DNA of 64,000 nucleotides from Antedon mediterranea (lineage: Eukaryota; Animalia; Echinodermata). The stretch covers positions 25,860,437 through 25,924,436 of the forward strand of contig NC_092672.1 in NCBI RefSeq assembly GCF_964355755.1. Reading direction: 5' to 3'. The translations under genes were made by a program, and so were the position numbers. Positions 1-64,000 of the stretch are shown here, piece by piece. Each line of letters begins with the position of its first letter. Within the stretch, counting starts at the first letter, position 1. The notes beneath the pieces were generated by a model that ran no database searches, was not told the DNA's origin, and saw only the letters and a program-made list of their open reading frames with translations.

Positions 1-2365
1 ATTCATGGGATAGATTTTCTATAAAGTACTGAATTTGAGTACGATTTAAATACTTAGAAGTCTCAAAGCCTAAATCATATAATGTTGGATTTTGTAAATG
101 TTCCCGCATTTTGAAACTCTTGTATTCATTCATATAGTGCTGAGGTCTGTGTAAAAACCTCGCAAAGGGATTTGAATTTTTTGACATATTAAGATATTTA
201 TATATTTTAAAATAACCAAACATTGATTCTGCTTGCGTTGCCGGATCGCGTAAAATGGTGATGTACTTTGTATCTGGTTTCATCACGGTATCCATTTCTT
301 TCCGATTGTATCGAACGTGGTTCACCAGCATATCGTACTTCTGATTAGGTTCAGCAAAACTCCTGTTAAATAATTCAATAATGCTGAACATATGACCATG
401 TCTTGGAATAACAAAACTTAAATTGTGCGAAAATCCAAACCTTTGAAAAATAGATGCCACTGTAGAACTTCCGGTTTTGTGAGTCTTCAAGAAAACAATT
501 TGCGTGGATGTCTTACATTTTTTGATAGTGTCTCCACCTTCAATAGGATCCCTCAATAAATGTTTCATAACCTGTTTGGAATTATTATTGCTATCCAGAC
601 GTTTTCGGACATTCTTCTGCTGAATATTACTGGAAATGACGTAATTAGTTTTTATTCCGTGACTTCTGCTGAAAATACAAATTGATCTTATACAGATTAA
701 TAGAATCATTAAATATTTACAACCGTATTTATTCGTCGGGCGTTTATTGTGTGAGAGGTTTTTAGAAGGGGAGAGGGGTGAGGTTACACACAATTGTGTG
801 GAGCGGCATTTATTAAGGACAAAAGAATAAATACGGACATTGACTAGTTAAATTTACTTGCACAATCCAACCTGCATGAGCGTTGGTGCAAATTGGTATT
901 TTAGGTTGTTTTCGTGGAAGATGCTATTATTAATTTCCTGGTAAAATATTTGTTTGTTTTGTATGTTTTGTATAATTATGGATGTATTATCCGATTTAAA
1001 GGAAGTTATTGAATTAATGAATAATTAGTTCACACAAATAGTCTACGCTACAGTTTTACAATTATAGGTAAGCCTTTTCAATCGAACATTCTTGACCACT
1101 GACGGATTGCTTTTATTTAAATAGAAATTTGAAAACGCATGCGCACAACTAACACTTTGATTCGCGCGAATACAACATTCGCCTTGTAAATGAAAGACTT
1201 GAAATGAAATAGTATTGGATTTAGTCATAAACATTCATTAATTAAAATCTTGCAAAATATAGAAGTATATAACCTAAAGATTGATTGAAACACCCATTCT
1301 ATACAGGTCACTCACATTCAAAATTCAAACACTAAACTAATGATATTCATAATACTTTTGTCACTGATAGACCCATTGCAGCTCCAACTGATAACAACAT
1401 AGCAATAATTATAATGTCAATGTCGGGTTATGATGGATACGTCATTGTTGATACTGACAGGAAATACTATTAATACGCTTTAAATTAGAGGATGAAGTAA
1501 ATGTCGCCGTGATTAGGAAGCCTGGTCGGGCATAGTTTGCGTTAGTCATAGTAGGTCTACATCGCGCAATCTTAATTTAAAGAGAGATTATTATAATATG
1601 CGCCAAGTTTATGTATTTATTTACACACACAATTTATTTTTTTTTAGTTTTTCATTGAATTGCAATTGTGTTGTTGTCATCGTGGTATATTTAATTTAGA
1701 TTATAGTATGATAACATAATTGCCTATCTTAAAATGTGCCCCACACACAGTATTTTTAACTTTTTATCTTGTATTTTTAATCTTTTATAATACTGCACGT
1801 TTTAAATTGTTGCAATATTGTTGTTTTAATATACCAAGCCAAGTGAATTTCCATTTTTATGGACAAATAAAATTTCTTGAATCTTGAATCTTGAATCACA
1901 TGAAACATCAACTAAAACTAGGTTAATCAATAGCCGTTAGCCTCCCAGTGTATTAATCGCATGCTTTTTTAACATATTCAATTCTATAGGTCTTTCTGAA
2001 TCCTACGAATAGAATAGAATAGACTGAGCAATAAAGTTGGAGTTGTTGTGTTGTGTGATAGAAAGAATCAGGCATTAAGCCTAATTACACTTTCGACGTA
2101 TGTCGAGACGGTGACAACAGTAATACTGTACAAACATATAAAAAAGTAGGCCTACCTATTGTAAAATAATCAATAATAATATAAAAATTCTAATGACTTG
2201 TTTTGAATAGTATTATAGAAATTAGTTGGTTACTTACTTTTGTAGATAGTTTGTAATCTGATGTGTGTTTTTACCACTTGGAAATTCGCTGTAATATACA
2301 ATTATTTCAAATAGCAAAACCACTAAGATGCACGGTATAACTTTCCACAAACGCACTTTTGACAT
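1..2365 (-). CDS. Galactose-3-O-sulfotransferase family protein (Gal3ST/cerebroside-sulfotransferase-like), 5' part; continues beyond the left edge
   Basis: Exon 1 is 2365-2238 (ATG; MSKVRLWKVIPCILVVLLFEIIVYYSEFP..., a type II signal anchor; GTAAGT donor, phase 2). Exon 2 is 668-1 (ttttcag acceptor, same phase, open to the window edge) and encodes IVFLKTHKTGSSTVASIFQRFG (5'-PAPS-binding motif), HVRYN and YITILRDPATQAESMFGYF (3'-PB motif), all typical of Gal3ST. Confidence 0.92.
1841..1897 (+). repeat. Probable 3' tail of a non-LTR retroelement
   Basis: AATAAA followed by short tandem (TCTTGAA)n, an end structure typical of L2/CR1-group elements. Confidence 0.35.
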
Positions 2366-3122
2366 ATCGCCTTACCGCTATTATATCGTTAGTTTTTTTA
2401 TTACAAAAGCTACTTTTAAATCAGAAGGACTACTTTTTTTTGTACCGGTAATCTATTAATTTGATTTCCTTAAAATGACTTGCGCCCTCGATATAACTTT
2501 TAAACCGGATAAATCATTATAATATAGAGGGCTCACATTCACATAGTATTGTAATCTTCTAGAGTAGCCTATCCTATAGACTTATCTTTACTCTTTAATT
2601 ATGAATCCATCTACATATACTAAAATTGACTTTTTTCTTAGACCTCACAGTACAACTAGTGTATAAAAGAGCTGTCTGAATCTGTTTTCTTTTTTGTTTA
2701 GGAGGATCGTGAAAAGAAACTGGTACTGGTACTGGTACTGGTTCAAATAACCGTCTCACAGAGACATCTGGTAGCCGTTGACTTAAGGTTGGCATTTGTA
2801 TGTGTTACTTTTAAATGTACAGTATGAGAGTGACTATTACCAAATTGCACAGTCACAAAACAATTTATAAAACAGTTCATATACAGTTAAAACATTGCTG
2901 GGAATTGTAAATTTGTGTTGAAGCAGGCTCCAATGAAGTTGCATCTGTAGTAAGTTGACTTTGTTGTAAAACTATCAAGTACTGATGGTATCTTCCGACC
3001 TCTTCGTTTACTTTGTGTTGTGTGAAAAGTAAGAATTTTTGTAGGATCTTCATTTTCTTTTCTAATTACATGTCCGATCCAGTTGATTTAATGACAGTTA
3101 ATTTAAATGCATTGTTACTTTA

Positions 3123-3301
3123 AGCGTGGTTCCCACTAGCGACGCAACGCAAGGACGTAACGCAACGCAAGTGAGTTGACCAATCACAAGCGATTGCTTA
3201 TTCGCTTGTGATTGCTAACTGTCTATAACTTCGCTTGTCATTGGTTAAAACGCTTGCGTTGCGTTTACGTCCTTGCGTTACGTTCTAGTGGGAACCAAGC
3301 T
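3123..3301. mobile_element. PIF/Harbinger (Tourist-like) MITE, family 1 copy a
   Basis: TIR agcgtggttcccactag / ctagtgggaaccaagct, internally palindromic, TTA target duplication on both sides (3120-3122, 3302-3304). Related copies at 24292 and 40190. Confidence 0.8.
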
Positions 3302-3884
3302 TTATTTACAACAACGATGGCTTTTACATATTTTACGTATGCCGATCCCCTGTACCATGCGACGTCATATTTTACAACGTATCTTATACGTTACGTAATC
3401 ATTCTCGATAATTAATCATGCATATCGATGAGTAACTTGCGCCATCATATTATCTCTCGTTGACATTCAATATGTATGAACATTGTTATCGTGAGGTAGC
3501 TGATATAACTCACTGCCATTTTGTATGTTAAATATATTAACATATACAACACAGTAGAACCCATCCTAAGGTACCTTTATTCAATGGAATTTCATTTAAT
3601 TTAATGTTATTTGTTCATGGTCAAACGCAGTAATAGTACATGGTTTGAAATTATTTTAGTTTGTTCATAAAAATACAAAAATGAATTAAACTAAACATTA
3701 AACCACATTTAAATTGTTTCCTTAATTAGAATTCTCGCGGGAAAAACAAAATCAAATATTCTAATAAACAATAATTTATCAAAAATTAAAAATAATTGGC
3801 TTAAAGAAATTGAGATTAAAAATGTAGCAGCCAAGGTTTCACCAATTCAAACCAGGATAATCATAATTATTATTAGAGGATCAT

Positions 3885-4318
3885 CAGGGCTAAACATTAC
3901 GACAGAGCAGCAGGGCTAAACATTACGACACTGAGCAGTAGGGCTAAACATTACGACAGAGCAGTAGGGCTAAACATTACGACAGAGAAGCAGGGCTAAA
4001 CATTACGACAGAGCAGTAGGGCTAAACATTACGACAGAGAAGCAGGCCTAAACATTACGAGAGAGAAGCAGGGCTAAACATTACGACAGAGTAGCAGGGT
4101 TAAACATTACGACAGAGCAGTAGGGCTAAACATTACGACAGAGCAGCAGGGCTAAACATTACGACAGAGCAGCAGGGCTAAACATTACGACAGAGCAGCA
4201 GGGCTAAACATTACGACAGAGCAGCAGGGCTAAACATTACGACAGAGCAGCAGGGCTAAACATTACGACAGAGCAGCAGGCCTAAACATTACGACAGAGC
4301 AGTAGGGCTAAACATTAC
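3885..4318. repeat. 26-bp minisatellite, about 16-17 copies
   Basis: Tandem unit cagggctaaacattacgacagagcag with minor variants. Confidence 0.95.
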
Positions 4319-4538
4319 TTGAATGCTGACAAATGTGCGCAAATGTGTGCCATAAAACAAATGTGTAATACATACAGTGAAGGTTTCCTCTATGTGAAAA
4401 AATGTGGTATTTTATTAGCTGGTAGACAAATGCTACTGGTATAAAATACTCAAAGAACTATTGAAATGAAGAATTAAAATGAATTTGTACATTCAATAAT
4501 AAATACTACATGTATATCAAAGTAATAGCATTAAAATG

Positions 4539-4701
4539 CACTGTAACACATATTTTAACAAATGTTTAAGTTTCCGAACATTTAAAGTTAAATTTAACGG
4601 CACTGATAACACACCAAGTGTTAATAATATGCTATTTTAACACCTACCGTTGATAATTAAACATCACAACGTGTTAAAATACAACGCCAGTTTTTACAGT
4701 G
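4539..4701. mobile_element. Small non-autonomous DNA transposon (CACTG...CAGTG ends)
   Basis: Terminal cactgtaa / ttacagtg with internal ttaacac/gtgttaa subterminal repeats. Confidence 0.4.
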
Positions 4702-6278
4702 AACGGTTCATAAAACGTGCTACTGTGTATTTTTGCTTCAAGTAGTCTGCTTATCATAATGTTATCAAAGTATTCATTTACAAGTTAAACGCCACCAATT
4801 TAAGCTCAAGTATAGGTACGGCACGCCATATGTGCCAACATGTTTTTACGAAGCAAACTCAAGTTTCGTACGTTTGAAGTACAATGGATTACGGTAACAT
4901 AGTTTACGTCACAGGTTGGTTTCGTTCTACCGCGTTTACCCGCACAGATTTGGGCATATTTATGCTAGACAGACCTAGAATACTACGCCGTAAAAAATGC
5001 AAAATATTATTTTGTTCGGCTGAATTTTTTTCGAATTAAATATGTATGGCATTGTCTATAAGATATTTCTTAATTTTTATTTTAAAAAAGTCGATATTTG
5101 CGGTTACAATTTAGTTGGTTAAGGCAAAGTGATCGAATCCTTACTTAACTATTTTAATCTAGTGAGATTACATTATCCTTTTGAAGTTGTAGGCCTATTA
5201 TGTATTGTGAGCTGCTATTTCTGCCCTACTTACAGAAAGGTCTTAACTATTGAGATTTTTGTCTTATTTGACTCTATCAGTTGAATTGAACATTTTATCC
5301 TAAAATATGCCTATAAATATGACATTTATAATACTAATTGGGCTTACCTGCAAACACCCCAAAAAATAATCTGACAAAAGGCCTCAACTAACAATTATTA
5401 CAGCAATTGTTCGCTTCACTTCCCAATAGCAAAGCCATTAATAGACATTGACTAATCAGATATCAGCAGTATGATGAATAATGAGCAAGAGAAAAGCTTC
5501 TTTTATATATTTTGTACATTTTAAAAAACTTTTCTAATCTAAATTATTAATTTATGATTTATTTCAACTAAAGTTACTAAATGTTTTGGCAAATTTTGAT
5601 AAAAAAAAATCAAAAAAAATAACTGCAAAAGTGCCCTGTTTTTGTCCCCGCCATTTTTAAGTACAAATTCATCGGAAAAGGGCATTATCTGCAATTTTAC
5701 ACACCACCCACCTAATAAAAACAAAAATAATAATTTAAAACCATATCAGATATTTTTTATTATTGTACTTTAAATAATAAAATACTACATGACATTTTGT
5801 AATGAACAACAAAATCACGTTTTGATCAATTAGTCAAAAGTAGCTTTTTGTAGAATTAAGCCCCCTTCTCAATGTAGGGCAGTAATATTTAAAACTTTAT
5901 CACATGACATGATCTAACAAACTTGTTGTACATGTTCTCTACTGTCAATAAATCGAAAAATGAACGCTTCCAATAAACACATTGGCGGTAACACTACTCC
6001 ATGCTTCATACTTGTGGTGGTAAACTATCAATCATTACGTTATACTGAAAGTTATATTCATTCAACACCCCTACTGAATAATGAACTCTTCTGATAACAC
6101 TATTATTATTGCGTATACTTTTGTGAAACTTTCATTCAAGGGGTGTGACTAGTGCGTCGAAGAGGCCAAGTTCAAACACTTCTTTCCTTTAGTTGAGTTG
6201 TAGGCCAGGTTCAGTAGTTAACTGCATTTCATATTATTGTTTTTGATTGAGTTATTTGTACCAATTTTGTTGTGAATC

Positions 6279-9200
6279 ATGCCGTCAAAGTTTATCAATA
6301 AGTTACGACCGAAGAAGAAGAAGGATAAAGATAAGCACAGAGGTAGTATGACGTCACTTGCTGAAACGTAAGTTCTTCATCATTTTTCTTTTAAATATTA
6401 ACGTACATTCCTTAGTTTCTTCTACGTCTCTATAGAAATAATACTTTCTATCCTATCTACATGACATACTGGGCCTACGTAATGGTGGAGTGAGTATGAC
6501 GGTGATGAAGATGACACGAGAAGTAGTGATGATGATAAGATAAATTGTAGACGATGAAAATAAAATTGATTATACATTTCTTCAACGGTTGATGCTCCTC
6601 AAACATGGACTCCATCCCGTTCAACTCTCTCCCCTAACCACCAACATAACTGTCCCTGTTCTTTATAATTCATTAAAATTACATTACGTAATCTTCTCTA
6701 ATTATTAGGCCTATTAGTATTTAGTATACCTTTGAATTCGTGTAGCTCTTAATCATGCAATGTTAAACTTTTTCTCTCAGCAAATTATTTTTGTATGCTT
6801 CTGAGTTTTACAAATCAGCACAATTTCAACATGCATTCAACAGTGTAACGTATTCGTATAGGCATTAGACTCAGTTATTTATTATAGTTATTATAATAGA
6901 CCTGTGAGTCCCAGTGTAAACGGAACTAGCTAGATGATGGGTGGGTAGCGATAGTCCGCAGTAGATTTATATAATAGACGGTAGTTTATACACAGATTTT
7001 TTAAACGAATTTGACGTATCGGTTGCGTCGAGTTTCCTATCTTTTCTCATCTGCAACATTTTGATAAAGTTACGTTACATATGACGTCATGTCCAATAGC
7101 GCAATTCGCGCCCTTGAAACAACTTATGACAAGTACCGAATATTGCGATGGATTCCATAATATGAAGGCCGTGAAATAAAAAAGTTAATAACAAAATACC
7201 TCAATTTTGACAATTATTATACCACAAAATGTAAAGAATTTAATATGTTTGCCACCTACGTGTTTGTATATTGTTGTTGTTAATCTGTGTTTTGGTTCCA
7301 TGACCTTAATAGTTGAATTAGGGACAATTCAAGCGTGTTCGTGTAATCTATCATATTATAATATATAGTAAAAGTTAACTTTCGTTACGGTTCAATCTGA
7401 CGTTATTTAATATGTGGCGTGCAAAACTATAATCTACTTGTAGGTACACGTGTAGTGAGGAGTGAGTCTGATGTCGATGACATGAGTAAGCCTACAACAA
7501 AACCATGTAATTAAAACAATTTCAAATTGCATGCTACTTGAATTAATTAGATTGATTTTGTATGTAACTTACTACAGTAGTCGTATTTTTGTACGGTAAT
7601 TATTTTAACATTTCATTTTTGTTAGACTTTAATTAAAATTTGCTTCGTTACCTTCGTTAGAAAAGTCACTTAAAAGACACTTAAACGTGCGTTTCTGTTA
7701 AAATTAAACCAATACATTTATATCGATACTTTAGTACTTTACCATATTCACTCTAATATCAGACTTTTCTCTACCCACGGATACCAACATCTTCCTGGTT
7801 ATTGCTCGGCTCTCCCTTGAGTTCGTTGTTCCGTCATAGACGCATTGGATAATTTTTTTTGATAGGTTCGATTTCGATTCCTATTTATAGAATTGTATTA
7901 ATTAGCCAGGTTTCAAGTTTGTTTATATTTCACCATAATCTTTTGCCAGCACTTACTATTAATGATTCTACAGTAGTGACAGTATGCGGCTGCGAACTGC
8001 GGTGTTTATTCGCGAAAAGTACGACCGCTTACGCTAATTGGTCCTTTTGTATAGCGAAAGTTATTTGAGACGTTCCACAGCTAAAATATTCTTATTTGTA
8101 TATATAGTAAAGCTCTGTCTACACTATCAAACTTTATATGACAAAACATGTGATGTGCCCATTGACATGATGATGCCATGGGCATTTTAGGCACATCAAA
8201 CTTAATTTTGCTAAAACATGTTTGATAGTGTAGACAGGGCTTTGGAATCTTACGAGAGATTTTCAATGTTTTTTTCTTATTTCATTATTTCATTTATACT
8301 AACGATATTAACCTTCTAAAAATTATGCTAATAATTAATATATTGACAACGTTTGTTCGACCGGGTAGTTTATTGAACCTTCACTTGACTATGGTATATC
8401 AATTTGTATGATTATTAGGATTATTTTATTCTAATTATCCTAAGGTTGTTAAATTTAAAGCTTCAATAAGATGTGTAACAAACCAAAATGTAAAACTAAA
8501 AAGACGGAATATCGTTACAGTATTACGTTTCCTAAAAATAAATACATAGTGTTTTTAAACTTGTTAGATACCGTTTTATAAGGTATCGTGTGATTAAGTT
8601 TATTGCAATTTCCTTGTAAAAACTCATGCGAACTCGTATGCATTACGACTGAATATGGCGAATTGCCAGCACAACAGTTTCCGCTATCGTTTGTCAAACT
8701 TGTTATCATAATCTATGGATGTCATGAAAACGTCCGACTTGATATAAGTTCTACAAATGGGTCATATTTTTAATTAAATTAATTCTCTATCATTTCTAAC
8801 AGCAGTATTATTCGCTTACTCATGTGCTAATTACGCCGTCAGACTATTATACGCAAATGTTACAGTTGGCGGGCGTTAGTAGATTTTTTGGATAATATGG
8901 TTATATACAGATGGTCGGATCAGTGATTATGATTTGATTTGTCAAGTTACATACGTTGCTTGTCGATTTCTTGCTTTATAACTTACATTCAATTTTCGTA
9001 GAGTAGGCTATGTCTGAAAATATGGGACGAAGTGTGCTGCCTTAACTTGATCTATAATTTTTATTATATTATATAATAATTTAAAATAATGAATTATTGT
9101 AAACCAAAATATATGCATACATTAATAAATGAATAAAGAAATACCCATAAAAGAAAAAAAAAGGTATAAGACCAATATTATTGGCAGGAGACACGATACT

Positions 9201-12200
9201 GCGGACTTGTTTATCGCCATCTATATGATGAGAAAACGCACTACGTGTATCAAGTATGCTTTGCGTCCTAGCTTTATACGAATCTAATAAAAACAACTTT
9301 ATGTGCAGCACATAGGCTCATAGTTTAAAAATAACTTACAGCAATGAGATTGAGAACATTATGAAATAGGCCCTTAAGTTTTAATAGTAGATAAAAATCA
9401 ACCAAAACGGAAGAAGAACACGGTGTCGTCTGCAACAGACCTTAATCTAATGCCACTTGTCACCAGGATATCCGGCATATAGGTCTACATCAGCCAACCT
9501 TTATTGTGATTTGTTAAACTTCCTGTAAAATGTCCAAAACCCTAAAAATATTCACCTACTGTAGTGGAATTTATGTTTCCTGTGTATTTTCCAAATTTCC
9601 TACCACGATTCTAACCATAATATTCCTTTTTTTTTCTAAAAGACAAAAACAAGTTCAATTCTGTTTTCATGCTGTTTAGACTAGAGTAGAAATTTCCAAA
9701 AACAAATCTGACTTTTGTATGCACACGTTGGTATAATAGATGAATGTCACCCGCCTCCCTCCCGACACTTATCAACCCACAATATAAAATGTAGAACTTC
9801 TCATAAATGAATGAAACAAGAAATACACAAAAAGTAGCCGTCTTATTAAAATTTAATAACGACGTGACGTGTACAAACTGTATGTAGCCTAATTGTGGTT
9901 TTCATTTTAACCCCACACACCTGAGTAGGGTGCCGTTATACTGCTACTTATCCATACTAAGTTATAAATATTCTCACAAAATATTGAATGAAACCCTCCC
10001 TTAAAACCATTAACAAGTCTGAAACGATTATTGTAAGATTCACCATTTTCTCTGTCTTTCGTATCAATTTCGACGACAAAAAGAAGGCAATAACGTACGC
10101 AAACAGTGTATACGCGCGAAGAACGCACTTTTTAATTCTAATATTCATCATACCTCGAAAATAAAACTACAGTATTGATAATAAATAAATATACTTATGT
10201 ACCAATTGGGAAACTCACAAGTAAAATAAACAAAAGTAAATAAATTCACAACATAATTTTCATTTATTATAAGCTACTTTTATAGCTACTAATACATATT
10301 TTGAAAATAAAAGGGGTCACCTTCCGATTTCTAAAAATAAGGTTTATGCCCCTATATGGTTGTTTTTTCTTTAGTCCTATATGGTTTGAAACAAATAGCC
10401 TGTCACTTTATATTAACATGGATACATTATTTAATAATTCATCTAATCATCTGATCTAATAAGGTAGATGAGTTTTGAAATAGAACTTCGTCATTACTTA
10501 ATAATTGGTAATAATCATAACAATCAAAATAACATTAATTTATAAATAATTATTACAATATCACCAAAGCCGTCTTTCGACGACTGGTTTATGCAAGGTC
10601 TATTAGATTAAAAAAGAAATGAATTCGGAAATTACACTGTTGACTGATGGCTACTGTTTAGTATAAAATCTGTGATTGAAATGTATTTGTTACAATCGTG
10701 TTTAGAGTTTAACCATGTATTTTTACTCGTAAACAGTAATATAACTACAGTCTAGTACTTTCCTAAGAATGAACTTTAGAATACTAAGTTCTTAGTAGAC
10801 AACGTTTGTTCCTGTGTAAGTTGTTCAAAATGTCGTCAAAAGTAATAAAAACGATTTGTTGTACACAATTAGAAAAAACATTATTAATAAAATAACGTAT
10901 AATTTTGTAATAGGGTCCTGACCGCTCTAGAGGTACTTTGTGGCTGCCGCTATTTGACATTGATGATGAGTGCACGGAAGCTCTTTGACGTCTGTTAAAT
11001 CTACTTCAATTAGTGAATTGTGACACAGAAAAGTATAAAAAAAAAGATTTTATTACATATGTATTTTAAGATTGTGACGAATTAATCATCTTAAAGTCAC
11101 ATGACCTGTATTGTACGGAGCAATGCCCTTTTATTGGAATAACCCGATGAGTGTTTCATAAATAATAAATCATAAACATTTTTAAGAAAAGAGAAAATTC
11201 TTGGAGAACAAATTAAGACCTTATTACAAAATTCGTAACATAATGTTTGTTGACACACTATAGTTATATGCGCACTGTGAACGCCGCATGTTTCTGGACG
11301 GTAACCTGTTGATATCGAGAGGCCTTACCTTTTAGTATCTTATCTAAATTGTAAGGTCTTTTCCAAATTCCTTGATCAAACCTCCTGATCAACTACTATT
11401 TGTTGAACGTTTAAACATTGGGATATTTATTACCACTTTCTGCTCCGGTATTTTTCCTCTAAGGCCAGTTTAGCGTGGGAAAATTAGGTCATGTTATAAA
11501 GTATTTAATGTAGAGTTCTGGGCATACTTCAGCAGGGGTATGATACAGAGGCGTGTTGTCTTTCAGATGATTTAAAGTGCAACGAATGAGCGCTTTAATT
11601 CATGGGTCATATTTCTGCATGACATGACCTTCAGATACTGTATTAATATGATGAGGCATATTGCATTAAATAGTATAACAGGGGCTTTATTATTTTACTG
11701 TCGTACCTGTCATTTTAACTGATTGAAGTCATATTAATGTTATCATAGTCTTATCTTTTAAGTAAAAATGTTAAATTCTGTAAAATGTAAACTATTTCAA
11801 TGAATTAAACGCCTGTTTGGAAACTGTCAATGAATATTATGATATTATTTTTTAATAATTTATAGGTAAAAACTGTGTTTTAAACTATTTAAAGGTATTG
11901 CTAGGTATATACTATCTATTTCATTGATCTTTTTTTTGTTTATTTAATCCAAGGCAATGATAGCATTGCTTAAAACAAATTGTCTTCCAAATTTACCCTA
12001 TTTCCAATGCTTTTTTCAGCCATCTTCGTACGTAACCTATATAATTGTTGTCAATTTACATGACGATATTGTCGTCTTCTAAATAATCTTTGTAAATAAT
12101 TACAAAAATGAAGAAGAATGAATCATTCGAAACTTATTATAAGAACCAAACAATTTTGTATAAACTCACAATGTCGGTAAATATTTTATTCGTATAATAA

Positions 12201-15200
12201 TGTATTTAACTACCGTGGAGTAGCTTTGCATAGTTGAGTAATTGGTTAGATCTGTACTCTGGCATAAGTTTGTATTTATACACCTGTATATATGTAAGTA
12301 ATTCTCGAGCGGGACCTATAGATCAATAGCCTGACGTTTATACTGATTATTTTCTTTAAAAATTTTATGAACTTATGGGGGACACAGATTTAAAAAATGT
12401 GTTTGTTATTTCATTTCTTCCCCACGAACCCATCGCAAGTATACTGGGTCAATTTTCTAGCTCATATAATATGTGCGAAGGTTTATGACCCACATTCCGT
12501 CGTGCATCCGATATTTCCATTAAAACGTCGATCAATGGAATGTGCAATATTCTCCCGTGAATATTCGATTGGGGCCCATCCACAGGTGGCTTCTAGACCA
12601 TAAGGTCTAAATAATTAGGCTATAGTTTAGATAATATGTTAACATTAATTACTTGATTCCAGAAAATTAATAAAGTATTTCTCGTCCAATAAATAGATTG
12701 CCGATTGAAATAAAAGTACGATTTTTTATTAACGTCTTGATTAAGGTAAAGAATTCCTTAACATTAACAAATGTTAAACATTTTATTAATTATGTGTACT
12801 TTTCTGTATAATTATTATAGGCCTACCTTTATACCAATGCCATTTTAAAATAAAACAGATTAATGCATACAGAACATACTCCGACCCGATTTACAGTATC
12901 CTTACTAGAACTATATAATTTAAATATCGATATCTTTAGCTTTAAAAACAAAATTATTATTATTTTATTTCCAAAAATACAATCAATAGGCCACCAGATG
13001 TGGCAACAATACAAACAAGGTTCTCAAAACTTATTATTGTTCGAATAACAACATTTTTTTTTTATATCTATCGATACAGTAGCTATCAATTTATAGAACA
13101 CACTTTTTACACTCAAACATTGTGGTATAACTTTGCACTGTCGGATGTACTTCTGAAACTCTCGTGAAGTATCAATCGGGAGATAGATCGGAGTTTTGAC
13201 GACATACGAACTCGTTTTGTTTGTAAAATCCGATGTATTGGGACAAAAAATGATTTAGTTTGAACCCCAAATGGGCAATCATCAATCGTTGACTTTTGAG
13301 TTCGTAACTGTTAAAATGTCCTTCTACTGGAACCAAATTACCACGTGACATTGTACTGTTTATAATAATCACTTTTTTAATGGAATGTTTACTATAGAAA
13401 TGGAAACAAAAAATTCCAGTGTCGATAATCCAACAAATTGTGAAGATATAACAGTGTGTGTAAGTTCTATTGATTTATGATCCAGTTATGTAGGCGATGG
13501 GTGGGTGTAATATTATATTCCTTTATAATAAATTTCCTACGAGTGCTTTTTGACAGTGACTGACCTTGTAAACATATTCTGTTGAGGAATTTCAAGTATG
13601 ACGGGGATAGAGATTCAATATAATACGACGTATTAAACGATTATGAAAGTATTCAGCTAATTCAATTGTGTTTATAGTTTATCAATAGATAGTTACAATT
13701 TATTGCCTATTGCTTTACACGATAATTATTGCCTCAAAGCGATGTTTCTTTTGAAGTTTTAACTGAAGCTATGGCGGGCAAAGTGTGCCTTAAACGATTA
13801 TGAAATTATTCATCTAGTTAAAAATGTGTTTATAGTTTTATCAATAGATAGCGACAGTTTATTTTGCCTATCACTAAACCACAATAATTTCCTTCCATGT
13901 TTCACGTTTAAAAGTTTTAACGAAAGGTATGGCATGTAAAGCATATGCCTAAACAAGTAAAGAGGACGATACTACACCATCAACAATAAGTAAAGTATGT
14001 GTGTTCATTCATCATAACACACATTCAGGATGTGTAGATCATCAATAACGACCTCACACACTCACCATCGAGCAACATCCTCAAACAAAGAAACACTAGG
14101 CGAATTTGTTCGCGCGCGCAAATCCAACGTTTCTTCGCAGAAATAAATATCGCGCAACCCTTTTCCACAACAGCGATTAGCTGCGATTTCAATGTTCATC
14201 AAATCAAAATAAACATTTTTTTCTTGAAAAGCAGAAAAGATAGCCTTTAGATTCGCATTCATGAGTGCTCATGAACGCGTCATAGCTCATTTCCTGAGCT
14301 CTGATAGGTTGCGCAATTTTCCTCTTCGCAAAAAGTAAAAACAATTTAAAGCGAAAAATTCAAGGGCCTAGAATTCGTCGCAAAGAGAGGGATTTGGAAG
14401 GTTGAAAATGAATACGCATGCGTATAAGGCGACTCTTTCGATTCACACAAAAAAATTTGCCTACTGTAAACATTTTGGCACACATGGCGTTTACAGACGA
14501 GAATGAAAACGCTGACTGGGGGCGCTCGTAATACTAACAGCATCAAAAAAGAGACTTCGGGAAAGTATAGAGTTAGATTAGGACACAGTTTGTGTTTACC
14601 ATATCCGCCATGACGACCTTGCACACTTTAGAAGAGAAAACAATCAATCATAACTGTCTTCACCTCAGGTCAGGGTGTGTGTGTACCATCCATCACAATG
14701 ACCTCACCCTCCCAAGGTATAGATAAGCAATACCTTACCCCTGAGGTAATATATTCCCCGTTTAGTAGCAATTCATTAGTCATTAGTGTTAGCATAAGGG
14801 CAATGTATCGTCATCCATAACACCAACATAATGTACACTTATGCGGAAGGCAAAGACCTATCAATTTATATAAATATGTAGGCCTACTGCCTCATGAGGA
14901 TGTACAGTCATTCTAGGATGTGATTTACTTTACGGTTTCCGAAATAAATATATATATAATGATTGATTGACAATACACAAAACATTTAAAAAATACACAT
15001 TGATGTGATGTGAATGATCATTCACAAACTAAAAAGGATATAATTATTATTATAACTATTTGTAACTAAAATTATTGTTTCAGTTTTGGGTTATGCTGGC
15101 AGCATACATTATATCAAGTTTGAGGCTAGGTAGCTGCTGCCTTGAGATTTTCAAATTATGACTTTTCCCCCAACCCTCAATAATCATTGTTTCGTGCCGG

Positions 15201-18200
15201 CCAACAGGGTCAAAACGTCCTGCTGTGAAATTTCCCTAATTCAGTACTTACTCGCCAATATTTTTAACGTTGTTGTCGCCTAGGATTTTGAAGTTTTCAA
15301 GTAAAAAAAACAACAAAACTTTAAGATTTTATATAAAAAGCGTCAGATTTTAGGTGCGTAAGAATCACGCCATATGCGCGGGACTTAACATGTAGGAGTA
15401 TATTGTAGAGGACCACTTCAATGCCCTAATTGTTTTGATTCTTATTTAAGTTTATACTTAAGTATTTATACGCAAGAATAAGAATAGTGAATAAATGTGT
15501 ACAATACTATTCAGTATCACACAGATCTATTAACGGTTTATTTTAAGTAGACCTCTTATGTGGTGTTGTGTTGTTGTAAAATACTTCGAATAACATTTTC
15601 CTGATTTCAATTGAATGAAATAAATCAATAACTGATTTCTTGGTATTGAGATTTTTATCTTACTATAAAACATTTTTTTTTTTTAAATACATAAATATTA
15701 TTTATGTATTTTTTAATCCACTATTATAGTCATGGCGTTGACGCCTAAATAAATAAAACGAATGAACCTCGAAATGTGGTTGCTGTTGATGGTAGCCACG
15801 TGTGACTGAACAGTTTAACTTGCGCAGATGGCGTTTCACTCGACTCGATGCGTAGTCGAGTGGCGCGCCGTAACATATTTCAATTTCAATAAATTCTTGT
15901 TATATCTAAGAGACGAAGTCAAGAAAAACTGTTTTCCTATGCCTCATGGTACCACACTTATAGAAAAAGAAACTCTCCCCACATGAACTCCCACTCTCTT
16001 AATGTAAAGGAGTAAAACCAACTCTTTTAGAGTAATAGTCACTCTTTTTAAGAGTGATAGTAAGGACCACTATTAAAAGAGTGAAACCACTCTTTGAAAA
16101 GAGTGAATCGCTCAAATGTTTTAAAGTGTGGTTTTCACTCTTTCAAGAATGATTCTAATACCACTCTTCAAAATCATTTAAAAGTTTCACTCTAAACAAA
16201 TAGAGACATTTTCACTCATTTACAATAAGAGAGTATAGCGTGGACTTGTGAAAATGTACACATTTTGCAGTTAATTCAATGACATTCAAATCACAAACTA
16301 AGGGTATACAAGTGAAACTAACTTCTGAAGAATCAAATAACAGCCATTTTAAAAACATAAACAGAAACTAGTATTAGAAATTAACACATATTCTTTCCTA
16401 ATCACGTGGTAGATATAACATATCTACCACGTGATTTGGAAATGGTGTACAGTAGGCCTATCATCGACAGTAGTCCGAATGTGTAAAGGAAGCATAGATA
16501 ATCTAAATGTCAGTTACTGTTAAAAGGAAATGTTTATCGTGATAGAGTTCATGTGCAGTAATAAAATGCTGTTGTTTTATAAATTTACAATCGGCCATCT
16601 TGTTAAATAGGCCTAGACATTATATTGTTCATTTGCTAGGAAAGCGCCTGATTTGACAGGTCACGACTGTTTTTATGTTAACCCCAAAAACGAAATTATG
16701 TACAATCATGTATTGTTGTAGAACTGTTATTTCTGTGGTTATTGTTTCTTTTTACGTTCTGTCTCTGAATGAATGTCTCATTGCCAAAACAGTAGGCCTA
16801 CCACTTCGTAATCCCATAACGGTGGTGTAGGCCTGTAAGACGTAACACCCTTTCTCGTCCTGAGAAAGACGTCCTAATATTGATTTGATGTTAAATCGGT
16901 TGATGGAGTGATGTTAGTTTTAATGCAGCAGGCGGTAAAGGAAGATAAACAAGTACGATTATTTATAAAATAACCAAATCATGTGCATTTAAGAAACGTG
17001 AATCGGAACATGTTTATACACAAGTTGTATTTATAATTGTTATTTAAACAATCTTTTAACTTACAAGTTACATAAAAGTTATTATTTGTTTTAGGCAAAC
17101 ACAGACCCCTTCTGAAGTAGAGACCCGCAAGGAATATATAGAAGCATCCATTTTGAGCAAAGTCAATCTTGATCCTCTAAATGAAAAAGACGATTCCAAC
17201 ACCTTCAAAAGTAACATCGAAAATTACATTGGCACGGTGAAAGTTCCAGTAGGGGCAGTTCAGGTACAAGTTAACGGTAGTCATGCAAATGGAAAATACA
17301 CAGTCCCATTGGCAACAACAGAAACGTCTTTAGTCGGAACCTGCAACAGAGGATGTCAGTTGATCAATATGTGCGGTGGTGTTGAGTCAGTAGTCATCAA
17401 GAAACAAGTCCAGAGTGCGCCGATCTTTCACTTTGAAAGTATTCGTTTAGCTGTGAAGTTTAATGAATGGCTAGGCCTACCAGCGACATTTGAGTCTGTC
17501 AAAACCAATGCAATTGCCGTTGTTGAAGAGGCTGTTCTTGTCAAACTCGAACACTCTGTGCATGGCAACTGTGTGTACTCTCGTTGGTACTTCGATACTG
17601 GAGAAGCAGTTGGTCAGAATATCTCTACTTATGCTACAAAGGAAGCTATGGAGTCAATCTTAAAAGAAGCACCCGTCCAACCGAGTAGCTGGGACCTTGA
17701 CGTCGGACTTGCTAGGAACAGACAAGCGGCAACTAGTCTGATGATAGACGGACGTGGTGTCTATGTAACTGGAGAAGTCGTTTGCCCAAAGGAGAAGGTA
17801 GAAGAGATACTACACGTGTCAGGTAAGTGAAACCAAATAAGTAATTATTTTTTATCGAACATTTCTTACTACGGAATTTATCTAGAATTTGTGTAGGCCT
17901 ATTTACGTTTGTAACTTTGTGATTACACATATTTATATCATGTACTGCACTAACATTATTTAATTTGTAAATTAAGAGATTATGATTGTCTTATGTCACC
18001 CAAAAGTTACATAAACAAAATGTAATGGTCATTACGCCTATGCATGGTTTATTATAACTTATCATTTTGTATTTGACATTTAAAATAAATGTCAATTAAG
18101 TCGACGTTCTATTTCGATTTTGAAATAGAAAACCCATTATTAAGTGTGTTTACTAAAATGGCAACAAGTCTATGAGATTAGTTTTCTTTCTATCAGTGTT

Positions 18201-21200
18201 CATATATAATTGCGTAAGAGAAGGTCATCGCTGCATCAGGAAACACTGTAATTTTCATCAATTTAACTTCTGTGAAGAAGTTATAAGCAAATTGTATTAT
18301 TTGCATGGAAGTCGACCCCTGGGAACACTTGTTAGTCCTCGTACTCTGTAATAGTATCTACATTGTGGTTATTATAAAATATATTTATAAATGTCGAGAC
18401 ACCTTCAGTACGCACTCGATTTCTTTAGTCCTGCACATATGGCACAATTTTATCCAAATTATGTAACGCAGTGTCACTATGCAGGTCCATATATAAATTG
18501 TAATGGTACCGGTACGCTACTTCTGTAGCCTATGATACAGACGTTACATGTTATGCACTGTTTTACAGAATTTGCTGATGATACTGGACAAAGATATTGG
18601 GGTAAATGCGCTCCATGGGCAAGGGAAGCTTAGGCATAGACGAAGTTAAACATTTAGAATAGAAAATTCAACATAGAAAGTTATAAGAGTTAACTAATTA
18701 TTATTATGCTCTACATGTGTATTGTAATGGTACATTCAAGCTTTAAGGCGCAAATTATTGCATTTTAGTATTAAAGTCAAAATGGCTTCCGTTATTGTAA
18801 ACGATCTTGATTGCGCCATAATCAATTCTAATCAGCAGAATAATTTGGCAGGGTTTAGGTAGCCATTTTTCATCGAAATATAGATTGAATCATGTATACA
18901 GTTGTTGTTATCTTTACAATTGCAGCCGAGAAGCTGGCGTCTTTTTCAAGAGAGTCGAGAACATGGCAACTAATCTCTCATACCGCAGGTATGTTATTTT
19001 CTATAAAAATTTCTTTCAAAGCGTTTGATTACTTAATCCGTTTAATTCAAACGTATGCGTAATCGAATCGTATTGGCAAAGATTCTATACTGAAAATTAT
19101 AATACTTTGGCATGCCGTTATAGACAACCATTGGCCCATTTCATGGCAAGAATACATCTTTCTGTTCCTGAGAGTGCATCCGGATTTTTGTTATAGACTT
19201 TTTCTAATAGTGCAGGGGCGTAAATGTGGACTACTCATTTTAGTATCATAAATAAATAGGTACAGTTATAAGCGAGTGTCTTATCTTGTCAGTGGTGGGT
19301 GGGTGGTTGTATGACTGACGCTTATTTTAACCTCAGAAAGAAATCTATTATTTTATCCAAAGTTCGGCAGTATAAAATAAGCTACGTTTCACTTCATGTA
19401 GCTTTATACATCCGATACAATACTAACATTTCCGAGAATTTTATAAGTATGTTCAATCGGTACGCAGAACCTAGGAATTTGAGTTGGTGTGTTCGAACTG
19501 TTTACAAAATATACCGCCCTCTTTAGTTAGCATAATTTCATTCGCTTTCTTATACCGTCAGATTACTAGTTTACTATTACTAGGAATCGTTATATTATTA
19601 AATCATTGATGCCATTCATTTAATCTAGACTTATCTTTCTTGCATGATGAAATTATGATCAATGTAGCATGATCTGCAATTTCGCATGCTATCTTCTCCG
19701 ACTTTCTCTTTGTTTTGGTTCCTTTCCTCTTAATTCCCCTGTGGTATGATTTCATTATTACTTAACTGATTCATTACTCATGCACTGTCTATGCACATAT
19801 TTATAGGCTCAGGAATAATTGATAAAGTTATAAAACACTAATCTCTGTAGAAGATGATCATTGCCCGCCGCGTTGAACCAATTGCCGCGGCGTTGAACCG
19901 ATTGAAAGTTTTAATCCTTCGTCTGGTACAATGAGTCACATGGGTGTTTTGCATCGAGAGATATCGATTAAAAATGCTCTGTTTAACAAACCCGAAATTT
20001 GTACTATTTATAATGTGACTATACCGCCACATTTATTATAAATCTTGTTAATGGTGTAAGGGAGGGGTTTATTTTGTTTACTGGATTGTCCACATGTATT
20101 CCGTCAGAATTAAGACTTTCTGAAGAATAAGGTATATAGTAATGTGCATTATGATAGCCAGTGCGCCTACTCGCCCTGCGTTTTAGTACTTAATGTAACA
20201 CAAGCAACACTCGCACATGTCAATAAATAACACTATGCGTAACAATCTAGATCCAGTATTATCAACATGGCCTTATCTAGGTCCGTCATTGAAAACGTGA
20301 CCTTATTCAGGTCCGTAATAACGCAATGAACTCATCTAGGTATGTTATCTTAGTAGGATATTAAAATCGATTTACTTATATTATATTAGGATGTCTATTT
20401 GAAAAGCGTGATTTTCTTGCAAATCGTGCGTTCTTAATTTTCTCCCTCAGTATTATGACATACAATAACATTTAGTTAACAACAGTTTTCAATTTATTTA
20501 GCATTATCCAGAGTAATATGAGTCATTAGTTATACTCGTATCCGATTGTCCCAAAATGTTATAACCATCATATTTATGTCAACATACAAGATGAATAACG
20601 ATGTTACTATGTGAAAAATGAAAGGTGATTCATACACCTTGACTTTAGATGCTGGGAATACTAACACATTATATTTGATCTATTTTAGATGATATCTAAC
20701 AGGATAGTACATTTTATTTGAATTGAAATTAATATTTAATAACTAAACTTTTGTTTATTTTATGTTTGCTGCTAATAATAACACATCTGAATAAATTTTA
20801 AAGTGGCGGATTCCATCCGATATCTAGATTTCCCAGTAAAAATATGCAATACAGCATGTAGCCTAGTATCAGAGGCCATTAACTGATCCTTAACCTCACC
20901 ATGGCACATGTGATACACATGTGATACTGTATTACCGAATTGGTCTAAGATAGAGTAAACATGTTGTCGTATGTGAGATGTGAGAGATAGGCATACATCA
21001 GTAGTATTACCTTGTCCCTGATACGTTGGGAGATAAGCAGGCATTCAAATGAAAACCAATACTTAAACTTAGTTGGCAGCCATTACATTCAGATCGACTT
21101 ATTTCAGGGTTAACCATTTTAAATATTATACATCATAGGCCTATCTAAAATTGTAATAGTGCCTTTACAATTATCTGTATTTGTCCATTATATGGGGAAA

Positions 21201-22964
21201 TAATGCTACTAATTTAAAAACAGAAATGTAGGAAAATCCGCTTCTTTAATTTATTTTTACAATTTTATTTATTTTGTTGGTTTACGTTTTACTAACATTT
21301 TACCGCAAAGCTATTACTAACGTTGGTTCTTAGTTTTGGGCTTCTCATCTTCCAAAGCGCCCTCACATACAGTTTCTTCAAACATTCATCTCGAAGGCTC
21401 GACATACCAATCTGCCAGGGTGATCGCAGCAATACTGGTTGCCAGTGGGCTGGATGCGGCCGCCGTAGTTGAATCGCACGTCGGGATCTCTGATATGAAG
21501 CTAACCAAGAACGGTGACCTTCGAGTTATTGTTACTCTGCCATCGCTGATGATAGGGACAACTGGAGGAGGAACCAAGCTACCAAGCCAACAGGTAAAGT
21601 TAATACATTTTTGGAAAACCTGTCCATTAATGGGGCTTCATCTGTACATAATAAGGGCCGTGAGGACACTGTTCCCAAAACCTCAATAGGCAAAGTGGCA
21701 AACATATTGATATCCACGCCTAAGGCGCAAAACAATGACGTACACACAACCCAAGTAATTTGGCCAATCACAGGCGACAGTTTGATGATCATTCGTTTGT
21801 GATTGGTGGAATTAGTGATACGTACGTTCTGGTATACTAGTGGTACTGTAATACTAAACTCATCTTAACGTGAGAATTCGAGGGCTGCTTTAATGCTGCA
21901 AAGAATCCTGTAATAACGTTACTCTTTGATTGCAAAATAATTTTCCACTAGAAACAATTAATTTATTGAAATGTTTCAACATACAGCACCCAATATTAAA
22001 TGTCACGCTATAATATTCTTGGATCTTCTTTAACTAATGCAAATCATAGATATCATAATCTTTGGCGTTTGAAGTAATTTTCAAGGACAATCAGAAAAGT
22101 AGATTCCAAGAAGATAATTAATAACCATCAACTTATTTATATAATAAAGATTTAAGACGTTCATATTATATGCATTTCCTGAACTGCTGGAATAGATACT
22201 GCTGAGTCATTGGCAAAAAATACGATATTGAATATACCAGATTCCCTATAGGGTACGAGGTTCATATTTGGACAACATATTTTGAAATTACAGCTATTCG
22301 TTGGTTTCGATATTTTCGAAATTCGGCTAAATCAAACCAATATCAGCAAAGATAGTAGCGGGGATATAAAATGTTTGCTATCACAGCAATATGCAAAATG
22401 TTTAATTTGTGTTTTTCATGACGTGCCACTCGAATACAGCTGTCCAGTTAAAATACATATATAATATGTGGGCGCTCAGAAGCATTATGAGCATGCACAA
22501 AATGTATGTTAGACGATTAACCGGCTTGGTAGTCGCATTGGCATATCGCAAAAACAGGAGGTCGCCACTATCTACTTAACTAGCACCTTCCACTGAATTA
22601 ACATAACGATTACAAAAAATATTTTTTATAGGCATGTCTTCAGATTATTGACCTCCCGGAAGAGAAAAGTAGAGAAGCATTTGCAGAGGTCGTCCTGGCT
22701 GCAGTGTTAGGTGGTGAAATAGGTATGTGTGCTGCAATGATTAGCCACCATTTTGTAAACAAGAAAAAACGAACTGAGTCAGAAACACCATCTACATCTT
22801 TGCCAAACGGAAATTCGGTCATCGAAGAAGATAAAGCTGGTGAAGCAGCCGCCGAAAAGCTCAATGGCGATGCCACTCCGAGTGAACAAGTCAATGGTGA
22901 CTCGGCACCAGGAGAAGTTAAAGAGGAGACCAAAAAAGAAGATAAAAAAGACCAAAGCAACTGA
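6279..22964 (+). CDS. Divergent soluble class I HMG-CoA reductase-like protein (about 469 aa, no membrane/sterol-sensing domain)
   Basis: Exons: 6279-6367 (MPSKFINKLRPKKKKDK...; GTAAGT, phase 2), 17095-17822, 18926-18988, 21397-21593 (in-frame alternative acceptors at 21334 and 21373), 22632-22964 (TGA). All junctions are GT-AG and phase-compatible. HMGR motifs: NIENYIGTVKVPVG, VPLATTE, TGEAVGQN, GRG, GLDAAAVVES, VTLPSLMIGTTGGGT-LPSQQACL, AEVVLAAVLGGE. Exon 1 rests on phase and donor quality across a 10.7 kb intron and is the least certain part. Confidence 0.88.
8111..8241. mobile_element. Palindromic MITE
   Basis: 21-bp TIR agctctgtctacactatcaaa / tttgatagtgtagacagggct (1 mismatch), internal tgatgtgcc/ggcacatca symmetry, TAA on the 5' flank. 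Confidence 0.7.
13633..13954. repeat. Diverged tandem duplication, about 157-bp unit x2
   Basis: ttaaacgattatgaaa...tgtgtttatagttt(t)atcaatagatag...aagttttaac...tatggc...tgcct is repeated at 13633 and about 13790. Confidence 0.8.
15993..16234. mobile_element. MITE with internal CACTCTT/AAGAGTG repeats
   Basis: TIR actctcttaatgtaaa / tttacaataagagagt and multiple internal cactctt...aagagtg mini-hairpins. A related fragment lies at about 33810-33932. Confidence 0.65.
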
Positions 22965-24291
22965 ATAGATACTAGTGAAACAATATGAATGTAAATCAGA
23001 AATCTCATTACAATATTTTAAATAACGTTACTGATTTAGTTAATGCTGCATGTTGAAACTTGTACACTCAACCCTCTTCGTTTAGTCATTGGTGGATAAA
23101 CCGAATAATGCTACGTGTATCAAATTCCAGTTAAAGTAACGTGGGCCAAAGTACGCTCACTATCAAATTACACAGGTAAACCCGTATTAATTTTTTCAAT
23201 GCAAAAGTGAAATTTATTTCACGTTACAATCCCAAAAATATAATCTAATTTGGTACAGTACAGTTTCTTGTAAATGTAAAAATGAATGAATTTGGCCAAC
23301 CGACAAAAGTGAAACAACACGTTGATAAGTGGGCGCTTTCAAAATCAGTACCAATCAAGGCTGAAATGAGAAACTGAAATAACATAGTTACAAAATAATT
23401 ATTGGGGGCGCTAGACAAGATTGTTTGTTCGTCAACCAATACAGCAGCTCCCTCTATTTATGAAATGTATAAGTTCTGATTCGTCCCTTCCTCAATAGTT
23501 TATTAGATAAAACGATAAAACTACGACTACAATATTATTCAGAGGGCACACTACGAATCAAAAAAACACAAATCTATCCAAGGTACATCCCTGTTCAGAA
23601 GACACTTTCTGTTAAAATGAAAACAAAAGGCAATATACAAATATATATTTTGTAACACTACAGGGGACACTTTCATCGTTCCACCGTCTAATACTGTGCA
23701 GCAGCAAATCAAAAACAAATCTTACCTGCTTAACTTTTCATTAAATTGACGATTGGGTATTATTATCAATTTGCATGAATTTATAGACCAAATATTGAAA
23801 CGATTATTGTTATCAAATTGTTAAGTAGGCCTATTAAACGTATTTTTTTTTATATAGGCCCAATATAACTATATAAGTTTGTATAATATTATATGTTAAT
23901 TAGTAGATATTATATCCGTATAGTGGTAAAAATATCGGACTTTTACCGATATATTATATTAAACAATGTATATACAATTATTACAAATATAATCTGATGT
24001 TAATTGAATGTTTGTTTATGACGCGTCGAAGTATAGTAGTATTCAGGGTAGTTTTTATGAAGTAATAATTCCTAAAATGTACTTTACGTTTTCACAAATC
24101 ACCACGTGCATACGTAGCTGTCTAGTAAATACATCATTCTGCGCACGCTTAGAAACATATGAACCGCGCATATTTGCCACCACGTAGACGCACGGCGTGT
24201 TGTAAAAACGAAAGCTTGCTATTATATTAAAAAAAAACTATGATGAACACCTACTCGAGTTGACGTGTGCTTGGTGATGAGGTGTGATTAA

Positions 24292-24425
24292 AGCTTGGTT
24301 TCCACATGGACACAACGAAAGACCGTTAGCGCGCCTTAATGTATTTTACCAATCACGACGCGGTGATTGGTCAACTCGCTTGCGTTGTACCTGTGTCTTT
24401 GGGAACGCTAAGTGGGAACTAAGCT
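24292..24425. mobile_element. PIF/Harbinger MITE family 1 copy b (degenerate)
   Basis: agcttggtttccac...gtgggaactaagct flanked by TAA/TAA; shares the gtgattggtcaactc core with the 3123 copy. Confidence 0.7.
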
Positions 24426-25184
24426 TAAATCAAGAATTTTTATAGATGACAAGTATTTGTCACATATAAAGTATAATACGGGTTTTTTTTCTTGTTGATT
24501 TTTGTTATATGCTTTTGTATATATTATAAATATATCTTTTATAATAGAGGTCTAAAATTTAAAGCTTGTAAATACAGAATTATTGTAACCGGAATTTTGT
24601 ATTGATAATGCAGACGGCGATTGGCTGAAAGATAGATTAGTAAAATATAGCTTCTTCTTGCCCTACTAGTTGCATGGTGATTATACCTAAACACTAAACA
24701 CACACAGAATAGGCATGCCTACTGGATATCAATATATTCACCATGCCATTGACAACATACTGATTACCTATGATAGATTGATTAAACATTGTATCTCTAT
24801 TGCAAAATTTCGAAATAATTAATAAAATTACACATTTCCCCAGTCAATTAGAGTTTCTTATTGTACGCCTTAATGTTAAAAATAAATCGCTTCTGATAAT
24901 TATTAAATTAACCAAACGATAATTCACCTTGAAATTTGACCTTTGAAACTATGTAAATTGAAGTTATGCTGCTTTTTTTTGTAAAATACATGTTATAATA
25001 AAAAGCTATACACGGACAATTAGAAAATATTTTGTTTATTTGGTATTAAATTTTACACATTGATTTGAATAAAATAACATCTCTATTATAATAAATAGAA
25101 ATGTTTATGTTCTGAACACTAACTACGTACTCTCGGTCATTTTTGACGAATGCTGCATTAAACTAAATAATAACATAATAGAGT

Positions 25185-25530
25185 GAGTCAGTGGCCGAGC
25201 GGTTAAGACATTGGAACCGTAATTACGTAGCCATAACATCGGCAAGGGTTCGAGGCTCACTCGCTTCATGGTTCTGGTGGTAGAACGAGTCTTCTCGGAT
25301 AAGGACTATAAACCGTAGGTCCAGTGTACACATAGCTCATGCGCACTTTAAAGAAGTGAAGTACAGAAGTACATCCTTCGAGACGAGTAGGGGGTTACCC
25401 CGGTGTACTAGTCCACACAAACACAGCCACTGTCACACACAGCCACTGTTACAGGTGTTTACCACTTGTTGGTCCAGATCTTTCACTAACTGAGTTCGTG
25501 AGAAGTCGAATAAATAAAAACAAAAAAACA
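25185..25530 (+). mobile_element. tRNA-derived SINE with Deu-domain-like body
   Basis: Pol III A box tggccgagcgg (about 25192) and B box ggttcgagg (about 25247). Central ctcggataaggactataaaccgtaggtcc...gagtagggggttaccccggtgt resembles the DeuSINE conserved domain (recalled, not aligned). A-rich tail. Confidence 0.75.
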
Positions 25531-27323
25531 TAATTATATAATTCTAAACGGTTTTACATCAAAATATACTATGATTCAAATTTCATTTAAAAGCACACTG
25601 TGTTACAGAGGAATATGTTATTTTCTTTGAATTAAAAATCAAGTCTATATATCCGCTTTCATATCGCGCCCTGATTCGGTCCGGTGAAAAATATCGTGAT
25701 GGAAAATGGGTTCAGTGGTAAAGCATAATATGATCGTACACACCACATTCGTACGATCTGAATCCGTAGCTTCATTGTTTTCTGAAATCGTTTTTTTTTC
25801 TTTTGTCCAATCAGCAGTGAGAATGAATTGACAACAGAATTCGTGCACGATGTGAAAGCCAGCTCAACAACGCTCGCGATATTTTTCTCAGTGCGCCGGA
25901 CCAAAATCGGAGGCGATGTGAAAATCTAGATAATAACCAGTAGCTTCATATGAAGGGCTATGGTGTTTAAACGAAACTGTGCACTCAAACGCCGATTTTT
26001 TAGTTCAGTAGGCCTAGTTTCCTGGTTTTTTAACCTCCAATTTTACAATAGATGTGCCAAGATTAGCTAATGGCATTGTGTAATTCATTACTTTAGCAAA
26101 CTGTCTAGGGATTTTTACTTCGAACTTCAATGGATTATGTTAATATTTTTGCAAGGACCGACATTCATTTTAAAAATATCAGGTTGATCTGCATCGGGTC
26201 TTTTAGTTTACCTTTTAAATTAAGTTCATTTCTCTTTTCTGTTAATTTTCATTATTTTTTTTCTTGCACGGCCTTCAGGAAAAACAATGAGTTTTCCGTA
26301 AGAAAATGAGGTATTATGCCTATTACTCTACTATAATGGCGTTGGATTTGTTTGTGCATAAGTGTCAGAATTGCGATCAAAATGAACAAAGAAATGTAAT
26401 GAAGGGCCACGTGATTCATTGTATGATGGCTAAAGAAAAATAGGTGAAACCAAATTATACCTTTACTTCAAGACGTGGCTATGATTTGTTATACCGTGAC
26501 GCGTATGTCTAAACATAACTGTTACGAAAAAAGAGTTTTACATTATTTTAACCTACTTTAAAAAGTAATGTCCTGGTAAAAATCATAAATCAAAAACGAA
26601 TATTACTTCTTAAAAGAAGTAATTTTCGTTTTTGATCTGTGCCTGGACAAACACATTTAACGCTTTAGTCTTTACTGACAACTTTTAAAAGTTCAAGGTA
26701 TTTAAGAAAATAAATTTTGTTCACTTTGTGTATAGGCCTTATGTTCAATTTTCACAAGTTGAAAGTTTTGATTTGTATTGATTTAAACGAGTTCGTTACC
26801 TAACAGAATGAGTACTACTTATTGCAACGAGTACTTTTCAGTAGAAATGTTTCTTATTTCAACGAGTTTATTTCCTTGTGGAATAAGTGGTGGTTCTGCA
26901 ATGGGTACGTTGTCAAGTTGTGCCATTGCAACGATTCGTTAACCAGTGGAATGAGCGGTGCTTGTAAAATACTAAGTTCCCATATGGAATTATTTGGCGG
27001 TGCTCAATTAAATAGTGGTTATAGGTCTATGTTAAGAGATACGCTTATTTATACATTGCCAGTGGAATGAGTGGTGTTTAAAATTGAAACGAATGTTGCA
27101 AATCATCGGAAATTCCAAACAATAAGTATATAGGTCTAATGAGTTTGGATAGATTATTCCATTTGTCAAAAATCAGAATTAACAAAAATAAAAGACCTTC
27201 CAACTTAGGATGAAATGAAATATCTGAAAGCATATCCAAACTATAGAGGGGGCTATAACATTAAAAAAAGCGTCACATCATAGAGGGCGCTTTTAAAATA
27301 AAGATATTGGAATCTATTAATTA

Positions 27324-27507
27324 AGGAGTACGTACACGTTAACTTTAACGGATGACGTCAACATTCTACTAATTTGCATAACAGTTTAGTTCAGCCAACA
27401 GTTGTGCAACGTAACGTACTTGTTCTGTTTTATTTCGCTTCGACGAGAAGTGTAGAACGCAACATGCGCGTTGCATGTTGGGAAATAGCGTTAAAGTTTA
27501 CGTGCTC
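27324..27507. mobile_element. MITE family 2 copy a
   Basis: Ends ggagtacgtacacgttaactttaacg / cgttaaagtttacgtgctc; the body is homologous to 60225-60696. Confidence 0.7.
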
Positions 27508-29856
27508 GTGCGAGAATTTCTCAATAGTAAACATGTCATACGTGTACTAACGGAGGTAATGCTAGGTCAACTCATTTCAATTATTAAAATATGGATGGAT
27601 ACATTATAAACATATTTACGAACCGATATTAGTGTCTATTTCTATCATCCCTTATCCCTATTTTATCTAGAGTAGTAGACATTATAAATACAGTATCCGT
27701 ATTTTTTGTTTATACAAAGAATCGGAAGAAATTGCATTTTAGCGGGAGAGCCTTAGGTGACTTGAGATAGACCTGACCCGTCAATCGAAAGTTGTGAGGT
27801 CTATAAGCATATACAAATAGGAAATAACAAAGGCTTAAAGAGTGCATTGTCCCAAAAAACATGACAAATTAAATTACTAAATAAACTTTAAATAGGCCAT
27901 TTTTGTAGGTTTACGTTTTAATAAAGTTATTCGCTTCTGTAGAAATAAAAAAAAACAAACAAAATAGTTTCACTTAGCCTATATAAAGTAAAATCAAACT
28001 TGTCAATATAACTAAAAAAAGATAATTTTACTATTTTTTTACTTTAAATTACATTTTTTAGGTTAATTATTCTGTTTTCGATCAAATTGTTTGTTAAAGT
28101 TACTATTATATGACATTGAATTGGTATATTACAAAACTTAATATATTTTTTTATGAAAACAATATATTTAATGAACGACTATTCATCGGATATATTCATT
28201 GGATTAACAATTTTGACAAATCACACGACGGATCATATCTATGAAAACTAAGAAACCTTCACTTTGAACAAATTAATTAGCATTAGCTAATAATTATGCG
28301 GATTATCACATTTTTAATCATTCGGAAGTTTGTAATCTAAACTCATAATTGTTACTGTGAGCCTTGTTCGTAGTGTGGTTTACTTTCTCGACCTCCCATG
28401 GGTATTCTGACTCTTACCTTAAAACAACCACATTCAACTAATTGCGGTAGAAAGGCTTGTTAATGAAACAGCTGGTCTCCTTATTCTAAAGATAACTATC
28501 TTTTCTGTTCCAATTTTAACAAAAGCAGTAAAATTCACTCTTCCCTGGATAAAGCAGTCGCTGTTGTTTTGTGATCATTAAACTACAATATGTTAGGTGT
28601 CTAGCCTTTTACCTCAAGGCCTAACCTGACCCAACCCACCCTACGTTTTATGTGTCACGAGAAGCTTACAATATAGTGTTTTGCTTGAACTCTGCGTACA
28701 GTATTTTAATGTTTTTGTGTTGATGTTTTCCCAGCTTACTATTATACATATTTTATGTAATTTTATATTTAGGTAATTGTTTTAGTGTTAGACCACCACA
28801 GCGTCTCGTTTCACAAGAACTTTCTTCTGGCTTCATATACGAGAACGTTGACATTTTGAATTCTTAGCATTCTTGAGGGGGTAATCGAGGGTTTCTTATA
28901 TTTATTATGAATTAATAATAATCATATTTACATACATTTCGTTTTAGCGCGAGTGGCCTAGGGGAAGTGTTTCAAATACAAAGCGACCTACTTTTCAATG
29001 CATTTGCATACATTTTGGTACGCAAATGTTCCGCATTCAATGCGTGGATGATATGCGGAACAATGCGGACAAAATTCGCGTTAGTGTCACAAAATGTATT
29101 TAAATTCAATAAATATGTAGCGTCATCACATACTACAACATGTACGGTATTGATTTTTTATCAAGTTACGGGTTAGGGTCAGAGTAGAAATTTTCATCGA
29201 ATGTTACTCTCAGACTTTATTTGAAATAAAATTAGATAAGTAAAGAAGAAACACATTCTCTTTCAATACATTCCGATTTAGTCCACGAAGCTCCAGATTA
29301 ATCATTATATGTAAGACAAAAGAATGAGCTGCTGTATAGAATATCATTTATTCCGCCGATAGCTGCAAGAGTTTGCAACTGTATAGGCCTACCTTACACT
29401 TGGAAGATGTGCAGTTTATACGTCCTATTAATAAAGGGCATTTTTAACATCTTTTAGACTTGATGACGGTTTCCTTAGACGATGTACAATGGGTACGGTC
29501 TTTAAGGGTATTTTAATATACTAGATGGTACGCTCGCTTCGCTCGCGTACCATCTAGGTCGTGCCCACAGATGGTTCTCGAATACATAATAATTTCAGCG
29601 TTAAAAAACTGGCGATTTCAAATGTACAATAATGCAGGACAATAATACATGTCGTTTACAGGAAGGAATAAATAGACACTGTGATTTATGTACTGAACTA
29701 AAATTAGCACCCTGGGAATTACTTCCGAAAGAGAAACTTGTCACAAAATGAGACCAATTGTTTAAGTCAAATTTAAACAAACTTAATTTGTGTTTTGTAT
29801 GTAACATTAGGGTTGAGGGATGGGAAAGAGGATGGGTGCAAAGAGGAACAATTTTT

Positions 29857-30070
29857 AAATATATTCTTTATCCATGTAGTAACGAAATATTAATTGTTTT
29901 CATGTTTTACAAATAATATACCACTAAACACAGTAAAACATTGCGATGTAATACTTTGTTGAAAATATATTCTTTATCCATGTAGTAACGAAATATTAAT
30001 TGTTTTCATGTTTTACAAATAATATACCACTAAACACAGTAAAATATTGCGATGTAATACTTTGTTGAAA
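29857..30070. repeat. Recent 106-bp tandem duplication
   Basis: Two near-identical copies of aaatatattctttatccatgtagtaacg...atactttgttgaaa (one mismatch seen). Confidence 0.9.
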
Positions 30071-31291
30071 CTATCCCGTCCTAGTCGATTGAAATAGTAT
30101 AGTACATGTAACGATACATCACTACGAATTGTATAATATGTTTATATAATGTAAAACAATTTGTGAAAACCGCACCGATTCGTGGCAAATCATAAATTCG
30201 AGTAATAAATATTAAATTATCTAACTCAACTTAATTAGTAGGCCTAATGGGTTTCAATTGTTTCTTAGAGCCAATTCATACTTAAGTTGGTTCCTAACCC
30301 TACCCACCAAAGTTGTTCTGCGTTTAGGGCATGTGATGCACCGTAGGCCTATCCTCTCCCGTCTTTACAACGCTACTCATGCCAGTGAGGGAAGGGTGAT
30401 GCTGTGGGTGGTTTAAATGCAATAATAAAGATTTGTACATAATATACGGCGACTGAAAACGCTAGCTCATTATCCGTTTAAAAAAAATTATATCCAACCT
30501 CTGCAACACAGATTGGGAAAAAAATGGATCGAATTTCTGTTATGAGTATACAGTACTTGCCTTTACGACGCCTGAGGGAATAGACACTTGTTGTGGAACA
30601 GAGATTGGAATGTTCCATTCATCGCAAATCAATACATTTATATAAACGTATATTAAATCTCTCAAAATAGTATTTTTTAAAGAAAATAGGCCTGTCTTCA
30701 ACATTATGATGCTGTACTCGAGCTGTTCAACCGGTTTTCAGCCATTAAAAACAATTATCGTAGGAGGAGATAGGAAAATGCGAAGCATCCTCGTGTTATT
30801 GTCTTCGGGTATTTTTCAAGATGGACATCCATTAGACAGTGTATACCACGATCGAAAAACACCCCTATTTGGGGCAAATCGTTGAACCTAAATTTGTTTT
30901 AATTGTCAATAACTAATTATCTAACTCAATTTAATTAGTAAACAGGGTTACATCTGGTGGTTAAAATCAGTACCGAAATTCTAACCAACTTTATATACCA
31001 TCGAGTAAACATTCTAGAAATAACGCCTGATTTACCAAATTTTGCCCTTACGTAAATTTATATATAGATATAAAAACAGAAAGAATTTCTATACCTTTGG
31101 GATTCCTGCCAGATTGTGCATAACGTGTTTTTTTTTTTAATTTCAATATGAATTTTAATTTTGGAGCCGCGTTTTTGATCTGAAACCTGGCCATCAGTTT
31201 TCTGAATAAAACATAAAACAATGATACGAATCTTTTTGTTTCAACAAAAGAAAGTCTTTAGCGTTTCCTGTAATTATCGAACATCAGCATG

Positions 31292-31920
31292 ATTGGTTAA
31301 GAGTGTGTTTACCTGCACCGGGTGACGGGTCTTGATTAAGAGTGTGTTTACCTGCACCGGGTGACGGGTCTTGGTTAAGAGTGTGTTTACCTGCACCGGG
31401 TGACGGGTCTTGATTAAGAGTGTGTTTACCTGCACCGGGTGACGGGTCTTGGTTAAGAGTGTGTTTACCTGCACCGGGTGACGAGTCTTGGTTAAGAGTG
31501 TGTTTACCTGCACCGGGTGACGAGTCTTGGTTAAGAGTGTGTTTACCTGCACCGGGTGACGAGTCTTGGTTAAGAGTGTGTTTACCTGCACCGGGTGACG
31601 GGTCTTGATTAAGAGTGTGTTTACCTGCACCGGGTGACGGGTCTTGGTTAAGAGTGTGTTTACCTGCACCGGGTGACGAGTCTTGGTTAAGAGTGTGTTT
31701 ACCTGCACCGGGTGACGGGTCTTGATTAAGAGTGTGTTTACCTGCACCGGGTGACGGGTCTTGATTAAGAGTGTGTTTACCTGCACCGGGTGACGGGTCT
31801 TGGTTAAGAGTGTGTTTACCTGCACCGGGTGACGGGTCTTGGTTAAGAGTGTGTTTACCTGCACCGGGTGACGGGTCTTGGTTAAGAGTGTGTTTACCTG
31901 CACCGGGTTACGGGTCTTGA
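31292..31920. repeat. 39-bp minisatellite, about 16 copies
   Basis: Unit ttggttaagagtgtgtttacctgcaccgggtgacgggtc, contiguous, varying mostly at two positions (ttgG/ttgA, cgGg/cgAg). Confidence 0.97.
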
Positions 31921-34900
31921 TTCATCCTGTAAAAAATGGAACGGTTCACTATTTCTGTTCTTCGAAAAGTTGAAGAATAAAACAATTTTGAAAGCTTGGA
32001 TTTGTACCTATATTGGCACAGTTCAGTAGGCTATAGTACAGTACTATCGAGTATAAAATGCATTATACTATGTAGCCTACTATACATTAAACTAAATAGG
32101 CATGTTATAGTAGTATCTAGGCCTACACAGTATTTTAAATAAACTTTTTAAAATTTAATATTTATTCGAGACTCAATTTTTTCTCTGTTAAATCATGTTT
32201 TATGAGTAATTATATGTGGGCCTATGGTTTTCCATCCACAATTTCACAACACAAAAGTATAATTGAAAAGGTATGTAAAAAACCTAATCATAAACAATTT
32301 AATTTGAAAAAATATTCGTGGTTCTTAGAATAAACCAATTGTTTCTAAATTTAGGAGCATCGGCAGAGAGAGGGGCTGCGGTAACCATATATATTATGTT
32401 GTAACATAAACTGCGGTAGATTTCGTGGAAAAACAATGGTATGAACTTTTGGCGCACTATGCTGAGAGAGAAACGAGAGAATATACTCATTTGAATTTCT
32501 CTTGACAAAGCGTATCACGTGACGATTTTCTAAAAATTTCAAGTTAAATATCCTTTGTTATTGATTGATTGATCACTTTATTTCAGAATAAATATGCGAT
32601 ATAAACAACAAACAATACAAAACGAAAAATCACACTAAAATAGGATTTTATAAAACAAGATATATACTAATAATATAATAATGTTTAGCCTAATATAATA
32701 TTTACTTAGCATATCATTAAAAAGCTATTTTTCATCTTTATGTGATAAACATTTTATTTCAAACAATGGTACCTGGGAGGAAGCAAGTCAATTAGTTCGT
32801 TCGTTTCGTTCGTTCTTTCATAATACTGGTATGCATAATTGCCTTCTTTGATCGTTGAATACTACTATGGATGTTCATTTCTTTGCGGAAATGCCTATAT
32901 TATATTAAAGAGGGTGTGTGTGTGTGTGTGTGTGGGGGGGGGGGGGGTCACTTTCCGAGAGAGGAACGATGACAGATAGTATTATTAATTAGTCAATATG
33001 TTTAACACGAGGGAAAACCAAATTAGGAGAAGGACCAAAGAAAAAAAATGCTCGAAATACCTAATAGTAGGCCTACTAACTCTGGCTTACATTGTCAACT
33101 CACCCTATATATCAGCAAAAATAAAGTAGGCTATATTATAATATTACATTATTGTATATATTATTCTAAGATACAGAATTCTCACATGTGTACATATTAT
33201 ATTGTGATAATAAGACCACGTGTCATGATCAGTACACCTGATTTGTAAACATTAGAAAACCCACCACGAAGAAAAATGAAAATATGAGTTGATGATGGTA
33301 ATACATAATGCGAAGAAACATGGTGTAAAACAGCATACCTGATAGGTTAAACTCATTATAATAGTAAACATCTTCAATATTTGAATTTACTCCTGGTTGG
33401 AATCTGGCGTCATTTGACCAACTCGATGTTGTACTTGCGTTTTACAGCCAATTCTTTAATTGAAATTTCGTTTTTCGTAATACTGTAGTTGTATACCCTT
33501 TTTTTTCTGTTAGCTTAGAGGCAATACATTTGTAAACTCAAAGCATATTTAAAGTATCACGTGTCTGTGTAATTACGAAGTGATACTTTTTTGGGGAGCT
33601 AGGTTAGGTTGGTGGTTGGGGTGGAGGTCTCGTTGGGTATCATCAAATTGATAAAATATGTGATATTAAATATGTAAAATGTACTCCTTTGTTGTAAATG
33701 TTTAAATTATCATTTCGTTTCATCCTTTACTGACATTTATTTTAATTGTAAAAGGGACATTTTTACTCTGTAAAAGTGGTTAAAATCTGAAATGATGTGA
33801 TCGCTTGAAGAACAAGTTCACTCTATGGGGAGTGAAAATCTAAAGTGACCATCCTTCAATAAGAGTGGTCCTTAAGCACACTCCTTAAAATTCACTGGGT
33901 TGTCACTCCACTCCTACATAATAAAGAGAGTACAGAGTACAATACCGTACGACACTGTTTAATAGGCCTAACATAAATGAATGACAGAAAATAAAATTTA
34001 AAATACGGTAATAAAATAAACTTATAGTGTAATAACATATCATATAAAAAAAAATTCATAACCCATACAATATCCATATATGGAAATATGAATAGTGTTA
34101 CGTAACAGTGAATGATATGACCTAACATGGCAATGTTAAAAAAAACAAAACAAAAATCCCAGCAATATTATCTCTCAACAGCGAGGGTATCATGCGTATG
34201 GTCATCATGCCAAGATCTGACGTCAAGGATTCCTACAAATCGATGGGTACAAAACAAACATAATATTTTTATTTTAAGACTGTAATGTACTGTTTTGCAT
34301 ATGATAAGCACGTTAGAATTGTTTATAAACATTGTAGTATGAGTACCTACATGACAACACTCGCAAACAGTGCAACATGTGCTTATATAGCCTAATATAC
34401 GTAAATAATATCAGTAAATGTATACTGATTAGATAAGATAGAAAAATTCTTCATCTAAAGAACCCGAACGTTTAAATAGGCATCTTCCGTACCTCCTTAT
34501 TCGGAATGTATTGATTTCTCCTTCGTGAGGGAAACACACTTTTATATTTTCAGTTCATCCGCTCTCTTATTTTGTTTCTTTTCATAAATTGTTTTGATTA
34601 ACAAGTTGTGCTGGTAGAAAATTCTGATTTTTGTTTTCTATTTTGAAATAAGAAAAGTATATTTAATCTGGATAACAACATGAGGTATATAGAAATGATG
34701 GAAAACGAAATGAATTTTTGATTTTAAAGCACCAGACAAGTTATATATTCTTTTTTTTATTTCATTACAACCTACCTCAGACTCTAATCAATCCGTGACA
34801 AAAGGAAAAGGCAAATTCCCGAATGACAATTTCACAAATTAGCCTTAATACTGTACAAGGTATTACTGTTTCTCCAGCACAAGAGTTTTGCTATAAATAT

Positions 34901-36204
34901 TTTCAAATGGGTTTTTCTTGATAAAATAAATTGAAAATTAAACTACAAAGTTTTAATTTGTATATCCTTAGTGCCGTATCATATCTACGCATCTCATAAA
35001 ATGCAATTTTTAAAGTTATTCTAAAATTACAGGTTAAAAAAATAATATTAAACTATAATAATAAACAATAATACATTAATATTCAAACCTTGTACTTGTA
35101 CACAGTATATTTTCATTAGTAATATTACGACTTATTGCATCGTGCATTTTAATGAAATAATGAGTCGGTTTGGACCTCTTTCACCTTGATAGCTAATGAG
35201 GCCAAGGCAATGTTTACTATCATGGTTAATGATTTAATTCATAACACGTTATATCAACATTAGGCACGACGATCTGTTGAAATTATTATACATACGAACT
35301 GTCCATCCCTGATCATAAAAAGGGCTCTCTGGTATTAGGCCTAAAATATATATTGCTTTTATAATATAGGCCTAATTCTATATTGGAGATATTTTTCTGT
35401 TAAAAGACACTTCTCCAATCAAAGACAAATTTTAAAAAAATAAAATAAGGTTTTGGTCTGGTTTTCAGTGAACCAACGTTTTTTCCGTATTATGCTTTTC
35501 AGCAAAAACCCTTCCTTTAGGACATCTCTATTAGGGTACACCCGTATACAACCCTTTTACGTGAAATTAACGAGGAGAATCATGTTTTACAATACGGGTA
35601 TCACCTGTTATATGAAAGACCCTATCTCTAGCGGTCGACACATCACTGACTTCTACTGTCTCCTGTAATAATTGGTAATAATCTATAGTTAAGTTCAACT
35701 TCAGTTTTTCTTAAGGGTAAATGTGCAGCTACCTTAACACATAAGTATTATTATACTTGTATTACTGAATAGAATAATTGTTTCTGTTTTGGATGCATAT
35801 CACTTATTAGCAAAACTAGTACTCTGAGAATATGGTTTAAAAATTTCCCCCTCCTCCTACTTCCCTACGTGGAAAATAAACAAAATACTGGATTTGAAGA
35901 CTTTTGTAGGTGTAGACAGAATGACTTTACGGTAGTTACTAAGAAATGATATTCCGCTTTGGATTTAAAATACCATAATTTACTCAAGAACACCTACATA
36001 AATAAAAGTTAATCATCAGTGAAGTAATACAGAACAACACGTAATGTACACGACACCAGGCTGAAACAATAACCATAAAATAAAAAAATAAAATAAAAAA
36101 CATGCCAATGTATTATAAAATAAATTAAATTTACAATGTATTATAAAATAATATCCTACGCTATAGTTCGTAGTACAGTATTCTATTTTCTGCAGTATCT
36201 TTGC

Positions 36205-36338
36205 TTCCGGTTACTTCGGGCAAACCACCGTTATCAAAAACCCGAATGAGTCACGTACTAGACGTCATCAACCAATCAGCGTCGAGACATTGGGATACTC
36301 CAATTGGGTCAGCAGTCGTCGGGATACCCTATATATAT
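36205..36338 (+). promoter_or_regulatory. Proximal promoter of MMP copy A
   Basis: ETS-type TTCCGG (36205), AP-1 TGAGTCA (36247), CRE-like GACGTCA (36261), CCAAT (36272), NF-kB-consensus GGGATACTCC (36292) and TATATATA (36330), about 80 bp before the ATG. Confidence 0.65.
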
Positions 36339-36414
36339 CCTACAATCGTTTATACTTTTCAAAAGAAATTGTCGAACCTGTCAAAAGAGTATTCGATACA
36401 TTCCAAATAAAATC

Positions 36415-39400
36415 ATGCTCTTAACTTGTACAACGATGCAGTTAGGTGTTTTTTTCAGGCACATACGGGTAGTGCAATACGCGATTTTAGTATGCTGTTA
36501 CGCGCTTTCATCTTCAAAGGCTTTGCCGATATCAGGTACTCTACCTCAGGTAAGTAACTATACATTAATATTTCAACTTTTTTGTTTTCTTTATGTTTAT
36601 TTTTCTCAAATTGTAGACGTTTAGTATTATCATTATTAATTTTAATTGACAGTTATCTGAGTTAAATGACTTTTCTATGGAGACATTTTCAAGCTCTAAT
36701 ATCACTACATCGTTTTTTCTGAAATGTCAATGGAATGGATTTTGTACTGATGGATGCGACCATTTTGACAAGAAGAGAACGTGACATTAAATTTAACAAA
36801 TTACCTATTAATTATATTTTAGATTTCTGAAATGTATCGGATTAAACCACAACAATTTGACGTTAATACAATGGATCAATCACCGTTATCATCGTCATCA
36901 TTATCATCGTCATCATTATCATCGTCGTCATTATTATCGATATCTGAAAATATAGAAGAGTTTGTTAATCCACCTGAATGTGGCAAATCTAACGACGACA
37001 CATTACCCGAAGGAGGACGTGAAAAGAGATATATACACGTAGGCGGAAAATGGTCCGGTTCGAAGGTAACCTATAGGTGAGTTTAACCTAAAATTATCAA
37101 ATTCCCCGGCGGTTAATTCAAAAGAAATTGCTCAGGTGGATGGCCATAAATCCTGTTATTAACATTTCTGACTTACAAATTACACCTTTTTGCAATTGCT
37201 GTTTATATTATTTCTTGTAACAACCCTTCTTTGCTGCTACATTGGCATCCGTCAATAGGCTCCTCGTATGGCAGTATAACCGCCCGCGAAGATACCTATT
37301 TATTGCTATTATCGTTTACTTGACTTGACTCCGAGTCAGGTGTATAGTCATAAATCGAATGAAAAGCAGACTCACTGTTTATGATTCTGTAACACATCCT
37401 GATATCTGTAAAACATTTGAATTATTCCATTTGTTACAACGAGATGAAATAACAACATTAAGCGTTCAAGGCAGGTGTGACGCTAACCGCCGTTTACCCG
37501 ATGTCGAAGATCACGTCCAGTAGTCATAAATCCGAATAGACGTAGGCCTATATCATCAGATTAGAAATTAGTTAAAATCATAAAAGTGTTCCATAATTTC
37601 TTCCAATAGAGTCTTAGTTAGTTTTTAGCAGCAAACCCACTATAAGCTAAATCTAACCAATGCTAAATCTATCATGTATTACGTAAACTTGTTTTCAATT
37701 TGGTTATCATTGATGACGTAAAAAATAGTTATAATAAGCTAAACATGAAACCGAATCGCTCAGTAGGCTTAAAATTAAGTTACCTGGCGGTGCGTAAAAC
37801 GTCACATTTTCCCTGAAGTGTTTTCCCTTGTATTACACAACTATTACATTTTTTTATTTTGGAGTTTATTAATGTACAGAACATTTAACCTAAAACACGT
37901 TAGGAAAAACAATGCAGCCGGTTAATATAATATGTTCAGCCTGTATATTATACATATACTGTTAGTTTTAGTCAGTGAAGCCATGGAGGGAATAATTGCT
38001 ACGTTGGGAAGCTGACTAACAACACAACAGTGTGTTTCAACTAAGCTCTGTAGCAAGATCTGTTATAGATAGAGTTACCTATTTTATATTGCCAGACACA
38101 GAGATGACCTAATAATAACTTTAAAATAGTTTAGTAGACTACCAAAGTACACGATCACTGACCATGGAAGATAAATAACTGGTACCACAGCTACTACTTG
38201 CACAGTGTGTTTTAGGTCTAAACACCCCTAGAGAAGACACCTTCGGGACGCGTCGCTATCCCCATTAATAATAGGGATGGTGCTAAATAGAGGTTTGCCG
38301 TAGTGTTAAATGATACCTTAGGCCTGCTCCTCATTTCACGGGAAAGTGTAAGTAGGTGTTCTACAGTAGGCCTATACGATACGTCAAAGTACCTTTAATT
38401 GCGTCTATATTATTATTTAAGCGTTTGCAACCAATTACAAAAAAGCTACAACCACAGAGACCTCCCTGCACAGAGGTAACACTTAATGATAATTAGCCAC
38501 TGGCAATAATTTGTATAAGGTCACTTTGATTGACTGGTCAAACGTCCCCGGGTGTTTTGACATTGTTTTTTTTCAACAGTACTATCAAAATCACAGGTAT
38601 ACGTACGATACCAATTAGTTGCGAGGTTTGACGTTACGAACACATCAAGAAGCCAACGCGATGTTAACACATCGATGACGCGAAATGTGTAATCCCGCCA
38701 GGCGTCGATGTTGAGCGCTACACTGTTTAATACATGGACCATTGTTATAAATGAACACCCTGGATCTGATCTCGTAAAACAATTGTGTATATTGACAGAT
38801 CATAGTTTTACAACAGTGTTTATATGGTTTTCATAAAATCATATAATTTACCTACCGCGACTCAACTTCAAAACACCGGTACACGGGAATAAAAAAATAC
38901 ACCATGCATCAATTTGTATGGGAAAAGGTCTCCAATTCTCAATAATGCATAATAACATATTAAAAAAAAACATATGTAAAATAATAGAACTGCCTGCCTT
39001 TTGTAGTATAACTTTAGTACAGTGATTCAAACAAACTAGAGGGCGCAACTCACATGATACATGTTGTTTAAGACCGTGTTTCCACAGTCAAAATATACAC
39101 GCAATGCAAAATTAACCGATAAAAGGGTCATTCAGATTAGACAAAAGTTATTAATACGATAATGTTTAACCTTTGACATGGAGGTTAAATTGGTGTGACG
39201 ATGACGTACGGTACAAATGAAGTTTCTCGCATTATGTTAATGATTGGGCATACGTAGTTATTATTTTATTTTATTAACGATCTGTAAAATAACAACATTG
39301 ATGTGTTTTTTTTATTGCAGAATAATGAATTACCCAAAGCGAGGTAAACCATCTAAAGCCAAGATTCACAAAAACATTGCCCGAGCATTTAGATTGTGGG

Positions 39401-40001
39401 AGGGCGCAAGTAACTTAAACTTTGAAGAAGTTTACTCAGGAAAAGCAGATATCGTCATATCATTCGCCAAAGGAAAACATGGCGATAGATACTCATTTGA
39501 CGGTAAAGGCGGTTGGTTGGCGCATGCGTTCTATCCAAGAAGTGGACATGGTGACATGAATGGTGATATTCACTTTGACGATTCAGAAAAGTTTACACTA
39601 AGACCAGGAAAAGGTACGTAGATAAAAAATCAGTATATAATTTTACGAACACACCAGTTTTCGTGTGTTTTGTCATATGAAGTTCAAATTCAGCTTAAAA
39701 TCCGTTGCTTAATTCTATAAACATATGTCGATTGCTTAATTATGCAAATTTGTAGTGCCATGTAATGTCTAACATATATCTTTATTTTTTTTCAGCTGGT
39801 TATAATTTCTTCTATGTTGCATCACACGAGATTGGTCATAGTTTAGGGTTGGGACACTCGCGGGTAAGAGGAGCTCTCATGGACAGTGCGTATCCAGATG
39901 ACCCGTACAACGTAAAACTCACACAAGATGATATTGACGGCATCCAGGCGCTCTACGGTCCACCAAATACACAATCAAACGATATTTTTGATCTCATATA
40001 A
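36415..40001 (+). CDS. Matrix metalloproteinase (M10A matrixin), minimal form without hemopexin domain, copy A (about 288-295 aa)
   Basis: Exons: 36415 (or ATG 36436)-36549, 36823-37076, 39321-39613, 39796-40001, all GT-AG and phase-consistent. Signal peptide ending ...SSSKA|LP, furin site [33 protein letters not shown], zinc motif [11 protein letters not shown], Met-turn [14 protein letters not shown], then a stop after 12 residues. Confidence 0.93.
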
Positions 40002-40189
40002 ATCAATGTCAATTTTAATAATGTATATATAATATTTATTTATGACTATTTCTCGGATTTCTGCCGAGTTTGCAATTAATTATTTATTAATGTAATTAAA
40101 CTACAACATTTTAAATTTTAAAAAGGCATTGTCTTTAAATGCACATAAACATAGGCCTATCAATTAATGTGTTGTTTTTTTGTTTGTAA

Positions 40190-40375
40190 AGCCTGGTTCC
40201 CACTAGTGACGCAACGTAAGCAATTGCCCTTCCCATAATTGTATTTGCCCCCGCCTGCGTGAAATCAAACCTGCGATTTTTGCAGCACTGTTGCGTCGTC
40301 GTTTCCTACTTGTGATTACGTAATACATCTTTGCGTCAATACGTCACTGCGTTGCGTTCTAGTGGGAATCACGCT
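40190..40375. mobile_element. PIF/Harbinger MITE family 1 copy c, downstream of MMP A
   Basis: agcctggttcccactagtgacgcaacg ... cgttgcgttctagtgggaatcacgct flanked by TAA/TAA. Confidence 0.8.
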
Positions 40376-42065
40376 TAATTACGTGTTTACGTTTTACACA
40401 CTCCATAGTTCACACAGCGAAGTATGCGTAACGCAAGTTTACCAATTACAAGCGAATTTCGAATGATTTAGCGCATCAAATTGCTTCAGCTGCGTCCAAA
40501 TGTAAACCAAGCTCGTATATTTGTATGTACACGCAACAATGCACCAATCAGTGAATGTAATAATAGCATTTTACTAACATAAAATGTGCGTTGAAATCTA
40601 AAGCTTTTCCTAATGCAATGACCACGAAAGTTGATCATAAGTATATCATAAAGGAAGTTTTAATCATTAACTATGTGTATTCATCAAGACACGTTGTAAA
40701 TTAAGATAGATTTGTTTTGAAGATTATGATGATAACTATCTTGATTCACGTGTAGTCGTTGCGGAACAAATTGCACGGAAGATGTTATCAAATGATAGAT
40801 AATTGCTGTCATAGGCCTCACGTAGGCTTGCAGATGTTTATTTTATATATGCTGCGCTTGATCAAACTTATATCAATTGTCTAGTGTGATAGTAAATACA
40901 AGAGTACATATTATTGTAAATACAATACTTTTTATTTTATACTTCAGCTGTACAGTATTTAACTTATTTATTAATTAGCAAAACTGATTTGTATTATCTT
41001 GGAATTGAATTGTTATCGTGGATTAAATCATGAAAAATGTTTTTGGCATTAAAGTTAAAACAACGAACCTACTTTAATAGACTGGTGCGTTTTATTTGAT
41101 TTGTTTTATGAGATATTTTATTGGGGTTACGTAAAGGTATTGAAAGCCGTTTGTGGAAGATCCGTCAAATTACGATTGATATTAAAGGCCAGGTGCGGGC
41201 AAAAAATGTCTATTGGTCATACATTCCAATAATTATCGATCTATAGTTTCCCCTATGTTTCATAATTTTTTGGGATTTTATTTGTGTTACAGGAGCTTGT
41301 TGAAAATAAGCACTTTCTTATCAGTGGGGGGATAGTTCAACTTACACAGTAAAATCTCTATTCTTATGTACACACATTTTGTAAATAGAGAGGCATTTTA
41401 AAAAGCTATGAAAAATAAACGGTGTGGTAAAAAATGTTATCAAATGACTAAATATAGGTAATATAACTTGAATTTTAAATTTCTAGTATTTTTATTCAAC
41501 TTCAGATTTTTATTTTCATGCTAAAGCAAAAATTATCCACCGTATATCCACCATCTTTTTTCACCTTTAGGGAGTCACCAGACATGTTATTACATAGGTT
41601 AAACTACCTAACTACTGAAAAAAGTCTTCCTGGTTTTTATGGCAAATTTTTGCCAAATTTTGTATTTGACCATATTAAGGAAAATTCATGCTTTTTCGTC
41701 TTGATTTCTGTTACAAATATTTGATTTATGTACAATTAACCAGATATTATATTTAAAATTCATGCCTGTATCTGAGCTTTAAAGCACCTAGATCAAATTA
41801 TCTAAAGGTTGCAGTGTTTACTGTACTTAATCTCAAGCTTTAACTGGAAAATGTTCCTGTTCTAATAAACCGTTTAAAACGCTTTAAAAGAAGAGTGCAC
41901 AATCAATATCACTTTTTAATAAAACTCATAAAACTACGAACAACAAAACGCCAACATAGGCATGTTGTTATTAAAAAATGATGACCTTGCCGGTCATTTT
42001 ATACGTACGTAAAACGTAAAATCAGGATTCGTAGAATCAGAGATATGAAAAACCTGTATGGATAA

Positions 42066-42464
42066 AGGCCCATTTACACTAGGACGATAACGATCGACGA
42101 TAAATAAACAAATTTGCATTGCTCATACATAAAACAAAAGAAATCTAATTTTTTTTTTATTCTAGGACTATTTAGGAACCATCTATGCTTCCTTTGATGA
42201 AAATGATATTTTCAGACGTCCAATCAAATGACGTCATGATTAGTAAGAGCAATAATATCGTGACAATACAACGATATTTTTTGTTTATTGATCATGACGT
42301 CATTTGATTGGATTTAAAAAAAAAATTATTTTATCAAAGACAGAATAAATGAGTATTCTATAATTCTAGAACGAAAAACTTTCTAAATTATTTTGTTTTA
42401 TATAAGAAAAATGCATGCTTATCTATTTATCGTCGATCGTTATCGTCCTAGTGTAAATGGGCCT
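42066..42464. mobile_element. About 400-bp palindromic PIF/Harbinger-type MITE
   Basis: 41-bp perfect TIR aggcccatttacactaggacgataacgatcgacgataaata, TAA target duplication (42063-65, 42465-67), and arms pairing imperfectly along their whole length. Confidence 0.9.
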
Positions 42465-43049
42465 TAAAACCTTCTTTGATACGTATAGGCAACCTTAACT
42501 AACATCTGTTCAGGAAATGTAGATTTGTATACGGCGAGGGGCGACGTCAGAACTGTTACACAGTTAGTGTTTCTTTTTATCAATTCCGGTTGTTTAAGAT
42601 TAACGCCCTCTTGTGAATTCTACCCTTACACGACATACGTTTTTAATGATGGTCAAATAAAATCACTGGTGTAATTTAGGTATTGAGTTACTGCTGGTAG
42701 TTAATAATCTATTGGCTATTCAATTTGAAATACAGGATATTAAAGGAAAAATCCCGAAGCTTAAGGTTTCTACCGTGCATTCAATTCAAACATAAAAATG
42801 TTGAATAAAAAAATATGGTCAAAATACACTAACAAGAATTAAACAATTGAAAAGCATTAATAATCTTCTGAGAATGCTGTTAGAAATTACAAAATATGTT
42901 CACTAATTGTAAGATAGAATTATACAATGTAAACAAAAATGATTTGATTACAAATTGGCCTAGATCAGGACAAGTCCCACTGGTGTAAAAACAATGCTAA
43001 ATTTTAAACCTTTGCTTTTTCATGAAAATAAAATGTACATTGGTGGCAA

Positions 43050-43560
43050 TGAAATTTGTAAACCATGCTAAAATACTTGGAGTCACGCTCAAAACGATTT
43101 GAAATGGAATAAGTAGCGATACCATCCTTAAGGCTAATAAACAACTCTCTTTTTAAAGAAGTATAAATTGGTTTAAATTGTAAAGAGCTATGCTATGTCT
43201 AATGTGGGTATATATTAGGTCCTTGCTTGAATATGCCGATGTCGTATAGCATTCGTGTTTAACCAGATCGCTTACTCTTCTTAAATGTGTCTAAGGCACA
43301 GCTTTTTGCATTAGATTTGGAAGAACTTTAGTGCATATATGTTAATTCTTTAAATGTCTGTAAACTTCCTTATCTCTCTCTGACAGAGCAGCTCACAATC
43401 TTAAATTTGCAAAGGAAATATCCAAGACTGTCCATTCTTCTTATCTGGTTTGAGAGTTACGGGAGATTGCTCCGCAATAGGAACCAAATATCACAATTAT
43501 CATCTAGAACTGCAACAGTCCAATCCCCTATGTTATCCCACTGCTCAATGCTTGATCGCT
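43050..43560 (+). mobile_element. Decayed LINE (CR1/L2-group) ORF2 3' remnant
   Basis: Frameshifted fragments translate to HAKILGVTL..NDLKWN..KANKQL and CGYIRSLLEYADVV*HSCLT, typical of the C-terminal RT region of CR1/L2 elements. Confidence 0.7.
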
Positions 43561-44206
43561 TTGTATCTTTCATATTTATCATGTTATTTATTTTATAAAT
43601 TGGTGTTTTTGTATATCTTTAAGAGCATGTATTAAAAGATTACACGTAATCTGGCCATTTGCCACAAGTTGTACCGATGCTATATTGTTTTTTTAAATAA
43701 TAGAAGTATAATATTAGATTATAAACGAACAAAGTTATGTAATTTAATTAATATAAAACATAAAGACCTACCTAAGAAAAAGTTATGTCTTGGTTTGTTA
43801 TCTTGGTTACCAGTCATGTACAAAATCATGTTACGGTTCCAGGGTTCCTGACGCAATTACGTTAAATTTTACAGCATGAGTTTCCATTTCTCTAATTGGC
43901 GAATCATGTATACATTGCTCTTTGAAAACAAATACAATTTACTCTAGATCAGAAAAAAAAAATAAATTAAGTAAAGCATTACACACACGCCCTAAACTAG
44001 ATTATATGAATTTCTAAATGGGGGTGGAACTGGGTCTATTTTCAGGGTTAAAAAAGATTACGTTTAACACCGCAAGCAATAACAAGGTCAAGATCAAGTT
44101 AGGCTTATAATAATTTACTTTTTAATGATTTTAGTTTGTATTGACAAACAAATAAACAATGACCACTACCGCAATGGACTTTTGCTGGGATTTACTGTAA
44201 ACCTTG

Positions 44207-44343
44207 TTCCGGTTACTTTCAACGAACTTTAACCACATCACATTGCTGTTAATTACGTCACCGCGTAAACTTATTCAACCAATCAGTGATGAGCAATTGC
44301 AGCGGATCGAGAATTTGTGGTCACCAGGACAACTTATATATAT
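44207..44343 (+). promoter_or_regulatory. Proximal promoter of MMP copy B
   Basis: TTCCGGTTACTT (44207, identical to copy A), Runx-like AACCACA (44231), TTACGTCA (44253), CAACCAATCAG (44276, identical to copy A) and TATATATA (44335). Confidence 0.6.
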
Positions 44344-44448
44344 TCGAAAATAATTTGTTTATTTATTAAATGATTAAAAGAGTTGATATTTATTACAGTA
44401 TAGTTTAAAAAAATTTATTTCCAATAAGCTGTTTGTATAACCTTTGCA

Positions 44449-47400
44449 ATGCAGTGGTATTATTTAAGACATTTAGTGCAATATGCGATTTTTATGTGCT
44501 GCTTTGTGCTATCATCATCAAAAGCGTTGCCGATATTAAATGAGGTAAGTAAACCTAAAATAAGGTAAAAGTAAGGAAAATATTGATTTTTATTAAGGTA
44601 AGGTTGATTAAGTATTTTTATTTGTTTTGTCTTATAGGTTCGTCCCACTTTTGTTGTTAATGTTTTTTTATTGTCACCTTTATGTTTTACTCTATTATTA
44701 CTACGAGGTAGTATGTGTCAAATGTTGCGTCGTGTAAATTACAACCTACTACATTTGAATAAAGATGCTGTGAAAGTGTCCCGGTAGTAGATCACTGAGC
44801 GTGTGCTCTCAATGGCAGAATAAAACTTATAACCAATTATCATTGTTATGTTACATTATAGAATACACGTCAAATGCAATTAAATCCGGTGAATAGCATT
44901 ATGAAGGAGGACTTATCACTATCATCTGCGTCATTATCACAAGATAGTATGTTTGATGAGGTTATTATTACACCGTCTGAAGATGAACGTAATTTGAGCG
45001 AAAAACAGATATTGGAAACAGATATAACACGTGAAAAGAGGTACACACATAGAGGAGCCAAATGGAATGGTAGAGTAACTTACAGGTGGGTTATAATTTC
45101 ATTATTTGGAATTACGAATAATGGACTAACATTTTGAGACATTAACAGTTATTTTAATCAAATTTCAAATTATTCATTAAAATTTTTTTTTCAAATGATA
45201 TTGATTGATATATATTAATTAAGTTGTTCAAAAGTTACAACAAGAATGAAATAAGCAAATCACTGGATTTGCAATAATTAAACAAAATACAAAATATTCG
45301 TTATATTTATTTTACACCATACTTAGCCTATTTTTTCTATAGTCAAATTATATAATAACTTATCCGCTAGTAACCTCTTTAATCAATGTCAAAGGTTATG
45401 AGAGGCGGCGATTCAAAAGGAGAGTGCTCAAAGTCCATTACTTGATGAATGGAATGCATTTTTAGAAAGATAATTCATAGAATAACCCGTAGGTCTATAT
45501 TTTACCATTATAAGGTTGTTATTAGTATAAAAATAATCAGTTAATATTCATATTTTTGTATTACTAAGTTATTGCAACCTATAGAATAGTCTATTTGGTT
45601 TTTTTGTTTAGAGCGTATTAAAAGGAATGGAATGACCTACTTTAATGAAAGTTATTATTGAATGACCTATATCACCGGGATTAGAGTTACGACGAATATA
45701 ACCTAGTAGGTTTTTTTTGTGGATTAGAAGGTCTAGTATGACGGACCATTACCACATGGTTTTAGAATAGGAAGTTTATTTTGACACGCGACATTATTAC
45801 TTTTTAAATAAAGTTTTCTTTTTTTACAATTTTTATTTTAACTTATTTAATGAGGATGAACTTACATAGACACAAATAACAATGTACACTTTTAAAAACT
45901 TTTTAAAATTAAAAACGAATAAAAACTCATGGCATTCAATTGCATATTGATTGTAAAGTTTACAAAAAAAATAATTTTTAGTGAAAGTGTAAGTTAATGG
46001 TTTTTAAATCAAACTAGTTGAATTTAAAAATTCTAAACTAGTTACGAAAGCGAAAATCAAGTTGAAAGCAACAAACAGTTATCTATCCGTTATCAGTTAT
46101 CATTATTTCTTAATCAAAATAGTATATCTCAATCAATATTGTTTATTATTTGGACGGTTTATTTGAACGAATGAAATAACCATACCTTGCTTATAATAAT
46201 GGTTCTTACGACAGCAAAAGCAGAATACCCTGAATTAGTGTCTTACATGGCGTTACGGTAAACGAGGATCACATGCATTTAAATAGGAAGTTATTTATTC
46301 AATTAGACCGTATCCTATACACTAAAAGGAAACGTTTAAAGCGACAATGGTTGCAGTAGGTTTATCAGTCATGTTTTTTGACGGATAAAATAATATATAG
46401 ATATATGTGGAATTAAAAAAAAATGTGTTACATTGAATGGAAGTTGGACAATTTTATTGTTTAGGTAATATTTTATTACAGTTTATATTTTATGATTAGT
46501 AAAAATTCTTACGAGAAAAACAATTCTAGGTTAAATAGTTCCAACATTGGAATGACAGATATGGAAGAGAGAGATTTGAACTCGTCACCAGGACGAGATA
46601 AACTATATAATGCGCAAACCTAACGTTACGTGCACATTCGTGCGCGTTATTGCTAGGAAAGGAAGGTATCATACTGCAAATCATCTGATACAAAAATAAA
46701 AAAAATAAAAAACCGGAAATGATTAAAGATTCTTTAATTTTAGACAGTTTTCCAACATTTATAAATTCACTTAAATCACATGTTTTATATTGACTTTGTT
46801 GAATCGACTATAATGTATTTTATCCATTTTTTTTATATTGACACTGTTGATTTGTCTATTTGTTATTTAATTTAATAATAATAATAATAAACTAGAAATA
46901 TAATATATATTTTGCGCTTTCAGAATACTCAATTACCCCGAGCGTGGATTACCACCTAAAGCCAAGGTCCACAAATACATCGCTCGAGCGTTTAGACTTT
47001 GGAGGGCAGTAAGTAACCTGAGAGTAAAGGAAGTATATTCAGGACACGCCGATATTCTGATATCGTTCGTTCAACGTAATCACGGAGATGGATTTCCATT
47101 TGACGGAAGAGGTGGATCCCTAGCTCACGTGATTCGAGGAGGTGGCAACCTTAATGGTGACATTCACTTTGATGATTCTGATAAGTTTTCGCTAAAACAA
47201 GGAACAAGTATGTTGAACATTTACTATGCATTATTGTGATTAAGCCTAATGTCTAATAATTAATCTCATTAACAAAATAATACCTTTTACTGTTTTAGAA
47301 TTGAGTATTTCTAACTAAAATCTGCTGCTGAAAAGTTGCTGTACTTTGGCGTAAAAACCGATAATTTTAATCAGCTTAATCCAGCTAGCCTAGCACATTG

Positions 47401-47885
47401 GTTGTTAATAAAAAAAAAAGTATATGAAAGAGACAAATGCCTGCGAACCAATCACACAATTCAACTGTTTAACCTCTTTTATAAAACTTACTCATAATGA
47501 CAATATTCTCATTATGTATAATATTTTATAGCATTGTAAGAATAATAACATTTTAATTTCTTATTTTTAAGTAACTTAGCAAAGTGTACGTATTTTATTT
47601 AATCCTTAAAACAAAGTTCGTTTCATGATAAACAGACTGGTTTGATTACTAAAGCTTCATGTTTTTACTTAAGCACTGATGAACTAAGCCATTTTACCTT
47701 ATTTTTCAGCTACGTTTAATTTCTTCTACATCGCCGCACATGAGATAGGTCACAGTCTAGGATTGGGACATTCAGAAGTAAAAGGTTCATTGATGTATTA
47801 CGCCTATCCCAGAAATTCAGAATTAGAATACAATGTTAAGCTTGCTGATGACGATATTAAAGGTATCAACGCCCTCTACGGATAA
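44449..47885 (+). CDS. Matrix metalloproteinase (M10A matrixin), minimal form, tandem paralog B (about 259 aa)
   Basis: Exons: 44449-44544 ([32 protein letters not shown]), 44862-45085, 46924-47207, 47710-47885, with the same intron positions and phases as copy [44 protein letters not shown] Met-turn, DDIKGINALYG-stop. Confidence 0.93.
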
Positions 47886-49262
47886 CTGGATATATTATAA
47901 GTATATAGTATCTATAAAATACTGCTAAACTAATTTGACTTTCATTGATGTATTACGCATATCAAATAGATCAAAACCCTCTACGGATAAATAGATGTTG
48001 TATATATAAGAATTTATTCAAATAACAAAAGGTTTTTACCTTTATTGAGGTTATATTGAAGGCCTACTTTTGTAAACCATACACCGTCCAATAAACAGCA
48101 AGAACCATTCATAACAAACGAAATCGTTTACCGTTGAAATTATATGGTGTCTGGCTAGAAATATTATTCCGAATTGTTCTTGTTCGAATCTAGAAACATG
48201 ATATAAATAGTAGGTGGCATATGGTAGAATTAGATCAATTAATCAATGGATCTGATATGTCCTATAACAATAATGTTGAAGCATTTATAATGTTCCTGTA
48301 TCGATTACCTTTGACACTGGATGTTACTGTCTTGGAGCATCTCATGCAATGTCATTTCTATTACACTATATTAGAATGTTGATTACTTCTATATTTATTT
48401 AAACTGTTTAAGTGTGCACATACTATTGATAAAAATATGAATTAATGCCAAAGATAAATTATGTCCAAATATTTTAAAGATATTTTAGTGCACCGAGTCA
48501 ATTATTATGAGAAAAAAACAAGTTGTTTTCTTTCTACAATAACCAGAGTACCTCCAGAGTACCACTAAAGATTCCTATAGAATGCTATAACAGATTTTCA
48601 AGAGACGTGGGTCTATTTCAAAGAAGTTATTTTGTAAAAAATACAGAAAAACACTAGGACGAGATAATATTTTCGAGTTTACTGCCTTAACGTAAATTGA
48701 AAAACGGAGGTGTGTAGACACTTTAGGCCTACTAATAATACAACTATTTATGAATGGAAGTTGTTTTGATAGAAAGGCTTATGTAGGCCTATTTTGTTTT
48801 ATTTATTATGCTGTTTAAACACAGAAATAATGAGATTGTTAATTCCAAAAGTTCATACCAAAGAAAATATTTATTTATAAATGGTTTAAAGTTTACCTGT
48901 TTTAATGTTGACATGTTTTATTGTTGACATTGTTTAATGATTACATCCTTTAATTCTGATTTTTTAAATTATTGAATGTTTTTGTGAATAAAATACTTGT
49001 ATTTAAGAACAAAATTAAATTATTGATTGGTAAAGTATAAAGTAATACTTATTTAATTGTTATTTTTTGTTCATGAACTTTTGTTTTGGTCGTAATAAAA
49101 ATTCATTGCAGTAAAAATCCTGTGACTAATATATAAAAGAATACTTAAAAACATCTGATGTCATAATGCTAACACTCCGAGACATATTATGGTATGTTTA
49201 AGATTACAGTAGGTTTATGTTCGTCCACTGATTAGGGTGTCAAGGGTTAATTCCAACCTTAG

Positions 49263-50301
49263 AGCCTGTTTTCCACTAGGCAAATCTAAAACGTCAGCTT
49301 AAAGACACCTTCCCTACGTTTTTTTAGATCTATTTTAAGATCACAAACTATATTTAATTTAAAAATAATACTATATGGTCCTATTGCGATAACTTTTTTC
49401 GTCTTTAAATGGTTAAAATGTGAAAAATAAGTCGATTCTAATAATTATAGCGCCCGCTATAAATCCCAAAATGCATTGCGCGCGGATTGATATTTCTGCT
49501 TTTCTTCTGTAATTAACCCACTTTTCGATCGATCGCGAGGCCAAAACAAATGGAAGACTCCTTACTTTTCAGCAACAATACCGGGTTTTCCCCAATTTGT
49601 ATCAACGGAGTCTGGCAAAAATAGAAAGACAATTAATGCAGCAAACGTCAGACTAGGAATATAGCTAGCGTACGATGTTCGTACATTACCGATGTTTACC
49701 AGCTAGGCCTACAAAACTAAGCCTAGCTAGGCTAGGCCTAAGACCGTCCACGAGAGGTCAGTCGCCGCGAGCTACTTAGGCAGTGCGTTGTTTCTCATTT
49801 TTTATCATAATTTACCATAAAACGTACATTTAAGACATGGAATGACCTTGTTTGATGTTTTGAAAGTAATATACATGTATTATTTTTACAAAACGTCACA
49901 AATTGTAGGGAAGGTGTCTTTAATATTATACACATACATTATTCATGTTTCCATCTTCCAAATCCTTCTGTTAAGCAATCAAAACTCAGTAAATGAGTTA
50001 GACAACAATTTATTCGCACGAATCCAACGTTTCGCAGAGAAAAAATCCGCACTTATCTTTCCACTGCAAGAGCGAATAGCTGCCATTTTAATGTCTGATG
50101 AGCTTTTCGAATCGCATGATTGATTGCGGACTGTTTGAATTCGGAAGAAGTAGAAACAATTTGAACGTACTTCTAACTTTGCTGAAGCAAAAAACTCAAG
50201 AAACTATAATTCATCGCATCGAGGGATTTGGAAGATGTAAACATAGATACGCTGTGACGCCTTGGATTCGCGCAAACGAATTGCCTAGTGGAAAATAAGC
50301 T
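49263..50301. mobile_element. Non-autonomous TIR element, probably with a nested insertion
   Basis: TIR agcctgttttccactaggcaa / ttgcctagtggaaaataagct; 50007-50050 resembles 14103-14150. Confidence 0.55.
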
Positions 50302-50952
50302 TCAATGAGCGCGCATGAGAATCGAAACATTTAGCAGACATGTGATGGAAATGGAAATCGCAGCTATTTAATTTTTGTAGATTTGTATCTCTTACTCAAA
50401 CCGTGGTATGTTTACATTTTTCTCAACAATGTGCGTCACTCTGTCGACCTTTCTCAAACTGAACTGTACTTTTTGGTTTAAATCAGACATTAAATAAAAG
50501 TTACAATAAGGCGGAACACACTAATCAAAACAACAGCGAACACTCAACAGATTAAATAGGCATGTATAAACTTAAAAGTCAATATGATCATAATACAGTA
50601 ATATTACAATGTACTATATCAATTACAATACTGTAGTCACGTTAAATACAGACACAACTAAACTGGTACAAACTGGTTCGGTCCGGTTAGAAGAAATACA
50701 AAACACAAACAAAACAAACAACCATACATAGGCCGACAAAGTACTATTACATGAAAGAATACATTAAATGCACAAATAAGATCCTATAATATAATAATTG
50801 TATTGCCACTATCGATTACAGTATACACAAAAAGGCTTATGCACCGACACGTCACATATATTTTCAATCATCAAGGGCATTTAAGTAGGCCTAGATGCGC
50901 CACAGAGAGAAGTCACTATTTGAATTCACCAATGTTATACGCTAAAATAACT

Positions 50953-53900
50953 ATGTTTGAGAGTGGAGCAAAAACCGTAGTTTTCATGTGCATGTGCTTT
51001 GTGGTAGTAAATACTGAAGATTCTATTACTGAAACTCACGAAGTTGTCATGAACGCCAAGTATGATTTTCGGTTTAAATGGAGAATTGACGAAGATAATA
51101 TTTTTATTGAAATGAGTGCCAATACGTTGGGTTATGTGGCGATTGGCTTTTCTCCTAATGGTGGAATGCCTGGATCAGATATAGTGGTTGGATGGGTCAG
51201 AAATGGTCAATCATATTTGTCTGTGAGTTAAGTTTTTTTTTTATAAACAGACCAGTCAATTTAAACATATTGACTTTTCAAGTAAAACTTGTTTGTTTTA
51301 ATTAAAATTAATAATAAAAAAAGTGTTCTTTTGTAAAAGACTGGAAAGCTATGAGAAAGTTACATTTTTTTTAAATGTTCTTAAGGCACATAATATTTAG
51401 ATTTTAACAACCCTCTCCTTTGGGAAACCTTGTTCAAGTATACCACTACCGGTGAAACGAAAAGTGGCAATATATTATGCTTAACTCTACGTAATATTTC
51501 GCTCTACTTAAAACCCTCTTAGTGCCACGGGCGGCGTTTGAAACCCCTGGGGACATGCGTTGAACACCCATAGTCGGCGTTAGACACCAATCGTACCTTC
51601 TGTGTTTGAGGGCGATAATCACTAACTTCTGCTTGTCTGAGGATTCTGGGATAGCTTTTATTCGATCAAGCGTAAAATTTACTTTCCAAAAATGTCAACG
51701 AAAACATTTTCGCTATGTGAAAATCTTTTGGAAATATTAATTAAAAACTGATTAATTAATCAAAATTACGTTGTTTGTGGATTACACGTTTCCCGTATCT
51801 AGTCAGACAACCGGAAATACTGACTTCTTTGTTGAAAATGTGCAACGCGAGAAGGATTTTTTGTACTATGTAGGCCCATGCAGCACGTTGTCAGAATTTA
51901 CTTGCCTGAGCAACTTGCTTGTAGTGGGCATGTTCAGACTAACGATGGTGATAGGATGGTTTGATTGGGCCTAGGCTAAAATTATACGATGGCGGTTTAT
52001 TTGAATAAAATAACTCGTATCTAACTCTCCTATTATTACTTTTGTTCAAGTAAATGTACATTTATAGGTATGTATTATAAATATTTGTTTCTTGGGGTTT
52101 TCTAAATATCATTTTATTATCGTTTTTATACGATTTTTTTAAAGAAATTTTATTTAAAAATTTTATTTTTTTAAATTCATACATTTCATAAATAAAAATA
52201 AATCATACAAATATTCATTATACATCATTTTACAGGAAATTTAATAAGGAATATTTGTTTTTAGAAACATATTTTCATACATTTATAATAAAATGATGAA
52301 ATTACTGTTTTAAAAATGTCAACTCCCTGGAGTACTATAAAAATGCTGTTCTGAAAAGAATTCGGTTGAGGGGAAATGGCTCTCTCTAGGGAATTAGATT
52401 GAAGCATTTTTCTCAAGTTATGGTCAGATAGGTAGAAAGAATGTGAACGCGTTTCAGCAAGGACTTCTATCGGCGGTAAGATCAAACGATTTATTTACCA
52501 TAAGTTTCTTTTATTCATCAATAAACGGCCCGCGTAAAATATGGACAAAAAGAAAGGAGAGAAAAGGCAACTACCACATGCATATCGATCTCAAACTCCG
52601 TTTCATTTAGAAGATATTAAGAAAATTATGTGAACATTAATTAATACCAAAGTACATAGTATAAATATAATACAAGGTGAAAATAGTTGAGATAACATAT
52701 TAATTAAAAGTTTATGAGAATTCTGTTACTTGTTGAAGGCGCTTTCCTATGCTAAAGTAATGTTACTAACAAACACGCTCTTGATCTCACCATGTCTCTT
52801 GCCGCGACCCTCAGTTTTAAATCAACTAATACTAATATTTTAAATCAGGATCAACAATAAACGTATGCATGTATAAATCGTATGCGCAATCCGATTTTAT
52901 CGGTAAATTGTTAACCGTCGGTGTTAATAGTAGTTTCCGGCTCTGCCATTACTTTGCGATTTCCGGGTTTAAACTAAGTATTTGCTGCCCTCTCTATCTG
53001 GACAAACTGGCCATTGGTATAGATCAATTTGGGTGCGTGTGTGTGTGAATGTTTTGCTACATTCTATATTCTACAATTCAACGAGATTCAAGTTTACCTG
53101 AGGCATTATTAAACTTGTTTTTATGTCATGAACCATTGTTTACATAATACAACATAATAATCAATGTATCACAAAACCTACAAAATTGCACGCATCAAGA
53201 ATTACAAATCAATTTCCTAAAAAAAAATGTTTACATAGTATCAAATGCATTGTAATTCGATTATTGGATATACATGTTTAGTTCTAGGTAGGTTTAGTTA
53301 TGTTGGTGGTGGTACAGCTGATGCTTGAGAGCTTGGCCCCAGGCATGGTATGTGGGCCTGAAATACACAGTTTCTGCGATAGTATTGGTGATTTCTTGTA
53401 TGTGTATATACGATTATAAAAGATGGAAGAGGGGGAGTGATGATGGAGAGATACAAAAATGATTCTTTATTTTATTTCCTGATATTTCCTCGTGCATATA
53501 TTTAGGACCGTCATGCTATCACTTACTCCAAACCTGAGGCGGATACAACTGGTGATTATACTCTTCTGTATGGACATGAAGATGGTGGGCGAACACGAAT
53601 TGGATTTAAACGTGCATTGAACACATGCGACGATAAGGATAACATAATAAATGTAAGTTTATTATTAAATCGTAATTTTTCATAGAATGTACACATTGCC
53701 AATCTTAAATAATATCTGTAAGCAGAAACAAACGTTAACAATGGTCATAAATGTGAATAATTTATATTTACATTCGAAACTGATACTTTCTTTCTTTCTT
53801 TCTTTGTATATGCCTACTTACTGAATGTATCATTAGTTAACTGCTTTACTTATTATTTTGTCTAGTGCATTAACATAAAGAATACATTATGCTCCTTTTA

Positions 53901-56900
53901 ACCTGTTACTCTTGCATTATTATTAGGCTGACACCATCAGAGTCATCTGGGCAGTAAACAGCATCGATCCTGAGGATTCTGACGACATTATGTATCATAA
54001 CACGTCCCGTGGAGTCCGCTCAATTATCATTCTGGACTCTCAACAAACAAATTTCACATTTCCTAAAGACTACAATTATTTTGAGGGATTTATGCCAAAC
54101 GTAAGTACAATTTCGGAAAGAACATAATATAATAAAGGCCAGTTCTAAACTTGAAAGAAATGGAAGGCTTATAATGCCTACAAAAATAGAGTAAATCAAG
54201 TGGAAAATGTTTTCAAAAAGCTAAATTGGCAAAAATTGTTGGGAGGCAATGTTAGATTGTCTCGGTTGGAGGGAGAGGATATTTAATTTCTGCAAATACT
54301 TTGTAAATGTTTGTGCAAAATATCATATCATTTTCCTTTTCTACGAGTACGTTAGGTGTTTGGTAATGCTGTGTTTGTATTATGTCATTGTACGTTGTTT
54401 TGTGATATCTTAATTTGTTGGCGGTGTTGGTATGCTTCTCATTTTGCAAGAATATGACGTCTGCGTTCAACTTTCTCGCGAAAGCATTATTATTATTTGA
54501 CACATAATCTTTTCTTGTCAGGTGACCGTACCAGACAACAGCGATACAACGTACTGGTGTTATTCATTTGCTGTCCCAACATTTGAAAACCCAGTTCATA
54601 TTTTTCGAGTAAGTAAAGTAAATTGTTTTGCTCGAAACAATTTCAATATCAGGCCAACATATATACATTCCTAAGTTATTATTTAGCGAAATATGAGAAA
54701 ACTAATACAAAACGAACAATAATACATTGTTTTGAATAATAGTTACTGATTAAGCACAAACATAACATACAAACTCAATTTCTTTTTCATGCAGGCGGAA
54801 ACTATTGTTCAAGAGGGTCATGAGTCTTTGGTTCATCACCTACTGGTCTATAGCTGTCGCAGTATGAATATGAACTGGTCTAGTAACTGTTTTTCACCTA
54901 ATATGCCTACAGACTTACGCAATTGCGATCGTCTGGTGTACGGATGGGCTATCGGTGCAGAGGTAATCGATTTAATGTTGTATCAAGGAGGTTTCACAAT
55001 ACTACCAAAACGATAGCGAAACGGATACGAACGAGGCCTGCAGTACGTGTTGCTTCAAGACTGAGAAACTGCTATTTATCAAAATTTACCTGGTATCTAT
55101 GATTAATAATAATTATAATCATAATCTTTTTGATTCAATGCAAAGTGTGAAACATAAATCAAAAACTATTATTCGTTTTGTACTTACGAATGCGACTGGT
55201 AAAAATTGTCAACACTATACGCTTTACGAATATGAAATTGGGATCAGCTCAAAGGTATAACAAATGTGTGATGTATCCGTTTTTGTTATCGTATTCGTAA
55301 TGTTTCAGAACCTTCTTTCGGTATCTTTTATTCATCAAAAAGTATATATATAAACAATTCATGGCAGTATAAACTGAATTGCGAACTGAGTAGTTAAATA
55401 CATTATACAAAATATACAGAATTAAACAAAATGAGCAATATGAAGATTAATACAATAGTTAATTTACGGTACATAGTCAATTAATTCTTTCTATTATTGT
55501 GTCTAAGTCAACGTATAATATGCATAAAGAATATTTGAAAAGAAAGTTTGAAAAAAAAGCAAACTAAAGTACCATTGATGAATGCCGTTTTTAATTTATT
55601 AATTATAAAGTATTAAGATATAAAGTATTCATTCTCTAATTGATAATCATGATTTCCGCATGTACTGTAGCCTTTGAACTTTCCTGAACATGTTGGAATA
55701 TCTCTTGGTAAAGAGAATGATCCTACTGTGTATTTTATCGAGCTTCACTACGACAATCCAGGCCTATCACCAGGTATTTATTTTAAAGTTAGATTTTAAT
55801 TGTTTAATTAAAAGTCATTCAAAATGCTTAAAGTAAATTGTTTCATACGCAGTTTTCCAATGGGTGTGGTGAGTCCAGAAAAGACAACACTTTGTTGTCC
55901 AATATTGGAAAGTGTGTTGTCCATAATATAGCGATAGGTGGCGCTATATTATGTCCAAAATAGAGAAACTGTCATTTTATGAAATCCGATTTCTTAAAAA
56001 ATGGGACAGCGGTCGTAACGCGCGGCGGTGGTAATCTAATACAATGATGGCCGTTAGTACATAGGCGTAGTAGGTCAGCTTAATTAGACCTAGCCAAAAT
56101 ATTAAGTTCCTTGAAGGAAGGTCGGCGTCCTAGTGATATAACCTGGCCCTCTGTTCTTGAAATCGATATTTAAAATAACTTCTAAAATCGAACATTCATA
56201 GTTTATAATATATTTATAATGAAGTACCTTTTACTACATTCCCATAAAATCATCGTGATTTAAGTAACCTCTGTAGTGTTATGACGTAATACGTCTACTC
56301 ATAGGCATACAGTATCCCAGAGTCGCTACGGCAGAACAAACGGCAGAATGCCACTGAACTCGTTTTCAATATTGGCAATTGCGCATTTTTTAAAATCATT
56401 ATGTCATAGGGTATCAGTCGACATTGAAAATGTCTAGTTAACAGCATACTACAGTAGGCCTACTACCCCGCTTTTACAGATTTTCACGACAATTCTGGAG
56501 TCAGGTTTTATTATACGTCCACACTTCGTCAGTACGAGGCAGGTGTGTGGCAATTTGGCGAACTTGTGTCACCATTTCAAGCCATTCCACCAAAAGAACA
56601 ATTATTTAAAACATTTGGAATTTGTTATGGAGATTGTACACGACAGGTAATACTCTTAGGATTAAAACTTCTCTCTTTTATTTTAGTTTAAAAATTAATA
56701 TATTTTATAGAAGGTGTTTATTCATCAATGATATTGATACATACATTCTATTTATATGTTTTGTTTTAGGCCTAGAATCATTATCTTCTATTAGTATTAT
56801 ATTTATAAAACTTGAATGAAGATTGCGCTGTTAAACATTATATGGAAGACAGGAGCGTTTATTTATTGTTGTAATCGTGTAAGGAAGCACAGTAACACGA

Positions 56901-59900
56901 ACTGAGGGTACTACTTCAGAAGAATGTGTTCGCACAAATCGAGTATACGCATGCGTATTCATAACTCAATTATAGATTTTGTCATAAAAAAATGCATAAC
57001 CATAATGTTCAAATTGCAGGAATGAATAGATTTGCCTAATTAAAAACAAATAGTGTTATTTTAATCTTGGTGTTTGGGTTGTACGTAAAATGCCACTTAT
57101 TTTGTAGGTCTGAATACAAGAATTTAAACAATTTATGAAAAAGTTATTGCCAATGACGTTTCTTAAAGTTTAAATCTTATTGGCTTGATATTTGTTTATT
57201 TTGCAAAGGCCTTGGACGTGAACATAAACGGATTTTTTGTATTTTTACATTCTCATCTGGCAGGTAGTAACTTTTATTATTTTAAAAATCAACACAGACA
57301 CAGTTTTACGCCATTCTGAAATATAGATTTCAATTAAGTAACCTTGATGCTCTGTAGTGTATCTAGATTTCTTCGGTAATACAGCATCACATTTTCCCCC
57401 ATGTATTAGTTATAGGTTATAACCTAACATAACCTAACCCTTAATCTAAACTAATTTCATATCACTACCATATTTGGGCACATAAGCACTTTTTCGTCAA
57501 ACTACTTTGATAGCGTCGACAGAGCTTTATTATAAAGTAACAGAGTGCGGTTTTCACTAGCAATAATAAGTGTTTTTAAACATATCTATTTAGGTAGGCA
57601 AATGAAACTTCAACATTATCGAAATGGACATTTGATTGAAGACGTGGGAAGAGATGACAACTATGATTTCAATCTACAAGATGCTCGAGTTTTACAGCCA
57701 GAACGAGTGTTTAAGCCAGTGAGATATACGTCAATTATATAGAAATAATTCGGACCATTTATATAATAATTGCACTACAGTAAAATTATTTAATAATGCA
57801 CGATCGAAAATTGTGTATTTCACTGTAAATCCAAAAATCATGTAATAGTTTACCTTTATAGGCTAAACCATATATTATTGTCACTAATGGAATGTACCGT
57901 ATAGAACGCAGTTTACGCAACAATTCGATGATATGAATTTTAAATCACGTTTCATAAACAATTATTTTATACGTTAAAATCCCACATTTTTGTTTAACCT
58001 TTAAATAATCATAACATTATCAAGACGGGTATTGCTAAATGCTATAAATACAAATTATTTGAATGTTTCTAATATATTTTTAAAGATAAGATAAAAGGTT
58101 GGTATTAATTGTTTATTTTTTACATTGATAGGGTGACGATTTTGTGGTTACGTGTGGCTATAACACAGCAGACAGAGACTCGATTACAAAAGTTAGTGTA
58201 TACAAATCTTTAATGTTTTGAGTGGAATGGATGATTAAAAATGAACTTCTGAATTTAATATTACATATATCTTTATTACTATATGCATTCCACGAAATAC
58301 CTACTGTGTGTCGAAGACTAGGTACTTAAACATTGGTTGGCCGTGGAGTAAAGGTATTATAAACGGTGCACATTTAGATCGGTTCGAATGTGATTGTAAA
58401 TATGATACTTCGCAATAAATCGTCGTGTGAAGGCAGCATCCGGGAAGGATTGGGTTCAATTATGGATCGGTAACTGTGACGTAGATCACCTAACCAATAG
58501 CAAGCAATAGCCAATCACCAGGAAATTATTAAACTCTCCTATTTAAATTGAAGGGTTTATGAGAAAACCGCAGTCAATATTAGTTAAAATAATAGTTAAA
58601 ATCAAATTGTTGCGTTTCTTCTTATTTCTCTTAAGTTGTATTTATTTATTTAACTTTGTTTTACAAGGGTAGCTCAAACAGCTGTACTACAGCAGAAAGC
58701 TGACTGGAAGGGAAAACAATACAAAAATATACAAACGACATTCAAACATAACGATACAAGACTATTTATGACATAACGATATATGACCACAGACATACAG
58801 TATAGTAGCAGAAATACCTTACTACACTAGGTAGAAGTACTATATTAAATTATTATATTTTGTGTTTTCATTTCAGGGCGGCTTAGGAACGAAAGATGAG
58901 ATGTGTGTAGCGTACATATATTACTATCCAAAACAATCTAATGCTGGTGCCTGTCAATCGGTTCCTGATTTGAATGAATTTAATTCTGCATTCAATATGT
59001 AAATAAATTATTCACTAACTCCAATATTAAGCTCATCAGCTGCAAAATTAGGTTACTTTCAATTTGAGGCGACCTGTGACCTTAGGCATTACGTCATTTA
59101 TACAAATTGTCCAGCTATGTAAGTCATTTTAAATGTTAGAAAAACCTCGAATAAATAAATTTTTATACAAGTCTATGAATCTGCAGAAACTCCAGGGACA
59201 TCTTGAAAACGTCTTCATAACATGAGAAAAAAAAACATCTAAACATTTTGTCATTTTAATTTTTTTTCCATTTTTTCCTGAACAACCATACAAAAAAAAA
59301 GACGGAGACATGTCAATGAAAACCAGTAGCTTAGTGCTAACATTTTTCTCTAAAACGAGTTTATCCTTTCTGTCCTAACATCTAACGTAATAGCATAACA
59401 TGATTTTTAAACAATTAACATCTTCTTTACTTGGTAGAGTTTTACCAATCTACATACATGAATTAAAGAAAAAATGTAAGAATAATAACTTTCCTAAAAC
59501 GATCTTGAGGCCGCTTTGAGAACGTTCAGAAAATAATTTAAAAATATCATACAGTCTCAAAAACATTTCAAAATGTCTTACAAACTTCAAAGACAACTAG
59601 AAAAGTATATAATTGTGTACCTTTTAAAATTAACACAATTGTTAATCTATAAACTATTATAAAATTACATTTCACCACATGTATACACCTGTTCTCTTAT
59701 TTATAGTGAATGTGATACTGCTGAGTGTATATACGCCAGGTTATCAGAAATGGACCCAACACTAGTAAGGGAAGGCTTACATAATGTGTCATACAATGGA
59801 AAACGTAATAACTACTGCAGAGATCTAGATTACAATAACATTCCTGTAAGTTGTGATTTTTGACACTTCACAATCCCTCATTTAAAATTTGTTATACAAT

Positions 59901-61133
59901 ATTTTTTTTTTTTATGATTTAATTGCTTTAGTAAAATAAGTAAGTAAATAAATATAAATCTTAAAACTATTTTCACGGAGCCGTTATAGCTGCAATAGCT
60001 ATTAATAGCTATTGATATAACTGAGCCTAATCCGCTAAGTAATCTCTCTCAACTATTAAAAAGAAACGAACAGTAAGGTGGATGGGGTGTGGACGGAGAG
60101 ATCCAGTTCCAGAGGCTCATTTCTATACCAAAAAACTGACTTGCAGAAATTTATTGACATCTTATATATGCTTATATAGCGCCTCCTATAGTTCACGCTT
60201 GCCTTCTTCATCCATCATAATAATGGAGCAAGTAAACGTTAACTTTAGCGGATGACGTTAACAATATACTAATTTGCATAACAGCGTAGTTCACCCAAAT
60301 GTTGCGCAATGTTTTTTTATTTCGCTTCGACGGGAAGTTTAAAACGCAACGCATGTGTCGCGCACGCAACATACGCCGCTCGTATTAAAACACATTTTTG
60401 GAAAATACCTTGGACCTAGATACTAGGCCTAACCCAAGATTGTATAGCGACCCCAAATCTTCTTAACCGTGTGATTTTGAACGGCTGGAATATCTTGCAC
60501 CCAGATTTGATAATATCAAACTATTAGTAAGAATTTGTTTTCCTAAATTTGTGAACATTTGCTAACTATTCCTAACTGTAATTAAAAACATAACTTTAAA
60601 TTTACCATTTGTTTTCTTAATCATTTTGCAGAAATGTAATGATTCTTCGTCGTTGCATATTGGGAAATAGCGTTAAAGTTTACGTTTACGTGCTCCTGCA
60701 AAAACTTCCTTTTATTCTAATCTGTTGCATAAAACTCCCTCTTTTCTTCATTCTTCCATATTTTTAGATAATTGACCAATTTGAGATATATTTTGAATAA
60801 GTTCATGTTCCTTTAAAATCATTCTATAGATCATTAACAACACAAAAGTGCTTTTCAAAATATGATTCAATTCTTTTCAAGCATAGTAGTCTCACGATTA
60901 TTCATTTTCATTGCCCCATCTAAATTACTAATTATTAGGCCTATATTTTTCAGGGAGTTGAATTTTACAAAGATTTTCCTGCTTGGTTTGGTGAAAACGA
61001 TCGTATTGAAGATCAAAATGATGTCTGTAGCCCTACTGGGGTCACCGGAAGTAGCATTTCAATTATGCCTCCTGGATCGATAATGCTGATAATGCTCTTT
61101 TTGGCCAGGACGGTCATCCTGACCATGAAATAA
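50953..61133 (+). CDS. MOXD1: DBH-like monooxygenase (DOMON + copper type II ascorbate-dependent monooxygenase domains), about 598 aa, hydrophobic C-terminus (possible GPI signal)
   Basis: 13 GT-AG, phase-consistent exons: 50953-51222, 53506-53652, 53927-54100, 54522-54608, 54795-54962, 55671-55773, 56480-56646, 57209-57263, 57594-57718, 58132-58191, 58877-58998, 59707-59845, 60954-61133. DOMON motif GYVAIGFSPNGGMPGSDIVVGW; TTYWC; copper ligands VHHLLVY, ELHYDNP, HSHLAG, DEMC; YDFNLQ. Exact orthology (MOXD1 vs MOXD2-like) is not resolved. Confidence 0.93.
60225..60696. mobile_element. MITE family 2 copy b, split by an insertion of about 275 bp (MOXD1 intron 12)
   Basis: TIR ggagcaagtaaacgttaacttta / taaagtttacgtttacgtgctcc; colinear with the 27324 copy except for about 60377-60651. 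Confidence 0.7.
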
Positions 61134-61336
61134 AATAAAAGTATGAGTGAACGCTAACATTGTTCGGAAAAGCAAATTCAAAGACAACCCGAAAAAAATA
61201 ATTTACAATAATTTTCATTTACACAGAAAATCTTTTGAAAATGTTTAATTCAATAGAACGTATATCAAAAAAATAGCTTACTCCGAAATGTTTGCTGCAT
61301 AGAAAACACCGTCACAGACTAAAAAATATACCAATA

Positions 61337-62955
61337 GGATTGGTGAACATCAGTCCAAAATACGCAGATTTTTTTCCAAAATACATCTACTTGAGGGCTC
61401 TATACTATTCAAAAATACTCGAGTCTTTCCAAAATACGTCAACTTGAGGCGCTATTCATCCAAAATACGAGATTTTTCCAAAATACGTCAGTTTTTGGGG
61501 CTGTAGTAATTTTCCAAAATACGTCAATATTATTTTTTTTAAATGGAAACATTATCCAACTTAAATATACGTCAATTTGGGACCACTAGTAATTTTCCAA
61601 AATACGTCAACTTGATGATATATACAATAACAAAATAAATAAATGCTTTTTTTTAATACAGGTCGAGTATTAATGTTTAATGTGTTGTGTCGATATGTGA
61701 GATGGGTTCCGAAAACGGTTAGCACAATAGTAATTCAGCAATATTTGGTCTTACAGTGTTTATCTAACAGTAATGATTAAAAATGAATTCGAATGTTGAT
61801 TGAAAGCTAAAACTAATGTTAGTCATAATGTTTAAGAGACGTCAAAAAGGGCCTACACCTAACGTTATCTGAATGTTTCTAAAAATGTCGAAAACTTAAT
61901 GCTAACATTTAGCTAATATTTTGTGAACGTTGACTTAACATTCTCTAAATGTTGTTTGAACGTTAAACTAACGTTAGTTAACGTTAACGTTATTTTCAAA
62001 CGTTCAAATAATGTAACGATAACATTCAACTAATAATTTGATATTAACATTCTTAACGTTGTGTGAACATTGTTTGAACGTTAAACTAACGTTATAAAAG
62101 GTCTACATTTGAATGTTATTTGAACGTTCTTTCAAACATTAAAAAAACGTAGCAGTAATATTCAACTAACGTTATTTGAACTGTTTGCATTGTTTTCTGG
62201 GATATTATTTCCAATGACAACTACTACAAGACCTATTATCTAATTATGACACAAACTGTGAACTTAAAACTTACCAAAATGGTTCATCATTTCAATGGTG
62301 AAGATACAATGCTCTATAGTATTTTTGAAACAGCCTCGCGGTTTGAGAGTTCGGAAAAAAGTTTGGAAAATTCGCGTTTTTTGGAAAACTTTGCCTTCAA
62401 GTTGGAAGGTATGTCGGAAAACTTTCTTATTATAGAACATTAATAGTGGCCTCAAGTTGAAGTACTTTGGAACAAGTGCCCCATAAATAGACGTAGTTTG
62501 GAGAAATTGCGTATTTAGGGAAATAAATATCGCCCTCAAGTTGACGTATTTTTTTAAAGACTCGCGTATTTTTAATTAGTATAGCGCCCTCAAGTTGACG
62601 TATTTTGGAAAAATTCTGCGTATTTTGTACTGATAGCGCCACAAACAAATTGGTTTTATTTATTTGTTATTGGATGTATCATCAAGTTTTTTTTTAAATT
62701 TTGTATTTTCGAAAATTACTAGTGGTCCCAAATTGACGTATTTTGGAAAATGAATAGCGCCCACGATTTGACGTATTTTGGACAATTCACGTATTTTGGA
62801 TAATTTATAGCGTCCTCAAGTTGACGTATTTTGGAAAGACTCACGTTTTTTGGATTAGTAGAACGCCCTCAAGTTGATGTATTTTTGAAAAAATGATTTC
62901 TACCCATTGAAATATACCCGATCGGACTTTTTTTTGGTGAAATGTTCACCCATCC
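61337..62955. mobile_element. Foldback-type element with tandem subterminal repeats and an AACGTT-rich core
   Basis: The left arm has repeated ttccaaaatacgtcaacttga; the right arm has the reverse complement tcaagttgacgtattttggaa. Ends ggattggtgaacat / atgttcacccatcc; gggaccactagtaattttc (about 61579) is mirrored by gaaaattactagtggtccc (62711). Confidence 0.75.
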
Positions 62956-64000
62956 ATAATCCAAGTTCCATTCACTTTACGTTTTGTTTCTAAAATTTAA
63001 AATAACTGATCAATTTGCAGTCAACCTATTATACAGCACCTTTTATAAAGGCTATTACAACAATAACGCAAATTTAACAATTTATAAAGAGGGCCGGGAA
63101 TGCGAATTAACGACTTTAAACTTGATTACAACTCGTCGTTTGAACAATGGTGATTTACATATAGTCTTGGGATGGAAACAATAATAGGAAAAGTATTGCC
63201 TTGATTGAATTCCTACTACTCGAACATCTTTCCCTAGTTTTACTATACTGTACTAAATTAATAAGACAGTAACACCTTTTCAAAAATCCTAATGCAAGTC
63301 TTCAATTGATAATATTTTAGCATAGATGTGGCCCAGGAACCTTCTATTCCTGGTACGCATCTTTATCCTTTTTTTTTGCCTGTTTTGCAAATTTAATGTA
63401 AAAATACTGATGAAATATTAGTATTCAAATAAATTTAAGTTTTCATATCATATGAATCATTTTTCAAACGTGTCGAGTTTACAGTAGGCTGTTATTAACA
63501 ATAAAAAAACGTGTGTGTCTTCATAAGTTCACCTCCATCTCCCAATTCTTCATTGGAATGCTTGTTCATTGTAATAATAATATTATTCTAATAAACATTT
63601 CTCAATTTGTATAGTCCTAGGCATAGGTTTCCTTTGTTGTTTATGTTAGTTTCAATTGTGTATACTTTGTAGACCGGTAAAATATCATTTGCGATTAGTT
63701 TCACAATAATGCAATTAATTACAGCTCAACTAATACTGTAGCTCAGCAATCATCATATTTCGTCATTGGGAATAGTACATGCTGTACTTAACGATACGAT
63801 ATTACTCAAGCCATTCTTCTTTCGATTTTCGTTCGTTACAATACTTGTAATTTACATTTGCATTTTGAACCATCCAGAATACCACGATGAGCATGCGTTA
63901 TCAAAATGTAAAAGGAAGAGGTCTTTATTCTTGTTCTCAAGCTTAATATATGAATATGAATTCCATATAAGGAAACACCAACACTTGGGAAATAGGTTTT

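Follow-up and report, generated by a model that had tools for sequence, protein, structure and literature searches.

The window analysed here, a stretch of 64,000 nt from Antedon mediterranea, carries a five-exon gene that NCBI names HMG-CoA reductase 1-like (XP_071945928/30/31). Its features, in window coordinates, are:

6137..6278, + strand: 5′ UTR; the RNA-like contig begins at 6137, with 0 differences
6279..6367, + strand: coding part of exon 1; splice joint 6367-17095
6368..17094, + strand: intron 1, 10,727 bp, GT..AG, phase 2; joint 6367-17095
17095..17822, + strand: exon 2, 728 bp, PF00368 positions 2-231; joints 6367-17095 and 17822-18926
18926..18988, + strand: exon 3, 63 bp; joints 17822-18926 and 18988-21397
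21397..21593, + strand: exon 4, with an RNA-supported acceptor; joints 18988-21397 and 21593-22632
22632..22964, + strand: coding part of exon 5; joint 21593-22632
22965..23515, + strand: 3′ UTR, at least this long; the RNA-like contig runs on to 23515

The five exons read as open frames and are separated by four GT..AG introns. Contigs of an RNA-like run span the four intron joints and those of a DNA-like run span 0/4; this transcript evidence comes from a single study, and the run was taken as RNA from its behaviour, not being listed as RNA. Three acceptors of intron 3, with exon 4 starting at 21334, 21358 or 21397, correspond to the NCBI isoforms X1, X2 and X3 (490, 482 and 469 aa, letter-identical), and it is the 21397 acceptor (469 aa) that is found in RNA and that aligns to homologues without an insertion. 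Two exon-like pieces inside intron 1 (7445-7485 and 13398-13459) were discarded, since the frame is broken in 3/3 combinations and no RNA joint among those listed reaches them. Neighbouring genes are animal-type, the two right-hand ones being exon-split, and the genomic integration that the earlier note read from the four GT-AG introns and flanking genes is borne out.

The transcript contig from 6137 shows an in-frame stop directly 5′ of the ATG and no ATG further upstream, and, of the joints listed, just one of GT..AG type leads into exon 2, from exon 1. The N-terminus so encoded is short and lysine-rich (10 of its first 35 residues are K or R) and carries no membrane segment. On the Kyte-Doolittle scale no N-terminal hydrophobic window appears in the 490-aa form, the top 19-residue windows (mean up to 1.96) lying at residues 321 and 400, within the catalytic domain. 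Hydropathy, translation and the RNA joints listed gave no sterol-sensing membrane domain, in line with the earlier claim that a hydrophobic N-terminal domain is missing, and upstream membrane-domain exons, for which an RNA check had been proposed, did not turn up among those joints. At the other end lies an acidic tail of low confidence, and the model's C-terminal helix likewise scores low (pLDDT ~45 at residues 401-410).

The gene is real and spliced, and its product is soluble with a class-I HMGR fold. As had been claimed, over half of the catalytic domain lies in the 728-bp exon (PF00368 positions 2-231 of 368). TIGR00533 matches with E 4.6e-42 against E 7.8e-07 for TIGR00532, which marks the gene as class-I-derived, and the class II traits (no cis-loop, best match to TIGR00532) are absent; scanned one by one, each exon falls far under the TIGR00533 whole-protein cut-off. 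6HR7 (Methanothermococcus) is the best PDB match in sequence (E 8e-56) as well as in fold (TM 0.62-0.72), and matches in the ESM Atlas are bacterial HMGR-family clusters only. Seven of the seven residues of the animal HMGCR HMG pocket (S684, D690, K691, K692, K735, N755 and H866) differ in the Antedon protein. Introns map to the equivalents of human codons 725 and 748 (both in phase 1) and after 815 (phase 0). If the introns of human HMGCR fall after 521 and 574, in 627, after 662, 719, 766 and 819, and in 871, as we take them to, none of these positions would coincide.

A class-I-HMGR-derived fatty acyl-CoA reductase, FcrA, was described by Grossi et al. 2025 (PMC11948995), who report for the assayed FcrA (Pb-FcrA) NADPH-dependent reduction of C14+ acyl-CoA but not of HMG-CoA. 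The definition given there includes a monophyletic clade apart from class I HMGR, with Glu559, Lys691, Asp767 and His866 conserved; the marks are an acidic residue at 684, a non-Lys, generally small residue at 735 and a bulky one at 862, and a tetramer model shows an elongated alkyl pocket. Lys795 as printed in that text was taken as Lys735, the pocket Lys of PMC7503714, from which the roles of HMGR residues used below also come. The Antedon protein carries all three marks, D232 at the S684 position (17699, exon 2), E282 at K735 (exon 3) and F400 at L862 (exon 5), although E282 is not small and the crinoid paralogues have S or H in its place. All 7 full-length crinoid paralogues have E or D at 684 and F at 862; canonical HMGR rows with letters at these positions show S684 in 18/19, K735 in 16/16 and L862 in 14/14.

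In a hand-picked tree of 50 rows, the 8 crinoid rows form one group (100/100) within a 43-row FcrA-type clade (100/100), with the 7 canonical HMGR rows outside, and this placement is unchanged in trees of 82, 396 and 439 rows. Uniting crinoids with canonical eukaryotic HMGR lowers the log-likelihood by 70.8 and is rejected (AU p=0.0198), which speaks against the nesting within metazoan HMGCR that a tree had been expected to probe; a tardigrade supplies the only metazoan canonical HMGCR in these trees, and the archaeal outgroup loci (2/30 through the domain filter, on a very long branch) were left out. Assayed FcrA proteins are represented by proxies, PF25653-bearing rows with Trp862, to which the crinoids are not sister; PF25653 presumably corresponds to the Lad domain of FcrA. 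Fusions to FadD, ACP, acyl-CoA-binding or PF25653 domains occur in clade members, and among 60 neighbour genes scanned near bacterial FcrA-type genes none was a mevalonate-pathway enzyme. Judged by sequence, the Antedon gene thus belongs to the FcrA-type clade and is not an animal HMGCR. The resemblance to soluble bacterial class I HMGRs stressed in the earlier note is real as far as raw identity goes (over ~310 columns, 38% to Vibrio rows vs 30% to the tardigrade HMGCR), but the kin are FcrA-type; its listed motifs are all present, LPSQQACL being weak as a marker, given a close counterpart in human HMGR.

What that note overlooked is the loss of Lys691, His866 and the NADPH-phosphate site. 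In the Antedon copy the catalytic set Glu559/Lys691/Asp767/His866 reads E/R/D/K. In exon 2, E106 (codon 17321, human E559) is kept, as are the CoA-site residues T112, N114 and R115; the same exon has S137 for R590 (17414), V173/E174/E175 for the NADPH site S626/R627/F628 (from 17522) and N238/R239/Q240 for D690/K691/K692 (R239 at 17720). Exon 4 has Q298 for H752, R301 for N755 and the kept D313 (D767), and in exon 5 catalytic H866 is lost to K404 (codon 22764) and R871 to S409. G656, N658, the GxN and glycine-rich cofactor motifs and the dimer motif are also kept. Across 364 non-crinoid FcrA-like rows, the Antedon residue is found at R590 in 0/364, at S626 in 0/363, at K691 in 0/363, at H866 and R871 in 0/328 each, and at N755 in 1/342. 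All four catalytic residues are kept in 7/7 full-length crinoid paralogues, and the NADPH-phosphate site largely so. With E/R/D/K at the catalytic positions, the Antedon copy is FcrA-derived but does not fit the published description of a working FcrA.

Despite these losses, the Antedon copy is the most conserved crinoid family member, with 91.4% identity to its Anneissia orthologue, which has identical residue losses, where the second clear pair of orthologues reaches 81.9%; the coding variants listed for the RNA-like run are synonymous in 5/5 cases. Lost catalytic residues combined with high conservation indicate that this copy is likely a pseudo-enzyme, and likely a lipid binder rather than a reductase. 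An enzyme of the same family and origin with changed chemistry, switched to NADH by the acidic residues in its NADPH-phosphate site and acting through a rebuilt active site on another substrate, e.g. an aldehyde or alcohol reduced or oxidised, seems to us rather unlikely. Retention of E559, D767, G656 and N658, together with a conservative K691R change that leaves the position basic, makes altered catalysis possible, and the kept GxN and glycine-rich cofactor motifs agree with it, as does the fact that every change is common to both species in the most conserved family member. Class II HMGRs favour NADH where their 2′ site is acidic. Against an altered enzyme stands the joint alteration of at least 9 near-invariant pocket and cofactor residues, including 2/4 catalytic ones, with K691 present in 363/363 non-crinoid FcrA-like rows.

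Treated in the earlier note as a single gene, the Antedon copy proves to belong to an expanded crinoid gene family, with 11 loci across two feather stars, Antedon and Anneissia, from two families. Crinoid proteins are the best 9 in the top 120 of 3411 matches and the best 5 in the top 150 of 1648, and no other named animal occurs in either set or in a further 53 matches, so that in animals the FcrA-type family has so far been seen in feather stars only. The main text of PMC11948995 (figures and supplement aside) names no animal, echinoderm or crinoid FcrA, and a literature search, with most subscription journals outside its reach, found no paper on the FcrA-type family in crinoids. No crinoid HMGCR was among 10 matches of a long-protein search, which is weak evidence either way. 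Paralogue N-termini are presequence-like in composition, from which the lysine-rich end of the Antedon copy differs. Outside crinoids the highest identities are to Vibrio-type rows, 38% for the Antedon copy and 46-48% for paralogue P0003.

Acquisition of the crinoid family by horizontal transfer is likely. As to the source proposed earlier, a Vibrio-like bacterium, grouping crinoids with Vibrio/Colwellia is rejected (p=0.019), but a broader grouping with 13 bacterial rows of Vibrio type withstands the test (p=0.297), so a bacterial donor is possible. In the best tree, crinoids fall with the amoebozoan Clastostelium (P0201) and eukaryote-like rows (96/88; 94 and 95 in larger trees). Gly686 occurs in 7/9 crinoid and 10/12 protist-like vs 8/403 other rows, and a His after the ES motif in 8/9 and 9/12 vs 7/399. 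Since a Vibrio donor is rejected and protists are closest in the best tree, transfer from bacterium to animal is one of three possible routes. As for a viral carrier, 0/43 pattern matches in viral contigs were confirmed and phage records gave no match.

Those same protist affinities would also fit vertical descent, with an FcrA-type gene in the amoebozoan and opisthokont ancestor lost in every animal line except crinoids. Crinoids with the holozoan-type row P0187 (EukProt Clim_evm48s147), which we take to be Corallochytrium, are not rejected (p=0.34), which makes vertical inheritance possible. A precedent exists in sponges, where ancestral presence and loss were proposed for a second, class II HMGR (PMC4784904). 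We nevertheless find such descent rather improbable: by our own count on the standard animal tree the gene would have had to be lost independently some nine times or more, no other named animal appears among the matches listed, over half of the domain sits in one exon, and P0187 is not the crinoid sister in the 50-row tree. A working mevalonate-pathway class I HMGR taken straight from a Vibrio-like bacterium has the top raw identities outside crinoids and the 13-row bacterial grouping in its favor, yet is very hard to reconcile with the alteration of S684, K735, D690, K692 and R590, all HMG-binding, with the Vibrio/Colwellia rejection, or with membership of a clade whose assayed FcrA does not reduce HMG-CoA (main text of PMC11948995). 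A truncated, fast-evolving HMGCR of the animal's own, to which the NCBI label and the single metazoan canonical HMGCR in the trees lend something, is scarcely credible given the AU result, its log-likelihood deficit and the FcrA marks, and bacterial contamination equally so, since the gene has four spliced introns, sits on a contig of 39 Mb among animal genes and has an orthologue in another species.

Our preferred reading, of moderate confidence, is that of a soluble, spliced FcrA-type family member, likely horizontally transferred, and likely a dead pseudo-enzyme predicted to bind acyl-CoA or fatty acid. One acquisition from a protist or bacterial source would have preceded the Antedonidae/Comatulidae split, with intron gain and duplication following. 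Intact paralogues would carry out NADPH-driven reduction of acyl-CoA to alcohol; mitochondria are their probable site, given N-termini that resemble presequences (by composition only). Given that Grossi et al. (PMC11948995) report smaller pockets for 12/59 of the FcrA-clade proteins that they modelled, mainly eukaryotic ones, the crinoid substrate may not be a long-chain acyl-CoA. The Antedon copy would derive from the same subfamily, exchanging the presequence for a lysine-rich N-terminus, keeping the dimer motif, CoA-site residues and FcrA-type pocket, and now serving as a ligand binder or regulator outside mitochondria; we speculate that the arginines gained at positions 691 and 755 would suit carboxylate binding.

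More tentatively, and with more doubt than belief, we envisage uptake of a microbial, possibly protist, FcrA-type gene by feather stars only, a mitochondrial alcohol pathway independent of the animal FAR enzymes, and one duplicate turned strongly conserved acyl-CoA/fatty-acid sensor on the HMGR fold; if true, this would be the first FcrA family in an animal and the first pseudo-enzyme with that fold. An enzyme type not described until 2025 is here extended to animals, and as many as 11 crinoid genes that bear the label HMG-CoA reductase probably do not encode mevalonate enzymes. The lineage-specific expansion holds intact and dead copies that can be compared by assay. It lends itself to testing whether a gene passed from a microbe to a deuterostome or instead survived extreme differential loss, and it hints at lipid or natural-product chemistry peculiar to crinoids.

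Canonical class I HMGR (the human 1DQ8 series; 6HR7) has in common with the Antedon protein the PF00368/TIGR00533 fold with its cis-loop, whereas the latter has no sterol-sensing domain, has swapped HMG-binding residues and falls in a separate clade. In demosponges and Capsaspora a second, prokaryote-like HMGR is known (PMC4784904), a homologue retained alongside the canonical gene within a single animal group, as may be the case in crinoids, but it is class II by description and the Antedon gene is class-I-derived. Nearest of all are the protist FcrA-like proteins (Clastostelium P0201, Clim_evm48s147 and ACBP fusions), with which crinoids have Gly686 and the post-ES His in common; three of them end in SKL or AKL, a peroxisomal-type signal, and others bear an acyl-CoA-binding domain, neither of which is found in crinoid proteins, and all keep the catalytic residues, unlike the Antedon copy. 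With FcrA itself the Antedon gene agrees in fold, clade, the three pocket marks and solubility, and the crinoid paralogues keep its four catalytic residues. It differs from FcrA in being animal-hosted and intron-bearing and in having no N-terminal alkyl-carrier domain, and it has lost Lys691, His866 and Asn755 as well as the residues of the NADPH-phosphate site, all of them retained in FcrA.

The protein was compared with FcrA, a fatty acyl-CoA reductase type derived from class I HMGR (Grossi et al. 2025, PMC11948995), and with canonical HMGR in an alignment of 396 rows (11 crinoid, 19 canonical and 364 FcrA-like, with 2 class-II-like rows removed). At the three FcrA marker sites (684, 735 and 862, human numbering) the window protein carries D, E and F, while canonical rows carry S in 18 of 19, K in all 16 that have letters there and L in 14 of 14. 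In a tree of 50 rows chosen by hand, from which the near-duplicate or truncated P0058, P0062 and P0175 were omitted, the crinoid rows unite (100/100) and nest in the FcrA-type clade (100/100). Grouping crinoids with canonical eukaryotic HMGR was rejected (p-AU 0.0198) in a set whose sole metazoan HMGCR is from a tardigrade. Judged by its residues and position, the window gene is FcrA-type and not HMGR.

The gene and its surroundings are laid out as follows.

Features of the window
2-571, minus strand: coding exon of a galactose-3-O-sulfotransferase, continuing beyond the window start
about 3120-3305 and 8108-8243: short interspersed elements of very high copy (summed contig depth in the tens of thousands), the first palindromic and MITE-like in look
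3885-4318: minisatellite, 26 bp x 16.6 copies
6279-6367, plus strand: window gene exon 1 (coding), open frame, GT..AG
17095-17822, plus strand: exon 2, open frame, GT..AG
18926-18988, plus strand: exon 3, open frame, GT..AG
21334, 21358 or 21397 to 21593, plus strand: exon 4, with three alternative acceptors of intron 3
22632-22964, plus strand: exon 5 (coding), open frame
31293-31919: minisatellite, 39 bp x 16.1 copies
36800-47250 and 50900-56700, plus strand: matrixin (MMP) exons from two genes in tandem, followed by a gene for a DOMON/copper monooxygenase (DBH/MOXD1-like)

The five-exon model with four GT..AG introns proposed in the earlier note is real: it translates without a stop, its three exon-4 starts match NCBI isoforms XP_071945928, 30 and 31 exactly, and joined contigs of X1, a run guessed to be RNA, span all four introns, with none of the exon joints found in the DNA-like run X2. 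An Antedon mediterranea protein encoded on a 39-Mb contig matches exon 2 at 100% identity. The intron-3 acceptor used in X1 is 21397, the shortest form only; two more in NCBI models, within 21334-21396, would lengthen the active-site region by 21 or 13 residues, and Anneissia has three isoforms too. The transcript contig begins at 6137 and has an in-frame stop ahead of the ATG, so a membrane domain cannot attach via exon 1, and no joint among those listed enters exon 2 from anywhere but exon 1; the claimed lack of an N-terminal membrane domain therefore stands, as do the flanking animal genes. Bacterial contamination is ruled out by the spliced introns, the 39-Mb contig and the animal-type neighbours.

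The gene belongs to a family forming a single clade of 11 crinoid rows (support 100), with five loci in Antedon (the window gene, P0060, P0061, P0064 and truncated P0175) and six in Anneissia japonica (the orthologue P0002/P0056, P0003, P0058, truncated P0062, P0063 and P0065), members of different comatulid families. P0175 also lacks the cis-loop catalytic motif and is possibly a pseudogene or mis-modelled. P0063, P0064 and P0065 form a second subfamily that keeps the four catalytic residues; its Arg at 692 and its Gln at 752 hint that the substrate may differ. Crinoids were the best 9 among the best 120 of 3411 matches (7996 candidates) in one search and the best 5 among the best 150 of 1648 in a search over every 50%-identity cluster; the named remainder of the former were bacteria, and no further animals appeared among the named rows of either set.

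In human numbering (via PDB alignment; residue roles as given in PMC7503714), the window protein keeps E559 and D767, as well as N567 and R568 of the CoA site, where S565 is Thr. Replaced are K691 (Arg), H866 (Lys), N755 (Arg), H752 (Gln), R590 (Ser), D690 (Asn) and K692 (Gln), along with the NADPH-site residues S626, R627, F628 and R871 (Val, Glu, Glu and Ser). The window residue occurs among FcrA-like rows in 0/363 at 691, 0/328 at 866, 0/328 at 871 and 1/342 at 755. All four catalytic residues are kept in 7/7 full-length crinoid paralogues; the Anneissia orthologue shares the changes of the window protein, to which it is 91.4% identical (81.9% for the other clear orthologue pair). The stem of this pair is long (1.09) and its tips very short (0.058 and 0.033): a burst of change followed duplication, and strong constraint came next. 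Of the coding variants listed for X1, 5/5 leave the protein unchanged. An AlphaFold model has a class I fold, with 6HR7 as best match (18-row alignment, mean pLDDT 67). The window gene probably encodes a pseudo-enzyme; an active enzyme with changed function, the main rival, is considerably less likely.

As to origin, the best tree groups crinoids with the amoebozoan Clastostelium recurvatum, two relatives and acyl-CoA-binding-domain fusions (96/88; 94 with 82 rows, 95 with 439 rows). The first 396-row FastTree differs, placing crinoids as sister to a 278-row group of protist-type rows and bacteria alike. Gly686 is found in 7/9 crinoid, 10/12 protist-type and 8/403 other rows, and His after ES in 8/9, 9/12 and 7/399, opposed by four columns in which crinoids side with the remaining rows in having the common state. 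The fusions to PF00887 (loci L130, L172, L186 and L120; proteins P0024, P0043, P0176 and P0179) are probably eukaryotic: three of the four loci are single genes with untranslated flanks, like eukaryotic transcripts, and L186 has partial open frames on each side. Eukaryotic members of the FcrA clade are already mentioned in PMC11948995. Three protist-type proteins (P0201, P0188 and P0178) have SKL or AKL at the C-terminus, a peroxisomal-type targeting signal seen in 0/247 other protein rows, which suggests that some protists may use FcrA in a peroxisomal ether-lipid route.

Horizontal transfer into crinoids, as the earlier note had proposed, is fairly probable, but the Vibrio relation did not survive: crinoids with the Vibrio/Colwellia clade were rejected (AU p 0.019), and protist-type rows are closest in the best tree. 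Groupings with the holozoan-type row P0187 (AU p 0.34) and with 13 Vibrio-type bacterial rows (AU p 0.297), both chosen after the tree was seen, were not rejected, and eukaryotic rows may be drawn together by long-branch attraction. A protist donor is somewhat likelier than a bacterial one. Inheritance from a common ancestor with many losses has a precedent in sponges, whose second HMGR is assigned to class II in PMC4784904, and is here rather unlikely.

Around 28 bacterial FcrA-like loci, 60 of the 100 flanking genes were scanned; UbiA-like, PEP-dikinase-like, FadD-like and CarS-like genes were among these 60, whereas enzymes of the mevalonate pathway were absent. A run of reductase, UbiA-like and PEP-dikinase-like genes, at times with DUF3419 or CarS-like, recurs in several phyla (downstream of the reductase at L011, L058, L064, L067, L076 and others). 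L080, in a genome labelled Halobacteriales (G001), carries a bacterial-type FcrA-like gene that nests among bacteria, as well as another HMGR that is distant from it, possibly by transfer or binning error.

On balance, and with modest confidence, we favour an account in which the intact paralogues would be NADPH-dependent acyl-CoA reductases and the window gene a dead duplicate retained to bind an acyl-CoA or fatty acid or to serve in regulation. Paralogue N-termini are basic, acid-poor and rich in Ser/Thr (4-8 K/R and 0-2 D/E per 35 residues) and look like mitochondrial presequences, in place of which the window protein has a lysine run. The animal copy appears to be new: FcrA itself is published, yet our literature search found no paper on an animal one. 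The clade that holds the crinoid proteins also contains FadD-ACP fusions and PF25653 proteins with Trp862, as in the assayed FcrA enzymes.

Follow-up and report, generated by a model that had tools for sequence, protein, structure and literature searches.

Gene structure and transcripts

The window analysed here, a 64-kb stretch of DNA from the crinoid (feather star) Antedon mediterranea, contains a gene of five coding exons that spans positions 6279–22964 of the plus strand (Table 1). Its 469-amino-acid translation is a letter-for-letter match to the RefSeq protein P0054, which is named HMG-CoA reductase (HMGR) 1-like. A first-pass annotation had placed the gene at 17095–22775, with a model of about 469 residues. 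The motifs that it quoted, from LATTE to HHFVNKKKR, lie where it put them in a single open spliced frame, but exon 1 was missed, the coding sequence ends at 22964, and forms of 482 and 490 residues also exist. A second HMGR copy was not found within the window. Contamination was considered and rejected in view of the introns, the animal genes as neighbours and the presence of an orthologue in a second species.

Spliced contigs from two studies cover all four introns: three appear as joints and the fourth as a matching loose end, namely the last 30 nt of exon 1 standing before position 17095 in runs X1 and X5; splicing is deduced from contigs that jump GT..AG introns, in runs none of which is recorded as RNA and whose depth is unusable for ranking expression. 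RefSeq holds three isoforms, each starting with the basic 30-residue exon, and exon 4 uses three acceptors (three contig joints) to give the 469-, 482- and 490-residue forms. In-frame inserts of 13–21 residues enter after residue 293 by splicing both in Antedon and in Anneissia japonica, a crinoid of another family, whose longest isoform has the segment SHTVSSNIHLE of the exon 4 extension unchanged. In the dimer model described below, this insertion site is a predicted two-fold contact beside the cis-loop. The boundaries of exon 3 are those of a 21-residue block skipped in one isoform of an intact paralogue, and the RPKKKK motif of exon 1 is also found in the Anneissia orthologue.

Table 1. 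Coordinates of the gene and of its motifs within the window (human residue numbers are used for the HMGR equivalents)
Feature	Position	Strand	Basis
Coding exon 1: ATG, residues 1–30, Lys-rich	6279..6367	+	matches P0054 residues 1–30; GT donor
RPKKKK, basic motif, nuclear-localisation-signal-like	6306..6323	+	pattern match only
Coding exon 2, residues 30–273: ENYIG dimer motif, LATTE, S domain, altered cis-loop	17095..17822	+	Pfam PF00368 E=1.6e-44; joint to exon 3 in X1, X5
LATTE; E106 = human E559, kept	17309..17323	+	translation, alignment; in predicted dimer interface
VQSAP; S137 in place of R590	17408..17422	+	translation, alignment
AVVEEA; V173/E174/E175 in place of NADPH-site S626/R627/F628	17516..17533	+	translation, alignment
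EAVGQN, dinucleotide loop, kept	17603..17620	+	translation, alignment
ARNRQAA, cis-loop; D690-K691-K692 to N-R-Q	17711..17731	+	translation, alignment
Coding exon 3, 63 nt, residues 273–293	18926..18988	+	contig joints, translation
5' extension of exon 4, alternatively included; acceptors 21334 / 21358 add 21 / 13 residues	21334..21396	+	three contig joints and isoform proteins
Coding exon 4 (469-residue form): QSAR, GLDAA, GTTGGGT	21397..21593	+	contig joints, translation, alignment
QSAR; H752Q, N755R	21408..21419	+	translation, alignment
GLDAA; D313 = D767, kept	21447..21461	+	translation, alignment
GTTGGGT	21555..21575	+	translation
Coding exon 5 and stop: HHFVNKKKR, then charged tail	22632..22964	+	contig joint, translation, AlphaFold2, alignment
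HHFVNKKKR; H866K, then R871S	22746..22772	+	translation, alignment
Likely 3' UTR, reaching at least 24207	22965..24207	+	spliced contig passes through (run X5 record 29)

Fold and predicted homodimer

The class I HMGR fold proposed in the first pass is borne out. Exon 2 alone scores 152.9 bits with the PF00368 profile (cut-off 27), and the class I model gives E=5e-70 versus 2e-7 for the class II model. The score with the NCBIfam equivalog TIGR00533, 236.5 bits, is below the cut-off of 441.8, but two of the bacterial relatives fall short as well, like the intact paralogues (270–343 bits), so the shortfall does not single the crinoid protein out. The AlphaFold2 model (pLDDT 80.9, pTM 0.81), which drew on intact homologues in its alignment, is of low confidence in the charged C-terminal tail (pLDDT <50 from residue 415). 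Foldseek aligns it with 6HR8 (E=7e-33, TM to target 0.80), and all 25 of the 25 matches listed are HMGRs. Only HMGR clusters were returned by the ESM Atlas, where the top match for the Anneissia paralogue P0003 is a mostly nematode cluster, uninformative on range.

A homodimer was predicted with a score of 0.74, the best of three controls reaching 0.00, with contact agreement of at least 86% and a partner pLDDT of at least 85. The mark is reached by 20 of 30 solved homodimers and 1 of 23 monomers (17/29 and 0/30 for eukaryotes), and since HMGR dimers have already been solved the score may echo those known structures. NAD was carried along in the prediction, unscored. Both retained catalytic acids, E106 and D313, sit in the predicted interface, and a structural role alone could therefore account for their retention.

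The protein shares with class I HMGRs (PF00368; Methanothermococcus 6HR7/6HR8, human 1DQA, Arabidopsis-type 7ULI) the fold, ENxIG, E559, D767, the Gly-rich dinucleotide loops and the predicted homodimer. It differs from them, at ~30% identity, in lacking R590, D690, K692, K735, H752, N755, H866, S626, R627 and R871. The canonical membrane-bound HMGCR of animals (TIGR00920) has a homologous catalytic domain, but the crinoid protein is without its sterol-sensing membrane domain.

Ligand and catalytic sites

In a 126-sequence alignment the catalytic pair E559 and D767 is kept, as had been claimed (E106 and D313), K691 is conservatively replaced by R239, and H866 corresponds to K404. The equivalents of the HMG-pocket residues D690, K692, N755, R590, S684 and K735 are N, Q, R, S, D and E, respectively. 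The first-pass assignments of Arg590 to Ser, of His752/Asn755 to Gln/Arg and of His866 to Lys are thus upheld, with no His in residues 411–469; that of DKK to N-R-Q stands for the lost D690 and K692, but the change of K691 to Arg is conservative. PMC7503714 gives four catalytic residues for HMGR, two of which are altered here (H866K, K691R), and is the source of D690, K692, N755, S684 and K735 as pocket residues. Comparison with class I HMGRs does not restore the missing motifs: DKK, HxxN and the catalytic His were recovered neither by HMMER alignments to human HMGR chains nor in the 126-sequence alignment. Misalignment as their source was rejected, the 469-residue form being gap-free against the paralogues from cis-loop to flap. 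E559, R590, D690, K691, K692, N755, D767 and H866 are invariant in the 118 bacterial relatives (118/118), and Arg at 590 is also present in 3/3 intact crinoid paralogues.

The cofactor site had been taken as intact and the change as concentrated at the acyl site; the cofactor site is not intact, and a change confined to the acyl site is not supported. In the NADPH site (S626, R627, F628, D653–N658, V805, N870 and R871) D/E653, G656 and N658 are kept, but S626V, R627E, F628E, V805T and R871S are altered, leaving it half kept; both flap residues, H866 and R871, are missing, and the S626/R627 loop is replaced with acidic residues. At the R627 position conservation within the bacterial subfamily reaches only 71%, and the intact crinoid paralogues have Asn there. 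The EAVGQN loop is kept, but reading it as a variant of DAMGMN was mistaken, GQN being what members of the bacterial subfamily normally have there (118/118); its E200 alternates with Asp between runs (17605 A>C).

The losses are concentrated at the ligands: among the conserved columns, 12 of the 19 in ligand sites are lost, against 15 of the 94 outside them (Fisher p=6e-5). By region, the losses are 8/10 at the HMG site, 6/37 at the interface, where 31/37 are kept, and 9/57 elsewhere; 4/6 conserved NADP-site columns are kept. Judged on every column with a conservation of at least 90% among the bacteria, the intact paralogues lose just 1/19 and 2/19 ligand columns.

Relatives and origin

The closest non-crinoid relatives belong to a bacterial Vibrio-like HMGR subfamily (31–37% over the alignment), and this, not human HMGCR, is the right comparator. 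The bacterial-type lineage with intact crinoid paralogues was overlooked in the first pass because the comparison was made with the human enzyme. Both the subfamily and the crinoid protein have GQN, carry an acid where human HMGR has S684 (Glu in 99% of the bacteria) and lack K735. In 118/118 bacterial members the catalytic set is kept and the genes are uninterrupted; the subfamily includes adenylation-ACP and ACBP fusions, and its genes often adjoin UbiA, PPDK-like and DUF3419 genes.

Anneissia has three intact paralogues, XP_033100050.1 (P0003), XP_033100071.1 (P0058) and P0060, which form a sister lineage and retain R590, DKK (DKR in P0060), N755, H866 and R871. P0003 and P0058 are 43–44% identical to the altered protein. 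The exon 3 boundaries are common to the altered gene and this lineage. The intact paralogues have presequence-like N-termini and no charged tail. Their N-termini contain Arg, with the first acidic residue at 33, 33 and 59, whereas in the altered protein Lys predominates and the first acid comes at 16; the hydrophobic moment did not separate these N-termini (0.32–0.34).

In trees built with LG+G4 or FastTree, the crinoid clade (support 100/99) lies among bacterial HMGRs, as the sister group of the main subfamily and not inside it (99/97), in a sample that did not deliberately include archaeal and actinobacterial sequences; the altered gene groups with the intact Anneissia paralogues (100/97). 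AU tests reject a clade with the sole animal HMGCR sampled, from a tardigrade (p-AU 3e-66), and one with all four eukaryotic HMGRs in the tree (p-AU 0.009). This position and the sister relationship to the intact paralogues suggest horizontal transfer followed by duplication, the gene being likely acquired from bacteria.

The Anneissia orthologue of the altered gene is identical at 307/332 core positions (92.5%) and at 25/28 ligand-site positions, and carries the same changes. Among coding variants, a sample of eight sites from assembled contigs, 7/8 are synonymous (pN/pS ~0.04, p=2e-4 to 9e-4). The stem branch measures 0.97 and the tips 0.05 and 0.04, and the trees thus support an altered copy that changed fast at first and slowly later; it has 57 unique changes versus 28 in its intact sister (p=0.002). 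As the first pass had argued, the gene is not decaying: it is spliced, its variants are mostly synonymous and its orthologue shares the substitutions.

Possible function

The pair of options raised in the first pass, a pseudoenzyme or a new oxidoreductase, is still the correct one. The best explanation, to which about an even chance is given, is a homodimeric pseudoenzyme that may bind NAD(H) and have a scaffolding or sensing role in the cytosol or nucleus. The enzyme fold, the lost catalytic residues and the purifying selection agree with the usual definition of a pseudoenzyme; the absence of most HMG-binding residues and of the catalytic His makes a non-catalytic dimer likely, and the preservation of the changes in a second feather-star family points to a new, probably non-catalytic, job. 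The trees support that a bacterial-type HMGR entered the crinoid lineage, acquired introns and duplicated. In the altered copy the new arginines N301R and K239R would form pairs with E106 and D313, both retained, and plug the substrate pocket, and the cofactor-closing flap would have turned into a basic segment, KKKR. With E174/E175 repelling the 2'-phosphate of NADPH, NAD(H) would be the cofactor that the GQN and GGGT loops might still bind. The Lys-rich N-terminus, unlike the presequence-like ones of the intact paralogues, may indicate a cytosolic or nuclear localisation, as pattern matches suggest. Against a pseudoenzyme stand E559, D767, an Arg at 691, D/E653, G656, N658 and the GGGT loop, the kept residues nearest to hydride transfer, which fit a new enzyme equally well.

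The main rival, possible but clearly less probable than the pseudoenzyme, is neofunctionalisation to an oxidoreductase that depends on NAD(H) and has abandoned CoA thioesters. On a new substrate, aldehyde and alcohol would be interconverted by E106, D313 and R239, R301 would give a new anion anchor and E174/E175 would select NAD over NADP. The retained acids and GQN/GGGT loops, and a residue at 691 that is still positively charged, fit such an enzyme, as do the near-identity of the new pocket between the two species and the rapid change followed by stasis, the pattern expected for a new enzyme. The bacterial subfamily, with Glu at S684, no K735 and its adenylation-ACP and ACBP fusions, may be substrate-flexible, which also favours this reading. 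Hamster HMGR His mutants reportedly still reduce mevaldehyde, which was counted in its favour; the literature search found nothing on this behaviour of the mutants. His866 itself serves to protonate CoA, according to PMC7503714. On the other side, the flap Arg is gone, a bulky Arg stands in place of Asn755 next to the catalytic acids, spliced inserts are tolerated beside the pocket, and both retained acids are predicted interface residues. A fuller version, slightly more doubtful still, has a bacterial HMGR taken up, the intact copies mitochondrial, and one copy turned into what would be the first CoA-independent, NAD(H)-specific enzyme of the HMGR fold, acting on a non-mevalonate aldehyde/alcohol, its pocket adjusted by alternative splicing at the dimer axis.

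In HMGR two subunits contribute to each active site and the crinoid protein has lost residues of both halves, so it might instead be an inactive subunit that damps the intact paralogues through mixed dimers. The well-kept interface columns and the existence in Anneissia of intact paralogues sharing an exon boundary with the altered gene would suit this, but the mitochondrial-presequence-like N-termini of those paralogues differ from its Lys-rich one and no intact Antedon paralogue was found among the limited candidate sets scored, which makes it unlikely. Relaxed selection, or a pseudogene that is still transcribed, could explain an amino-acid change about twice that of the intact sister, but is largely refuted, and highly improbable, with the frame open in three isoforms, the excess of synonymous variants and the core identity across two crinoid families. 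Just as implausible from its residues is a divergent yet working HMG-CoA reductase, for which the RefSeq label, the fold and the two catalytic acids speak, but not the HMG-site losses, some at positions invariant in the bacterial relatives.

Crinoid chemistry is little studied, according to PMC6627624, and HMGR terms have no matches in four text supplement files of PMC7351957. Neither the crinoid family nor any inactive paralogue of HMGR was described in what the literature search returned. The data indicate an undescribed, probably horizontally acquired, soluble HMGR family in crinoids, and point to a widespread bacterial HMGR-UbiA-PPDK-like-DUF3419 gene cluster with an unassigned product. 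To our knowledge, HMGR-fold proteins are known only as HMG-CoA/mevalonate oxidoreductases. A member that is conserved and expressed but has its pocket rebuilt would mean that the fold targeted by statins is reusable for another purpose, and the natural, active-looking paralogues allow a direct comparison with the altered protein.

Gene structure and splicing

The window holds one HMGR-like gene, on the plus strand, which is named HMGR 1-like in RefSeq and whose introns are all GT..AG. Its spliced frame gives 469 residues identical to the stored protein P0054, and the alternative acceptors 21358 and 21334 give 482 and 490 residues identical to P0001 and P0055, respectively; the source lists all three under the crinoid Antedon mediterranea, as isoforms of HMGR 1-like.

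Transcription was inferred from skipped introns in contigs of sequencing runs, none of which is recorded as RNA. Exon joints 2-3, 3-4 and 4-5 are present in contigs of runs X1 and X5, which come from two studies; in both, the end of exon 1 forms a loose end before 17095. Introns are read through in runs X2, X3 and X4. Acceptors 21397 and 21358 are seen in both X1 and X5, and 21334 in X1 only. The deepest joint is that of the 469-residue form (37.7 vs 11.7 and 9.75 in X1, 143.3 vs 91.8 in X5), depth being a weak measure. Isoforms of the Anneissia japonica orthologue also carry inserts at this position, of 8 or 18 residues. Alternative acceptors are used here in both crinoids, and the included peptide SHTVSSNIHLE is identical, which suggests that either the insert or a splicing element is under selection.

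Coordinates of the features, in the window unless a bacterial locus is named
Feature	Position	Strand	Remark
Altered HMGR-fold gene, coding exons 1-5	6279-6367, 17095-17822, 18926-18988, 21397-21593, 22632-22964	+	
Alternative-acceptor segment	21334-21396	+	
Galactose-3-O-sulfotransferase exon	2-847	-	PF06990, E=1.9e-35
Two similar matrixin (Peptidase M10) exons	39244-39618, 46904-47236	+	
DOMON-domain exon	50755-51228	+	
Minisatellites	3885-4318, 31293-31919		26 bp x 16.6; 39 bp x 16.1
High-copy dispersed repeats	about 8100-8240, 14260-14410, 25180-25420		very high contig depth, many loose ends
Recurrent bacterial HMGR cluster	L009:5812-12616, L049:5683-12754, L077:5668-12775, others		HMGR, UbiA prenyltransferase, PPDK-like PEP-utiliser, DUF3419, ~440-aa protein without Pfam match

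Selection

The altered gene is real, is under selection and is a variant of a known fold. Anneissia japonica belongs to the Comatulidae and Antedon to the Antedonidae; the two orthologues share the same residue at 307 of 332 core and 25 of 28 ligand positions. Seven of eight coding variants in exons 2-5 across three runs are synonymous (p=2e-4; p=9e-4 when transitions are weighted), and the sole replacement, E200D, goes to the family's own residue.

Ligand-binding site

Human numbering was mapped by motif offsets through three canonical eukaryotic HMGRs; HMMER alignments to human PDB chains gave a consistent mapping. R590 and H752, which we take to be ligand-site residues, were included, and S626, R627 and R871 presumably touch the 2'-phosphate. 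The remainder of the list was drawn from the review PMC7503714, which describes the latter three as NADPH-site residues and nothing more specific.

The altered gene retains E559, N567, R568, D653, G656, N658 and D767 (position 653 being Glu in the window and Asp in run X5 and in Anneissia). The substitutions are R590S, D690N, K691R, K692Q, H752Q, N755R, H866K, R871S, S565T, S626V, R627E, F628E and V805T. None of the 118 aligned bacterial relatives departs from E559, R590, D690, K691, K692, N755, D767 or H866.

When columns were limited to those at least 90% conserved in the bacteria and also found in an intact crinoid paralogue, the altered gene had lost 12 of 19 ligand columns vs 15 of 94 others (p=6e-5), and at 97% conservation 10 of 16 vs 10 of 64 (p=4e-4). 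With the paralogue filter removed, losses in the Anneissia orthologue were 12/19 ligand columns vs 31/110 others (p=0.007), the corresponding losses being 1/19 and 27/110 in the intact paralogue P0003 and 2/19 and 28/110 in P0060. By subsite, the losses were HMG 8/10, CoA 2/3, NADP 2/6, interface 6/37 and other 9/57. These counts bear out the first-pass annotation in its view of a rebuilt HMG pocket; the cofactor site, which it had described as intact, is only half kept (S626V, R627E, F628E, V805T, R871S).

Origin and crinoid paralogues

Among the matches listed, homology searches returned the orthologue, three intact Anneissia paralogues and then bacterial or unnamed metagenomic proteins; one search listed 120 of 248 matches, and the paralogue P0058 came through its protein record. 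In a FastTree phylogeny built from 163 stored proteins the crinoid clade takes in no further sequence. The IQ-TREE phylogeny of 23 rows supports this clade (100/99), places the altered gene as sister to P0003 (100/97) and groups the clade with a bacterial subfamily from Vibrio, Ruegeria, cyanobacteria and others (99/97), outside which the bacterial adenylation-ACP-HMGR fusions branch. AU tests reject placement of the crinoid clade with four eukaryotic HMGRs (p=0.009) or with the tardigrade HMGCR (p=3e-66).

The simplest reading of these sequence comparisons is transfer from bacteria to crinoids, from a tree in which the crinoid clade is sister to the main subfamily rather than nested, under a site-homogeneous model with a eukaryote-only outgroup, and with other animals covered by non-exhaustive searches. 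P0059, an isoform of P0003, lacks 21 residues that in the alignment correspond exactly to exon 3 of the altered gene, so intron gain came before the duplication. Branch lengths are 0.97 for the stem of the two altered genes and 0.05 and 0.04 for their tips. The altered gene has 57 unique changes vs 28 in P0003 when P0060 serves as outgroup (p=0.002), and 46 vs 28 when the bacterial consensus does (p=0.047).

P0003, P0058 and P0060 look like intact soluble bacterial-type HMGRs and are all listed with one 979,102-bp contig, likely as one gene cluster. P0060 carries K692R and H752Q, P0003 and P0058 carry D653N, and all three carry R627N. Their Arg-containing, acid-poor N-termini appear to resemble mitochondrial presequences.

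Predicted structure and function

The AlphaFold2 model (123-row alignment) has pLDDT 80.9 and pTM 0.81, although confidence is low in the tail, from residue 415 on. Foldseek ranks archaeal and human HMGRs at the top. The predicted homodimer scores 0.74 vs 0.00 for the best of three controls, with contact agreement of at least 86% and partner pLDDT of at least 85; 20 of 30 solved homodimers and 1 of 23 monomers pass this mark, and since solved HMGR dimers exist the pass may be memory. E106 (E559) and D313 (D767) are predicted to sit in the dimer interface, and residues 290-293, where the alternative acceptors add 13 or 21 residues, would lie against residues 241-244 and 293 of the partner.

Reduction of HMG-CoA by the altered protein is very unlikely. 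The chances that it is a pseudoenzyme are about even: the flap His and Arg are gone, N755 has become a bulky Arg adjoining the two acids, inserts are tolerated next to the pocket, and the interface gives the kept acids a structural reason for retention. A tentative alternative is a new enzyme, a CoA-independent NAD(H) oxidoreductase, which would be expected to retain the same acids, a basic side chain at 691 and the dinucleotide loops; fixation of the new residues in both species also favors it. Inhibition of the intact paralogues through mixed dimers is improbable, as the paralogue N-termini appear presequence-like (first acidic residue at 33, 33 and 59 vs 16) and, as weak evidence, an intact Antedon copy never surfaced in the searches. 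As a pseudoenzyme, the altered protein might still bind NAD with its pocket plugged, and may be nuclear or cytosolic.

A full-text literature search that included few subscription journals returned no description of either this crinoid HMGR family or inactive paralogues of HMGR; 'HMG' is absent from the main text of PMC7351957, and HMGR terms had no match in the four of its supplement files searched.

Bacterial relatives

Neighborhoods within about 6 kb were compared for the best 80 of 591 confirmed bacterial loci, where UbiA-like (40), PPDK-like (37) and DUF3419 (34) genes recur. Each partner of the recurrent cluster is found in 33-40 of these 80 loci, and the cluster is absent from the Vibrio loci examined. 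None of the 40 Pfam-scanned neighbor ORFs, from 1468 called, matches a mevalonate-pathway family. The subfamily has Glu at S684 in 99% and lacks K735, so the ancestral substrate is only putative.

In P0160, P0161 and P0162 a bacterial HMGR domain is fused to an AMP-binding domain, with a phosphopantetheine carrier domain also in P0160 and P0162, and P0024 joins one to an acyl-CoA-binding protein; these domain architectures suggest a role as acyl-carrier reductase. The 864-residue P0163 fuses a eukaryote-type HMGR with a polyprenyl synthase domain (PF00348).

Other features of the window

The two matrixin exons possibly represent tandem metalloproteinase genes, and the DOMON exon may mark the beginning of a copper monooxygenase gene. 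The 39-bp minisatellite yields long spurious ORFs on the minus strand.
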